Shown here in pieces: positions 1-64,000 of a stretch of DNA of 64,000 bases. Origin of the DNA: Octopus vulgaris. Its lineage: Eukaryota. Each line of letters begins with the position of its first letter. The first letter of the stretch is position 1. The translations under genes and the position numbers were made by a program. The stretch lies in assembly GCA_951406725.2 (NCBI GenBank), contig OX597815.1, positions 211,854,001 to 211,918,000 of the forward strand, read 5' to 3'. The notes beneath the pieces are model-generated. The model was not told the DNA's origin and searched no databases. It worked only from the letters and a program-made list of their open reading frames with translations.

Positions 1-104
1 AAGGGGTGCGTATTATACACAAGGTTTAGATTTTTCAGAGGTACAGCTCCCTAAAATCCCCTGCGTATTATACTTAAGGGCGGACTATACTCGATGATTT
101 ACGA
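1..104. mobile_element. Right end of pogo/Tigger-like MITE (cut by window start)
   Basis: Matches the last ~100 bp of the elements at 4085-4595 and 31709-32231, ending ...TATACTCGATGATTTACGA followed by TA. Confidence 0.75.
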
Positions 105-417
105 TATACATAAAATAAATATGTCTTTGATCATACGTCAGTTCGAGGAAGACTGCTTTTCGGTTAAACAATAGGAACAACACGTATTACTAATACGTGT
201 CGATAAAATAAGTACCAGTTACACACTGGTTCCATGTAACTGAATAGCCCCCTACCCAAAAAATTCAGGACTTGTGCCAATAATAGAAAATATTGGCGAT
301 TTAACAAACATTAGCGCGCCGGGCGAAATGTGATCGATTTGCCCACTTCCTGAACTTACTGGCCTTGTGTCAAAATTTGAAGCCAATATTTTCACCTGGT
401 TGAACAACCATTCTTAA

Positions 418-635
418 TCCTTTAGCATTTAAACCGGCCATATTCGGCCGAAATATTGTACCTATTTTACGTTCAAACCGGCCAAATTCCTTCCTCTCGC
501 ACCCACCCTACGAAGTCATTCTAAAAATAACCACATCATCAAAATCTTGGAGCCAAGAGGATAATGCATGACTAGTTCAAAACAATGTGAATATGTAAAT
601 ACTACATTTGAAAGAGCCACCTAACTGCTAAAGGG
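418..635. mobile_element. piggyBac-like MITE
   Basis: TTAA|TCCTTTAGCA ... TGCTAAAGGG|TCAA: short TIRs with CCC/GGG-type ends and a degenerate TTAA target duplication. Confidence 0.6.
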
Positions 636-805
636 TCAAAATCAATCCTCATGGTGGTTTTTAATTGAGACGTCCCGCCAAGGTCATGGGCACAGTTTCA
701 TTTCCTGGCTCCGTATTAATTGAAAACGAAAATGTCTTCTCACGGCGTGGGTTTAATTCTGGGTCTGTTACTTACATACGTCTTTCATACGTCGTCGTCG
801 TCAAC

Positions 806-809
<4 letters not shown>

Positions 810-838
<29 letters not shown>

Positions 839-966
839 ATAGTAGTAGTAGTATTAGTAGTAGTGGTGGTGGTGGTGGTGGTGGTGGTGGTGACGGTAGC
901 GGTGAAACCGAATACTATTAACCGTGGTGATTATGATAGTAGTAGTAGTACCAGCAGCAGCAGCAG
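810..966. repeat. Compound trinucleotide microsatellite (GTC/GCA/GTA/GTG)n
   Basis: Directly visible; explains the poly-Val/poly-His ORFs 665..1045 and 854..1138. Confidence 0.9.
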
Positions 967-1239
967 AAGTTGTAATGACATCGTTCTTGAAGTACAAATG
1001 GTAATTCCATTTTATTGCTTTTATTGCGATTGTTTGTGCTCGTAGAGGGTGGTCTTTCTTATCTCTGCTGTTTAACACTTCATTGAAACGTCTTATATCG
1101 CGGTTTTTTAGCCCCAGGTCAGCGCTGATAGAGCACACCTATGATCCAGCTGTCCCCATTTAGAATTTTCTTTTTTCTTTTTTCCTTTCTTTTTTTTCAG
1201 ATTGTATATTATTTCTTACCTCCTTTTTTTTATCTTCAA

Positions 1240-1331
1240 CTAGCAGTAATACCCGTCGTTGATCGGGTAATTACTTTTACTCTTTCTCGGGAGCCACATT
1301 TAAAGTGTTATTATATATAGAGAGAGAGAGA
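1240..1331 (-). mobile_element. Very short Helitron-like derivative
   Basis: CTAGCAGTAATACCCGTCGTTGATCGGG resembles the 3' hairpin+CTAG end of the family at 1481; TATATATAGAGA resembles the 5' TC end. Confidence 0.45.
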
Positions 1332-1480
1332 TTTATGCCTCCTGTATGTGTGTATGTTATAAGAAAAACAAAAAGACTATAATAATTGAAGTAGAAAAAT
1401 GATTAATTTCAAACACAGACTTCTGTTTGTTTATTATATGACGATAATAAGTGAGTTACATGTGTTATTTTATATAACAA

Positions 1481-1781
1481 CTAGCAGAATCGCCCGGCGT
1501 TGCTCGGGTTTGTAAGGGAAATAACTATATAAGCATTTTAAGAGAGTTACTTCCCTTATATAATAGCAAAAATGCATTAAAAATGGGACAAAATTATGGT
1601 AAATTTTTTTTTAAATCGTAGACTCATCGTAGACGCGCGCTAATACCCAGAAGGGCTCGATATGAATCACGACTATAAGATACCCGCTTTTTGGTTACAC
1701 TGCACCGCAAAATGTGGGAGTAGTTAGGAATCTAAATCGTAGGAGACAGACAGCACACAACTTCACTTTTATATATAAAGA
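1481..1781 (-). mobile_element. Non-autonomous Helitron
   Basis: Minus strand begins TCTTTATATAT and ends CCCGAGCAACGCCGGG hairpin + CTAG, sits between A and T, no TSD; near-identical copy at 21595-21987. Confidence 0.8.
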
Positions 1782-2011
1782 TACAGTAATGGCAATTATA
1801 TAATACACAAGGCTTTGGTCGAACCCAAGACGACATGGTTGGAAAACAAGCTTCTCAACCACATAGCCACGCTTATAAAGAAGAGGTATATTTTGGATAA
1901 TAAACTCCTTGATACAATATGCTTAACAAAAAGATGAAATGTTTACGACGACAAGACCATTGATTTTAATATTTACTCGAGCAACACAACAACTGACAAC
2001 GCTACACCATG

Positions 2012-2477
2012 CAGGGTGTTCCAGAATTAACTACCTTTTTCGGTGAAATTGAGCAAATTTAAAAAAAACTGACAGAATTTTGTTTATCACCAAAACAAAT
2101 AGACTTATAAATCTTACGTTACGCTCTTATTGAAAATTTTCAACGTGTCTCTAGCTCTGCATATTTCAAATCTCTCCTTAGAGTTGGGAAACACATTTTG
2201 AAGCATTTCAGGGGTTAGCTCCTGCACTGCTAACTGAATGTGTTCTTCAAGCTCAGCTCCATCTTGAGGATGAAGGTAAAGAAAATGATTGCTGCCAAAT
2301 TGAAAAAAAAAAGAAGCTGTCATGGACAAATAAGAGGGGTCCAACAGGAATGAAAATAAAATTATAAACAAAATTCAAAATTTATACACTTTTAACGCAT
2401 ATTAAAATAGATAAAACTGAATTTTAAACAAATGCATCCGATTTCACTCAAATTATCATTAATTGTGGGACACCCTG
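2012..2477 (-). mobile_element. Tc1/mariner-superfamily deletion derivative with transposase C-terminal remnant
   Basis: TIRs CAGGGTGTTCCAGAATTAA / TTAATTGTGGGACACCCTG followed by TA; ORF 2114..2371(-) has ELEEHIQLAVQELTPEMLQNVFPNSKERFEIC, resembling the helical C-terminus of Tc1/mariner-type transposases. Confidence 0.65.
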
Positions 2478-3324
2478 TATTTACTCGTCGGACTAAACGG
2501 GGCATGGAACACAGGAGAGGGGACTAGTTGCATGTGGCGAGCGTAGCTTCTGGAAGTGGCCACGCGGTCAAACTCAAATGGCTGTGAGTCACAACAGCAG
2601 TTTGTTTGTTTGTATGAACATTTTGCATTATAAAGTTCAGACATGGATGACATAGAAAGCAGACATGCAAGACTGGAAACGTGAAACGTCAACAGGGCAC
2701 TTCTGGGGAATGGATGAATGGGTTTATTGTACTTTTACCCAGCCACACACACGCGCGCGCACATGGCCCGGTGGTGCGCGGAATGGTAACATGAAGCATC
2801 AACAGGGCGCTGACAAAAATGTTAATGTTCTTCTCATTTCCTCTGCCAAATTGGACAAAAAGGTTTACATGAAATATTATACGCTACTTATAATTCATAA
2901 GAAGTGTCAATGTTTTATCGTCAGAAAATGGCATAAAACAAAGATAAAACCCAGTGCAGTATACTCAAATCTGATTAACTTGTATTTTGTGGGGAGGAGG
3001 GGCCACAGTCGGCGTCGGAAATATTTTTTAGTCAACAGCTTCATTAATGTTTGTTGCAAACTTGGAGTAAAGCGACTGGATACTCTTCAAGTTATGGGCC
3101 TTAATGCTGCGAAAATGCTTTAAAAAAATGCGGTTTATGTGTCCCTGGTCCCACATTAGGCAAGAAGTTGAAAAGGGTTTTGGCCCATGACACTCCATGG
3201 ATCCTATGTAATGCATGTGTAAAATTTCATTAAAATCGGTTGGGTGGATCTCGAGTTTTAACAACATAACAAACACACAGACAGACATACATCGTGTGTT
3301 TTATATATAGATTGTTTTAGCTAT

Positions 3325-3667
3325 TGGACCGAGGCCACACTGGGACACTACCTTGAATAAACCGATCCAACTACTTATTTTTAAACCTGATGCGTACTGT
3401 ATCGGTTTGTATTGCCGGACCACTAAGCCACAGAGACGTAAACAAACCACCACCCGTAGTCAAACGATGGTGGGGAAAAACACGAAGACACACAGACATA
3501 TGACGGGCTTCCACATAGTTTCTGGCTATCAAATTCACCCACAAAGCATAAATCGGCCCGGGGCTATCAATAGGAGAGACCTGCCCAAAGTGCCGTACAG
3601 TAAGACTGAACCTGAAACCACGGAGTCGTAAAGCAAGCTTCTTGACCCACAGCAATGCCAGCGCCTA
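3325..3667 (-). mobile_element. tRNA-derived SINE, family B (diverged)
   Basis: Reverse-complement similarity to the copy at 29143-29565. Confidence 0.7.
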
Positions 3668-3932
3668 TTTAGGACCATATTATCAAAATGGTCGTTTTAC
3701 TTAAGACGGTTAGGCCGTGATATGAAGGACGTTTACCTGCTATTTCTAGCAGCTCGGGTCGCTACGTAAATGCACACTTTCGTTATGAAACAAGGTATCT
3801 GAGAATAACGATTGCTGTTATTATTCTTATCGTTGCTAATTCCAACGAGATCGACTTTGCATTTCATTTTTCGGTGTATTAAAATAAGTCCTTGTTAAAT
3901 ACTGGGGCCGATGTAATCCATTAGCCCTATCT

Positions 3933-4605
3933 CAATTTGTGTAGCTAGGTGGAGGCGGTAGGGGCAGTCCGCCCCGGACAACACTTTAAAAGGAGCACCA
4001 CTTTTGGGTGTGCTGTAGGCAATGTATGTTTTTTGTAGGGGCGGTAAACGGAAGGACTGCTCGGGACGGTACACACTCTAACTACCGTAAATCCTCGAGT
4101 ATAAACCGCATTTTCCCCCGAAATCTAAAGGTCAAAATCCCTAGTGCGTCCTATATACGCGGTTAAAAATGAAAATTATTTTCTAAGCAATGTCCGAGTC
4201 TCTATTTGCTGTCCGGCAATGTTTATTCAGACGCATTTTGTGATGTCGGGCGCGAAAATACCTTAAGCTAAGCCTGAAGGCAATGAAGTCATAAAAGAAT
4301 CATCCATAACTTGCAATAAGCAACATTTATTAAACGTTATTACTGTTATTTCTTTATTTTCTGCAAACAAAATGCACAAAAAAGCTAAACGTTTGCATTA
4401 TGTTATATATACAATAATAATAAAGGACGTTACCGTATACATTTTTACAAACCAAGAACGTTATATAGACGTCCTTGACTCATGTTAGAGAAGGGGTGCG
4501 TATTATACACACGGTTTAGATTTTTCAGAGGTACAGCCCCCTAAAAATCCCCTGCATATTATACTCAAGGGTGGACTATACTCGAGGATTTACAGTACGC
4601 TAGTG
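3933..4605. mobile_element. hAT-like MITE interrupted by a pogo-like MITE
   Basis: Degenerate TIRs CAAT..GTAGCTAG / CTAACTA|CGCTAGTG (right TIR split by the nested insert); flanks CCTATCT / CCTATCC; lies inside a SINE-A body. Confidence 0.45.
4085..4595. mobile_element. pogo/Tigger-like MITE
   Basis: TA|CCGTAAATCCTCGAGTATA ... TATACTCGAGGATTTACAG|TA; TA target duplication; paralogue at 31709-32231. Confidence 0.85.
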
Positions 4606-4666
4606 CCTATCCCGCCAAATTTTTTAGTCCTTGTGCCTATGATAGAAAGGATTATTATTCTTGGTA

Positions 4667-4875
4667 AGGCGTTGAACTGGCTGAATCGTTAGCATACCGG
4701 ACAAAACAGCATTTCGTCCGTCTTGCCGTTTTGAGTTCGAATCCCGCTAAGGTGAACTTTGCCTTTCATCCTTTTGGAGTTCAATAAAATAAGTACCAGT
4801 TGAGCGCTGAGGTCGATGCTATCGACTCACCCGCTTCTCCGAAATTACTGGCCTTGTGCCAAAATTTGAAACCAT
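4667..4875 (+). mobile_element. tRNA-derived SINE, family A
   Basis: GGCG..CTGGCTGAATCGTTAGCA head, GAGTTCGAATCC B-box, GCCTTTCATCC core, (ATT)n tail. Confidence 0.7.
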
Positions 4876-5158
4876 CATTATTATGATTATTATTATTGTT
4901 TTTGTTGTAATTGATGATGAGGATGATGGTGGTGGTGGTGGTGGTGATGATGATGCTGGTGATTATGATGATGTAGTCTAGACCCAGATCAGTCCTGATG
5001 AGCTAACCATACATCTATTATCAAAAGCATTCCAGCCGCGACGATTCCGTGTCAGTTTTAGGCATAGTTTAACTAGGTCTGGGTTTTCTAGTTGAACCCA
5101 CTATTTTTGAGAGCATGCGCTGAGATGCATTACGGTTGTAAGGTAGTGGCGACGGAAA

Positions 5159-5207
<49 letters not shown>

Positions 5208-5406
5208 GGTGGTGGTATTCGTCTTCGTCGTCCTGGCCCAGCGTCTTAATACCCTCCAAAACGAGAGAATGTACTCGGAATTTGGATATGGCGAAATTAT
5301 TCCTACCTTATGGGTTATCTAAACATAGTCAGCCGACCAAGGGCAACTGGTGCGACTAACGTTGCCACCCACACAAAAAGAGATATGCGGTTGTGTATAT
5401 GTGTTC

Positions 5407-5408
<2 letters not shown>

Positions 5409-5448
<40 letters not shown>

Positions 5449-5476
5449 AATGAATGTATATATATGCATACCTATA

Positions 5477-5517
<41 letters not shown>

Positions 5518-5649
5518 ATATATATATATATATAATGAATGTATGTATGCATACCTATATATATATATATATATATATAATGAATGTATGTATGCATACC
5601 TATATATATATATATATATATAATGAATGTATATGTATGCATACCTATA

Positions 5650-5684
<35 letters not shown>

Positions 5685-5704
5685 ACACATATTTACATAT
5701 ATAT
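5409..5704. repeat. (TA)n-based microsatellite with a repeated ATGAATGTATGTATGCATACC motif
   Basis: Directly visible. Confidence 0.9.
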
Positions 5705-6105
5705 GTGTGCGTGGATGTGTGAGGGAGAGAGAGAGTAGAAGGCGAATGAACGCATGCTGGAATTAGGTGGAGTGGGAATGATTTAATAAGTAGACAGAAT
5801 CCTCAATTGTATGCACTCATTCTAACAATCGTTGTTACAGTCCTCATCCCCACCATCATCCCCACCATCACCACCATCGTCTAAACTATATGTTAGATCA
5901 TAAGCAATGTAAACATTGGATCAGAGAAACATAAATCAAGAGATACATGTTTTAATAAATATATGTTATAAGCCGGCGAGCTGGCAGAAACGTTAGCACG
6001 TCGGGTATTTCTTCTGTATTTACGTTCTGAGTTCAAATCCGCCGAGATCGATGGTGCATTTCATCCTTCGGAGGTCGATAAATTAAGTACCAGTTTTACG
6101 CCTTG

Positions 6106-6373
6106 GGATCTTTGCCTTTTGACGCACAGATTTTTTTTTTTAATTTTGTAACTAAACATTTTCAAACTTCGGACACTGGGAGAATGTGTCATATAAAACA
6201 TATTTCACTCTTAGCATTTTTGAGAAAAACTTATATTTACGAAGTTATTTCACGTTAAAGTTGTCCTATTTCGGTAATTTCAACCAATGAATGACGTGTA
6301 TTCAGCTGAATAAAATTACTGCTGTTGCTTGTCAACAAGAACTTCCGGCGGTGTATATTTCGTTTGTCACTGC
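6106..6373. mobile_element. Truncated GGATC-terminus MITE (second family)
   Basis: Starts GGATCTTTGCCTTTTGACGCACAG; resembles the left half of the MITE at 35460; its TGACGTGTATTCAGCTGAATAAAATTACTG segment recurs near 44062, 48273 and 51692. Confidence 0.55.
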
Positions 6374-6768
6374 TAAGAGTAAAAGATTATATCGACTCCA
6401 ATCCTCAAAGGGTCCTTATTTTATCGACCCCGTAAAGGATGAAAGGCAAAGTCAAATTCGGCGGAATTTGAACTCAGAACGTAAAGATGGACGAAATACC
6501 GCTATACTCGAAATACTGGTTTCAAATTTTGGCACAAAGCCAGCAAGTTTGGAGAGGTGGTAAGTCGATTACATCGACCCCAATCTTCAACTAGTCATTA
6601 CTTTATCAACTCCGAAAGGATGATAGGCAAAGTCGACCCTGGTGGCATTTGAACTCGAAACGTGAAAACGGACGAAATGCCGCTAAGCATATTGTTCGGC
6701 ATGCTAATGATTCTGCCTAATCGCTGCCTTTCTAAGCTCGAAATATTAACAAGTTAAAAGTAGAATCG

Positions 6769-7061
6769 TGGTGCACATGGCCTAGTGGTTAGAGCAGCGA
6801 ACTCGCGGTCGAGGGATCGCGGGTTCGAATCTCAGACCGGGCGTTGTGTGTGTTTATAAGCGAAACACCTAAGCTCCAGGCGGTACCGGCAGAAGGTAGT
6901 GGAAAACTTCTGACTCTTTCGCCACAACTTTCTCTCACTCTTGCACCTTGCAGCTCAACTGCGACGGACCGGTGTCCCGTCCAGGTGGGGAACCTATATG
7001 CCAAGGAAACCGGGAAACCGGCCCTCATGAGCCAGGCGTGACTCGAGAAGGAACAAACAAA
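6769..7061 (+). mobile_element. tRNA-derived SINE (family C-like head)
   Basis: TGGCCTAGTGGTTAGAGC A-box and GGTTCGAATC B-box followed by a non-tRNA body and (ACAA)n tail. Confidence 0.75.
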
Positions 7062-7589
7062 AGTAGAATCAACTAATTACGAAAGACTACTCGGGATATA
7101 TTTTACATTTATTGACCATTGACTAATTATCTGCTTTTTCTCTCAGTGGATATTTGATTCCAGTTTAGCTTTTACATGCAACCAGCTTTAAATATGCTTT
7201 CATTCGCTCACCTATATTTTATCATGTTGATGGCGTTTCATAATTAGACTGAAAGAGTCTGCTTATTCTCAGGTAGTCTGTAAATATTATATCCAGCGCC
7301 TCATATTCTCAGACTAAGAAAGAAAAAAAAAAAGGATCAGTGTTTATGTGGCGATAAATGTATAAGACTATGCGAGATCCACTTTAGGATTATTTTTGTT
7401 TTGTTTTTTTTTCTTTGCTGTGAGTTTTTTTTCTTTTGATAAAGCTCTTATAACTGGCGGGAGGGATACCTTACCGGATGTGTTGAAATTGAGAGCGGGA
7501 CGCGAAAAGAAAAGAAATGGTAGAAGCAGCTAGAGAGGCAACGTTGTGTTTATGATAGCGCAATGGGGATGGAGGGTGATCTTATATAT

Positions 7590-7643
7590 GCGTATATATA
7601 TAACTGTGAGTGTACACGCACGCATATATATATATATATATAT

Positions 7644-7681
<38 letters not shown>

Positions 7682-8099
7682 CTATATATATATACATATA
7701 TACATATACACATACACATATATCCATATACATATATACGTATATATATACATATATATATATACGTATATATATACATTTACATATACATATACACATA
7801 TACATATATATATACATATATATATATATACATATATATACATACATATATATATACATATATATATACATACATATATATATAATATATATATATATGC
7901 ATACATATATATATAATATATATATATATGCATACATATATATACATATATATACATATACATATACATACATGCATATATATACATACATGCATATATA
8001 TACATACATGCATATATATACATACATGCATATATATATATGTATATACATGCATATATATATATACATACATACATACATATATACATACATATATAT

Positions 8100-8132
<33 letters not shown>

Positions 8133-8175
8133 CATACATAAATATATATACATATATATATAGATATATATGTAT
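7590..8175. repeat. Long (TA)n/(TACA)n low-complexity tract
   Basis: Directly visible; source of many spurious YI/HT ORFs. Confidence 0.95.
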
Positions 8176-8525
8176 ATTATGCATTTATGTATCTGTGTTG
8201 GCGTATGTATGTAAATACATATACGATGATAAGATAGGGATAAATTTTCCAGCCGGGTACAGCACTAAGACTCAGATAACCGCATCGAGTGGTAATGAGC
8301 ACCTAGGATTACTTAGGGTGAGCAGTCCTACCGTAATTCATCCGATGGGTAAATCCTGGGTTTACTTCACTGGGTTATGAATATTTTCGGGAGTGACAAT
8401 TACAATAAATGCGGAGATTGGTACACCTGCATATTTTTTTAATTTTTTATAGTTAATTAAACGGTATAATAAACGTATTATGCTGTATGCAGATGTACCA
8501 ATCTTCATATTCATATTCATAATAG

Positions 8526-8526
<1 letters not shown>

Positions 8527-8618
<92 letters not shown>
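8527..8618. repeat. (TG)n microsatellite
   Basis: Pure dinucleotide run. Confidence 0.95.
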
Positions 8619-8619
<1 letters not shown>

Positions 8620-8620
8620 A

Positions 8621-8843
8621 CAGTAATCCCTTGGCTATCGTGGGTGTTACGTTCCAAAAAACCCCGCAATAGGTGGAAATCCGCGAAGTAGAAACAGTGC
8701 TGTACTGAATATTTACTTCTTTATTTTTATAATTTGTATGTATTTATTTTACCATAAGTGCAAAGCAACACCACAGAAGAATCGACGTAAACCTAAAGAA
8801 TAAACCACGATAGGTGAAGCGCGATATGGCGAGAGAATTACTG
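8621..8843. mobile_element. Tigger/pogo-like MITE (CAGT termini)
   Basis: CAGTAATCCCTTGGCTATCG ... CGATATGGCGAGAGAATTACTG|TA; second copy at 13595-13798. Confidence 0.75.
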
Positions 8844-8903
8844 TATATCATCATCATCGTTTAACGTCCGTTTTCCATGCTAGCATGGGTTGGACGGATG
8901 TAT

Positions 8904-8942
<39 letters not shown>

Positions 8943-10675
8943 CAAGCACGCGTAGACATGAACACATATATGTCTCCCACACACACCACAGACATACACA
9001 CACATGCACACACACACTCATACACGCGCGCACGCACACATACATGCACACGCATACATACAGACGCACGCGAACACACATGAATGCATATATACCTCAC
9101 ATATACCTCCCACACACGACAAACACACAACACGCACATACATGTTCACATACAACATGCATATACATGCGCACACAAACGTACACACACGCACACACAC
9201 TCACGCACATATACATACGCACACTCACCCGTACGCGCACACATGCACAGGAAGGATCTAGTTTTTTTTTCATTCGCAAAATATGCATTTTTTAAAAGAC
9301 AGTAAAAATCTGAAAATCGGCTGTAATAATGTAGCCTTCCAGTCTCATTGCTTTGAAGGTATAATGTTGTTGAAAAAACAAATGGAGATAAAAGTTACAG
9401 AGGTTTAAAAATCGAAAAGACTGTTTATTTTTAGCCAATAGCGAGACAGAAATTTTCTGCGTTTAGCGGGGCGGAGTCAACTTTTAGGTTGTACCCTGTG
9501 AAATTTAGAGTTTAACGTCTCACCTATTCATTGTAAGTTTCTAAATAAACAGAAATACATAATAAAATCAACATGTATCATCTTACTCTTCCTTTTGTCT
9601 CTTCATTGATTGTTTGGTTCTATTATTTTTTTAATTTGTTATATTAATATATTTGTTTGCATGTGTTTACTTTATGCGTATTTCAGTATTATGTATTCCT
9701 GTCATGTTTTTGTGTACATCGTTAATATATAACCGCATGTGCATGTATGTATTCATATATAAGTTTATATGTACATTCATGCATTCATGTGTGTGTATGT
9801 GTGTGTGTGTGTGTGTGTGTATGCGATGGGAGCTTCTGTCTCCAAAACTCCAAAGTAACGTTTTCATGCTTGGATTTGTAAACTACAATAGGAATAACAC
9901 TGGTCAACAAAGAATTTGTCTCAAGGAAAAGAATACCTGTATCCTATACGTTTTTGCATGCAGAATTAAAAAATGTCAAATTATCTGTATCACCCACAGT
10001 TTCTCTGTTCCACGATATCCCTCTGAGTTCCTGTTACGTGGACTAAATTTCAGTTAGGCTGTTGAAATGTGAAGCTAACGGTTTAAGAAATAATCCTAAT
10101 TTAAATTTTTATGAACGGAATAATGAAATCATAAATCCAGCTATCTGAGTCAATGAGTCCTAAAAATATATGAAATAAAAAATATGTAAAAATACTAACA
10201 CACAAAAAAGTACAGTGAAATACTAACACACAGAGAAATACTAAGAGAAATACTAACACACAGAAGCCCAGAAAATATGCAATATACTAACACACACAAA
10301 AATTAAAACAAAACACGCGGGTGAAAAGAATCTCGTGGTGTAAAATATCAACATAGACAGCAGCGGCACAAACAATAGTGATAACAAGCTGCTAATGCCA
10401 CGGTGTCTGTTGATGGCTAAAATTACCCAAATTCCCCAAATTTAATACCAAATAATATCATATTCTTTAATTTACAAGATAAATTAATTGGTTGATCGTA
10501 ATCAGAGTTGCACCGATACACCAAAACTGAAAGCAATCTGAGCAAAATTAAGCGGGGTTTATTTTGCGAATGAGAAAGACTAAATCCCACAAGAATGCAA
10601 ACGTACCTAACGCACACAACCCCCCCACCCCCCACACACACACATATACATATATTGGACTTTCCTCTGACTCCT

Positions 10676-10710
10676 GTTTCTGAAGAAGAGCTTTGCTCGA
10701 AACGTAAAAC
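10676..10710 (+). ncRNA. Minimal type I hammerhead-ribozyme-like motif in a Penelope-like terminal repeat fragment
   Basis: GTTT-CTGAAGA-A-GAGC(TTT)GCTC-GAAA-C-GTA-AAAC: helix I GTTT/AAAC, CUGANGA core, helix II, GAAA, GUA triplet. Confidence 0.55.
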
Positions 10711-11543
10711 CACATTTCTTTCCTTCCCAAAGCGTCTGCTAATCCTTTACATCTACCACGTCCTAACGTTGTTGTTTTTTGTGTTTGTTCTTCATTTTTT
10801 ATTTACTATATATATATATATATATATATATATTGCCCTTGCTCCCTTAATATAATTATGTACATATATATAAAATAATTTAATATATATATATATATAT
10901 ATCCTCTCTCTCTCTCCTCTCTCTCTCTCTTCCTTTGCTTCTCTTTCTTTTCTTTTCTCTCTTCTCTGTCACGTGACTGCTGGCTGAAATCTGCCTTTCA
11001 GCTTCTGACCATCGTCACGTTAACATCGTTGTTTTTCGTCCGCCGCTATAAAGGCTCCTTCCAATGCGCCAGAGAAAAAATTTGTTTGCTTGTTATCAGT
11101 CGTAAGACACTTGTTGTTTTCACCGTTAATGCTTCTGTATTTCATGTTTCTGTATTCCATTATTGTTTTTTATATCTGTCCCTTTTGCTGTCCTGGTGTT
11201 CGTATGCATTCGATCCTTCTTCCAGGAAATCTACGCTTCCAGCTTAGTTTTTCTAATGCTCGTTGCGTAGTTTTTCTTGGAGGGCTGGCCGTGATCTAGT
11301 AATCTCAAGATTAATCAGCCGAAATTACTACGATGATCCGGTTCTTGACTGAAGACTGAGGGTTTCGAATGTCCTGTCCGTGTTTATTGTATCGTCTTCT
11401 AAGAGTTATACGTTCTTGTCCATGTTGTATTTTTCTACATACCTTAATATATATATATATATATACATACATATATAAACACAGATATACATAAATATGC
11501 ATGCTTGTATATCCATGTGTATACGTCTATATGAGTCTACATA

Positions 11544-11853
11544 TCTATTATATAAAATCCGTTCTGTTTGTGTGTCTTCTAGGATCTCGTGCATCCTCCA
11601 TCTGATTGCGCTCAAATTTGATATGTAGATACCGACGGTATCAGGGCGTGTAAAAGTCTTGACAAAATTACAAAAATCGATTCCAGGTGAGAATGCGATC
11701 GATAAAGCCGTAGGAACGTGCATTTGTACGCGCAAGTACATCAGCTGTTGCGATCGATACTACGCGTACGAGAGAAAAATGCACGTGCAGTTTACGCAAA
11801 AAAGCCGGCTGGCTTGAAATAATGCCACAAAAGGAGACGGTCGGGCAAGTTGC
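11544..11853 (+). mobile_element. Probable Helitron-like element (diverged)
   Basis: Begins TCTATTATATAAAATCCGTTCTGTTTGTGTGTC, a Helitron-type 5' end; 3' end degenerate. Confidence 0.4.
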
Positions 11854-11918
11854 TTTGAGAAAATTTGGTTTAAATGTTTGACAACTCAGCACCGTCCATT
11901 GGACGGGGGCGTTTTGCT

Positions 11919-11985
<67 letters not shown>

Positions 11986-12071
11986 AAGGGTGAAAAGGAA
12001 CACACGAGTTGATATATATGAAAAAACAAGTCAAAATAGAAAATGCTAAAATAATTTTATAAAGAACATTT

Positions 12072-12109
12072 CAGTACCGGTTTCGGTCATTTTGAGACCT
12101 TTTCAACTG
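12072..12109 (-). ncRNA. Hammerhead-like motif with U3-A8 core variant
   Basis: Minus strand CAG-TTGAAAA-GGTC(TCAAAAT)GACC-GAAACCGGTA-CTG: helix I CAG/CTG, helix II GGTC/GACC, palindromic ACCGGT helix III, GUA triplet. Confidence 0.5.
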
Positions 12110-12397
12110 TAACTATTAAATAATTAAATTTAGAAAAATTAGAAGAAAAGTTTTTTTAAAGGAATATTTGTATAGTAGCGTTCAAATATAAGTGGCATTC
12201 TGCCTTTCTCTGACTCCCTTGTTTGCACTTGTGTGTTCGAGGTCGTATAAATGTTCTTTATAAAATTATTTTAGCATTTTCTATTTTGACTTGTTTTTTC
12301 ATATATATATATATTTATATATACACATGTACATGTGCATACAAGCATATGTGTATCTACACTATATACTTATACATATATATGCATATAGATAATT

Positions 12398-12505
12398 GCA
12401 TGCATGCATGCATACATACATACATACATACATACATACATACATACATACATACATACATACATACATACATACATACATGCATGCATGCATGCATGCA
12501 TGCAT

Positions 12506-12584
<79 letters not shown>

Positions 12585-12699
12585 TACATACATACATACA
12601 TACATACATACATACATACATACATACATACATACATACATACATACATACATACATACATACATACATACATACATACATACATACATACATACATAC
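12398..12699. repeat. Compound (CATG)n(CATA)n(CA)n(CATA)n microsatellite
   Basis: Directly visible. Confidence 0.95.
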
Positions 12700-13594
12700 T
12701 GTACGTTCGTAGCTTTGACAAGAACAGCCGATAATTGCAGAACCGTCAACTGCTTATACGACTTGACACCTTACACCAAAGCGACTTTCTTGGTTCAAAT
12801 GACGCCTGCGTAAAACCAAATTTCGGTATTAGATCTGTTAAAGGTGGAGTAATGTCAGCGGTGCCAGATGATAACACACCATTTACCATCCTAGGACGTC
12901 GTTGAAAACACATGATGCGCTCTTAAGGCAACCATTTTTGCAGTTTGTCAGAAGTCTTTGGATATCACAGTAAAATACTAAGATTGATTTGGTGAGAACA
13001 TTCCCAAATATATAAACTAATAGACGAAAAGCGACTTTTCGTGCCTGGCATGATGACAAGAATAATGAGCCTAAATGGAAAACTTGCCAGCAAGAAAATG
13101 TTGCGATCCAAAAGCAAATAGGTGCAGAGAAAAAATTAGAGACAGGCAAAAAACAAAAAAACTTGAAATCCAGGAACTGGCAGACATGTTTAAAGTAAAG
13201 TGCTTCTTCTGTGAAGCAAAAGCGATGTGTGTTCCTATGGTTTTAGTACAAGAGGCTCATCACTCCTCATGCCAAAAGACGGTAGCTGTCAACTACCAAC
13301 AGAAAGAACATTTCCAAGACATGCTTAATCGTGACTAGGCAGCTAACAGAAGACCTGGAGAACAGAACACCAAGGCAACTTACCTGCACCACCTGACATT
13401 CCACAAACATTTCGTTCTCTTTAAAACCATTCTAGTCACATTCCAGCTTATATATTGTATAAATGAATTTGGAAATCAAATAGTAAACAAAGCTCCACGC
13501 ACTGTTCGACTATTCTGGACACAGAGGAGACACCAGACGATTTCGAACAGGTAACTATCATTACTATCTTCAAGAATGTACACAAATTAGGTTG

Positions 13595-13798
13595 CAGTAA
13601 TCCCTCGACTATCGTGGGTGTTACGTTTCAAAAGCCCCGCGATAGGTGGAAATCTGCGTGGTAGAAACAGTACTGTACTTTATATTTTTTTTATTGTTTT
13701 TATAATTTGTATATTTATTTTATTATAAATACAAAACAACACCACAAAGGAATCGACGTAAGCTTAAATAATGAACCGCGATATGACTAGGGATTACC
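13595..13798. mobile_element. Tigger/pogo-like MITE inserted in the RTE remnant
   Basis: Paralogue of 8621-8843; splits the IITIFK and NYRGI motifs. Confidence 0.7.
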
Positions 13799-14496
13799 TT
13801 ACAACTACAGAGGTATCGCGCTTTGTTAAATTTCTAGAAAATTCTTTGGCTACAATTCTCCTCAACTTATTCAACCTCTTATTGAAGACTTACATAGCCG
13901 AAACTCTGAAAGGTTTTTTAGCTTCCAGTAGCACTGCTGTTATTATTTCGTGTGCTTTCTAGCTACAGGAGAAATGCCATAACAAATTGTTGCTCATGCA
14001 AATTACTTCTCTTTTATAACTTCATCGATGCATTTGGTCAAAGTACAGTTCTAATCTTCTATAAATGGTTAGTTTCAACTAATATGTGAGTTCTCATAAG
14101 CCTTTTATCATTTTCTAAACACTATTCACTCACTATGTACAAACTCCTACCCGGTCTCCAGATATTACACTGCCTAGTGGCAGCCATGCAACTCTAGAAG
14201 ACGCTGTATCAGAATAAACTTAACGATTACATCAGTGATTGACCTTCAGAATATAAATGGTGTTAATTCAGTTTTAGTAGAAGAACTACAGTTAACCGAT
14301 ATTTTCACTGACGCGTGAGAGCATGGGTCTCACCATCGGCGCAGCAAAATATGCCTGGCATTAACATGACTCCAAGAAGTAGGGACCTAGTCCACCAATG
14401 GACAATAGTAGTAAAACTGTAAAGCTCTCCTGATATTTAAGTGGACCAATCCTAGATGAAGCAATCCAACACCGGATAAAATAAACCAACTGTATA

Positions 14497-14727
14497 TATT
14501 TCTTTACTACCCACAAAGGGCTAAACACAGAGAGGACAAACAAGGACATACAAACGGATTAAGTCGATTACATCGACCCCAATGCGTAACTGGTACTTAA
14601 TTTATCGACCCCGAAAGGATGAAAGGCAAAGTCGACCTCGGCGGAATTTGAACCCAGAACGTAACGGCAGACGAAATACGGCTACGCATTTCGCCCGGCG
14701 TGCTAACGATTTGCCAGCTCGCCGCCT
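14497..14727 (-). mobile_element. Full-length tRNA-derived SINE, family A, with 16-bp TSD
   Basis: ATAAACCAACTGTATA at 14481-14496 and 14728-14743; body is the reverse complement of 30018-30240. Confidence 0.9.
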
Positions 14728-15902
14728 ATAAACCAACTGTATAGTCGTCTAAGAAGACCAAGGGCGGCACTGGTACATTTTATGTACGCGAAGATAATAA
14801 TCTGTGGTAAACAAATTTATGGCGTTTAAGATATTTGTACTCAGTCTCCTTTAAAGCTCTAAAACCTGGATAAGTGATATTTACATAAACTAGAAATATA
14901 AAACCAGATATGTCTGGGAAATGGTGTAAATCCAGTGCACCAACAAGCGAATATCCCCCCTCACTTGGAAAACACAATAACGCAACGGTTCCTATGGACT
15001 AATTACATCATGAGAATGGCAGATCATCCGCTGGCCAAGCAATTGTTCTATTCCCAATTGAATGAAGCAAAGTTTATGCGAGGAGGACACAAGACGTGGT
15101 TCAATGACGTACGTTTAAAAAAAAACTGAAGAACCAATGTGAATGAGTGGAAATCGCAAATAACCGACAGAAATGGTGACAGATTATCTATGATGGAGCC
15201 AAAATCTTCGTCACAGCACGAAGCAAAAGTCATGACGATAACCGCAAGCATAAAAAGTAGAACGAGGCAACTAACATAAAAATGCAGTCTATAGTCAGAA
15301 ATTGGGACGAACGTTTTCGTATTATGAATTCCTGGCTCAGAATGAGGTCTAACAATTTGCTGTTATTATTAATATGCTATTTTTCTTTCGCATCATTCGC
15401 ATGACATATCGTTTTCCTTTTCATACTGTTTTCGTCTCGTCGAATGGTTTCCTTTTATTCTTCTCAGCGTAGAAGTAAATCATTTATTATTCAATGTAAA
15501 TCATAGGATAAAAGTTCGAATCCAGTTTAAAGTTTAGCATTTTGGCTTTTGTTCATGAAACGGATAAATCACAAACGAAAATCATGGTGCGTAAATTCAA
15601 GTAAAGTTAGAATTGATTTTCTATAATGTTACATCGTTATTTTTACATTTAATTGATACAGTTTATGGAGAACTATGATATTTTGGCAACTTATTTACTT
15701 TAATCGTCAAGTTAAACAAAAGTTCAGCTTAGCATTCAAAATATGGACTGTCGTGTTGCACCGTTTGAAGCCACTTTTTTGTTAGACCATTGACCCCACG
15801 TTGAACGCAAGAATTGAGCCATGGATCTGAACAGTCAATAATCCTAGGGTGGCACGTCCTGACTAAATGCTACTAACAGATACACTTAATATTTTTTTTC
15901 GG

Positions 15903-16110
15903 TAAGGCAGTGAGATGGCAGAAACGTTAGCACGCCGCGCGAAATGCTTCGCAGTATTTCGTCTGTCTTTATGTTCTGAGTTCAAATTCCGCTGGGGTCG
16001 ACTTTTCCTTTCATCCTTTCGGGGTCGATAAATTAAGTACCAGTTGAGTACTGGGGGTCGATCTAATCGACTGGCCCCTCCCTCAAAATTTCGGGTTTTG
16101 TGCCTAGAGT
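15903..16110 (+). mobile_element. tRNA-derived SINE, family A
   Basis: Same head and CCTTTCATCCTTTCGGGGTCGATAAATTAAGTACCAG core. Confidence 0.8.
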
Positions 16111-16515
16111 AAAAAATACTTTTTGGGGCTTTATTATGCATTAGTTTTTGTTTTTTTTTTTTATTTTCGCATCTGATTTCTATTAATCTTCTATAATAAT
16201 GAAGCTTTATCTCTTAATTTTCTGCTTTTGTGTCCACAGAGCTTGAAGAAATCTTGCAGAAGAGACGTTATTTTAACGAGATACATCTTATAATCACCTG
16301 AAAAGACACATCTACACCGACGGATACTCCTAAACCAGTTGTTCAGTGTCCTACCTATGAGAGATCGATGCTAAATGGTTTGAAACAATTGCAGTGATCA
16401 ATAAACATTCTCGTATGTTCCATCTTCCTCTCTCTCGTTAATCAAATACCCAACAAAGACTAAATGTGAATGTGGTGCTTTTACCAGTAAGTTACCAGGT
16501 GTATACCATTTGATT

Positions 16516-16517
<2 letters not shown>

Positions 16518-16567
<50 letters not shown>

Positions 16568-16850
16568 TATACATATATATATATACACACACACACATAT
16601 ATATATATATATACACACACACATATACATATATATATATATACACACACACATATATATATATACACACACACATATATATATATATACACACACACAT
16701 ATATATATATATACACACACACATATATATATATATACACACACACATATATATATATACACACACACATATATATATATAAATACACACACACATATAT
16801 ACATATAAATACACACACATATATACATATATATACATATATATATATAT
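16518..16850. repeat. Alternating (TA)n(CA)n compound microsatellite
   Basis: Directly visible, ~22-24 bp periodicity. Confidence 0.9.
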
Positions 16851-16955
16851 TGCATTTTGCTTTTTCTGTTACTGCTTTCATTCACTTAACTGCGGCCATG
16901 CTGGGTACACACACGTATATACATAGACAAACAATTGTAAACAAGTACGAGTACG

Positions 16956-17000
<45 letters not shown>

Positions 17001-17668
17001 TCATATATGCATACACACAGGTCCAACTCATATCTGTATGTATGTATATATATATATATACACACATATGATGTGCATAAATCTTTACGTATATGTATAC
17101 TTATCTTTGAGACTGGTTAAGTGTTGCGTATTTCATTAACAGCTATTAAATGTTGAAAGCAAAACTGAAAGACTGTTTTTTTTCTTGAATCAAATGTTAA
17201 CAAGGCGAAGCTGACGCGCTGAAATATGGAAGTTTAGCCACACACATAGATCAAAGATCTGAATTGTGAGCACGGGGAGGACAAAAACAGTCACATCCGG
17301 GACACAAGCAAACACACACACACTTTAAAACATAGATATAACTCAAGAAAAGAGAAACACAAATGCATTCATACATGAGTACAGCTATACAAACACACAC
17401 GTACTTTAGAAGGCATAGACATACGGTTAGTGTTGTTAACTCTTTAAGGAGACCGAAACTGAAACCCCTACAATGATGCTAAATATAGTCACTTAGATAA
17501 CAAATCAAACGAACCAATCACACAACGGGCAAATTTCCTTCAAGGGTCACATGATCCAACATATACATCAAACGTTTCCACTTATACACAAATATAAGTG
17601 CGTCTAGGGTGTATATATGTATGTATGCATATATATATGTATGCTTATATATATGTATGTATGTATGC

Positions 17669-17721
<53 letters not shown>

Positions 17722-18007
17722 TGTATGCATATATATATGTATGTATGTATGCATATATATATATGTACGTATGTATGTATAGACAGATAGATAGCAACAA
17801 GCTTTAGGGATCAGAGAAGTATACCCATGCAGATACACTGTAGCCCATCACCAGTCCGTACACGACTATACAACTTGTGTGTGTGTGTGTGTTTGCGTCC
17901 ATAAATGTGTGTGTGTGTTTGTATGGTATCAAAATCAATTCATCTCTAACTCTATTCGTTTAATATTATCTGTCAGTTTATTATAAGTAATTACAATACT
18001 GGAATAA

Positions 18008-18082
<75 letters not shown>

Positions 18083-18348
18083 GTGTGGTTATGTATATAT
18101 ATTTTGTACAAGTCTGTATGTATATATATGTATGATTATACACAGCATCAATTTTCACATAATCATACATATGTACGTGCAAATATATGCATAAACACAC
18201 ACACACACACACAAATAGAAAGAGGGTGGCAGGGACTTCGAAATTTCAGCCGGAACTTCGAAGTCATTGTCAAACTTTTCTTTTAATAGTTGATAAATTT
18301 GTACTTCACTAAAGAGTATACGGTAATACTTCAGTTTAATATTAAATT

Positions 18349-18404
<56 letters not shown>

Positions 18405-18566
18405 CTTGGCATAAAGACAAATATTTTTACACGCATACACATATACATATTTTTGGGCCTTTGTATGTTTGATATTAAGAGAGTATGACTCTCCCCAGAC
18501 ACAACAAAATTTCTATCAACACACGAACTCACATAAATATCTTTCAAACCAGATACAAAAAGAAGT

Positions 18567-18620
<54 letters not shown>

Positions 18621-18673
18621 TATGGCGATTTTCCTTCTCCGTCTTCCCTTCCTTTGACCTTTCCTATTTCTAT

Positions 18674-18710
18674 GGTTCTGACGAACAGCTCGGCTCGAAA
18701 CGTTAAATCC
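18674..18710 (+). ncRNA. Degenerate hammerhead-like motif (Penelope-like fragment)
   Basis: GGTT-CTGACGA-A-CAGC(TCG)GCTC-GAAACGTTA-AATC; flanks resemble 10655-10790; helix II closing pair broken. Confidence 0.4.
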
Positions 18711-18802
18711 ACCTTCTTTCTTTCCTTTCCTGAACGTCCAATAACATTATACTTGTTCCACGTCTTCGCGCTGCTGTGTTTTCTCTTTGGTCATGTTTGA
18801 AT

Positions 18803-18860
<58 letters not shown>

Positions 18861-19552
18861 GCGAGCTTCTTTTCAGTTTCCGTGAAGCAAAAGGTTTGGT
18901 AGGCCCGAGGCTATAGCAGAAGACACTTGCCAAAGGTGCCACGCAGTGGGACTGAACCCTAAACCAAGTGGTTGAGAGCTAAACTCCTTACTACACAGCA
19001 ATGCTTGAATCTACAAATGTATATGAATGCATCTAATTATATCACCAACACACAATTATTGCTGATCAAAGGAAACACTGAAAACTGATGAAATACAGTG
19101 AAAAGGGAAATAGAAAAAAAGGGGGGGGCTGTAACACATCTAAGTAGCTTTTACCGAAACACATTCATAGATAAAAACGATACAACACATACGAAATCTA
19201 CGCACATATATAGAAAAATAATACAACCACTCCACACACACACACACATGTATGACCCTACATCACGCACATTTTAGTAATAGCAGTGTGGTTGAGAAGT
19301 TTGCTTTGTAACTATGAGGTTTCGTGTGTGATCCCGATGTACTTCTTCCTATTTGTCTCGGAAGCCCCGGAAAAGGTCACAAGTACTTGCCTTCCTGTGA
19401 CTAAGCGATTAAAAAGTGACATAGTCTCACAAACATGCTTACGTATACACATACATGCATACGTGAGTGTATATCCCTATATATGTATATATAAATAAAT
19501 ATATGCTATTGAGTAGTACATTTTCATATTAAATTGTTACATATGCATACAT

Positions 19553-19585
<33 letters not shown>

Positions 19586-20091
19586 CATACATATATACAT
19601 ACATACATACATATATATATGAACGTAATGGTATCGAGTATAATATATACACCCTGTAGGATACTTTTTAAAGCCTGTCCGCTGCATTGGGCTACCTGAT
19701 GTCAACAACAATATGGAGGCATTTGCCACTAGTTTCACTTCAGGAATTCCCTTATGTCCGTAGAGTATATATTTTTAAGTATGTGTGAGAGATAGAAAAT
19801 GGAATTCACGAGACTCTTTATTCGGAGAGTCGGGAATTCCATCTTCAATCTCTCACATTTTTATAAATCAACGTAACACACATATTGACCCCAGGACTTT
19901 GTTTTTAAGCCTAATACTATTTATCGGTCTTCGGCCGAACCTCAAGGTTACGGGTATTTAAACACACTAAAACCAGTTGTCAAGCGGTGGTGGGGGACAA
20001 AAGCACAGACACAAAGATACACGTACACACACATATATATACATACATACATACACACACACACACATACATACACACACGCATACATACA

Positions 20092-20164
<73 letters not shown>

Positions 20165-20292
20165 ATAGAAATGGTAAGACAACAACAGAAAGGAAGAGAC
20201 CTCGATATTATGTAAATAAAGGAATATATCTGTAAATATAATATGTGACAATTATTCGGTAGCCATGATAAAACTCCGAGTTTCTGATTCGG

Positions 20293-20331
<39 letters not shown>

Positions 20332-21079
20332 CAGACCCCACCCAAAAAATGTATACATACTTCAGTAAAGGAAAAATCTGTATAAATATCTAAATTGTAT
20401 ATGTACTTCTGTAGATGTAGATATTTCTTTCGATGTGTTATCAAACTGCGATAATACTGTATAAATTGCAATAACACTGAATTAAAAAATTCGACGGGCT
20501 TCTTTCGGTTTCTGTCTACTAAATCCACTCACAAAGCTTTGGTCGATCGAGGCTATACTAGAAGGCACCCGCCCAAGGTGTCACGCAGTGGGGCTGGACC
20601 CGAACCCATGTGATTGGGAAGAAAGCTTCGAACATGTGCATTTGTTGTTATTGGCGTAATGACTCCCCCAAGACAAGACAAAAATTATTTCAACACACGA
20701 ATTCACATTAATAATCTTAAAAAACCAAATACAAAAACGAAGTAAAATGTTATGGTTAGTTTTCATAAAGTGAAAATATATGTTTGCTTCGCTATATTAC
20801 AAAACCTTAGGGGAAAAACCTGCCGTGTTTCCACAACGGAAAAGAATCTGTAATTTGTGTCGAGGTAATACTATCTGTAAGAGAAACATTTCTGAATTTC
20901 AAACAAAATATTTCTGAAATTCAAGTTGCAACGTATTGTTGTTGTTGTATAACTTCCAATGATTGAGCATTGTTTCTATGTTTTCTTTTCTCAGAAACCA
21001 ACTCCTTGTGTATATAAAACATTTAAAGAATTTTTAAAATGATAGATACAAACGTACGTACATACATACATACATACAT

Positions 21080-21116
<37 letters not shown>

Positions 21117-21594
21117 TACATACATACATACATACATACATACATACACGCATGCATGCATTGTTCCATACGTTTCAAATTAAACATATAAAGTGTTGAA
21201 AATCTAAACAAAATTTAATATAACTAAATCATTTTTTTTTTCCTTTTCCTGCATGCAAGCCAGCCAAAAATTTAATGGACATTCCATGTCGGAAAGAATG
21301 GGAGGAGTACAATTCCAAATTCGTAGATGAGCAGTCATCAACGCCAACACCCACTAGAAAAGAGTTAAAGCATTATTGTTCTTTTTCATAATAAATCTGT
21401 TGTTTTTGTTGTTAAAAGATACGATGATAACACATTCTTGCTTGTTGAATAATATCATATTTTTGAAAAAGAAATTGCTGCTAAAATTTAACATTGACAA
21501 CTGAATAAAATACAAATAACATACGCTAAATATATTTTACTTAAGCAACAACAAAGAAGAAAAAACAATCGTGGAATTAACAATTTATATGTAA

Positions 21595-21987
21595 CTAGCA
21601 GTATCGACCGGCGTTGCTCGGGTTTGTAAGGGAAATAACTATATAAGCATTTTTAGAGATGTAAAGTATAATAGCCATCTCAATATGGCTAACCTCAAAG
21701 AGGTGGGGTGTTACTGTAGCTTTTTACGTTCTGAGATTTAATAATAAATTTTTAGAGAGTTACTTCCCTTATATATGCCAAAAATGCATTAAAAATGGGA
21801 AAAATTGATGGTAATTTTTTTTAAATCGTAGACTCATCGTAAACGCGCGCTAATACCCAGAAGGGCTCGATATGAATCACGACTATAAGATACCCGGTTT
21901 TGTTTAAACTGTACCGCAAGATGTGGGAGTAGTTAGGAATCTAAATCGTAGGAGACAGACACACAACTTGACTTTTATATATAAAGA
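21595..21987 (-). mobile_element. Non-autonomous Helitron
   Basis: Same TC...hairpin-CTAG structure as 1481-1781, with ~100 bp extra internal sequence. Confidence 0.8.
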
Positions 21988-22245
21988 TAATATCATTTCT
22001 TTTGCTCTTCATGGATGCCTATTGAAGAAAATATATTATTGGTCTCCAAAAGGGAATTTACAGTTCTTTATAAATGGGTGAAGATATGTTTGTGCAGTTA
22101 AATGGTTTGTTCAACGATTCGCTTGGTTGTGAGTTCAATCCCGTTGCGTGGTACATCAAGCAAGTGAAATAAATTCTAAGCTCGCTACACGGACACGGCG
22201 GAAGACCATCAGATGTGAATATGTGTGTGCGTGCGCATGTGTGTG

Positions 22246-22281
<36 letters not shown>

Positions 22282-22989
22282 TTTCTGTCTGCGTTTGCCC
22301 TCTCCTACCGCTTGATAACCGGTGTTGTTGTGTTTTCCTCCCCGTAAGTTAGGGGTTCGACAAAAATGATCGATAGGGTAAATGCTAGGCCTTAAAATAT
22401 AAGAGCTGAGATTGATACATTCGACTAAAATTCTTCAGGGTGGTGCTCCAGCATGGCCGCAGGTTAATGACTGAAACAAGTAATATATATGTATGTATGT
22501 ATGTATATGAAGAAGGTTGAAAACACAGAAAATAGAGAAAACATTTTATCAACAAACAAATTGACCAACATGAGTTAATTACTTTTTTTCAATATAAAAT
22601 ATATCATAACATTCTTACGGCCGTTTCGGCTGCCAATGTCAGTCGGTGCTTACGAAGAAAATTTCGAAAATAATATTCATTATCTTTATAGCACATTTGA
22701 TCTAGTAGATGTAGCTTCATTGGAGTGAGTACAAATGCATAAAATAAAAGGAAGAGGGAAGAGGAAAGAACTGAGCCTCGCGATGAGGCCAGAAGGCTCA
22801 ATATATCAGAATCATACCCCCACCCATAACTGCATGATATATTTATTAAGCCATTTCTCCTTAATAGGACTCACCCCCTTTCAGTCACGAACCTAATTTG
22901 GATTACAGAAAGCATTACATCGTGATGTTGTTGATTGAAGATATTACGTCTACAGGAGGTTTGTACTGTCAATCAAGTCACAACAAGGA

Positions 22990-23205
22990 CCTGCGACAGA
23001 CAGATTGAAGGGTATTTCTGAAGTTTCCAGGTGTTTCTTCAGGTTGGGTGGCACTGAACCCAATGCTCTGAACACAATAGAGACAATCTTTGACTCTCAT
23101 AGCTGCCACATTTTGACGATCTCAATTCTCAGGTCTCTATATTTATCAATCTTTTCTCTTTCTTTCATATGTTGATCTCCTGGCACTGCCACGTCGATTA
23201 CATTG
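22990..23205 (-). pseudogene. C-terminal fragment of a restriction-like-endonuclease (R2/R4-group) non-LTR retrotransposon
   Basis: ORF 23097..23327(-) ends VIDVAVPGDQHMKEREKIDKYRDLRIEIVKMWQL, followed by IVFRALGSVPPNLKKHL; matches the D..(E)K..KY..L / ALG pattern of RLE domains. Confidence 0.7.
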
Positions 23206-23880
23206 TATAGCAATGAAAAGAAAAATAGGAAATGAGAATAACCTTTTCTATGGGTATTTTGTGTTTGGATCACGAATATAACAGCCGTTTCCTTTCTGTG
23301 ACCCTCCAGTTTATCGTAAATTACCATCTTACGTTAAATACACTGATGGCTCAGTAGGAATTGACTGCAAACAGGATTGGGCCGAAACTGACAACTATAA
23401 AAGTTATGAACGGATTTTGATATAATTTTAATTGGATGTTCCTAAGGTATTTGTTAATCTAGCCTATGAAAATTATAAAAGTTCACTCAAAATGTGTATA
23501 GATATATGGGTCCAAATCCCATGTAAGTATATTATTATAAGTACCAGTTGATGACTGCGGCGATGGAATCAAGTAGTCTCCTCTCCCAAAATTTCAGATT
23601 GAGAGCCTAAAGTAGACAGGGTCGTTATTATTATTTGCTACTGTAACCTTCATAAACAATCTCAATTGATGTTGTGTACTTACAATCTTGTTTGCAAGCA
23701 ACCTACAAGAAAATTGTGAACTCTCTCTAAAGAAAAAAAAAAACAGGAAACATATTCTATTTTAATTCCTCAAAAATATTCAGTCTGAAGAATTTTCGTC
23801 AATTGAATTGCTGTCTGAATACGTTCAAAATTGTTTTGATTCGGGCACTTGCACTTTTGGGTCGGATTAGAACAGATATT

Positions 23881-23965
23881 GTGTGTGCGTGCGAATGTGT
23901 GTGCGTGCGAATGTGTGTGCGTGCGAATGTGTGTGCGTGCGAATGTGTGTGCGTGCGAATGTGTG
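23881..23965. repeat. 16-bp minisatellite (GTGTGTGCGTGCGAAT)x~5
   Basis: Directly visible. Confidence 0.85.
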
Positions 23966-24594
23966 TGTGTGTGTCTATGTATCTAAAGAGAGGGATGTTT
24001 ATTCACATTTAATTTTAGACACACGTATTCATTATACAAAAATATTCAGAAGCATTAAGTCGTGACCGCTAATCTTTGGCCACAGAGAAAGTTGTATACA
24101 TATACATGTGTATGCGCAAGTGCGTGGGTGTATATGTATGAGCAGATATATGTGTGTGTATGTGTGTGTGTGTGTGAGTGTGCACGCGCACGCGATTAGT
24201 TTCTGTTTATTTTGTGATACATAAACACTCAATACAAGATTGTGTTAAAAGTGTTTAGAAGCTAACAAATATGTATTTATGCGTTTAATGAAATAAGAAT
24301 ACACTTCCGGTGTACAGTTTCGTCCAGTTTCTGAAGCAATAAAGAGAAGCAACGGAGCGAAACCATTATTTGTGTGTGTAATTACACGCACAATCATGCA
24401 TGCATACATACACATGTACAACATGCACACACATCTACATACAAACACTTACATTCACACATATATATTCACACACACACGCACGCACGATCTTCGCAGA
24501 TATAACGAGGGTACTTCTTGGTGTAGTGTTTGAACAGATTTCCCAATAAAAATGATTAAATTAAATTTTGAAAGCTTACAATAATAAACTATAT

Positions 24595-24944
24595 GGTAAG
24601 GATCTGAGACCCCCTTCGGTCACGACACTGACCATGGGATTGCACCTAGAAAGTTACCTTCCCAGGCACAAGTCCGGGCAAGGTAGTTTATGGAAGACCA
24701 GCAGTCGCCCATACATACCAGCCTACCGTCTCCATGCCACCAGTGTTATCCAAGGAAAAGGCAAAGGCCGATACAGCTTGACATCAGTGACGTCGCAACT
24801 CATTTCTACAGCTGAATGAACTGGAGCAACGTGGATTAAAGTGTCTTGCTCAAGAACACAACACGCATCCCGGTCCGGGATTCGAGCCCGCAACCTCACG
24901 ATCGTAAGCTCGACGCTCTAACCACTGAGCCATGCGCCTTCACG
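24595..24944 (-). mobile_element. tRNA-derived SINE, family C
   Basis: Minus-strand head GAAGGCGCATGGCTCAGTGGTTAGAGCG...GGCTCGAATCCCGG then TCTTGAGCAAGACAC body. Confidence 0.8.
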
Positions 24945-25897
24945 TGGTAAGCATATTAAAACAAATAAATGCATAATTAATTATCTTCCCATATTCCGTC
25001 ATACAAGTCGATGTAGTATATAGTGTGAACACGCTCTGTAAGCATCCAAATATTATCTTTCAAAGTTCTTATGCCTTTCACACGGAATTTTGGATCCTAC
25101 AAATCCGTCTTAGTATATATGTCAATCTAGCTATTTTGGTTGTAAATTTTTGTCTAAAATATTCGACTTGCATGCTGGAAAATACGGTATGTTTTCTCTT
25201 TTGTGTGTGGCCATTGGTATATAAAATTCTGACGGACGTGTGTATATTTGTATACACCCAAAGCTGCAAGAAACATGCAATGGGGCTGCGTAGAATTTAA
25301 GCACAAACTAGATCAAGAGTACGCAAAGGCAGTAAGCTCAAACTATGATCATTCATACAAGCTAGTTTTTTTTAGTACATTTTTACATTAACAACACAAT
25401 CTCACATATACTTTTTAAGAGGGAAGAACAAAGATGCATATTCCTTGGTTTATTAATACATGTATACAAAGACTGGAACATAAATCTGTATGATGTAATT
25501 TTAGGGAAATTTAGCTCTTCATTTTCTGACGAAATTATTAAAAAATGAGCAACGAAAAAAGAAGTTGCTTGTGTGATAAAGTAAATATTCATTTTTACAA
25601 TAGCACAAGGCCTCAAATTGCGGTGAGATAGGGATATAGCCGTTTATATTGAGCTGAATATTTTGCTAATCCTTTATTTTGTCAACCTTTGTAAAATGGA
25701 AGTCAAAGCTGACTTCGACGGCCATTTGTGTTCAGAACATAAAAGGCTGTTCTGATGCTGCATATTTACTGCCCTGTAAACAGTTAAATATTCAAATAAG
25801 ATAGCAGATTACATTTTTTGTTAAATCCATTTTGATATGTAAAGCAATATCAGCAGAAAGATCCGTGTGAATACACACACACACACACACACATATA

Positions 25898-25947
<50 letters not shown>

Positions 25948-25959
25948 ATATATATATAT

Positions 25960-26319
25960 ATATTGTTATATTTCGGAATGGTCATTTTGCCAGTTTAGCC
26001 AATAAAAACACACGCACTATATATTTGGTGATTTTTTGCTTCAGTGTTATTTATTTTTTACATTAATCTTAATCTTATTTCGGCCAGAGTTCTTTCGTCA
26101 CACTCCTGTGACCGCATCAGTGGTCCTTTGTTTTCTTCTTTCTTATTTGTGTCTCTCCTTACTAACCGTTAGCCATTTTGTATTTCTATTGTATGTCTTC
26201 ATTTGCGCATGCTTATATCTCTATGTGCGTCTATGTTTATTTAGTGTGTGTATGTGGGGGGATGCCTGTAATATTATTGGCTAAACTGGCAAAATGACCA
26301 TTCCGAAATATAACAATAT
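25960..26319. repeat. Perfect ~46-bp inverted repeat around a ~270-bp spacer (Penelope-like inverted terminal fragment or MITE)
   Basis: ATATTGTTATATTTCGGAATGGTCATTTTGCCAGTTTAGCCAATAA at 25960-26005 and its reverse complement at 26274-26319. Confidence 0.8.
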
Positions 26320-26373
26320 CTGTTTCAACACACGACTTCACATAAAATAATCTTGCACAACAAATATTTAAAC

Positions 26374-26410
<37 letters not shown>

Positions 26411-27238
26411 AACACTTGTATATGGTGTGTCGTGAATTTGGAATACGATTGCTCATCACATCCACTTTATATCACTATATCTTACACTATCTTGAGATAT
26501 ATATATATTTTATTTATCCAACTTTCCTTTCTAACAATTGTATGACCCACAATATATTGGGCTAACACTTTATCTACCTCTACCTACACCTCCTTTTCTC
26601 TCAATATGACTGGGGGTGGGTTAAATAATATATTTCCTTAGTATATAATATATCTATATATTTTTTTATCCTGTTTTATTTTATTTGCATAATGTCTCCT
26701 TTTAAACCCCTTCAACATACCCATTGTAACTAATACTGTTTTATGTTACTTGTCACTGTACCTAATAATTAAATATATTTTACTGCTGATATATGCAAAT
26801 ATATATAGTACTTCTTGGTGTTTTACATGCCTACAACCATGTGTGCATATCTAGATATAGATCTTATATGTCATCTGTGTGTGCACATCTATTATCATTG
26901 TGTGTTTATTCACTATATATTGCCACTAACGTATATTTCTTAATATGAACGTGTGCGCATATATGTATGCTTCGCATACACACACATATACATACTGCTA
27001 TGTTTTTTTTATATGTGTCTGTACTTATATCTATTATACGCGTATGCCATTTTTTTTTCGCTCTCTCTTTGCACCGTTATGAGTATCTATACTTTTATAC
27101 GATGTTCCTTCCTTTATGCATTCTCTAATCAAATAACAACTGGAATTCCTATATCTATGTATACTAATGTGCAGATATTTCTCTACTCACGTATAAGTAA
27201 ATATACTAACATTTTTTCCTTATACGTTTTTATAGGAC

Positions 27239-27561
27239 GTGAAGGCGCGTGGCTTAGTGGTTAGAGCATTCGGCTCATGATTGTAAGGTCGTGAGTTCGA
27301 TTCCAAGCGACGCGTTGTGTCCTTGAGCAAGACACTTCACTTCATGATGCTCCACTCCACTCAGCAGGTAGAAATGAGTTGTACCTGTATTTCAAAGGGG
27401 CCAGCCTTGTCACATTCTGTGTCACGCTGAATCTCCCTGAGAACTACGATAGGGGTACACGTGTCTGTGGATTGCTCAGCCATTTACACGTTAATTTCAC
27501 GAGCAGGCTGTTCTGTTGATCGGATCAGCTGGGACCCTCGTCGTCGTAACCGACGGAGTGC
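27239..27561 (+). mobile_element. tRNA-derived SINE, family C
   Basis: GAAGGCGCGTGGCTTAGTGGTTAGAGC A-box, GAGTTCGATTCC B-box, TGTCCTTGAGCAAGACAC body. Confidence 0.8.
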
Positions 27562-28272
27562 TCCTTTTTTTTTTTTTTTTAGGACATTGTGTATAAATTT
27601 TTTACTTGTGTGCACCCCTAAACTCTTAACTTCTCTTATATTGATAATAAACAATACTCTTCTATTACTTGAATGTTAATACAAACTTAATACCTCTATA
27701 CACCCCTCGTACATTATGCCAAGCTAGTTCCTTACCTCATATTTTTATTTATACTTAAACATACTTACAGATAAATCAAACCCTGTTTTCTCGTCTTCAT
27801 TCCCAGCTCATTCATCTCTCCTACATTGTTATTTATCCGTATTCCTGCATCCAATTATAAATCCCTGAGCGCTCTTTTTTCATCTTTATAGCCACAGCAA
27901 GTATTTACTATCTAATAGTAATATTAACAACTATTTTTCTGTTTTTGTGGGGGGGGGTTTTCTATCACTGAAGGAAAATACGCTCTGATGTAGAAGTTAG
28001 TTGCTTACTTGACATCAACATGGAAAGAAGAATACAGAAGAAAAATATCTATCTATCACTGATAAGAAGTCAACAAATCTATTATGTAAACTACACTTTC
28101 AGTTTTATACCATTTATTATCGGAACAACAGGGTATGAACCAAGCCGCCTGGAAGAAAGCATGCTTGAACACGGAATCTTGTAGAAAGAATGCAACTCCA
28201 TATATCATACGCAAGAGATGCTGAGAAACTCTGGGAAAATAAAAGCCTGCAAGATCTTTGAATTTAAGGAAT

Positions 28273-28619
28273 AGGCGCAGGTATGACTGTGTGGTAAAAC
28301 TTTTGCTTTCCAACTATATTTTTCCGGATTCAGTTCCACTGCATGGAACCTTGCGCAAATGTCTTCTATTATGGTATCGTTTCAACCAAAGCCTGAAAGA
28401 AGCCCGTCGTGTGTGTCTTGTGTCTATGTTTGTTCCCCACTACCGCTTCACAACCAGTGTTGGTATGTTTATGTCCTCGTATTTAGCGGTTCAGTAAAAA
28501 GCACGATAAAATATGTACCTGGTTTAAAAATAAATTAAAGATGGAGTGTCGATTCGTTCGACTAAAATTCTTCAGAGCGGTGCTGGAGCATGGCCTTAGT
28601 TTAATGACTGAAACAAGTA
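28273..28619 (+). mobile_element. tRNA-derived SINE, family B (diverged)
   Basis: Similar to 29143-29565, ending AATGACTGAAACAAGTAA. Confidence 0.7.
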
Positions 28620-29142
28620 ATGGTTAAAAGACAGGATCATCCCCCTGATAATGACTATCCGAATATTATTTCCCTTACAACCGAACTACAGCGAGTTTGG
28701 CCGACCAAAATAAACTCTAAAATTCCAATCAAAAACAGAACATACATAAATGCATTCTCTTCACGGTACAGGAGTATATATTTTACAGCGTCATCTCAAA
28801 CCAGTGTATTGACAATACACTGTCTTGGCATATTTCAGACTGGCTGATACGACGTCGTTTCAGAAGTGACACGAATACGAAACACATTCGATGTCGTTTA
28901 GAAAGTGATATGCCTACGTGACATTTACAAGCCACGTTACGGCGAAATGTGCATCTGTCGCTCTCGAGGGCGATTTCGTTTCGCTCTGCTCTGAAGCATT
29001 TTGCGCTTTTTAACATCCTACATCTATAAAGGAATTTTTTTTCTCAGACGAAGAACTGCAGCTTCTGACTTTTCAACGATGCACACATGTTAGGTATGTT
29101 ATATAGATGACGCTAATACTGTTTAGATTGTCTTCCCCACAA

Positions 29143-29565
29143 AGGAGTAGGAGTGGCTGTGTGGTAAGTAGCTTGCTTACGAACCACATGGTTCCAGGTT
29201 CAGTCCCACTGCGTGGCACCTTGAGCAAGTGTCTTCTACTATAGCCTCGGGTCGACCAAAGCCTTGTGAGTGGATTTAGTAGACTGAAACTGAAAGAAGC
29301 CCGTCGTATATATGTATATATGTCGTATATGTGTGTGTGTGTTTGTGTGTGTTTGTGTGTATTTGTTCCCCCCACCAACGTCGCTTGACAACCGATGCTG
29401 GTGTGTTTACGTCCCCGTAACTTAGCGATTCGGCAAAAGGGACCGACAGAATAAGTACTAGGCTTACAAAGAATAAGTCCTTGGGTCGATTTGCTCGACT
29501 AAAAGCGATGCTCCAGCGTGACCGCAGTCAAATGACTGAAACAAGTAAAAGAGAGTAAAAGAATA
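29143..29565 (+). mobile_element. Full-length tRNA-derived SINE, family B
   Basis: GTGGCTGTGTGGTAAG A-box, GGTTCAGTCCC B-box, internal (TA)/(TG) tract, AATGACTGAAACAAGTAAAAGAG tail; many partial copies in the window. Confidence 0.85.
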
Positions 29566-30017
29566 AATGATGTAGTTCAGCAAGGAAAATATCTCGCTAA
29601 ACATTTGCTATCAAACGTTTTCTTTCGATAAGATAAAACAAAAAAATTGATGGAGAAAGAGAAGAGTTAAAAGCAAAAGATAAAATCTTTTCCAAAAACG
29701 TTCAGTAAATTGTGGCAATCATGTAAATCGATAAGAGAAAACTAGATTAAATTTTCGAATCTTTCTAATTAATTAATACCGGGGGAAATGCTTGTATAAT
29801 TGCAACTGATGGATTTATTTGCCTTTCGTAATATCGTCTTGTTTTTTTTTATCTTCGTATTGTTTTTCATCTTCAAGGTTCTTTTCTCCTGCTCCTTATT
29901 CTGATCTCATCCACCGCCCCTGCATGCTTTACGTTCTCAATGTCGATGTAATTATTGTCCACCAGTATAATAAATTTACACACACACACACACACGCACC
30001 TATATATATATATATAT

Positions 30018-30240
30018 GGCGGCGAGCTGGCAGAATCGTTAGCACGCCGGGCGAAATGCGTAGCCGTATTTCGTCTGCTGTTACGTTCTGAGTTCAAATT
30101 CCGCCAAGGTCGACTTTGCCTTTCATCCTTTCGGGGTCGATAAATTAAGTACCAGTAACGCACTGGGGTCGATATAATCGACTTTGTCTGTCCTTGTTTG
30201 TCCTCCCTGTGTTTAGCCCCTTGTGGGTAGTAAAGAAATA
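30018..30240 (+). mobile_element. Full-length tRNA-derived SINE, family A
   Basis: GGCGGCGAGCTGGCAGAATCGTTAGCA head, GAGTTCAAATTCC B-box, conserved core. Confidence 0.85.
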
Positions 30241-30473
30241 TATATATATATATATATATATAATATAAATTAGAGATAAAACCACTATTATGCAACTCAA
30301 ACAGTGATAGACATAAACCAAAACCTAAATAACAAATAATATATATTTTTATAAAACATATAAATTATAACTAGATCTCAAAAAGTATAAAAAGGAATAA
30401 TCAATATATGATAAGTATATATATATATATTCACATATAAATACAAATACATACACACGCACACACATATCAT

Positions 30474-30538
<65 letters not shown>

Positions 30539-30540
30539 CT

Positions 30541-30551
30541 GATAATGATGA

Positions 30552-30585
<34 letters not shown>

Positions 30586-30593
30586 GTTGATGA

Positions 30594-30627
<34 letters not shown>

Positions 30628-30676
30628 GGTGGTGATGATGGTGATGATGGTGATGGTGGTGATGATGATGATGATG
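30541..30676. repeat. (GAT)n/(GGT)n microsatellite
   Basis: Directly visible; gives the poly-His ORF 30470..30694(-). Confidence 0.95.
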
Positions 30677-30855
30677 AAATGGGTTTGGGTTCATTTGAAG
30701 TGAAGTTCGTTTGTTTATTTATCTGTTTCTTAAACGAAGGTTGAGTTTGTTTTACGCTCTCTTCTTATTGTCAGAATAACCTTGACTCGGGGAGTTCAGT
30801 GCTTTTCCTTTTTTTTTAAAAAAAAAGACGATATTGTATAAAATTTTAAGTGCTT

Positions 30856-30889
<34 letters not shown>

Positions 30890-31019
30890 ACGTGCGTGCG
30901 TGAATGCGTGCATACATGTGGGTGTATGTGTGTGTGTGAATTAATGGAGATGTTTTCATTTGAAAGTTGCTGTGAGAAACATTTTCGTTGACAACTCTAT
31001 TCACCACAAAAGACCAGCC

Positions 31020-31066
<47 letters not shown>

Positions 31067-31708
31067 ATATATATTTATATATATATGTATGTATGTATAT
31101 GTATATATATATGTATGTATATCTATGAACATGTCTTCTCAAGGAGAAAAGTTGTTCGTTATAAAAGCGAAATTATAGGAAATGTGAGCAGATTAAATAA
31201 ATATAATTACAGTGAAACTAAAAAGCAACGAGCATCCTCTGTTTTGTCACTTGAATTAGAAACAGCTGTTAAATAAACCAAATCCTAGTGTCTGATAAAA
31301 GGTGAGGAAAAATTAGGTATGTTTCGAATTATAGAAGAATTAAGAAGGTGAGATGATCATCAGTGGGATGCTTTTGATGATAGCTTGTATAGAATTATAA
31401 ACCGTGTGCATGAAAATGAAAGTGCGGGATAGCATCTAACATTGAGTTTATTTCCATTGTCTGTGAGAAATTATAGCAACCATCATAAATATGATATGAG
31501 CACAAATGGTATGAGTCTTCAGTTTCGCCATCAAGAAAATAAAACAAAAACCAGTTCAAACAGAAATGATGGGAGTCACAAATAAATTCAAGATATGAGT
31601 GAATACAGACGAGATGAAGATGAACAATGCCTCTTACGAGATACGTAATGCTTTTGGGGACTGGCACTGACTCACTCACACACACACACATATATATATA
31701 CATACATA

Positions 31709-32231
31709 CCGTAAATCCTCGAGTATAATCTGCACTTTTTTCCCAAAATTTAAAGGTCAAAATCCCTAGTGCGTACTATATACGAGGTTAAAAATGAAAA
31801 AATATTTTCTAAGCAATGTCCAAATCTCTATTTGCTGTTCGGCAATGTTTATTCAGACGCATTTTGTGATGTCGAGTTCGAAAATACCTTAAGCTAAGCC
31901 TGAAAGCAATGAAGTCATAAAAGAATCATCCATAACTTGCAGTAAGCAACATTTATTAAAATAAAAGTATTCAGAACACAGAATAACATGTAACAAAAAC
32001 AATTTGCAAACATATTTACATTCCCATATAACAGTTAAGAACATCACCATTATTGTATTACGCATGCGCGGAAGTGTTTGTTCGACTTGGTGCTGCTGGC
32101 TTAATTACGCACGACTCAAGTTAGAGAAGGGGTGCGTATTACACACAAGGTTTAGGTTTTTCAAAAGTACAGCCCCCTAAAAATCCCCTGCGTATTATAC
32201 TCAAGGGCGGACTATACTCGAGGATTTACGG
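31709..32231. mobile_element. pogo/Tigger-like MITE
   Basis: TA|CCGTAAATCCTCGAGTATA ... TATACTCGAGGATTTACGG|TA. Confidence 0.85.
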
Positions 32232-33704
32232 TATGTGTGTGTGTTCATACACATACATGCATACACACATATATATATATATAGACACGTGTGCATGTGT
32301 CTGTGTGTACTATACAATGCCATTCAGAAAAAAAGACTGTCCAGTAATAGATATAGAGAAACCCCTGTTAATGAATGCGTACACAAACATCAACACAAGG
32401 AATACTGGTGAAACATTCACTTCAAAACATCTGTCAAGTGTAAACATAACATGCAGGATATTGTTGTTTGGGACAGACATGAAAAAGTACGGACCGTCAT
32501 AGAGACCAGCTGTTTTACTGATGTGAATACCTGTTTGGAAATCAGAGAAAGAGAATAACTATGGACAATTGCTTCGAAACCTGTAGCTTCTAGAACCAGA
32601 TTATAGATTCACATTTATACCAATAAGTTATGCTCTTAGTATTGTAAGTAAATGTCTAAGTGACAATCTGAATAAGCAAGGGTTTTCAAAAATGTCAACC
32701 AACCTGCACGTTACAAATACAATCTGTAAATGGAATAGAAAATATATGCAATATTTTTCTCTTGTTTAAAATGTGATAGTTTTCGTTATCTACTTTCAAG
32801 CGATGGGACTTTGTATCATTGTTAGAATCTAGCTCCTTCTTCATACGCAAAATTTAGATAATTAAAAAAAGAAAACGTGTGTGTTTGTGTGATATTGTTG
32901 TCTGATTTAAAATAAATTAAAATTGAGTTTTAATTTTTTAATTTTTAAACTTAAAAAGAGGAGACGTTGAATAAGTTATGTTTTAAGTATAAAAAGCAGT
33001 GCACCGATTCACCCCTCATACACGCGCACACACACACGGGGCGCGCGCGCGCATAGACACTCAGAATTAGAGGATGAAGTTTTAAAACATCAGGTTTAAA
33101 CATTTAAGTGCCGTATTGTGGATTAGCGTTAATGAAAATTATTTTCAAAGGCGAAAACAGGAAGAATTCCTGAAACTGCAACTGAACAAATTTCAAATGG
33201 AGATATCCAGATAAGAAAGTTTGACTACTGGCATCTGTTGTGATATCTTCGGACACTTTTCTTCGGTATTAGATTTACACAGTGAAGCATAGCCTTATCA
33301 CAACTACTAAGAATAACTAACAAATACATTTTACTTTAAAATAATTCACTGATTAAATAAATTCAGATACAGCCAATGGATAATTTCCCACCACAGAGCA
33401 ATATATTCTTGAATTAAAAGAAAAGTATATAATTTTTTTCTTTTTTAATCAGAGATGTCGGAATTGAACCTGTGATCGTCAGATGTGTTATCAATTATGC
33501 CAGTCGGCTTCACATGAATTATTGGGACATTAAATTAATATAAAGTTTGTCTACTTTCCACCACTGCTTTGAGAAACTATTAGCATACAAGTATGTATAT
33601 GTACACACACACATAGGCAAATATCAGTGAATTATATCGTTACGTTTCTTAGAGCAACGCAGCGAAGAGTATTTCTAAATCAATTTTTAAAAAATATATA
33701 TATA

Positions 33705-33777
33705 CGAGCTTGCCAGGAGTCGAACCTAGAATCTTCTGATCCGTAGTCAGACGCGTTATCCATTGCGCCACAAGCCC
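33705..33777 (-). tRNA. trnR-ACG: tRNA-Arg(ACG), divergent T-arm isodecoder (CTAGG-TTCGACT-CCTGG)
   Basis: Full cloverleaf, A/B boxes intact, T6 terminator (A-run 33689-33694). Confidence 0.92.
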
Positions 33778-34078
33778 CGTGCCCGAATACGAGGTTCTAC
33801 TTTTCCAATAATTTCTTTAAGTAATCTAAAGCTAGCTTTAATTGTATACACTTAACTCCAGCGACACGTGCGGAGCGCCGTCTTCTTTAGTCTGTTCACT
33901 CATTTGTATGCCCCAAAACACACACACACACACAAACAATTATGAGCAATTTATGCGTGAAATTATTAATAAATAGTGTTTATCGGCGCAGGAATTGCAA
34001 ACCACACGATTCTGGGTTCGGTCCCACTGCGTAAAACCTATGGCAAGAAATTCTTTGACTGATACAAACCTTTTTAGT

Positions 34079-34117
<39 letters not shown>

Positions 34118-34129
34118 TATACATACATA

Positions 34130-34213
<84 letters not shown>

Positions 34214-34942
34214 ACGCGCGCACATCTTTGTATCTTTGTCACCACTACCAATTGACAACCGATGTTAGTGTATGTAAGTCCCTGTAACCTAGCTGTTCAG
34301 CACAATATATCGATAGAATAAGTTCCCGGCTTAAAAAAAATAAAAGTACTGAGGCCGATTCATTCAACTAAATATTTTTCATGGTGGTGCCCCAACATGA
34401 GCGCAGTCTAATGACTGAAACGAGTAAAAGATAAACTAGTGCAAGTCTCTGAAAGTAATTTTTGTAGATGAAAAAAAAATGTATCCGAACATGCTATGTG
34501 TTGAACCTGGAACATTCTGATTCCATGTCAGTCACAGGTTCACAAGTCACCGTACGTGTGTTCCTTTATACTTAATCAGTTTCTTATCCCAGACGATAAT
34601 AGTACGGTCCGTGCGCAGAACGCGTCACACGCATACAAAACATGTTCAATTATACGCAAACATGTATAATTATACAAATATGTATAATGATTTACGGAAA
34701 TACGTATAATTAGGCATAAATTTCTGAAATACATCAACGAAAATATTTATTAGCATCACTTTCCCAGATGTTTCTGAAATATAATTTCTTCGAACTTGCC
34801 AGGATTCGTCCCTGGGATCTGCAGATCATGAGACTTGCCCTCACAGGAATTATTAGTGCTTCGTATCTGGAAATGTCTGAACTAACATAAGACATATCTA
34901 ATTTCCTTTTGGCAAACATCTAGTCGATATACATATACATAT

Positions 34943-34995
<53 letters not shown>

Positions 34996-35459
34996 AATAA
35001 TCAGAGAGGGAGATATTATCCATCTAAATATAAAATATAGGCATAATTTTTCAAATATACCAACAAGTGTTTCTTAGAACAACACGCTAAAAGGTATCTG
35101 AATTTTAAAGAAAAGTAAAGACTTATATTAGAGTTTAGCTCGATTCGAAACTGCAACTCTCCGCTCCATATTATAGACTCTAACATTAGCCCTTGCAACA
35201 CGAATATACTGCTACTTTTCCGATAATTTCATTAAGTAATGTGAAGCTGGCTTAAAGTGTCTTAAAAATATATGCAACTCCAACGACAAGTGCTGTGCGC
35301 CGCTTTCTTTAAGCTGTTTACTCATTAGCATGTACATACACACATACGCTCACATACACATGAGCAAAAAAAATAGTCATGTTCATGTATAACTTAGGCG
35401 TGAATTTTAATAGTGAAACATGGGCAGTAATAAAGAGATTATCAAACAGGCCAGATGGT

Positions 35460-35890
35460 AGATCGTTTCGGTTTGAACGGCAGTTTTTAACATAATTTCT
35501 AGATAACTAAAAAATTTTTAACTTCGTATACTGGTAGAATGTGTTTATAAAACATCTTTTTCTCTTGGCTTTATTGAGAAAATTCTATAGTTTGTAAGAT
35601 ATTTGTTGTTTTTTTTCTTCAATTTCTGCAATTTCAACCAATCACTGACGTCTATTGAGTTAAAAACATTCTGTGCCGTATGAATATGTCCCTCATTTAA
35701 GAAACAGATTGGTTTTATTTACATTTGTGAAGAAAAAAAGATACCCTTCCCCCACCCCTAACCCTAACCATAACCAACCCTAACCCTAAAACAGACTGAA
35801 ATGCAATAGATCGATACTAGGGTTGTAATTATGGGTGACAATTTCATATGACACCGCTAGAAAAAACTGCCGTTCAAACCGAAAATATAC
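35460..35890. mobile_element. MITE with ~29-bp TIR (GGATCTTTTCGGTTTGAACGGCAGTTTTT type), internal (CCCTAA)n, 8-bp TSD
   Basis: TSD CAGATGGT at 35452-35459 and 35891-35898; paralogues at 54221-54658 and 41413-42222. Confidence 0.85.
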
Positions 35891-36275
35891 CAGATGGTTG
35901 CTATGCAATAATGCTACGAATGGACTTAAATATGAAATGGCAGCAAACGACTGCCTTTCTGGAGACCTGCCGAAAGTTAGCGAGAAGATCAGGTAAATAT
36001 GACTGCGACTAGCTGGTCACTGCGTGCGCTACCATCAGCTGGAGGAATCCAAATGAATTTTGTGGAACCCACTTTATGTTCATGTAAAAAAAGGAAAACG
36101 TCTTCGAGAACTTCATTGCACATATTGGCCTGGAATCATGAAGTGTGACGCACAAAACAGATACGTACAAAAACAAAAAAAGTTAGCGTATTAATATTAT
36201 TGATATGCTGTAATTTTTGAAACGAATGATGTAAAATGTATACCAACACTACATTCCCGAGATATAAAATGATTA

Positions 36276-36348
36276 CGAACTTGCCAGGATTCGAAACTGG
36301 AATCTTCTGATCCGTAGTCAGACGCGTTATCCATTGCGCCACAAGCCC
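36276..36348 (-). pseudogene. trnR-ACG: tRNA-Arg(ACG) variant with C70U and G53U; probably impaired
   Basis: 73 nt; B-box reads GTTTCGA; acceptor 3' strand CAAGTTC. Confidence 0.7.
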
Positions 36349-36919
36349 TCGACGGGGTGGGGGCTAACCTTCGCTACATACGTACTAATTTCTTTACTGA
36401 CTAACTGTTGCTGTTGACATACAAAGACATACAAATGGCTGCGCACATGATTATTTGAATTTCTGAAATACACCAATAAGGAATTTTCAGCGCCATTTCC
36501 CCGGATGTTTCTGAAACAAAATGCGTCCGAATTTACCCGGTTTCAAACCGAAGATCTCCTGACCCGTAAGCAAACGCGTAAGCCATTGCACCACAGGGCC
36601 TCGCGTAGTCCGTAGCAGATGTTTGTGCAGTAATTTCTTAACTAATTTTCATTGACTGTCAAAGACAGACACACACACACACACGTATGCATGTACATAC
36701 GTATAAATCATGAACATTTTTGCTTTTATTCTTTAACTTGTTTCAGTCATTAAAGTACCGCATTTAGTCAAACAAATCGACCACAGGAGTTATTCTTTGT
36801 AAGCCTAGTACTTATTCTATTGTTGTCTAAGGCGAACGCTAAGTTACGGGTACGTAAACACACCAAGCAACGGTGGGAGGACAAACACAGACATGCAAAT
36901 ACATATATATATATATATA

Positions 36920-37302
36920 CTAGCAGTATCGCCGGCGTTGCTCGGGTTTGTAAGGGAAATAACTATAAAGCATTTTTAGAGAGTTATAGCCAAAAAATAG
37001 CAAAAAAATGGGGGAAAAAATGATGGTAAATTTTTTTTGATAGTTAAAAAGGTCGAGTTGCGTCCCCTAGACCATCTGTGGTTTGTGTTTCTGATTGTCG
37101 ACCCCATGTCGAATTTATCGATCTTTTTCAGAACTGGGGGAACTTTTCAAAATTTTCGCTGCGTTAGTTTTGAATTATGACATTGGGCTATGTGTGTGTC
37201 AAGTTTCATCAGAATCGGTTGAAAGCCGTGGTCAGGGTGAGGGTACAAGCAAACAGACACACAGAAAACGCACAGACAAACTGCCGTTTATATAGAGAGA
37301 GA
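36920..37302 (-). mobile_element. Non-autonomous Helitron (related 3' end, different body)
   Basis: CTAGCAGTATCGCCGGCGTTGCTCGGGTTTGTAAGGG shared with 1481 and 21595. Confidence 0.7.
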
Positions 37303-37642
37303 TATATAAAGTGGATTTTCGATCTTCTAATCAGTATTATTTATATATATAAGCAAGACATTCAAACACTGAGATCTGAAATCAGATGCCACTACTACAA
37401 CGGGCTTCTTTCAGTTTTCGTCAACCACTCTTACTTCCCAAATGTTTCCGAAATAAAATGATATGAATATGAGCTTGCTAGGAATTCGAACCCAGAATAT
37501 TCTAATCCGTAGTCAGCTGCATTAGCCATTGCGCCACAAGCCTTGAAGTGAACAAACCTACCAACTTATCTACTAATTTCTTTACTAAATCCTGTTGCGC
37601 AGAGGCAAAGGTACAAAAGCCTTTACGTGCACATTTACATGT

Positions 37643-37677
<35 letters not shown>

Positions 37678-37932
37678 AATGATTATATAAATTTCTGAAA
37701 TACACCAACAAAAAAATTAGCACCACTTTCTCCAATGTTTCTGAAATAAAATGCACGCGATTTCTCCAGGATTCGAACCTGGAATCTTCTGACCCATAAT
37801 CCATTGCTTTACACGACATCGCATAGCCAATAATCGATGTTTTTTTACAGTAATTGATTTTACTAACTTTCCTTTGACTGACAAATACATGGGCGCGCGC
37901 ATGAACACGCATAAACACGCACGAATATACAT

Positions 37933-38503
37933 GCACATGGCGGAGTTGTAAACAGACCCTTCCTCCTTTAGAAAAAATCTTTTTACGGAATCCCACGTTT
38001 TCCGCCATGGATCTTGAAAAAAATTTTTCAAAAATTGCAACTTCAAAATTTCCCTCCCCACTCTCTCCATTTCTTCATTTTTTTCACATTTTCAGGAATT
38101 TTTTTTTTTTTTTTTTTTTCGCAAAATAGGTACAAAAATACGGATATTATGATTCTGAAAACAAATAGTTTGTAAAATTTCAATTTTTCAAAAAAAAAAC
38201 AAAAAAGATTACCTCAAACCCTCCCTTCCTGGTTATACGGCCTTGGCCTCCAAGCACATGCTAGAAATAACAGCCGAATCTCACAAAACTGCGATAACAT
38301 AACGAAAGAAATATGGAATCAATCTACTCACCTTTCTGCAAAGATTTCTTTCAGAGGTAATTTCCCGTACGATAAAGTGAAATTAAAGTGTTCGTTTTTG
38401 TTTGTTTTGTTTTTACAACTGAAACCTCCGCCATGTGCGCCGGTGGAATTTAGTGGGGATAAGCTTCGGCAATGTGTTTGTGAAATGTATAGAAATGCTG
38501 TAA

Positions 38504-38536
<33 letters not shown>

Positions 38537-38793
38537 TGAAAGTTTACAATTTTTGTCAGGATCATAATCTCCTTTTTTTTTTCTATGTATTTAGCAAAAA
38601 AAGTTTCCGAATAAAGTGAAAAATGAAGATGGAGGGGTGGTTTAAATATTTTAAAGTTGCAATTTTTTTGAATTTTTTTTTTTTTTTTTTTTCAGAATTG
38701 AAATCTCCAAAGCCGAAAACGTGGGATTCCGTGAAAAAGCAAACTTTTATAAGGATTGCGGTGGGGTGCCTTTACGACTCGGCCATGTGCCCC
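37933..38793. mobile_element. Long-TIR foldback DNA element inserted in the tRNA cluster
   Basis: About 250-bp imperfect inverted arms (GCACATGGCGGAGTTGTAAA..ACGGAATCCCACGTTTTC / GAAAACGTGGGATTCCGT..TTTACGACTCGGCCATGTGC); absent from the paralogous flank near 41100. Confidence 0.7.
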
Positions 38794-38874
38794 TAATCAT
38801 GAATGTATGCTTTAATTTCTAAAATGCATCGTCTAAAATATTCATTAGCACTACTGACCGAAATAAAATGAAAG

Positions 38875-38947
38875 CGAGATTGCCAACATTCGAACATGCA
38901 ATCTTCTGACCCGTAATCAGACGTGTAATCCATTGCGTCATAAGCCC
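38875..38947 (-). pseudogene. Decayed tRNA-Arg(ACG) pseudogene
   Basis: Full length but about 12 substitutions disrupting stems. Confidence 0.75.
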
Positions 38948-39152
38948 TCACGCTCTTTAACCTTTACTGCTTGCGCGCTGATCTCTTTACTGACCTCTAT
39001 TCACTGTCAAAGAGACAGATAAGTGTGCATGCTGACACACACATAACATGCATACGTATAATCATGAATATGTGCTTTAATTTTTAAAATGTATTGTGTA
39101 AAATGTTTATTAGCACGACTTTCTCCCAAATGATACCGAAATAAAATGAATA

Positions 39153-39225
39153 CGAGCTTGCCAGGATTCGAACCTGGAATCTTCTGATCCGTAGTCAGAC
39201 GCGTTATCCATTGCGCCACAAGCCC
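39153..39225 (-). tRNA. trnR-ACG: tRNA-Arg(ACG), consensus
   Basis: Exact consensus 73-mer, T4 downstream. Confidence 0.95.
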
Positions 39226-40391
39226 CCGACGGATGACGTTGGCTACATATATTCTAATTTCTTTACTATCTCCTGTTGTTAATATACAAAGACCCAAGCA
39301 CGCTCGCACGCACACAAAAAGCAAGCCCTTAGGCGAAACCGTAATAACAGCAACAGTATTCCAGGGAATGAACAGTAGGCACGCAGCCGCAAACAAAATC
39401 CCATCTTTTCAAACAAAATACCTTCGCAACAGAAAAAAAAACGTCTATCTAGATCCGTATAATGTGAACGATTGCGCGTTGTACGTGGCGTCATAGGACC
39501 TCAGTTAGTAAGTGGATGTGACTGCCAAAGATTATACATATGCCCGAATATACTTGCATACGGACAATCATCAATATATGTTTTAATTTCTGAAATGTAT
39601 CATCTAAAATATTTATTCGCTCTCCTTTGCCCTAAATATTTCCGTTATACAGTGAATACAAGCTTTCGAACCTGGAAACTTTTAATGCGTAGTCAGACGC
39701 GTTATCCATTGTGCCACAAGCCCTCAGTGTTAAGGTGTCTACTCCGTATATTCTAACTTCTTTACTAATTCTTGTTGTTGACATACAAAGATACAGACAC
39801 CCTGGTATGCTAGCAAGCACGTGCACTCACGCACACATGCGTACGCACATGCACACACACTGATGATTATATAATTTTATATAATGCACCAATAAAAATA
39901 TTATTAGCACTATTTTCCCCGATGTTCCTGAAGTAAAACGCGTCCGAATTTGCCAGAGTTCGACACTGGAATTTTGTGATCGGTTATTAGACGCGTTATC
40001 CATTGCGCCTCGCGTAGTCAGAAGTTGACGGTTATGAAGAATTTTTTTCACTTTCATTGACTGTCAAAGACAGGCACACGCGCGTGCAAGCTTGCACGAA
40101 TATACAGGCATACGTATAATCATGACTATATGCTTTCATTTCTGAAATGCATCGTCTGAAATAATCATTAGTACAACGTAACCAAATGTTTCTAAGACAA
40201 AAAAAATGAACCTGAGCTTGTCAGGATTCGAACCAGGAATCTTCTGACCCGTATGAAAACGTGTAATGCTTTGCGATATCAGCAGTTACTTACAAACATA
40301 TACGTGCATCCGTATGATCGTTAGATGTATAAATTTCAGATATACATAATATAAAATATTCACTAGCCCAACTTCCGAGATAAAACATTTG

Positions 40392-40464
40392 CGAGCTTGC
40401 CAGGATGCGAACCTTGAATCTTCTGATCCGTAGTCAGACGCGTTATCCATTGCGCCACAAGCCC
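40392..40464 (-). pseudogene. trnR-ACG: tRNA-Arg(ACG) with A58C and C50A; likely pseudogene
   Basis: B-box GGTTCGCATCC; T-stem mismatch. Confidence 0.7.
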
Positions 40465-40737
40465 CACAATTGCTAGCCGTTCGTACTTAACTCGTAATCT
40501 CTTTACTAACTCCTGTTGCGACCAAAGATACAGTCATTCCTGCGGGCGCACATAAACTCCCATACACACTCGCACACACTCATGATTATATAAATTTCTC
40601 AAGTACACTAACGAAAATTTTATTAGCACTACTTTCTTCCATGTTTCTGAAATAAAATGCACACGATTTTGCTAGGGTTCGAATCTGGAATTTCTGATCC
40701 CTAATCCATTGCCCCGCACGACCTCGCATAGTCAGTA

Positions 40738-41000
40738 AAAATTTAAAAATAAATGCGCCCTTATAAAGCCTAGCCAGGCTCATGGGCCCGGTTTCCCGGT
40801 TTCTATGGCGTATGTGTTCCCTGCTGGACGAGACGCCAGTCCACCGCAGCGTTACTCCTTTTTGCCGGCTGAGTAAACTGGAGCAACGTGAAATGAAGTG
40901 TTTTGCTCAAGAACACGATACGTTGCCCGGTCCAGGAATCGAAACCACAATCTTACGATCATGGTGCTGACACCCTAACCACTAAGCCACGTGCCTCCAC
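40738..41000 (-). mobile_element. tRNA-derived SINE (family C head) with 13-bp TSD
   Basis: CGCATAGTCAGTA at 40725-40737 and 41001-41013. Confidence 0.85.
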
Positions 41001-41412
41001 CGCATAGTCAGTATGTTGATATTTTTACAGTAATTGCTTTACTAGTTTCCGTTGACTGGCAAATATATGGTCGCGCACATAAACACGCACGAATTTACAT
41101 GAATCTACATAATCATGAATTTATGCTTTATTTTTCTAAAAGGCATCGTTTAAAAATATTCATTATCAGTACTTTCCGAAATAAAAGGAATACGAGATTG
41201 TCAACATTCGAGCATGCAATCAGACGCGTAATCCATTGCGTTACAATGCTCTTAACTGTTAATGCTTGCGCGCTGATCTCTTTACTAACCTCTATTCGCT
41301 GCCAAAGACACAGATATGCGCTCGCGCTGACACACACACACACACACACACGCGCAAACAATTAACGTGCATAGGTATAATAATGAATATATGCTTTAAT
41401 TTCTAAAATATC

Positions 41413-42222
<810 letters not shown>

Positions 42223-42663
42223 AAAATATTTATCAGCACTACCTTCCCAACAAAATGTTTCTGAAATAAATTAAATACGATGCAGGATTCGAACCTGCCA
42301 GGATTCGAACCCTGGAATCTTCTGATGCGTTATCTATCTGGCCACATAATAATCGACCCTACTTATCAGCTAGTTTTGTTACTAAGTCCTGTTGTGCACA
42401 AGCAAAGGAAGCGACACCATTGCGTACACGCACGTGCGCGCGCACACACACATACACTCACACACGGACGGACACACACACACGAACACATGATTATATG
42501 AATTTCTGAAATACATCAATAAGATGTGCGCGCGCTGACGAACATACAAACAATTAACGTGCATACTTATAATTATTCATATATGCTTTAATTTTTTAAA
42601 TGTAAAGTGTAAAATATTCATTAGCACGACTTTCCCTCAAATGTTACTGAAATAAAACGAATA

Positions 42664-42736
42664 CGAGCTTGCCAGGATTCGAACTTGGAATCTTCTGATC
42701 CGTAGTCAGACGCGTTATCCATTGCGCCACAAGCCC
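42664..42736 (-). tRNA. trnR-ACG: tRNA-Arg(ACG), G52A variant
   Basis: One T-stem mismatch (A52-C62). Confidence 0.78.
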
Positions 42737-43749
42737 TCACTAGATATTCAATCGCTAGGTATATTCTAATTTCTTTATTGACTAACTCCTGCTGTTGACA
42801 TACCCAGAAACAAACACACCTGCATGCGAGCGAACTCACTCACACACACACACACACACACACACACTCGCACGCACGCACGCACACACACATGCACACT
42901 CTCACGCGATTATATAAATTTCTGAAATATATCAACATAAAACTTATTGACACCACTTTCCCAGATGCTTCTGAAATAAAACAAGGATTTTGCCAGGATT
43001 AGATTCTGGAATCTTCTCTCTTGTAATCAGGCGCGTTGTCCGTTGTGTCATGGAAGCTCAGGTAGTCAGTGGCTGTGACTGTCAAAGATTGTACCTGTGC
43101 TCGAATAGCTTTGATTTCTGAAATGTATCATCTAAAATATTTATTAGCACTACTTTGCCCTAAAATATTACCGTAATAAAATGTATGCGAGCTTCCTACG
43201 ATTTGAACTTCGCATTTTTTGATGAGTAGTCAGAGACGTAATCCATTGCGTCGTACACAATACACGCTAATGATTGCATAATTTAGACGCGTTATGCATA
43301 GTGCCCCAGGGTCTCGCGTAGTCAGTAGTTGATGCTTATGAAGGAATTCTTTTACTTTCATTGCCCGTCAAAGACAGGACGCACCTGAAGGCTCGCACAA
43401 ATATACGTGCATACGTATAATCATGAATATATGCTTTCATTTCTGAAATGCATCGTCTAAAAGAACTACGTACCCAAATGTTTTTAAAATAAAATTAATG
43501 TGGACATGTCAGGATTCGAAACCGGAATCTTCTGACCCATACAAAAAACCTGTAATACATATCGGCAGTTAGTAATTATGCAGTAATCTTTTGCTAACTT
43601 TTATTTATTGTCATCAACACAGATATGAACACGCGCTGACACAGACTCAGAAACATATACATGCATACGTACAATCATTAGATGCATAAATTTCAGATAT
43701 ACATCATAGAAAATATTCACTACCCCAGCTTTCAGAGATAAAATCATTA

Positions 43750-43822
43750 CGAGCTCACCAGGATTCGAACCAGGAATCTTCTGATCCGTAGTCAGACGCG
43801 TTATCCATTGCGCCACAAGCCC
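43750..43822 (-). tRNA. trnR-ACG: tRNA-Arg(ACG), U66/G67 class plus A51U
   Basis: Three acceptor-stem wobbles and one T-stem mismatch; function doubtful. Confidence 0.65.
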
Positions 43823-43921
43823 TACGCTTAATAAACATTCCTACTTATTCCTAATTTCTTTACTGCCTAACTCTTGTTGTAGACAAAGATACAGACACAC
43901 ATGCGAGCACTCACGGACAGC

Positions 43922-43962
<41 letters not shown>

Positions 43963-44691
43963 ATACACACTCGTCAAAGGCGTCCTGTTTTGCCAGAGCT
44001 CGCACACAGAATCTTCTGCTCCGTAATTAGACGTAATTAGGGTTTCGCATAGTCATTAGTATGACGTGTATTCAGCTGAATAAAATTACTGCCATTGTTT
44101 GTCAACAACAACTATCGGCGGTGTATATTTCGTCTGTCACTGTTATTTATGACAACCCTAACCCTAAAACCTTAATCCTAACCCTAAAACACTAACCCTA
44201 ACGCCCTAATCCTAACCCTAAACCCCTAAAACCTTAAAGCTAAAACCAGTACAAACGCACGAACGATGATGCTTATGAAGGAATTCTTTTACTTTCATTG
44301 CCTGCCAGAGAAAGGCAAACATGCGCGTGAAGGCTCGCACGAATATACGTTCATGCGTATAATCTTGATGGCATGCTTTCAATTCTGAAATACATCATCT
44401 AAAATAATCATTAGTACAACGTACCAAATGTTTTCAAAATAAAATGAATATGAACATATCAGGATTCGAACCCGGAATCTTCTGACCTGTACGAAAACGT
44501 GTAATGCATTGCTCTGTTGGGAGTTACTACTTACTCACTCATCTTTCTGCCAATCTTTATTTACTGTCAACAACACAGATATGCACAGTTGCTGATACTC
44601 ACTCAAAAATATATAAGTGCATGCATATAATCACCAGATGTATAAATTCCACATCATAAAAATATTCACTTCCCGAGATATAAAACGATTA

Positions 44692-44764
44692 CGAGCTTGC
44701 CAGGATTCGAACCTGGAATCTTCTGATCCGTAGTCAGACGCGTTATCCATTGCGCCACAAGCCC
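44692..44764 (-). tRNA. trnR-ACG: tRNA-Arg(ACG), consensus
   Basis: Exact consensus. Confidence 0.95.
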
Positions 44765-44892
44765 TACGTTTACCAAACGTTCCAACTTATCTCCTAATGT
44801 CTTTACTGCCTAACACCTGTTGTAGACAAAGATACTGACACACCTGCGGTCACTCACAGACACGGACACCCAAACACACACACACAGACACA

Positions 44893-44928
<36 letters not shown>

Positions 44929-45033
44929 GAAACATACACTCGTGCACACACTTGGTTACATTATCTTCAGATATTCACCAACAAAAATATCATTAGCACC
45001 AATTTCCCCCATGTTTCTGAAATAAGATGCATC

Positions 45034-45079
45034 CGATCTCCCCAGGGTTCGAACCTGGAATCCATTGCGCCACAAGCCC
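45034..45079 (-). pseudogene. tRNA-Arg relic with 27-nt deletion removing the anticodon arm
   Basis: GGAATC joined to CATTGCG at an ATC microhomology; repeated at 49252 and 52690. Confidence 0.85.
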
Positions 45080-45212
45080 TCGGTATAACAACGGTTACTC
45101 CGTATACTCTAACTTATCTACTGACCCTTGTTGTTGACGTTGAAAACTGCCGTTCAAAAGGAAAAGATCCAAAATACTCACTACCCCAACTTCATGAGAT
45201 ATAAAACGATTA

Positions 45213-45285
45213 CGAGCTTGCCAAGATTCGAACCTGGAATCTTCTGATCCGTAGTCAGACGCGTTATCCATTGCACCACAAGCCC
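45213..45285 (-). tRNA. trnR-ACG: tRNA-Arg(ACG), C11U and C62U (both wobble-compatible)
   Basis: First copy of inner array 1. Confidence 0.8.
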
Positions 45286-45418
45286 TCGGTATAACAACGG
45301 TTACTCCGTATACTCTAACTTATCTACTGACCCTTGTTGTTGACGTTGAAAAGTGCCGTTCAAAAGGAAAAGATCCAAAATATTCACTACCCCAACTTCA
45401 TAAGATATAAAACGATTA

Positions 45419-45491
45419 CGAGCTTGCCAGGATTCGAACCTGGAATCTTCTGATCCGAAGTCAGACGCGTTATCCATTGCGCCACAAGCCC
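45419..45491 (-). tRNA. trnR-TCG: tRNA-Arg(TCG) on an ACG-type body
   Basis: Plus strand TGATCCGAAGTCAG = anticodon loop CT-TCG-GA; otherwise consensus. Confidence 0.88.
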
Positions 45492-45624
45492 TTGGTATAA
45501 CAACGGTTACTCCGTATACTCTAACTTATCTACTGACCCTTGTTGTTGACGTTGAAAAGTGCTGTTCAAAAGGAAAAGATCCAAAATATTCACTACCCCA
45601 ACTTCATAAGATATAAAACGATTA

Positions 45625-45697
45625 CGAGCTTGCCAGGATTCGAACCTGGAATCTTCTGATCCGAAGTCAGACGCGTTATCCATTGCGCCACAAGCCC
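45625..45697 (-). tRNA. trnR-TCG: tRNA-Arg(TCG) on an ACG-type body
   Basis: Same A34T change as 45419. Confidence 0.88.
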
Positions 45698-45830
45698 TCG
45701 GTATAACAACGGTTACTCCGTATACTCTAACTTATCTACTGACCCGTGTTGTTGACGTTGAAAACTGCCGTTCAAAAGGAAAACATCCAAAATATTCACT
45801 ACCCCAACTTCATGAGATATAAAACGATTA

Positions 45831-45903
45831 CGAGCTTGCCAGGATTCGAACCTGGAATCTTCTGATCCGTAGTCAGACGCGTTATCCATTGCGCCACAAG
45901 CCC
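45831..45903 (-). tRNA. trnR-ACG: tRNA-Arg(ACG), consensus
   Basis: Exact consensus. Confidence 0.95.
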
Positions 45904-46037
45904 TCGGTATAACAACGGTTACTCCGTATACTCTAACTTATCTACTGACCCGTGTTGTTGACGTTGAAAACTGCCGTTCAAAAGGAAAACATCCAAAATA
46001 TTCACTACCCCAACTTCATGAGATATAAAACGAATTA

Positions 46038-46110
46038 CGAGCTTGCCAGGATTCGAACCTGGAATCTTCTGATCCGTAGTCAGACGCGTTATCCATTGCG
46101 CCACAAGCCC
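46038..46110 (-). tRNA. trnR-ACG: tRNA-Arg(ACG), consensus
   Basis: Exact consensus. Confidence 0.95.
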
Positions 46111-46243
46111 TCGGTATAACAACGGTTACTCCGTATACTCTAACTTATCTACTGACCCTTGTTGTTGACGTTGAAAACTGCCGTTCAAAAGGAAAAGATC
46201 CAAAATATTCACTACCCCAACTTCATGAGATATAAAACGATTA

Positions 46244-46316
46244 CGAGCTTGCCAGGATTCGAACCTGGAATCTTCTGATCCGTAGTCAGACGCGTTATCC
46301 ATTGCGCCACAAGCCC
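46244..46316 (-). tRNA. trnR-ACG: tRNA-Arg(ACG), consensus
   Basis: Exact consensus. Confidence 0.95.
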
Positions 46317-46450
46317 TCGGTATAACAACGGTTACTCCGTATACTCTAACTTAACTACTGACTCGTGTTGTTGACGTTGAAAACTGACGTTCAAAAGGAA
46401 GAGCATCCAAAATATACACTACCCCAACTTCATGAGATATAAAACGATTA

Positions 46451-46523
46451 CGAGCTTGCCAGGATTCGAACCTGGAATCTACTGATCCGTAGTCAGACGT
46501 GTTATCCATTGCGACACAAGCCC
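46451..46523 (-). pseudogene. trnR-ACG: tRNA-Arg(ACG) with G10U, G24A, A43U; likely pseudogene
   Basis: Two D-stem mismatches and one anticodon-stem mismatch. Confidence 0.7.
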
Positions 46524-46657
46524 TCGGTATTACATCGTTTACTCCGTATACTCTAACTTAACTACTGACCCATGTTGTTGACGTTGAAAACTGCCGTTCA
46601 AAAGGAAAAACATCCAAAATATTCACTACCCCAACTTCATGAGATATAAAACGATTA

Positions 46658-46730
46658 CGAGCTTGCCAGGATTCGAACCTGGAATCTTCTGATCCGTAGT
46701 CAGACGCGTTATCCATTGCGCCACAAGCCC
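46658..46730 (-). tRNA. trnR-ACG: tRNA-Arg(ACG), consensus
   Basis: Exact consensus. Confidence 0.95.
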
Positions 46731-46863
46731 TCGGTATAACAACGGTTACTCCGTATACTCTAACTTATCTACTGACCCGTGTTGTTGACGTTGAAAACTG
46801 CCGTTCAAAAGGAAAAAATCCAAAATATTCACTACCCCAACTTCATGAGATATAAAACGATTA

Positions 46864-46936
46864 CGAGCTTGCCAGGATTCGAACCTGGAATCTTCTGATC
46901 CGTAGTCAGACGCGTTATCCATTGCGCCACAAGCCC
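46864..46936 (-). tRNA. trnR-ACG: tRNA-Arg(ACG), consensus
   Basis: Exact consensus; last of 9 in inner array 1. Confidence 0.95.
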
Positions 46937-47038
46937 TCACAAGATATTCAATCGCTAGGTATGTTCTAATTTCTTTATTGACAAACTCTTGCTGTTGACA
47001 TACCAAGAAGCAGCCACACCTGCATGTGAGTGAACTCA

Positions 47039-47101
<63 letters not shown>

Positions 47102-47944
47102 TCACACGCGATTATATAAATTTCTGAAATATATCAACATAAAACTTATTGACACCACTTTCCCAGATGTTTCTGAAATAAAACAAGGATTTTGCCAGGA
47201 TTAGTATATGCAATCTTCTGTCTCGTAATCAGGTGCGTTGTCCGTTTTGTCATGGGAGCTCAGGTAGTCAGTGGCTGTGACTGTCAAAGATTGTACCTGT
47301 GCTCGAATAGCTTTGATTTCTGAAATGTATCATCTAAAATATTTATTAGCACTACTTATCCCTAAAATATTACCGTAATAAAATGTATGCGAGCTTCCTA
47401 CGATTCGAACTTCGCATTTTTTGATGAGTAGTCAGAGACGTAATCCATTGCGTCGTACACAATACACGCTAATGATTGCATAATTTAGACGCGTTATGCA
47501 TAGTGTCCCAGGGTCGCATAGTGAGTAGTTGATGCTTATGAAGGAATTCTTTTACTTTCATTGCCTGTCAAAGACAGGCAAACACGCGCGTGAAGGCTCG
47601 CACAAATATACGTGCACACGTATAATCATGAATATATGCTTTCATTTCTGAAATGCATCGTCTAAAAGAACTACGTACCCAAATGTTTTTAAAATAAAAT
47701 TAATGTGGACATGTCAGGATTCGAAACCGGAATCTTCTGACCCATACAAAAAAACCTGTAATACATATCGGCAGTTAGTAATTACGCAGTAATCTTTTTG
47801 CTAACTTTTATTTATTGTCATCAACACGCGCTGACACAGACTCAGAAACGTATACATGCATACGTACAATCATTAGGTGCATAAATTTCAGATATACATC
47901 ATATAAAATATTCACTACCCCAGCTTTCAGAGATAAAATTATTA

Positions 47945-48017
47945 CGAGCTCACCAGGATTCGAACCTGGAATCTTCTGATCCGTAGTCAGACGCGTTATC
48001 CATTGCGCCACAAGCCC
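47945..48017 (-). tRNA. trnR-ACG: tRNA-Arg(ACG), U66/G67 class
   Basis: Acceptor 3' strand TGAGCTC; boxes intact. Confidence 0.75.
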
Positions 48018-48116
48018 TGCGCTTAACAAGCGTTCCTACTTATTCCTAATTTCTTTACTGCCTAACTCTTGTTGTAGACAAAGATACAGACACACATGCG
48101 AGCACTCACGGACAAC

Positions 48117-48173
<57 letters not shown>

Positions 48174-48907
48174 ACACACACTCGTCAAAGGCGTCCTGTT
48201 TTGCCAGAGCTCGCACACAGAATCTTCAGCTCCGTAATTAGACGTAATTAGGGTTTCGCATAGTCATTAGTATGACGTGTATTCAGCTGAATAAAATTAT
48301 TGCCATTGTTTGTCAACAACAACTATCGGCCGTGTATATTTCGTTTGTCACTGTTATTTATGACAACCCTAACCTAAAACCTTAATCCTAACCCTAAAAC
48401 CTTAACCCTAACCCTAAAGCCCTAACACTAACCCTAAAACCCTAAAACCTTAAAGCTAAAACCAGTAAAAACGCACGAACGATGATGCTTATGAAGGAAT
48501 TCTTTTACTTTCATTGCCTGCCAGAGAAAGGCAAACATGCGCGTGAAGGCTCGCACGAATATACGTTCATGCGTATAATCTTGATGGCATGCTTTCAATT
48601 CTGAAATACATCATCTAAAATAATCATTAGTACAACGTACCAAATGTTTTCAAAATAAAATGAATATGAACATATCAGGTTTCGAACCCGGAATCTTCTG
48701 ACCTGTACGAAAACGTGTAATGCATTGCTCTGTTGGGAGTTACTACTTACTCACTCATCTTTCTGCCAATCTTTATTTACTGTCAACAACACAGATATGC
48801 ACAGTTGCTGATACTCACTCAAAAATATATAAGTGCATGCATATAATCACCAGATCTATAAATTCCACATCATAAAAATATACACTTCCCGAGATATAAA
48901 ACGATTA

Positions 48908-48980
48908 CGAGCTTGCCAGGATTCGAACCTGGAATCTTCTGATCCGTAGTCAGACGCGTTATCCATTGCGCCACAAGCCC
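48908..48980 (-). tRNA. trnR-ACG: tRNA-Arg(ACG), consensus
   Basis: Exact consensus. Confidence 0.95.
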
Positions 48981-49108
48981 TACGTTTACCAAACGTCCCT
49001 ACTTATCTCCTAATGTCTTTACTGCCTAACACCTGTTGTAGACAAAGATACTGACACACCTGCGGTCACTCACACACACGGACACCCAAACACACACATA
49101 CAGACACA

Positions 49109-49145
<37 letters not shown>

Positions 49146-49251
49146 GCAAACATACACTCGTGTACACACTTGGTTACATTATCTTCAGATATTCACCAAC
49201 AAAAATATCATTAGCACCAATCTCCACCATGTTTCTGAAATAAGATGTATC

Positions 49252-49297
49252 CGATTTCCCCAGGGTTCGAACCTGGAATCCATTGCGCCACAAGCCC
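49252..49297 (-). pseudogene. tRNA-Arg relic lacking anticodon arm
   Basis: Same 27-nt deletion as 45034. Confidence 0.85.
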
Positions 49298-49431
49298 TCG
49301 GTATAACAACGGTTACTCCGTATACTCTAGCTTATCTACTGACCCGTGTTGTTGACGTTGAAAACTGCCGTTCAAAAGGAAAAACATCCAAAATATTCAC
49401 TACCCCAACTTCATGAGATATAAAACGAATA

Positions 49432-49504
49432 CGAGCTTGCCAGGATTCGAACCTGGAATCTTCTAATCCGTAGTCAGACGCGTTATCCATTGCGCCACAA
49501 GCCC
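49432..49504 (-). tRNA. trnR-ACG: tRNA-Arg(ACG), C40U (G30-U40 wobble)
   Basis: One substitution; first of inner array 2. Confidence 0.85.
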
Positions 49505-49638
49505 TCGGTATAACAATGGTTACTCCGTATACTCTACCTTATCTACTGACCCTTTTTGTTGACGTTGAAAACTGCCGTTCAAAAGGAAAAAATTCCAAAA
49601 TATTCACTACCCCAACTTCATGAGATATAAAACGAATG

Positions 49639-49711
49639 CGAGCTTGCCAGGATTCGATCCTGGAATCTTCTGATCCGTAGTCAGACGCGTTATCCATTGC
49701 GCCACAAGCCC
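49639..49711 (-). tRNA. trnR-ACG: tRNA-Arg(ACG), T54A variant
   Basis: T-loop reads ATCGAAT. Confidence 0.75.
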
Positions 49712-49844
49712 TCGGTATAACAACGGTTACTCCGTATACTCTAACTTATCTACTGACCCTTCTGTTGACGTTGAAAACTGCCGTTCAAAAGGAAAAACAT
49801 CCAAAATATTCACTACCCCAACTTCATGAGATATAAAACGAATA

Positions 49845-49917
49845 CGAGCTTGCCAGGATTCGAACCTGGAGTCTTCTGATCCGTAGTCAGACGCGTTATC
49901 CATTGCGCCACAAGCCC
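49845..49917 (-). tRNA. trnR-ACG: tRNA-Arg(ACG), U47C variant
   Basis: Single variable-loop change. Confidence 0.92.
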
Positions 49918-50050
49918 TCGGTATGACAACGGTTACTCCGTATACTCTAACTTATCTACTGACCCGTGTTGTTGAAGTTGAAAACTGCCGTTCAAAAGGA
50001 AAAAGATCCAAAATATTCACTACCCGACTTCATGAGATATAAAACGATTA

Positions 50051-50123
50051 CGAGCTTGCCAGGATTCGAACCTGGAATCTTCTGATCCGTAGTCAGACGC
50101 GTTATCCATTGCGCCACAAGCCC
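50051..50123 (-). tRNA. trnR-ACG: tRNA-Arg(ACG), consensus
   Basis: Exact consensus. Confidence 0.95.
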
Positions 50124-50256
50124 TCGGTATAACAACGGTTACTCCGTATACTCTAACTTATCTACTGACCCGTGTGTTGACGTTGAAAACTGCCGTTCAA
50201 AAGGAAAAAGATCCGAAATATTCACTACCCCAACTTCATGAGATATAAAACGATTA

Positions 50257-50329
50257 CGAGCTTGCCAGGATTCGAACCTGGAATCTTCTGATCCGTAGTC
50301 AGACGCGTTATCCATTGCGCCACAAGCCC
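50257..50329 (-). tRNA. trnR-ACG: tRNA-Arg(ACG), consensus
   Basis: Exact consensus; last of 5 in inner array 2. Confidence 0.95.
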
Positions 50330-50428
50330 TCGATATTCAATCGCTAGGTATCCGTATACTCTAATTTCCGTGACTAACCCTCTGTTGACATACCAAGAAA
50401 CAGACACACCTGCATGCGAGCGAACTCA

Positions 50429-50477
<49 letters not shown>

Positions 50478-51347
50478 ACACACACACACACGCACACTCA
50501 CACGCACGCGATTATATAAATTTCTGAAATATATCAACATAAAACTTATTGACACCACTTTCCCAGATGCTTCTGAAATAAAACGCACGGATTTTGCCAG
50601 GATTAGTATATGCAATCTTCTGTCTCGTAATCAGGCGCGTTGTCCGTTTTGTCACGGGAGCTCAGGCAGTCAGTGGCTGTGACTGTCAAAGATTGTACCT
50701 GTGCTCGAATAGCTTTGATTTCTGAAATGTATCATCTAAAATATTTATTAGCACTACTTTGCCCTAAAATATTACCGTAATAAAATGTATACGAGCTTCC
50801 TACGATTCGAACTTCGCATCTTTTGATGGGTAGTCAGAGTCGTAATCCATTGCGTCGTACACAATACACGCTAATGATTGCATAATTTAGACGCGTTATG
50901 CATAGTGTCCCAGGGTCTCGCATAGTGAGTAGTTGATGCTTATGAAGGAATTCTTTTACTTTCATTGCCTGTCAAAGACAGGAAAACACGCGCGTGAAGG
51001 CTCGCACAAATATACGTGCATAAGTATAATTATGAATATATGCTTTCATTTCTGAAATGCATCGTCTAAAAGAACTACGTACCCAAATGTTTTTAAAATA
51101 AAATTAATGTGGACATGTCAGGATTCGAAACCGGAATCTTCTGACCCATACAAAAAAACCTGTAATACATATCGGCAGTTAGTAATTATGCAGTAATCTT
51201 TTGCTAACTTTTATTTATTGTCATCAACACGCGCTGACACAGACACAGAAACATATACATGCATACGTACAATCATTAGGTGCATAAATTTCAGATATAC
51301 ATCATAGAAAACATTCACTACCCCAGCTTTCAGAGATAAAATTATTA

Positions 51348-51420
51348 CGAGCTCACCAGGATTCGAACCTGGAATCTTCTGATCCGTAGTCAGACGCGTT
51401 ATCCATTGCGCCACAAGCCC
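51348..51420 (-). tRNA. trnR-ACG: tRNA-Arg(ACG), U66/G67 class
   Basis: Same as 47945. Confidence 0.75.
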
Positions 51421-51519
51421 TACGCTTAATAAACATTCCTACTTATTCCTAATTTCTTTACTGCCTAACTCTTGTTATAGACAAAGATACAGACACACAT
51501 GCGAGCACTCACGGACAGC

Positions 51520-51570
<51 letters not shown>

Positions 51571-52006
51571 ACACACACACACACACATACACATACACAC
51601 TCGTCAAAGGCGTCCTGTTTTGCCAAAGCTCGCACACAGAATCTTCTGCTCCGTAATTAGACGTAATTAGGGTTTCGCATAGTCATTAGTATGACGTGTA
51701 TTCAGCTGAATAAAATTACTGCCATTGTTTGTCAACAACAACTATCGGCCGTGTATATTTCGTTTGTCACTGTTATTTATGACAACCCTAACCCTAAAAC
51801 CTTAATCCTAACCCTAAAACACTAACCCTAACGCCCTAATCCTAACCCTAAAACCCTAAAACCTTAAAGCTAAAACCAGTACAAACGCACGAACGATGAT
51901 GCTTATGAAGGAATTCTTTTACTTTCATTGCCTGCCAGAGAAAGGCAAACATGCGCGTGAAGGCTCGCACGAATATACGTGCACACGTATAATCTTGATG
52001 GCATGC

Positions 52007-52034
52007 GGTTAATATATAGATCTATATATTAACC
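52007..52034. mobile_element. 28-bp perfect palindrome with 8-bp flanking duplication (minimal DNA-transposon derivative)
   Basis: GGTTAATATATAGATCTATATATTAACC flanked by TGGCATGC / TGACATGC; absent from the paralogous sites near 44370 and 48586. Confidence 0.6.
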
Positions 52035-52357
52035 TGACATGCTTTCATTTCTGAAATACATCATCTAAAATAATCATTAGTACAACGTACCAAATATTTT
52101 CAAAATAAAATGAATATGAACATATCAGGATTCGAACCCGGAATCTTCTGACCTGTACGAAAACGTGTAATGCATTGCTCTGTTGGGAGTTACTACTTAC
52201 TCACTCATCGTTCTGCCAATCTTTATTTACTGTCAACAACACAGATATGCACAGTTGCTGATACTCACTCAAAAATATATAAGTGCATGCATATAATCAC
52301 CAGATGTATAAATTCCACATCATAAAAATATTCACTTCCCGAGATATAAAACGATTA

Positions 52358-52430
52358 CGAGCTTGCCAGGATTCGAACCTGGAATCTTCTGATCCGTAGT
52401 CAGACGCGTTATCCATTGCGCCACAAGCCC
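52358..52430 (-). tRNA. trnR-ACG: tRNA-Arg(ACG), consensus
   Basis: Exact consensus. Confidence 0.95.
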
Positions 52431-52689
52431 TACGTAAACCAAACGTTCCTACTTATCTCCTAATGTCTTTACTGCCTTTACTGTATCTTTGGTAGACAAA
52501 GATACTGACACACCTGCGGTCACTCACAAACACGGACACCCAAACACTCACACACAGACACACACACGCACACACACACACAAACAAACATACACTCATG
52601 TACACACTTGGTTACATTATCTTCAGATATTCACCAACAAAAATATCATTAGCACCAATCTCCACCATGTTTCTGAAATAAGATGCATC

Positions 52690-52735
52690 CGATTTCCCCA
52701 GGGTTCGAACCTGGAATCCATTGCGCCACAAGCCC
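52690..52735 (-). pseudogene. tRNA-Arg relic lacking anticodon arm
   Basis: Same 27-nt deletion as 45034. Confidence 0.85.
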
Positions 52736-52869
52736 TCGGTATAACAACGGTTACTCCGTATACTCTAACTTATCTACTGACCCATGTTGTTGACGTTGAA
52801 AACTGCCGTTCAAAAGGAAAAACATCCAAAATATTCACTACCCCAACTTCATGAGATATAAAACGAATG

Positions 52870-52942
52870 CGAGCTTGCCAGGATTCGAACCTGGAATCTT
52901 CTGATCCGTAGTCAGACGCGTTATCCATTGCGCCACAAGCCC
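52870..52942 (-). tRNA. trnR-ACG: tRNA-Arg(ACG), consensus
   Basis: Exact consensus. Confidence 0.95.
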
Positions 52943-53076
52943 TCGGTATAACAACGGTTACTCCGTATACTCTAACTTATCTACTGACCCATGTTGTTGA
53001 CGTTGAAAACTGCCGTTCAAAAGGAAAAACATCCAAAATATTCACTACCCCAACTTCATGAGATATAAAACGAATA

Positions 53077-53149
53077 CGAGCTTGCCAGGATTCGAACCTG
53101 GAATCTTCTGATCCGTAGTCAGACGCGTTATCCATTGCGCCACAAGCCC
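53077..53149 (-). tRNA. trnR-ACG: tRNA-Arg(ACG), consensus; last copy of cluster
   Basis: Exact consensus with a unique upstream flank. Confidence 0.95.
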
Positions 53150-54220
53150 TCATGCTGATTTACCGTGTTGTTTACCTACTAATTTCTTAAGTGACACCTT
53201 CCTTGTCACACACACACACACACACATATACATACACAGATAAACATGCTACACACACACACGCACGCACACACACACACACACACACATACACACACAC
53301 ACACGTACACACAAAACAGAATGCATCTATTTTAAAAAACGTATAAATTTTTATTATTGTTTCATGCTACACGTGCTTTCAAGTCTCCGTTTGTCTGTAT
53401 AACTCGCGCCTTTTTTTCAACGTGCGTTTAAACTAAATTTGCGTTTTTGTGACAAGAGATTTCTCCTCTCATGCTTTACTCTCGCCTCCTCTCCTTAACT
53501 TCCTGTCCCTCTCACACACACATGAACTCACTCCTTCTCTCATTCTCTCTCTCTCTCCCTTACCTCTCTAATTCATTCTTCCCCCTCTTTTCTTTCGTTG
53601 TCTCTTTTTACAAAAAGCTATTACCACACGCCTACTTCATACACAAACTACAATGGCTCTGTTTTGTTTGCCCTACCTGCAATGCTCTCCAGTATAATTA
53701 AGCATTGAGTGTGTGTGTATGTGTGTGTGTGTGTGTGCGTAGATACTTATGTATGTGTGTGGTATATGCGTGTCTGCGTGAGTGTATGAGTGACGGTATG
53801 CGTGTATGCATATACCTGTATGTGTGTGTCTGTGATTGTGCCTGTGTTAATACGCAAGCGTGCGTACACGTGTGCGTACGTGCGTGTGTGTGTACGCAGG
53901 GGCGTTAGACTAACTACCGTCTTAAAAATACGAACATGTAAGGCAATAGCCTTCCATTAGTTTGTACAGAGTTAATACACTAACGCTACACTGAACAACT
54001 TTCTAGATTCAGCGAAACCTTTTCTTACTGCATACCAGCAAAACTTCTCTTAGCAGAATCGTTAGAACGTACGAATAAAATCTTTGAAGTGTTCCTTCTG
54101 GTTCTTTATGTTCTGCGTTCAAATCCCATGAAAGTCAACTTTTGTTTTCATCCCTCTGCGGTCGATAAAATATAATACCAGTGAAATACTGAGTTATATT
54201 GGCACGTCTAATCATCTCTT

Positions 54221-54658
54221 GGACCTTTTCGGTTTGAACGGCAGTTTTTTAAAATAATTTCCACGTAACTAAACACTTTTAAACTTCGTATACTGGTAGA
54301 ATGTGTTCACAAAACATTTTTTTCTCTTGGCTTTATTGAGAAAATTCTATAGTTTGTAAGATATTTGTTGTTATTTTTCTTCAATTTCTGCAATTTCAAC
54401 CAATCAATGACGTCTATTGAGGTGAAAACATTCTCTGCCGTATGAAAATGTCCCTCGTTTAAGAAACAGATCGGGTTTATTTACATTTCTGAAGAAAAAG
54501 GATACCCTTCCCCTCACTCCTAACCCTAACCATAACCCTAACTAACCCTAACCCTAAAACAGATTAAAATGCAATAGATCGATACTAGGGTCATAATTAT
54601 GGGTGATAATTTCATATGACACCGCTAGAAAAAACTGCCGTTCAAACCGAAAATATCC
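54221..54658. mobile_element. GGATC-TIR MITE with internal (CCCTAA)n and 8-bp TSD
   Basis: TSD CATCTCTT / CACCTCTT; collinear with 35460-35890; inserted in a SINE-A. Confidence 0.85.
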
Positions 54659-55102
54659 CACCTCTTCTCAAAAGTGCTGGCCTTGTACGTTAGTCAGAAA
54701 TCATTATTATTAGTACAGTCGCTTTCCGGGTTTTTACGTTACGAGTTCAAATCCAGACGACGTTAGCTTTGCCTTACCACTGAAGTAGAAATTTCCCCAA
54801 ATCCCACATAAAAACGCATATACATTCGAAACATGTAGATTAATGTGTGCATACGGGGACACACACATTTAAGAATTAAATTTCACTTCATCCTTTCGGG
54901 TGATAAAATGAATACCAGCTGAGCGCTGGGGTTAATGTAATCAGCTTCCCACCTTTCCCTGAAATTGCTGGCCTACTGCCTAAATTTGAAACCATTATAT
55001 ATATATATATAGGGAGAGTTTACAAAAACAACGAAAGACGAAGACAGGTGGTGTACAAAACAAACAGATGTATTAGTATAACGCTCAGGAATAGAAAAAG
55101 TC

Positions 55103-55136
55103 TTTTACGTTTCGAGCCTACGCTCTTCTACAGAAA
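55103..55136 (-). ncRNA. Degenerate hammerhead-like motif (Penelope-like fragment)
   Basis: Minus TTT-CTGTAGA-A-GAGC(GTAG)GCTC-GAAACGTA-AAA; core A6 replaced by U. Confidence 0.4.
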
Positions 55137-55264
55137 GGGACACAGAAAAAACAAGGAGAGAAAAAATGTGTGTAATGGCTATATATTATATATTACTAGA
55201 TTTACTACCCAACGTTGCCCGGTAAGTATTCACGGAATTGTTTGCCAATTTGTAGAATGGGAAT

Positions 55265-55296
55265 TCATGGTACTTATGCATATATATATGTATGTG

Positions 55297-55342
<46 letters not shown>

Positions 55343-55425
55343 TGTATGTATGTATGTATGTATGTATGTATGTATGTATGTATGTATGTATGTATGTATG
55401 TATGTGTATGCATATATATATATAA
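55265..55425. repeat. (TA)n/(TATG)n microsatellite
   Basis: Directly visible. Confidence 0.9.
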
Positions 55426-55852
55426 ATTAATAAATAAATAAAACATATGCATATATACATACATATATGTACGTACCTACCTCTACATGTATATATACAT
55501 GCATATATGGGTACAGGACAAAAAAAAACGTCGAACACAATGAGAAACGAAAACATAAACACAAAACCAAGGAAATGGACATTTTTTTAAAACAACGAAA
55601 AAATAGAGTACAGGACATACAAAACAAGGAAAATTCTCCTTCTTCAGTCGCCTTAATTTCATCTACTCTACGTTTCGAAGGCCAAGGCGATACATGACTT
55701 CAATGAAATTTCCTTCCCGCGAAAATCAAATTAAATAAAATTTGAGATTTTTTTGCGGAGAGGTAAAAATGGTAACAAAAACAGGACAGTAACGACAGTA
55801 CAAAATATAAACAGTAAAAGACAGGACACGGAAAATAACAGTAACACAAGAA

Positions 55853-55903
<51 letters not shown>

Positions 55904-56597
55904 CCTAACTTCTGGACTTATTTAATTGGAACTATCCAAACAATAGTAGCCTACTTAATGTCTGAAGAAAATTGTGAGTATGCATACATTGTCTGAAAGG
56001 ATATTGATGTTTTCTGTATGCCAGTGTGTGTGTACGTCAAAAAGTTGACGTTTTTTTTCTTAGAGAGTGTGTGAGAGAGAGGGGGAGGGAGATGGAGAGA
56101 GAAGACTATGTGTGTGTATATGTCACAGATAGTGTACTGGTGTTTGTGTTGAACCATGGAGTCACCTGTAAAGTTTGTGTTTCCTAGCAACAGAGTTTTG
56201 TTTCGTGGGCTTTTTTCTCCTTTTCTAAGTTATTTTGCGTACTTTCAACGAGTGTGACATCGAAATCACGCGTAAACGGCTCCTTTCCTCGGAAAAGAAA
56301 ATATTTGGCTGCTATTCCTTGCATGCTCTGCTACCACATAACAGGTATTTCGAGTCCTTTATCGCAAATGGCTGTTACGTGGTAGCAGGGCCTGCTAGAA
56401 ATAGCAGCCAAATATTTGGCAGTGAGATTCTCGAAAAAACTACGGAAAAAATAGGTTTCATCGATCAGGAACGGTTGGATGTTGCGGATGCACCCTCGAA
56501 ATAGTTGATTTGTATTGATAAGCATATTTAAACTGACTTCCAATGAATTACCTATTGGCAGAAGCTGCTTTTGTAACGAATAATAAAAATTTGCACA

Positions 56598-56904
56598 GCT
56601 AACTTAATTTAGATGCACAGTTTTGAATGCATTAGGCTGTGACAATCATCCTGAAAATCATCTCGTATAGACGTTAGGCGTTAAAGAGCACAAATTGTAT
56701 TGACAGACAAAAATTTAGTCAGCACCGACGGATTGGACAGTTGTATCGCGTGATTTCAGCGCGATACAACAGTCCCACCTACCGGCGCTGAGGAAATTTC
56801 GTCGACTCATATAATCAGCATTTTGTACCTAACGTCTATACGAGATTATTTCTCAGGACGATTAGCCAACGGCGTTCAAAACAACTGGTCCGAATTAAGT
56901 TAGA
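56598..56904. repeat. ~300-bp imperfect palindrome (foldback MITE-like)
   Basis: Arms CTAACTTAATT..TCTCGTATAGACGTTAGG / CCTAACGTCTATACGAGA..AATTAAGTTAG; centre GTTGTATCGCG-TGATTTCAG-CGCGATACAAC. Confidence 0.75.
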
Positions 56905-57070
56905 TGAGCAAATTAATATTCACTAACTGGACCCGTGAAAAGTTCACGGAAAATATTAAAAATGACGGCATCCGTAAATTGTGTGCTGGTGGCATGAGAA
57001 ATGTTTCCATACTGTGACAGCTAAAGACGGCGAGCTGGCAGAACCGTTGGCACGCCTGGCTAATGACACA

Positions 57071-57522
57071 CTGTCTGTATCTGTTTAGTATTTGCAAAGG
57101 AAAATCATCGTTCCTATCTCTAGCCTTACGTGATACACAGACCCGGGTTTCTGAGTAGTAACCCATCATCAGTGTGTGATAATCACCAGCTAGCAATGAG
57201 AACTCATTCCAAACGCAAAATGCTATATGCTTTTTCCAGTAAACAGTAGCAGCACGGAAACATGAAGTATATTTCCACCTAAAAGTGGCGGACTCATAGG
57301 GAACGATGCTACTGTTGTTTATAGCCCCAGGAAGACATCTCCTCCAGCTAGCTAACGGCAAACTGTCTGTGTCTGATTAGTATTTGCGAAGGGAAATCAT
57401 CGTTCCCATCTCTAGCCTTACGTGATACACACAGGCCCGGGTTTCTGTGTAGTAACCCGTCATGAGTGTGTGATAATCACCAGCTAGCGATAAGAAACCC
57501 GGGTCTGTGTGTATCACGTAAG
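57071..57522. repeat. ~130-bp direct repeat (57071-57202, 57363-57497) with a short inverted copy (57493-57522)
   Basis: CTTACGTGATACAC..CCCGGGTTTCT occurs twice forward and once reversed. Confidence 0.75.
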
Positions 57523-57905
57523 TGGTGATGGTGGTGGTTACACTAAAACGATTTCTGCTCTATTTTTTTGCCAGTTTGTGATGTTCAAGTGTTGTGCAGT
57601 TTCTCAAAAAATGTGGCAGCATTTTTTTGCGAACATTTTCGTTTCAAGTTGTTGATTAAACGACAGTATGTCAGCTAATTTGGTACCAGCCAATGGTATG
57701 TTTACTTTTGGGCGTTTAATGCTAATAGTCGCCCACACGTCCTCCTTTCAAGCAAGGTGGCTGCCCCATGAACAAGAGTGTTCAAAGAAAAGCACAGAAG
57801 AAAACAAAAAATCTTCCAAGACAATAATACGAAAGGAAAAACAGACCATTTTATACAAAATGTGTATCGAGATATATATATATGTATATAGATGCGTATA
57901 CACAT

Positions 57906-57950
<45 letters not shown>

Positions 57951-58371
57951 AGTGGTGATATGTATGCATGTATGTATATTAAAGTGTGCTAAACTGTACC
58001 TTGATAGGGAAATGGTCGCAGCGTTTTTCCATTATTCTCATTTATTTTTATACTTGTGCTTGCCCTATGACCTCTGCACTCTATCCTAGACACATCAACA
58101 TTTGCCAACTAATGTCTGCAAAAAAATATAAATAAATAAAAAATATGAATAATATAACGATAAAAAAACAAAAAGTGGCTGTGAAGGAAATTCCAGTTAG
58201 TTGCAGTTTTGGGAAGCAAGGATGGGTAAAAAAAAAATTAATTGCTAATCTGGAAAGTAAAGCAAAATAGAGATTATGAGATGTCTATGTTCCCAAGTTC
58301 TTAAAATACTAAATACGTGCCTAAGCTAGATTTGATATATAATCCACATATTTAACTAATCATCAAATACT

Positions 58372-58382
58372 GTAGTAGTAGC

Positions 58383-58453
<71 letters not shown>

Positions 58454-58462
58454 CAGCAGCAG
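58372..58462. repeat. (GTA)n(GCA)n microsatellite
   Basis: Directly visible. Confidence 0.95.
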
Positions 58463-59029
58463 CCATTCAAGAATTTGGACCTGGAAATCTCAATTTCCAG
58501 CGACTTCGAGGGCCACCTCCCAGTGGTGTCGTGCGTCAACGAAGAGCCCTAGACTACAACAAGACGACCAAAGTTTTGTTTTTTTCCAATGTCTGGGGTC
58601 TCCCGCCCCTAAGCCCTAGACCATCACCTAATCACCCTTACCCGTCTTGTTGCTTAACAACAACAACAACAACAACAGCAGCAGCAGCAGCAGCAGCAAG
58701 GGAGCATGCACTGTAACAGAGTGTCAATGCCTCCACCATTTGCTGGTGATTCTCTACTCGTGGCGGATGACACCTTTGTATCACCCAGGAGGCAACCTTC
58801 CAACTCATTGGTCTGTTGGAATAGTCGTTGCTGGTGAGGTATAGTCGTCTTGCAAGATCAAAGTGCAAATTCCGCCTCAATCTCTTTTAGTCACTTTAGA
58901 AGAAACATTGTGTCTATTCTTTGAAATGCCGGTCCCCACGCAGCAATCAGTGCTAAATACACACCTACTGTCTCTGTACGGCTTATTAGTATATACATGT
59001 ATAATGTACATAATGTACTTACAAGTAAC

Positions 59030-59400
59030 AGAACATGGTTCTGGGTTCAGTCCCACTGCGTGGCACCTTGGGCAAGTGTCTTCTACTATAGCCTCAGACT
59101 GACCAAAGCTTTGTGAGTGGATTTGGTAGACGGAAACTGAAAGAAGCCCGTCGTATATATGTATATGTATATATGTGAGTGTGTATGTGTTTGTGTGTCT
59201 GTGTTTGTCCCCCAAACGTCGCTTGACAACCGATATGTTTACGTCCTCGTAACTTAGCGGTTCGGCAAAAGCGATCGATAGAATAAGTACTAGGCTTACA
59301 AAGAATAAGTCTTGGGGTCGATTTGCTCGACTAAAGGCGGTGCTCCAGCATGGCCACACTCAAATGACTGAAACAAGTAAAAAAGTAAAAAGAGTAAAGA
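59030..59400 (+). mobile_element. tRNA-derived SINE, family B, 5'-truncated
   Basis: Highly similar to 29185-29565. Confidence 0.85.
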
Positions 59401-61024
59401 GAGAACAGAGTAAAATAGAAGAGAGTACAGCAATGTGTAAAAGAAAAAGCAATTCTTTACTAAAGTGTGTGCCCTCCTTCTCTCACAGGCCCATGCCAAC
59501 TGGCTCTCTTGAAGCCATCTTTATTCGGGCCTGGATTTGTCGATCCTGACAAAATACTGAGTTAATTACGGTGGTGGGAAGATTGTATATTGGACTTAAT
59601 TACTCTTGTGTAACTCCAGTACTTTCTTTTCAACTTCAGATATATAAAGATTTAACGCATATATGAACAAAAGTATTCACAAAGCATTTATTTGGCGCCC
59701 TACCATATTTACCAAACTAATGTTGATTTATGGTAGACTTATGTTGAGTGGTGGATCTAACCGTCAGATGGTGACGTACTCTTGGATAGTGGGTCACATC
59801 GAGCAGTGGCTTAATCTTGGCTGGAGTAGTGACTTAAGGGAAGTGGACCTAATCTTTCAGCAATATGATTTATTTGGGGTAAAAAGCCTCATCTTGAGTG
59901 GTAGGCCTAATTTACTCGTTGATTTAACAAAAGCTGTCAAATTAGCACCTTAATCCGAGTCCTTTCTGTTCCTAGAACTTGAACAAGGTTTCCAGCCCGA
60001 GTACTACTTTATGTGTACTTTATTCGAAGCGAATCTTCAAATAATTCGTGTTTCATCAGTCAATGATTCTTGGTTTCTTTCTTTGTCTTCCAACCTTTGG
60101 TATTTGAGGCTCGAAAAGGCCATTGGTGTTACTCTTCTTCCGATGGCCAGGCTATAAAAATGATAATTTTTTTTATGTGGCAGGGTGTAGTGGAATGCGT
60201 TTAGCTTGGTGCATTACCGGTAAAAGCGATGGGATTGAAACCAGAATATATTTGGAAGAAATTAAATATTCTACTGTCATTCAGTCCAGCGTTCATCAAA
60301 CACGCCTACCAAATTTCCTTCCAAACTATAATTGATTCTGAAAGTTGTCTCTGTATTTCTATTTCTGGTGAGAGTATGTGTGTGTATGCGTGTGTGTGTG
60401 TGTGTGTGTATGTATGTGTGTGCTTTGTAATGGGAGGGCGTAGCTCTAGAATAAGTCATAAATCTTCGGGAGTTGGCCAGTAAAATTCCTGAATCATTTC
60501 AAAATGTTTAGTAGACATGGTTGTATCAGTTTTCTTTAAACAATGTCTTGACGAGCAGCCATAATATTAACCCCAGCCATTGTTAAATCAACTTCATCCC
60601 GATCTAGAAGGAAGAAATATCAGAGATTTATACGATTGGCACTGAACCAGAAATGTTTGGAGTGAGGATACTGCCGATTAAATCGAAACATGAGCTGCAG
60701 TTCTTGACAGATACTTGTTTTATCAACTTTCAAAGAGCAAAAAGACAGAGTCTTCAACTGCCGTATTCTTTTAAGCTCAGAGCAGCGCAAACTATTTTCT
60801 CCGCTGTTTTACCAATTCTGCCACCACCTGGGTGGGAAAAAGTATAACATACACAATCTTCCATATATCTTGATCATCAAAATTCAAAGGGAATTTTTAT
60901 ACTTTTTCTCTTTTTATTTTCTCTTCTTCTTTATATGAAGATTATTTTTTTGAGAATTATGTTAAATTTCCACGATTAAACATGTATCAACCAAGAATTA
61001 TATTTATTTTTCTTTATTTCTTTT

Positions 61025-61215
61025 ACTTTTTATTGCCCGCAGGGGACAAACAAGAACACACAAAGGGATTAAGGCAACCCCAGTGCGTAACTGGTACTTA
61101 TTTAATCGACCCCGAAAGGATGAAAGGCAAAGTTAACCTCGGCGGAATCTGAACTCAGAACTTAACCGCTAAGCATTTCACCCGGCGCGTTAACGATTCT
61201 GCCAGCTCGCCGCCC
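61025..61215 (-). mobile_element. tRNA-derived SINE, family A
   Basis: Reverse complement of the family A head and core. Confidence 0.75.
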
Positions 61216-61544
61216 TAACTAAGAATAATATTATTCATAGAATATAGTTTTTTTCGCCCATGTTTTTTCATTTAATATTTAAATTAAGTGCGTATATATT
61301 TTCTTTTTCTTAATTTATATGAATTCCGCTGAAGTGGACTTTACCTTTCATCTTTTCGGGGTCGATAAAGTAAGTACTAGTAAAACACTGGGGATCGAAG
61401 TAATCTACTAGCCTTCTCCTCGAAATTGCTGGCCTAGTGCGAAAATTTGAAACTAATGTATAAATTAGGTGCGTATATATTTTTAAACTCAGTTGAATAT
61501 ATGAATCACAGTATCATTGTATCAACCAGACTAACGGTTGTTGT

Positions 61545-61772
61545 TATATACCGCTAGTCACAATGCACTTACTTTCGAATGATGCCAGCAATTCGCTAGT
61601 CGGGCAGGCCAACATTTCCGTGGAACGGAACACTAGTCCGTCGCAGGGTTATCCATTTACAGCTGAGCGGACCGGAGTATTTTGCTCAAGAACACAACGC
61701 ACTGCCGGTCTGAGAATCGAAACCGCGATCTTCCGATCGTGAGTACGACACCCTGACCACTAGGCCACACAC
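61545..61772 (-). mobile_element. tRNA-derived SINE, family C (diverged)
   Basis: TTGCTCAAGAACACAACGC..GAATCGAAACC..ACCACTAGGCCAC, like 40738-41000. Confidence 0.65.
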
Positions 61773-63319
61773 CACGACTACACAAATAAAAAAGACATAT
61801 TAAGAAGAAACAAAAGGGAGTAGCTGGATGGATACCCTACTTTTCGTCTGACCTGTCCTCAATTATGCTTCCTCTTTTCTTCAGGTTTTTAATATTTTTC
61901 ATGTTTTTTTAATTAAATGCCTTTGTTTTTGTTGTTTTTTTATATATAAGGAGAACGATAAAGATTGCATAGGGAAGAAAGTCTAAAGCCAGCATCAACC
62001 AAAAACGCCAAATTTCGTTTGGATTGTTTTGTTTTTTTGTTTTGGTTCCCATTGAAGTCTCCTTCGGTCTGTATCCGCATTTAGTCTTAAAAATAAACGA
62101 AAAGCTTTGTGTAATTGAATGAAAATATTATACATATAACGGCGCATGATAATTTTCTTTGATGACTGCTGCACCCTGGGATGTCCATATTCCACTGGCT
62201 GGAGCTAGCGAAAGAGTAAACGAGTGCAATGGAAATAACAGGATCTTATTTAGTCTCGTCTGAAAAAGACAAATGTGAAGTTACAGAGTCGATATTTGTG
62301 TTTTAGATTAGAATAATTAGAGTTCTGTTTCGTTCATTTATTTACGAAAGGAAATGAAAAAGTAAGCGAACCAACCAATAAATCCTTACCTGATCACTTG
62401 AGCTTTTAGTAATAGCAGCTAAATCTCCACCAAATCACACTTACACTCTCAAGCAAATGGAAGGACACATTGAATAGGGCACACTTAAAAGCTGGAGGCA
62501 GAATCGTCACGACTAAAACGTCTTTGATCATAAGCTGTATTAAACATGCCTGAGTATAGCAATGGTATAGCGAACTCCTGGTGGTCCGCAAAGGTGGTAC
62601 TGGGAGTCTGTGAACTAAATTCAAAATTTCATATATATATATATATTGTTAAAAATTGTAAGACAACAAAAGAATGAAAGAGACCTCGATATTATGTAAA
62701 TAGAAGAATTTATCTGTAAATGTAATACGTGACAATTATTCGGTATATATATATAAGGATATAACAAAAAGGGTCCGTGAGAAAGCTCATTTAAATAAAA
62801 GGGGTTCTTCGTAGTGAAAAAGTTGGGAAACTCTGGACTAGAGGCTAAGCATTCGCAAAGACAACAGAAGTAAATTGATCTGAGACAAGAAATCAAAGCT
62901 AGTATTTACTAACTCGTGTTACTGGAAAATACTATTTAAAATGAAAATTTTAGAAGCAATTACGATTGAGAACTGCTTTTTTAAAAAGAGGTAAATGATT
63001 TCTTTTACATCTAATCTCAATGTAAATCAATTTGGGGTTAAGAATGTTAGTAAAGTTGAAACATATTTAAAGTGTTACTTACTAACATTTTCACGATGAT
63101 GTTTGAAGTTAAGCATGGGCATGGCTACGTGGTTAAGAAGCTCACCGTTCAACCACTTGGTTTCAGGTTCTGTCCCACTGCGTGGCATCTCGAGCACGTG
63201 TTTTCCGCACCGACACAATATCTTGTGAGTGAACTTAGTAAACAAAAACTATGTGGAAGCCCCTCTGTGTGTGTAGGTGTCTTTATGTTTGTCCTGTTAA
63301 TAACTGGTGTTGGTTTCTA

Positions 63320-63690
63320 TTGGGTTGTCCGGAAAGTTCGTGCCGATTTATAGTAGCTTACCTTTCGACTTATTTTAGAACATGGTTGAGTCCATAAAAT
63401 ACGAGTTAAAAGCAGCAATTCAAGAGAAACGTCTAGAATTGGCCAACAAGAAGGGTGTTGTTTTCCAACATGGTAATGCAAGACCGCACGTTTCTTTGGG
63501 AATCAGACAAAAATTGCTGCAACTCGGCCGGGATGTGTTACCCCACCCTCCATATTCACCAGATATTGCTCGTTCGGATTTCCACTTCTTCAGGTCTCTG
63601 CAGAATAGTCTTAATAGTAAAAATTTCAATTCCTTGAATGACGTAAAAAGATACCTTGATGAATTCTTTGCCATGAAACCACCTCAGGTA
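63320..63690 (+). pseudogene. mariner (DD34D) element remnant: left TIR plus C-terminal transposase fragment
   Basis: TA|TTGGGTTGTCCGGAAAGTTCGTGCCGATT TIR; ORF 63382..63720 has VFQHGNARPH (HDNARPH with catalytic D to G) and HPPYSPDIARSDFHFFRSLQN; N-terminal part deleted. Confidence 0.88.
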
Positions 63691-63856
63691 CAACTGATTT
63701 TTGCCAGCAGAGTTGAATGAAACAACGAAAAATAATATATCTTGTGCAGGGACAAAACCCACCGTGGGGAATCGAACTCACAACCTTACGATCGTGACCT
63801 GAATACCCGTAACTTTTGAAAAGATTTGAAATTATCTAAATTAATTATTTTTGTTA

Positions 63857-63860
<4 letters not shown>

Positions 63861-63900
<40 letters not shown>

Positions 63901-63954
63901 TATATATGTATGTATGTGTATATATATATATATGTATATATGTATATATGTATG

Positions 63955-63985
<31 letters not shown>

Positions 63986-64000
63986 ATATATATGTATGTA
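63861..64000. repeat. (TA)n/(TATG)n microsatellite
   Basis: Directly visible. Confidence 0.9.

What the first reader, a model, noticed from the sequence alone, without database searches (positions are those of the whole stretch)
45080..46936. The amplifying 206-bp tRNA monomer contains a transposon end
Seen: every inner monomer carries GTTGAAAACTGCCGTTCAAAAGGAAAAGATCC-AAAATATT. This matches the MITE right terminus plus TSD at 42191-42230 (GTTAAAAACTGCATTTCAAACCGAAAAGATCC-AAAATATT), fused through AAAATATT to the native flank AAAATATTCACTACCCC. So all 16 of the youngest tRNA copies each have one MITE TIR beside them. Inference: the transposon end may have seeded or may drive the tandem amplification (transposase nicking, rolling-circle or break-induced repair), or it may be a passenger.
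Basis: partly seen in the sequence, partly recalled or inferred. Interest (0 to 1): 0.7.

Follow-up and report, generated by a model that had tools for sequence, protein, structure and literature searches.

The report
Transposon-end scar in tRNA array
Each repeat of this tRNA gene array carries a short stub of a jumping gene, likely a scar of the deletion that shortened the repeat; the array likely grew by ordinary unequal recombination, since other equally young tRNA arrays in the genome lack the stub.

Summary
The transposon end is real: all 16 assembled 206-bp tRNA-Arg monomers carry a 32-33 bp terminal inverted repeat (TIR). It comes from a second subfamily (549 exact copies in the genome), not from the element at 42191.

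It most likely does not drive the array. The monomer joins the leader of one ancestral tRNA unit to the trailer of another, across the TIR. Array ends lie in tRNA homology, not at the TIR tip. Only 2 of 16 TIRs are still exact. Four other short-period tRNA arrays (Phe 48 x 200 bp, Asp, Cys, Leu) lack this TIR; three are as homogeneous or more so. No partner transposase was found in 70 loci.

Likely history: insertion, then a deletion leaving 33 bp, then unequal exchange between tRNA copies. Whether transposase excision caused the deletion is open.

The junction is bridged in 4 of 4 public runs (three organism labels). Contig depth hints that the array is under-assembled. Three look-ups found no earlier scan note on this.

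The parts
33705..53149 (-). tRNA-Arg gene cluster: 29 ARAGORN genes (27 ACG, 2 TCG) among decayed tRNA relics at mostly 200-350 bp spacing; most of the genome's best-scoring copies of this tRNA
45060..46938 (-). Run 1 of the 206-bp monomer, 9 copies
49278..50336 (-). Run 2 of the 206-bp monomer, 5 copies
52716..53151 (-). Run 3 of the 206-bp monomer, 2 copies; ends in a tRNA with its own native leader and no TIR
42649..53150 (.). Three-copy higher-order repeat (starts near 42649, 46849, 50242), copies 2.5-2.7% apart; each holds one monomer run
46111..46168 (-). Monomer part 1 (example copy): 58-bp 5' leader of ancestral unit type X
46169..46201 (+). Monomer part 2: 33-bp solo end of a subfamily-B TIR element, tip pointing right; inner side joined to the leader with about 1 shared base
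46202..46243 (-). Monomer part 3: presumed 8-bp target site plus the 3' trailer of ancestral unit type B/Z, with a T4 terminator-like run
46244..46316 (-). Monomer part 4: intact tRNA-Arg(ACG)
45035..45079 (-). Chimeric pseudo-tRNA opening each run: decayed relic joined at ATC to the last 20-22 bp of an intact gene; this deletion erased the array's original left end
   Evidence: sequence
45419..45697 (-). Two adjacent monomers whose anticodon reads TCG (one base from ACG)
39651..40391 (-). Older paralogous block keeping the inferred ancestral order: X-type leader, 570 bp with two relics, then a B-type trailer
41413..42222 (.).
35460..35890 (.). Subfamily-A element with an 8-bp target duplication
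54221..54658 (.). Subfamily-A element with an 8-bp target duplication (1 mismatch)
44061..44240 (.). Interior fragment of a related element without ends, copied three times with the higher-order repeat

Best explanation
Each 206-bp monomer is a compact tRNA-Arg gene unit with a 33-bp transposon end in its spacer, and that end is likely a passive scar copied along by unequal exchange between tRNA genes. Steps: (1, inferred) a subfamily-B TIR element inserted at the AAAATATT motif in the trailer of tRNA unit Z. (2, junction shown, cause inferred) a deletion removed all but 33 bp of the element plus roughly 570 bp of host DNA, leaving tRNA X and tRNA Z 206 bp apart. (3, inferred from array ends) unequal exchange between the two near-identical tRNAs made and then varied the tandem run. 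(4, inferred) a second exchange between tRNA A and the last tRNA of the run triplicated the 3.4-4.2 kb block. Transposase is needed for step 1, may have caused step 2 (about 30%, my estimate), and is not needed after that.
For: Chimeric monomer: the leader scores 64 against the unit at 39651 and at most 42 against the other 12 units compared. The trailer scores 50-57 against B-type units and 18 against 39651's trailer (shuffle mean 19.7). The two parents lie 570 bp apart in the older block. Array ends: runs start within 22 bp of tRNA homology, and run 3 ends in a tRNA with a native leader and no TIR. Decay: 2 of 16 TIRs are exact and 6 of 16 keep the terminal 9 bases. Distinct variants per base are 0.29 in the TIR, 0.28 and 0.21 in the flanks, and 0.12 in the tRNA. 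Controls: Phe 48 x 200 bp (0.8% between neighbours), Asp 32 + 8 x 158 bp (1.3-3.0%), Cys 5 x 155 bp (2.6%; older parts 9%) and Leu 11 x 168 bp (8.9%) have no site within 10 mismatches of 28 to this TIR; the Arg runs are at 2.8% and 3.4%. The Phe spacer matched only its own array and a second site on the same contig. None of 40 Merlin and 30 MULE loci inspected was bounded by this TIR pair.
Against: The TIR family is prone to tandem repeats joined exactly at its tip: 144 same-strand tip pairs, the first 100 falling in 31 loci. The left end of the array was erased by a later deletion, and runs 1 and 2 end at the higher-order junction, so only one array end is informative. Unit X's own trailer is lost; I infer its type from a paralogue. 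The deletion kept the whole core TIR (about 29 bp) plus 4 bp, which fits transposase-related gap repair as well as chance. Two separate element ends in this cluster abut the same AAAATATT motif, though 0 of 47 unselected target sites do; this is unexplained. Only the Phe spacer was searched genome-wide for other transposon fragments; the Asp, Cys and Leu spacers were compared only with 1.15 Mb of held loci.
Confidence: 0.72

Rival explanations
1. Tip-anchored seeding: transposase joined the element's tip to a target 206 bp upstream on the sister chromatid (alternative transposition). That made the first duplication of tRNA plus TIR, and recombination later amplified it and replaced both ends.
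For: At 11 of 30 other loci the family shows tip-joined terminal duplications with a single left end whose target duplication matches the outermost tip. The monomer's tip is joined to an A-rich 8-mer like those junctions. Such events are proven for maize Ac (PMC3744419, passages).
Against: It predicts that the monomer is one ancestral unit with its own leader and trailer; it is a chimera. It predicts a last TIR on a foreign flank; none follows 53150 before the separate element at 54221. The same junction 8-mers occur in plainly nested insertions (L196 against L232, L203 against L226), so nesting plus recombination can explain the other loci.
Confidence: 0.12
2. Exaptation: the TIR stub is kept because its T-runs act as back-up RNA polymerase III terminators, which would let tRNA genes be packed at 206 bp.
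For: On the transcribed strand the TIR adds three T4 runs behind a T4 primary stop; the five native trailers compared have two or three T runs in 75 nt. In 9 of 16 monomers one run has grown to T5 or T6. The junction is bridged in runs under three organism labels.
Against: The TIR varies as much as the flanks. Native trailers already have a second T run. A-run growth is common slippage. No RNA data bear on it.
Confidence: 0.08
3. Ongoing drive: transposase nicks or cuts the TIR in each monomer and triggers rolling-circle or break-induced amplification.
For: Some subfamily-B ends are within 0.5% of their consensus, so the family was active recently. Contig depth hints at more copies than are assembled.
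Against: 10 of 16 tips have lost the terminal 9 bases, including both copies of run 3. All stubs face one way, with no left end to pair with. TIR-free arrays are larger and more homogeneous. 0 of 98 exact TIRs listed on contigs C1-C3 outside the window have an exact same-strand neighbour within 1 kb.
Confidence: 0.05
4. Assembly artefact: the junction or the tandem structure is a mis-join.
For: The end of run 2 (about 50330-50390) looks like a mosaic of two flanks, and depth suggests the locus is collapsed.
Against: Contigs bridge the leader-TIR junction in 4 of 4 runs and the TIR-trailer junction in 3 of 4.
Confidence: 0.03

Closest known systems
Arabidopsis 81-gene tRNA array of 27 t-units (Kane, Freeling, Lyons 2010, PMC2886086; abstract and section 23 read)
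   Same: Tandem tRNA array with chimeric spacers, explained by unequal crossing-over, concerted evolution and neutral copy-number drift.
   Different: The unit here is one gene in 206 bp, nested in a higher-order repeat, with a transposon end in the spacer. The parts read mention no transposon end.
Satellites from double or nested transposon insertion (McGurk and Barbash 2018, PMC5932611; abstract and section 17 read)
   Same: Transposition makes the first junction, with a target duplication at it, and recombination expands it. This fits the family's tip-joined repeats at other loci.
   Different: There the units are whole elements. Here they are 41-250 bp terminal pieces, and in the tRNA array the homology used is the host gene's.
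Tetris/TIR-220 of Drosophila virilis (PMC4079207, abstract) and TIR-derived satellites reviewed in PMC9659126 (passages)
   Same: A long-TIR non-autonomous element supplies satellite monomers.
   Different: TIR-220 repeats are internal to the TIR; here the junction is the exact tip. The tRNA monomer is 84% host sequence.
Ac reversed-ends tandem duplication (Zhang, Zuo, Peterson 2013, PMC3744419; passages)
   Same: A tandem unit with a transposon tip at a junction.
   Different: Those have one breakpoint at the element end and kb-to-Mb units. This array's ends are in tRNA homology.
Transposon remnants in rDNA spacers (bioRxiv 10.1101/2023.02.20.529178, abstract)
   Same: Transposon scars carried in the spacer of a tandem structural-RNA gene.
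   Different: There they are inferred from short direct repeats; here the donor subfamily is identified by exact sequence.
Merlin superfamily (PMC8101967, passages)
   Same: 5'-GG termini, 8-bp target duplication, TIR length in range.
   Different: No transposase-coding partner with these ends was found.

Membership tests
Non-autonomous TIR element (MITE) as donor of the stub | Terminal inverted repeats on a short non-coding element | tested here: met
   Paired ends about 320-845 bp apart in fetched loci
Non-autonomous TIR element (MITE) as donor of the stub | Target-site duplication of fixed length | tested here: met
   8 bp with at most 1 mismatch in 21 of 37 candidate pairs, 7 bp in 3, 9 bp in 0; the 37 include internal tandem tips and mis-paired nested ends
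Non-autonomous TIR element (MITE) as donor of the stub | High dispersed copy number | tested here: met
   549 exact 32-mers; 3406 first-look candidates for subfamily A
Merlin | 5'-GG termini, TIR 24-462 bp, 8-9 bp target duplication | tested here: met
   against the definition in PMC8101967
Merlin | Shared ends with an element coding a DDE_Tnp_IS1595 transposase | tested here: inconclusive
   0 of 40 loci inspected, of 150 scored hits, were bounded by this TIR pair; those with clear ends had other TIRs
Mutator/MULE or foldback-like | Shared ends with a MULE transposase element | tested here: inconclusive
   0 of 30 loci (1.5 kb flanks, of 66 hits) held this TIR; the flanks may be too short
hAT or P (8-bp duplications) | Partner transposase and characteristic termini | not tested
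   No search made; that their termini differ from GG is recalled, from no call
Tandem tRNA array evolving by unequal crossing-over | Head-to-tail units with ends in gene homology and chimeric spacers | tested here: met
Tandem tRNA array evolving by unequal crossing-over | Copy number varies among paralogous runs or individuals | tested here: inconclusive
   9, 5 and 2 copies in three paralogous runs; depth in other runs is only a hint
Tandem tRNA array evolving by unequal crossing-over | Direct observation of crossover products | not testable with these tools
   Needs pedigrees or sperm long reads
Alternative-transposition tandem duplication (Ac RET, P HEI) | Duplication breakpoint at the element tip, last copy on the original flank | tested here: not met
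   Run 3 ends in a tRNA with a native leader and no TIR; the left end is uninformative
Alternative-transposition tandem duplication (Ac RET, P HEI) | Duplicated segment is one contiguous ancestral stretch | tested here: not met
   Leader and trailer match different ancestral unit types

The most novel reading that the evidence does not exclude
A MITE family whose ends repeatedly seed tandem repeats built, by faulty excision, a minimal tRNA gene cassette. Its TIR T-runs now serve as back-up Pol III terminators, and the cassette has expanded to tens of copies and persists in related octopus species: a transposon end domesticated as the spacer of a tRNA gene family.
Probability: 0.1. Interest if true: 0.6.

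Novelty: new member of a known kind. Interest (0 to 1): 0.3.

Why it matters
As it stands this is a well-resolved example of how a tRNA array is born. Insertion, deletion and unequal exchange can each be read from the sequence, and TIR-free arrays in the same genome serve as controls. It also shows a genome with several young tRNA arrays that may be under-assembled, which matters for tRNA gene counts. The side finding, a TIR family with 30 or more tip-joined repeats from nested dimers up to a 37-copy satellite, is a natural series for testing the double-insertion route to satellites. If the terminator reading held, it would be a new use for a transposon end.

Tried and rejected
Same insertion as the 42191 copy: rejected on subfamily-diagnostic bases and a different flank paralogue.

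Target preference for AAAATATT: not found genome-wide. 0 of 47 unselected sites lie within 1 mismatch. 8 of 549 exact TIRs are followed by AAAAT, i.e. 4 loci outside the window against about 2.4 expected.

Enrichment of this family near tRNA genes: not seen. 8 ends in 330 kb around 33 tRNA loci, 7 in 100 kb around dispersed Arg genes, 9 in 202 kb around Merlin hits, 0 in 96 kb beside the window; 3 in the 140 kb around the His, Leu, Asp, Phe and Cys sites.

Monomer dispersed elsewhere: the spacer matched in full only at the 16 window sites among 40 of 94 candidates scored.

Partner transposase: not found. A search for widely spaced TIR pairs could not be run.

Two of the pattern hits (contigs C4, C15) held no ARAGORN tRNA and were dropped. 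The C1 His site gave no array of 3 or more units. 13 of 113 pattern matches were not listed.

No RNA holder was listed, which is no evidence on expression.

Literature searches for a transposon end in a tRNA-array spacer, or for cephalopod tRNA arrays, listed no such paper (open-access library only; supplements not read).

Full report
Setting. The window lies on contig C2 of a 2.8-Gb genome, octopus-like by my inference from its repeat content and from other scan notes' wording. From 33.7 to 53.2 kb it holds 29 ARAGORN tRNA-Arg genes on the minus strand among decayed relics. Of the 40 best genome hits to this tRNA, 29 lie in the cluster. The right part is a three-copy higher-order repeat of 3.4-4.2 kb, with copies 2.5-2.7% apart. 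Each copy ends in a run of a 206-bp monomer: 9, 5 and 2 copies.

Observation. The monomer matches 42191-42230 at 35 of 40 bases, far above shuffles. The element there is a non-autonomous TIR element of about 440 bp with GG termini. Its family makes 8-bp target duplications (21 of 37 candidate pairs). The monomer's stub belongs to a second subfamily, B, with long TIRs. Its 32-mer is exact at 549 genome sites. It is 1 base from the commonest B end over 33 bp and 6 from the 42191 copy. So it is a separate insertion. The termini and duplication length fit the Merlin definition (PMC8101967, passages), but none of 40 Merlin and 30 MULE loci inspected was bounded by this TIR. The superfamily stays open.

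Anatomy. Each monomer reads: 58-bp leader, 33-bp TIR stub, 42-bp trailer beginning with the presumed target, 73-bp tRNA. The leader is closest to the unit at 39651 (score 64; at most 42 for the other 12 units compared). The trailer is closest to B-type units (50-57) and is at shuffle level (18) against 39651's own trailer. In the older block these two parents lie 570 bp apart in the same order. The spacer is therefore best read as the collapsed interval between two tRNA genes: an element inserted in the trailer of one, and a deletion removed most of it along with the host DNA back to the other's leader. The inner junction shares about one base. The cause of the deletion cannot be read. Gap repair after excision is plausible (own knowledge of cut-and-paste elements), as is an ordinary deletion.

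What amplified it. Runs begin inside 22 bp shared between a chimeric pseudo-tRNA and the intact gene. Run 3 ends in a tRNA with a native leader and no TIR. Only that one end is informative: the left end was erased by a deletion, and runs 1 and 2 end at the higher-order junction. The stub is not preserved: 2 of 16 are exact, 6 of 16 keep the last 9 bases, and variants are as dense as in the flanks (0.29 against 0.28 and 0.21 per base; tRNA 0.12). Some variants may be assembly errors.

A pattern of three spaced promoter boxes gave 113 matches, of which 100 were listed, in 8 regions. Besides this locus, four were tandem tRNA arrays: Phe 48 x 200 bp at 0.8% between neighbours, Asp 32 + 8 x 158 bp at 1.3-3.0%, Cys 5 x 155 bp at 2.6% with older parts, and Leu 11 x 168 bp at 8.9%. 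The Arg runs are at 2.8% and 3.4%. None of the four has a site within 10 mismatches of this TIR. The Phe spacer matched no dispersed repeat. One region gave a His trio without an array and two held no tRNA. So 1 of 5 arrays carries this TIR, and young arrays form without it.

Evidence on the other side. A search for same-strand tip pairs 37-217 bp apart gave 144 matches; the first 100 fall in 31 loci. I inspected all 30 outside the window. In 26 the unit is element sequence only, with the exact tip joined to an internal site; 4 hold other sequence. None held an ARAGORN tRNA. Five are nested self-insertions with an inner 8-bp duplication (four exact, one with a mismatch), and one more is probable. 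Eleven have a single left end with the duplication at the outermost tip. Some have grown into satellites: 41 bp x about 14, 95 bp x about 20, 144 bp x 37. The same junction 8-mers occur in nested and collapsed forms. This fits the double-insertion route to satellites (PMC5932611, abstract and section 17): transposase makes a junction and recombination expands it. Sister-chromatid transposition as in maize Ac (PMC3744419, passages) is not excluded for those loci. For the tRNA monomer it predicts a non-chimeric unit and a terminal TIR, and neither is seen. With the full 32-mer, 0 of 98 listed copies on C1-C3 outside the window had an exact same-strand neighbour within 1 kb, so such arrays are a minority of copies. 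At L026 a TIR end is amplified between two SINE copies, the same passenger geometry as here.

Other genomes. Contigs bridge the leader-TIR junction in 4 of 4 public runs laid, under three organism labels. One run may be the assembly's own source. In three runs the junction contigs have depth 1675-3735, against about 19-55 for most low-depth contigs laid in the same runs, while only 3-4 assembled monomers carry those exact letters. The tool warns that depth is no copy number. I take it only as a hint that the locus is under-assembled or very variable. Tandem structure in those runs was not tested.

Comparison and verdict. The array works like the Arabidopsis tRNA array attributed to unequal crossing-over (PMC2886086, abstract and section 23). 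TIR-derived satellites are known (PMC4079207 abstract; PMC9659126 passages), as are transposon scars in rDNA spacers (abstract). An octopus repeat survey lists recently active Merlin, Mutator and MITE families (PMC13282606, passages). Seven searches of the open library listed no report of a TIR stub in a tRNA-array spacer; supplements were not read, and repeat libraries in them could already hold this family. New member of a known kind; interest 0.3.

Noticed in passing
G000 C11:25.067-25.083 Mb (L235-L236), C27:24.468 Mb (L232), C29:9.236 Mb (L234), C27:31.192 Mb (L023) and 26 more loci: The subfamily-B TIR forms tandem repeats joined exactly at its tip, from nested dimers with an 8-bp duplication to satellites (144 bp x 37, 95 bp x about 20, 41 bp x about 14); 44 of 144 matches were not listed. 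A natural series for MITE-to-satellite origin, arguably of more interest than the finding itself.
   Followed up: partly
window 41413-42222: A subfamily-A element holds a tRNA-Arg unit of about 400 bp (about 41631-42040) that replaces about 20 bp of its interior, with short homologies at both ends. The unit is 3-4% from the higher-order copies, which suggests a templated insertion. No transposed copy was seen among the tRNA loci fetched.
   Followed up: partly
window 45419-45491, 45625-45697; L066:4998-5070 (C8): Anticodon shift ACG to TCG by one base, in two adjacent monomers and in a dispersed copy on C8 with the same sequence. The other Arg(TCG) gene seen (L115) differs at 20 sites.
   Followed up: partly
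G000 C18:30.1476-30.1572 Mb; C5:51.227-51.236 and 51.301 Mb; C12:25.259-25.270 Mb; C3:164.79 Mb: Young short-period tandem tRNA arrays: Phe(GAA) 48 x 200 bp at 99%, Asp(GTC) 158 bp, Cys(GCA) 155-177 bp, Leu(TAA) 168 bp.
   Followed up: partly
window 45080-45212 in public runs X1-X3: Junction contig depth is tens of times that of low-depth contigs in the same runs; the assembly may hold a fraction of the real copies.
   Followed up: no
window 42223 and 45171 (and later monomers): Two independent element ends of different subfamilies abut the same AAAATATT motif in paralogous tRNA trailers, though no genome-wide preference for it was found; a local preference near Pol III genes is possible.
   Followed up: partly
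window 50330-50390: The end of run 2 is a mosaic of the monomer leader and the A-type leader; gene conversion or a polishing artefact.
   Followed up: no
L219:2667-2878 (C13): A full subfamily-B end is followed after about 160 bp of host-like DNA by a second short solo end in the same direction; similar to the monomer's stub but not amplified.
   Followed up: no
L043-L046, L052, L055, L056, L058, L059, L081: Merlin-type frames of about 250-320 codons without stops, several with clear TIRs of another family.
   Followed up: no
13 of 33 tRNA loci fetched (among L107-L132): Many single dispersed tRNA-Lys(TTT) copies; possibly a mobile or SINE-like family.
   Followed up: no
L061:6157-7677 (C2:126.595 Mb): A dispersed tRNA-Arg lies about 600 bp from an intact subfamily-B element; probably chance.
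   Followed up: no
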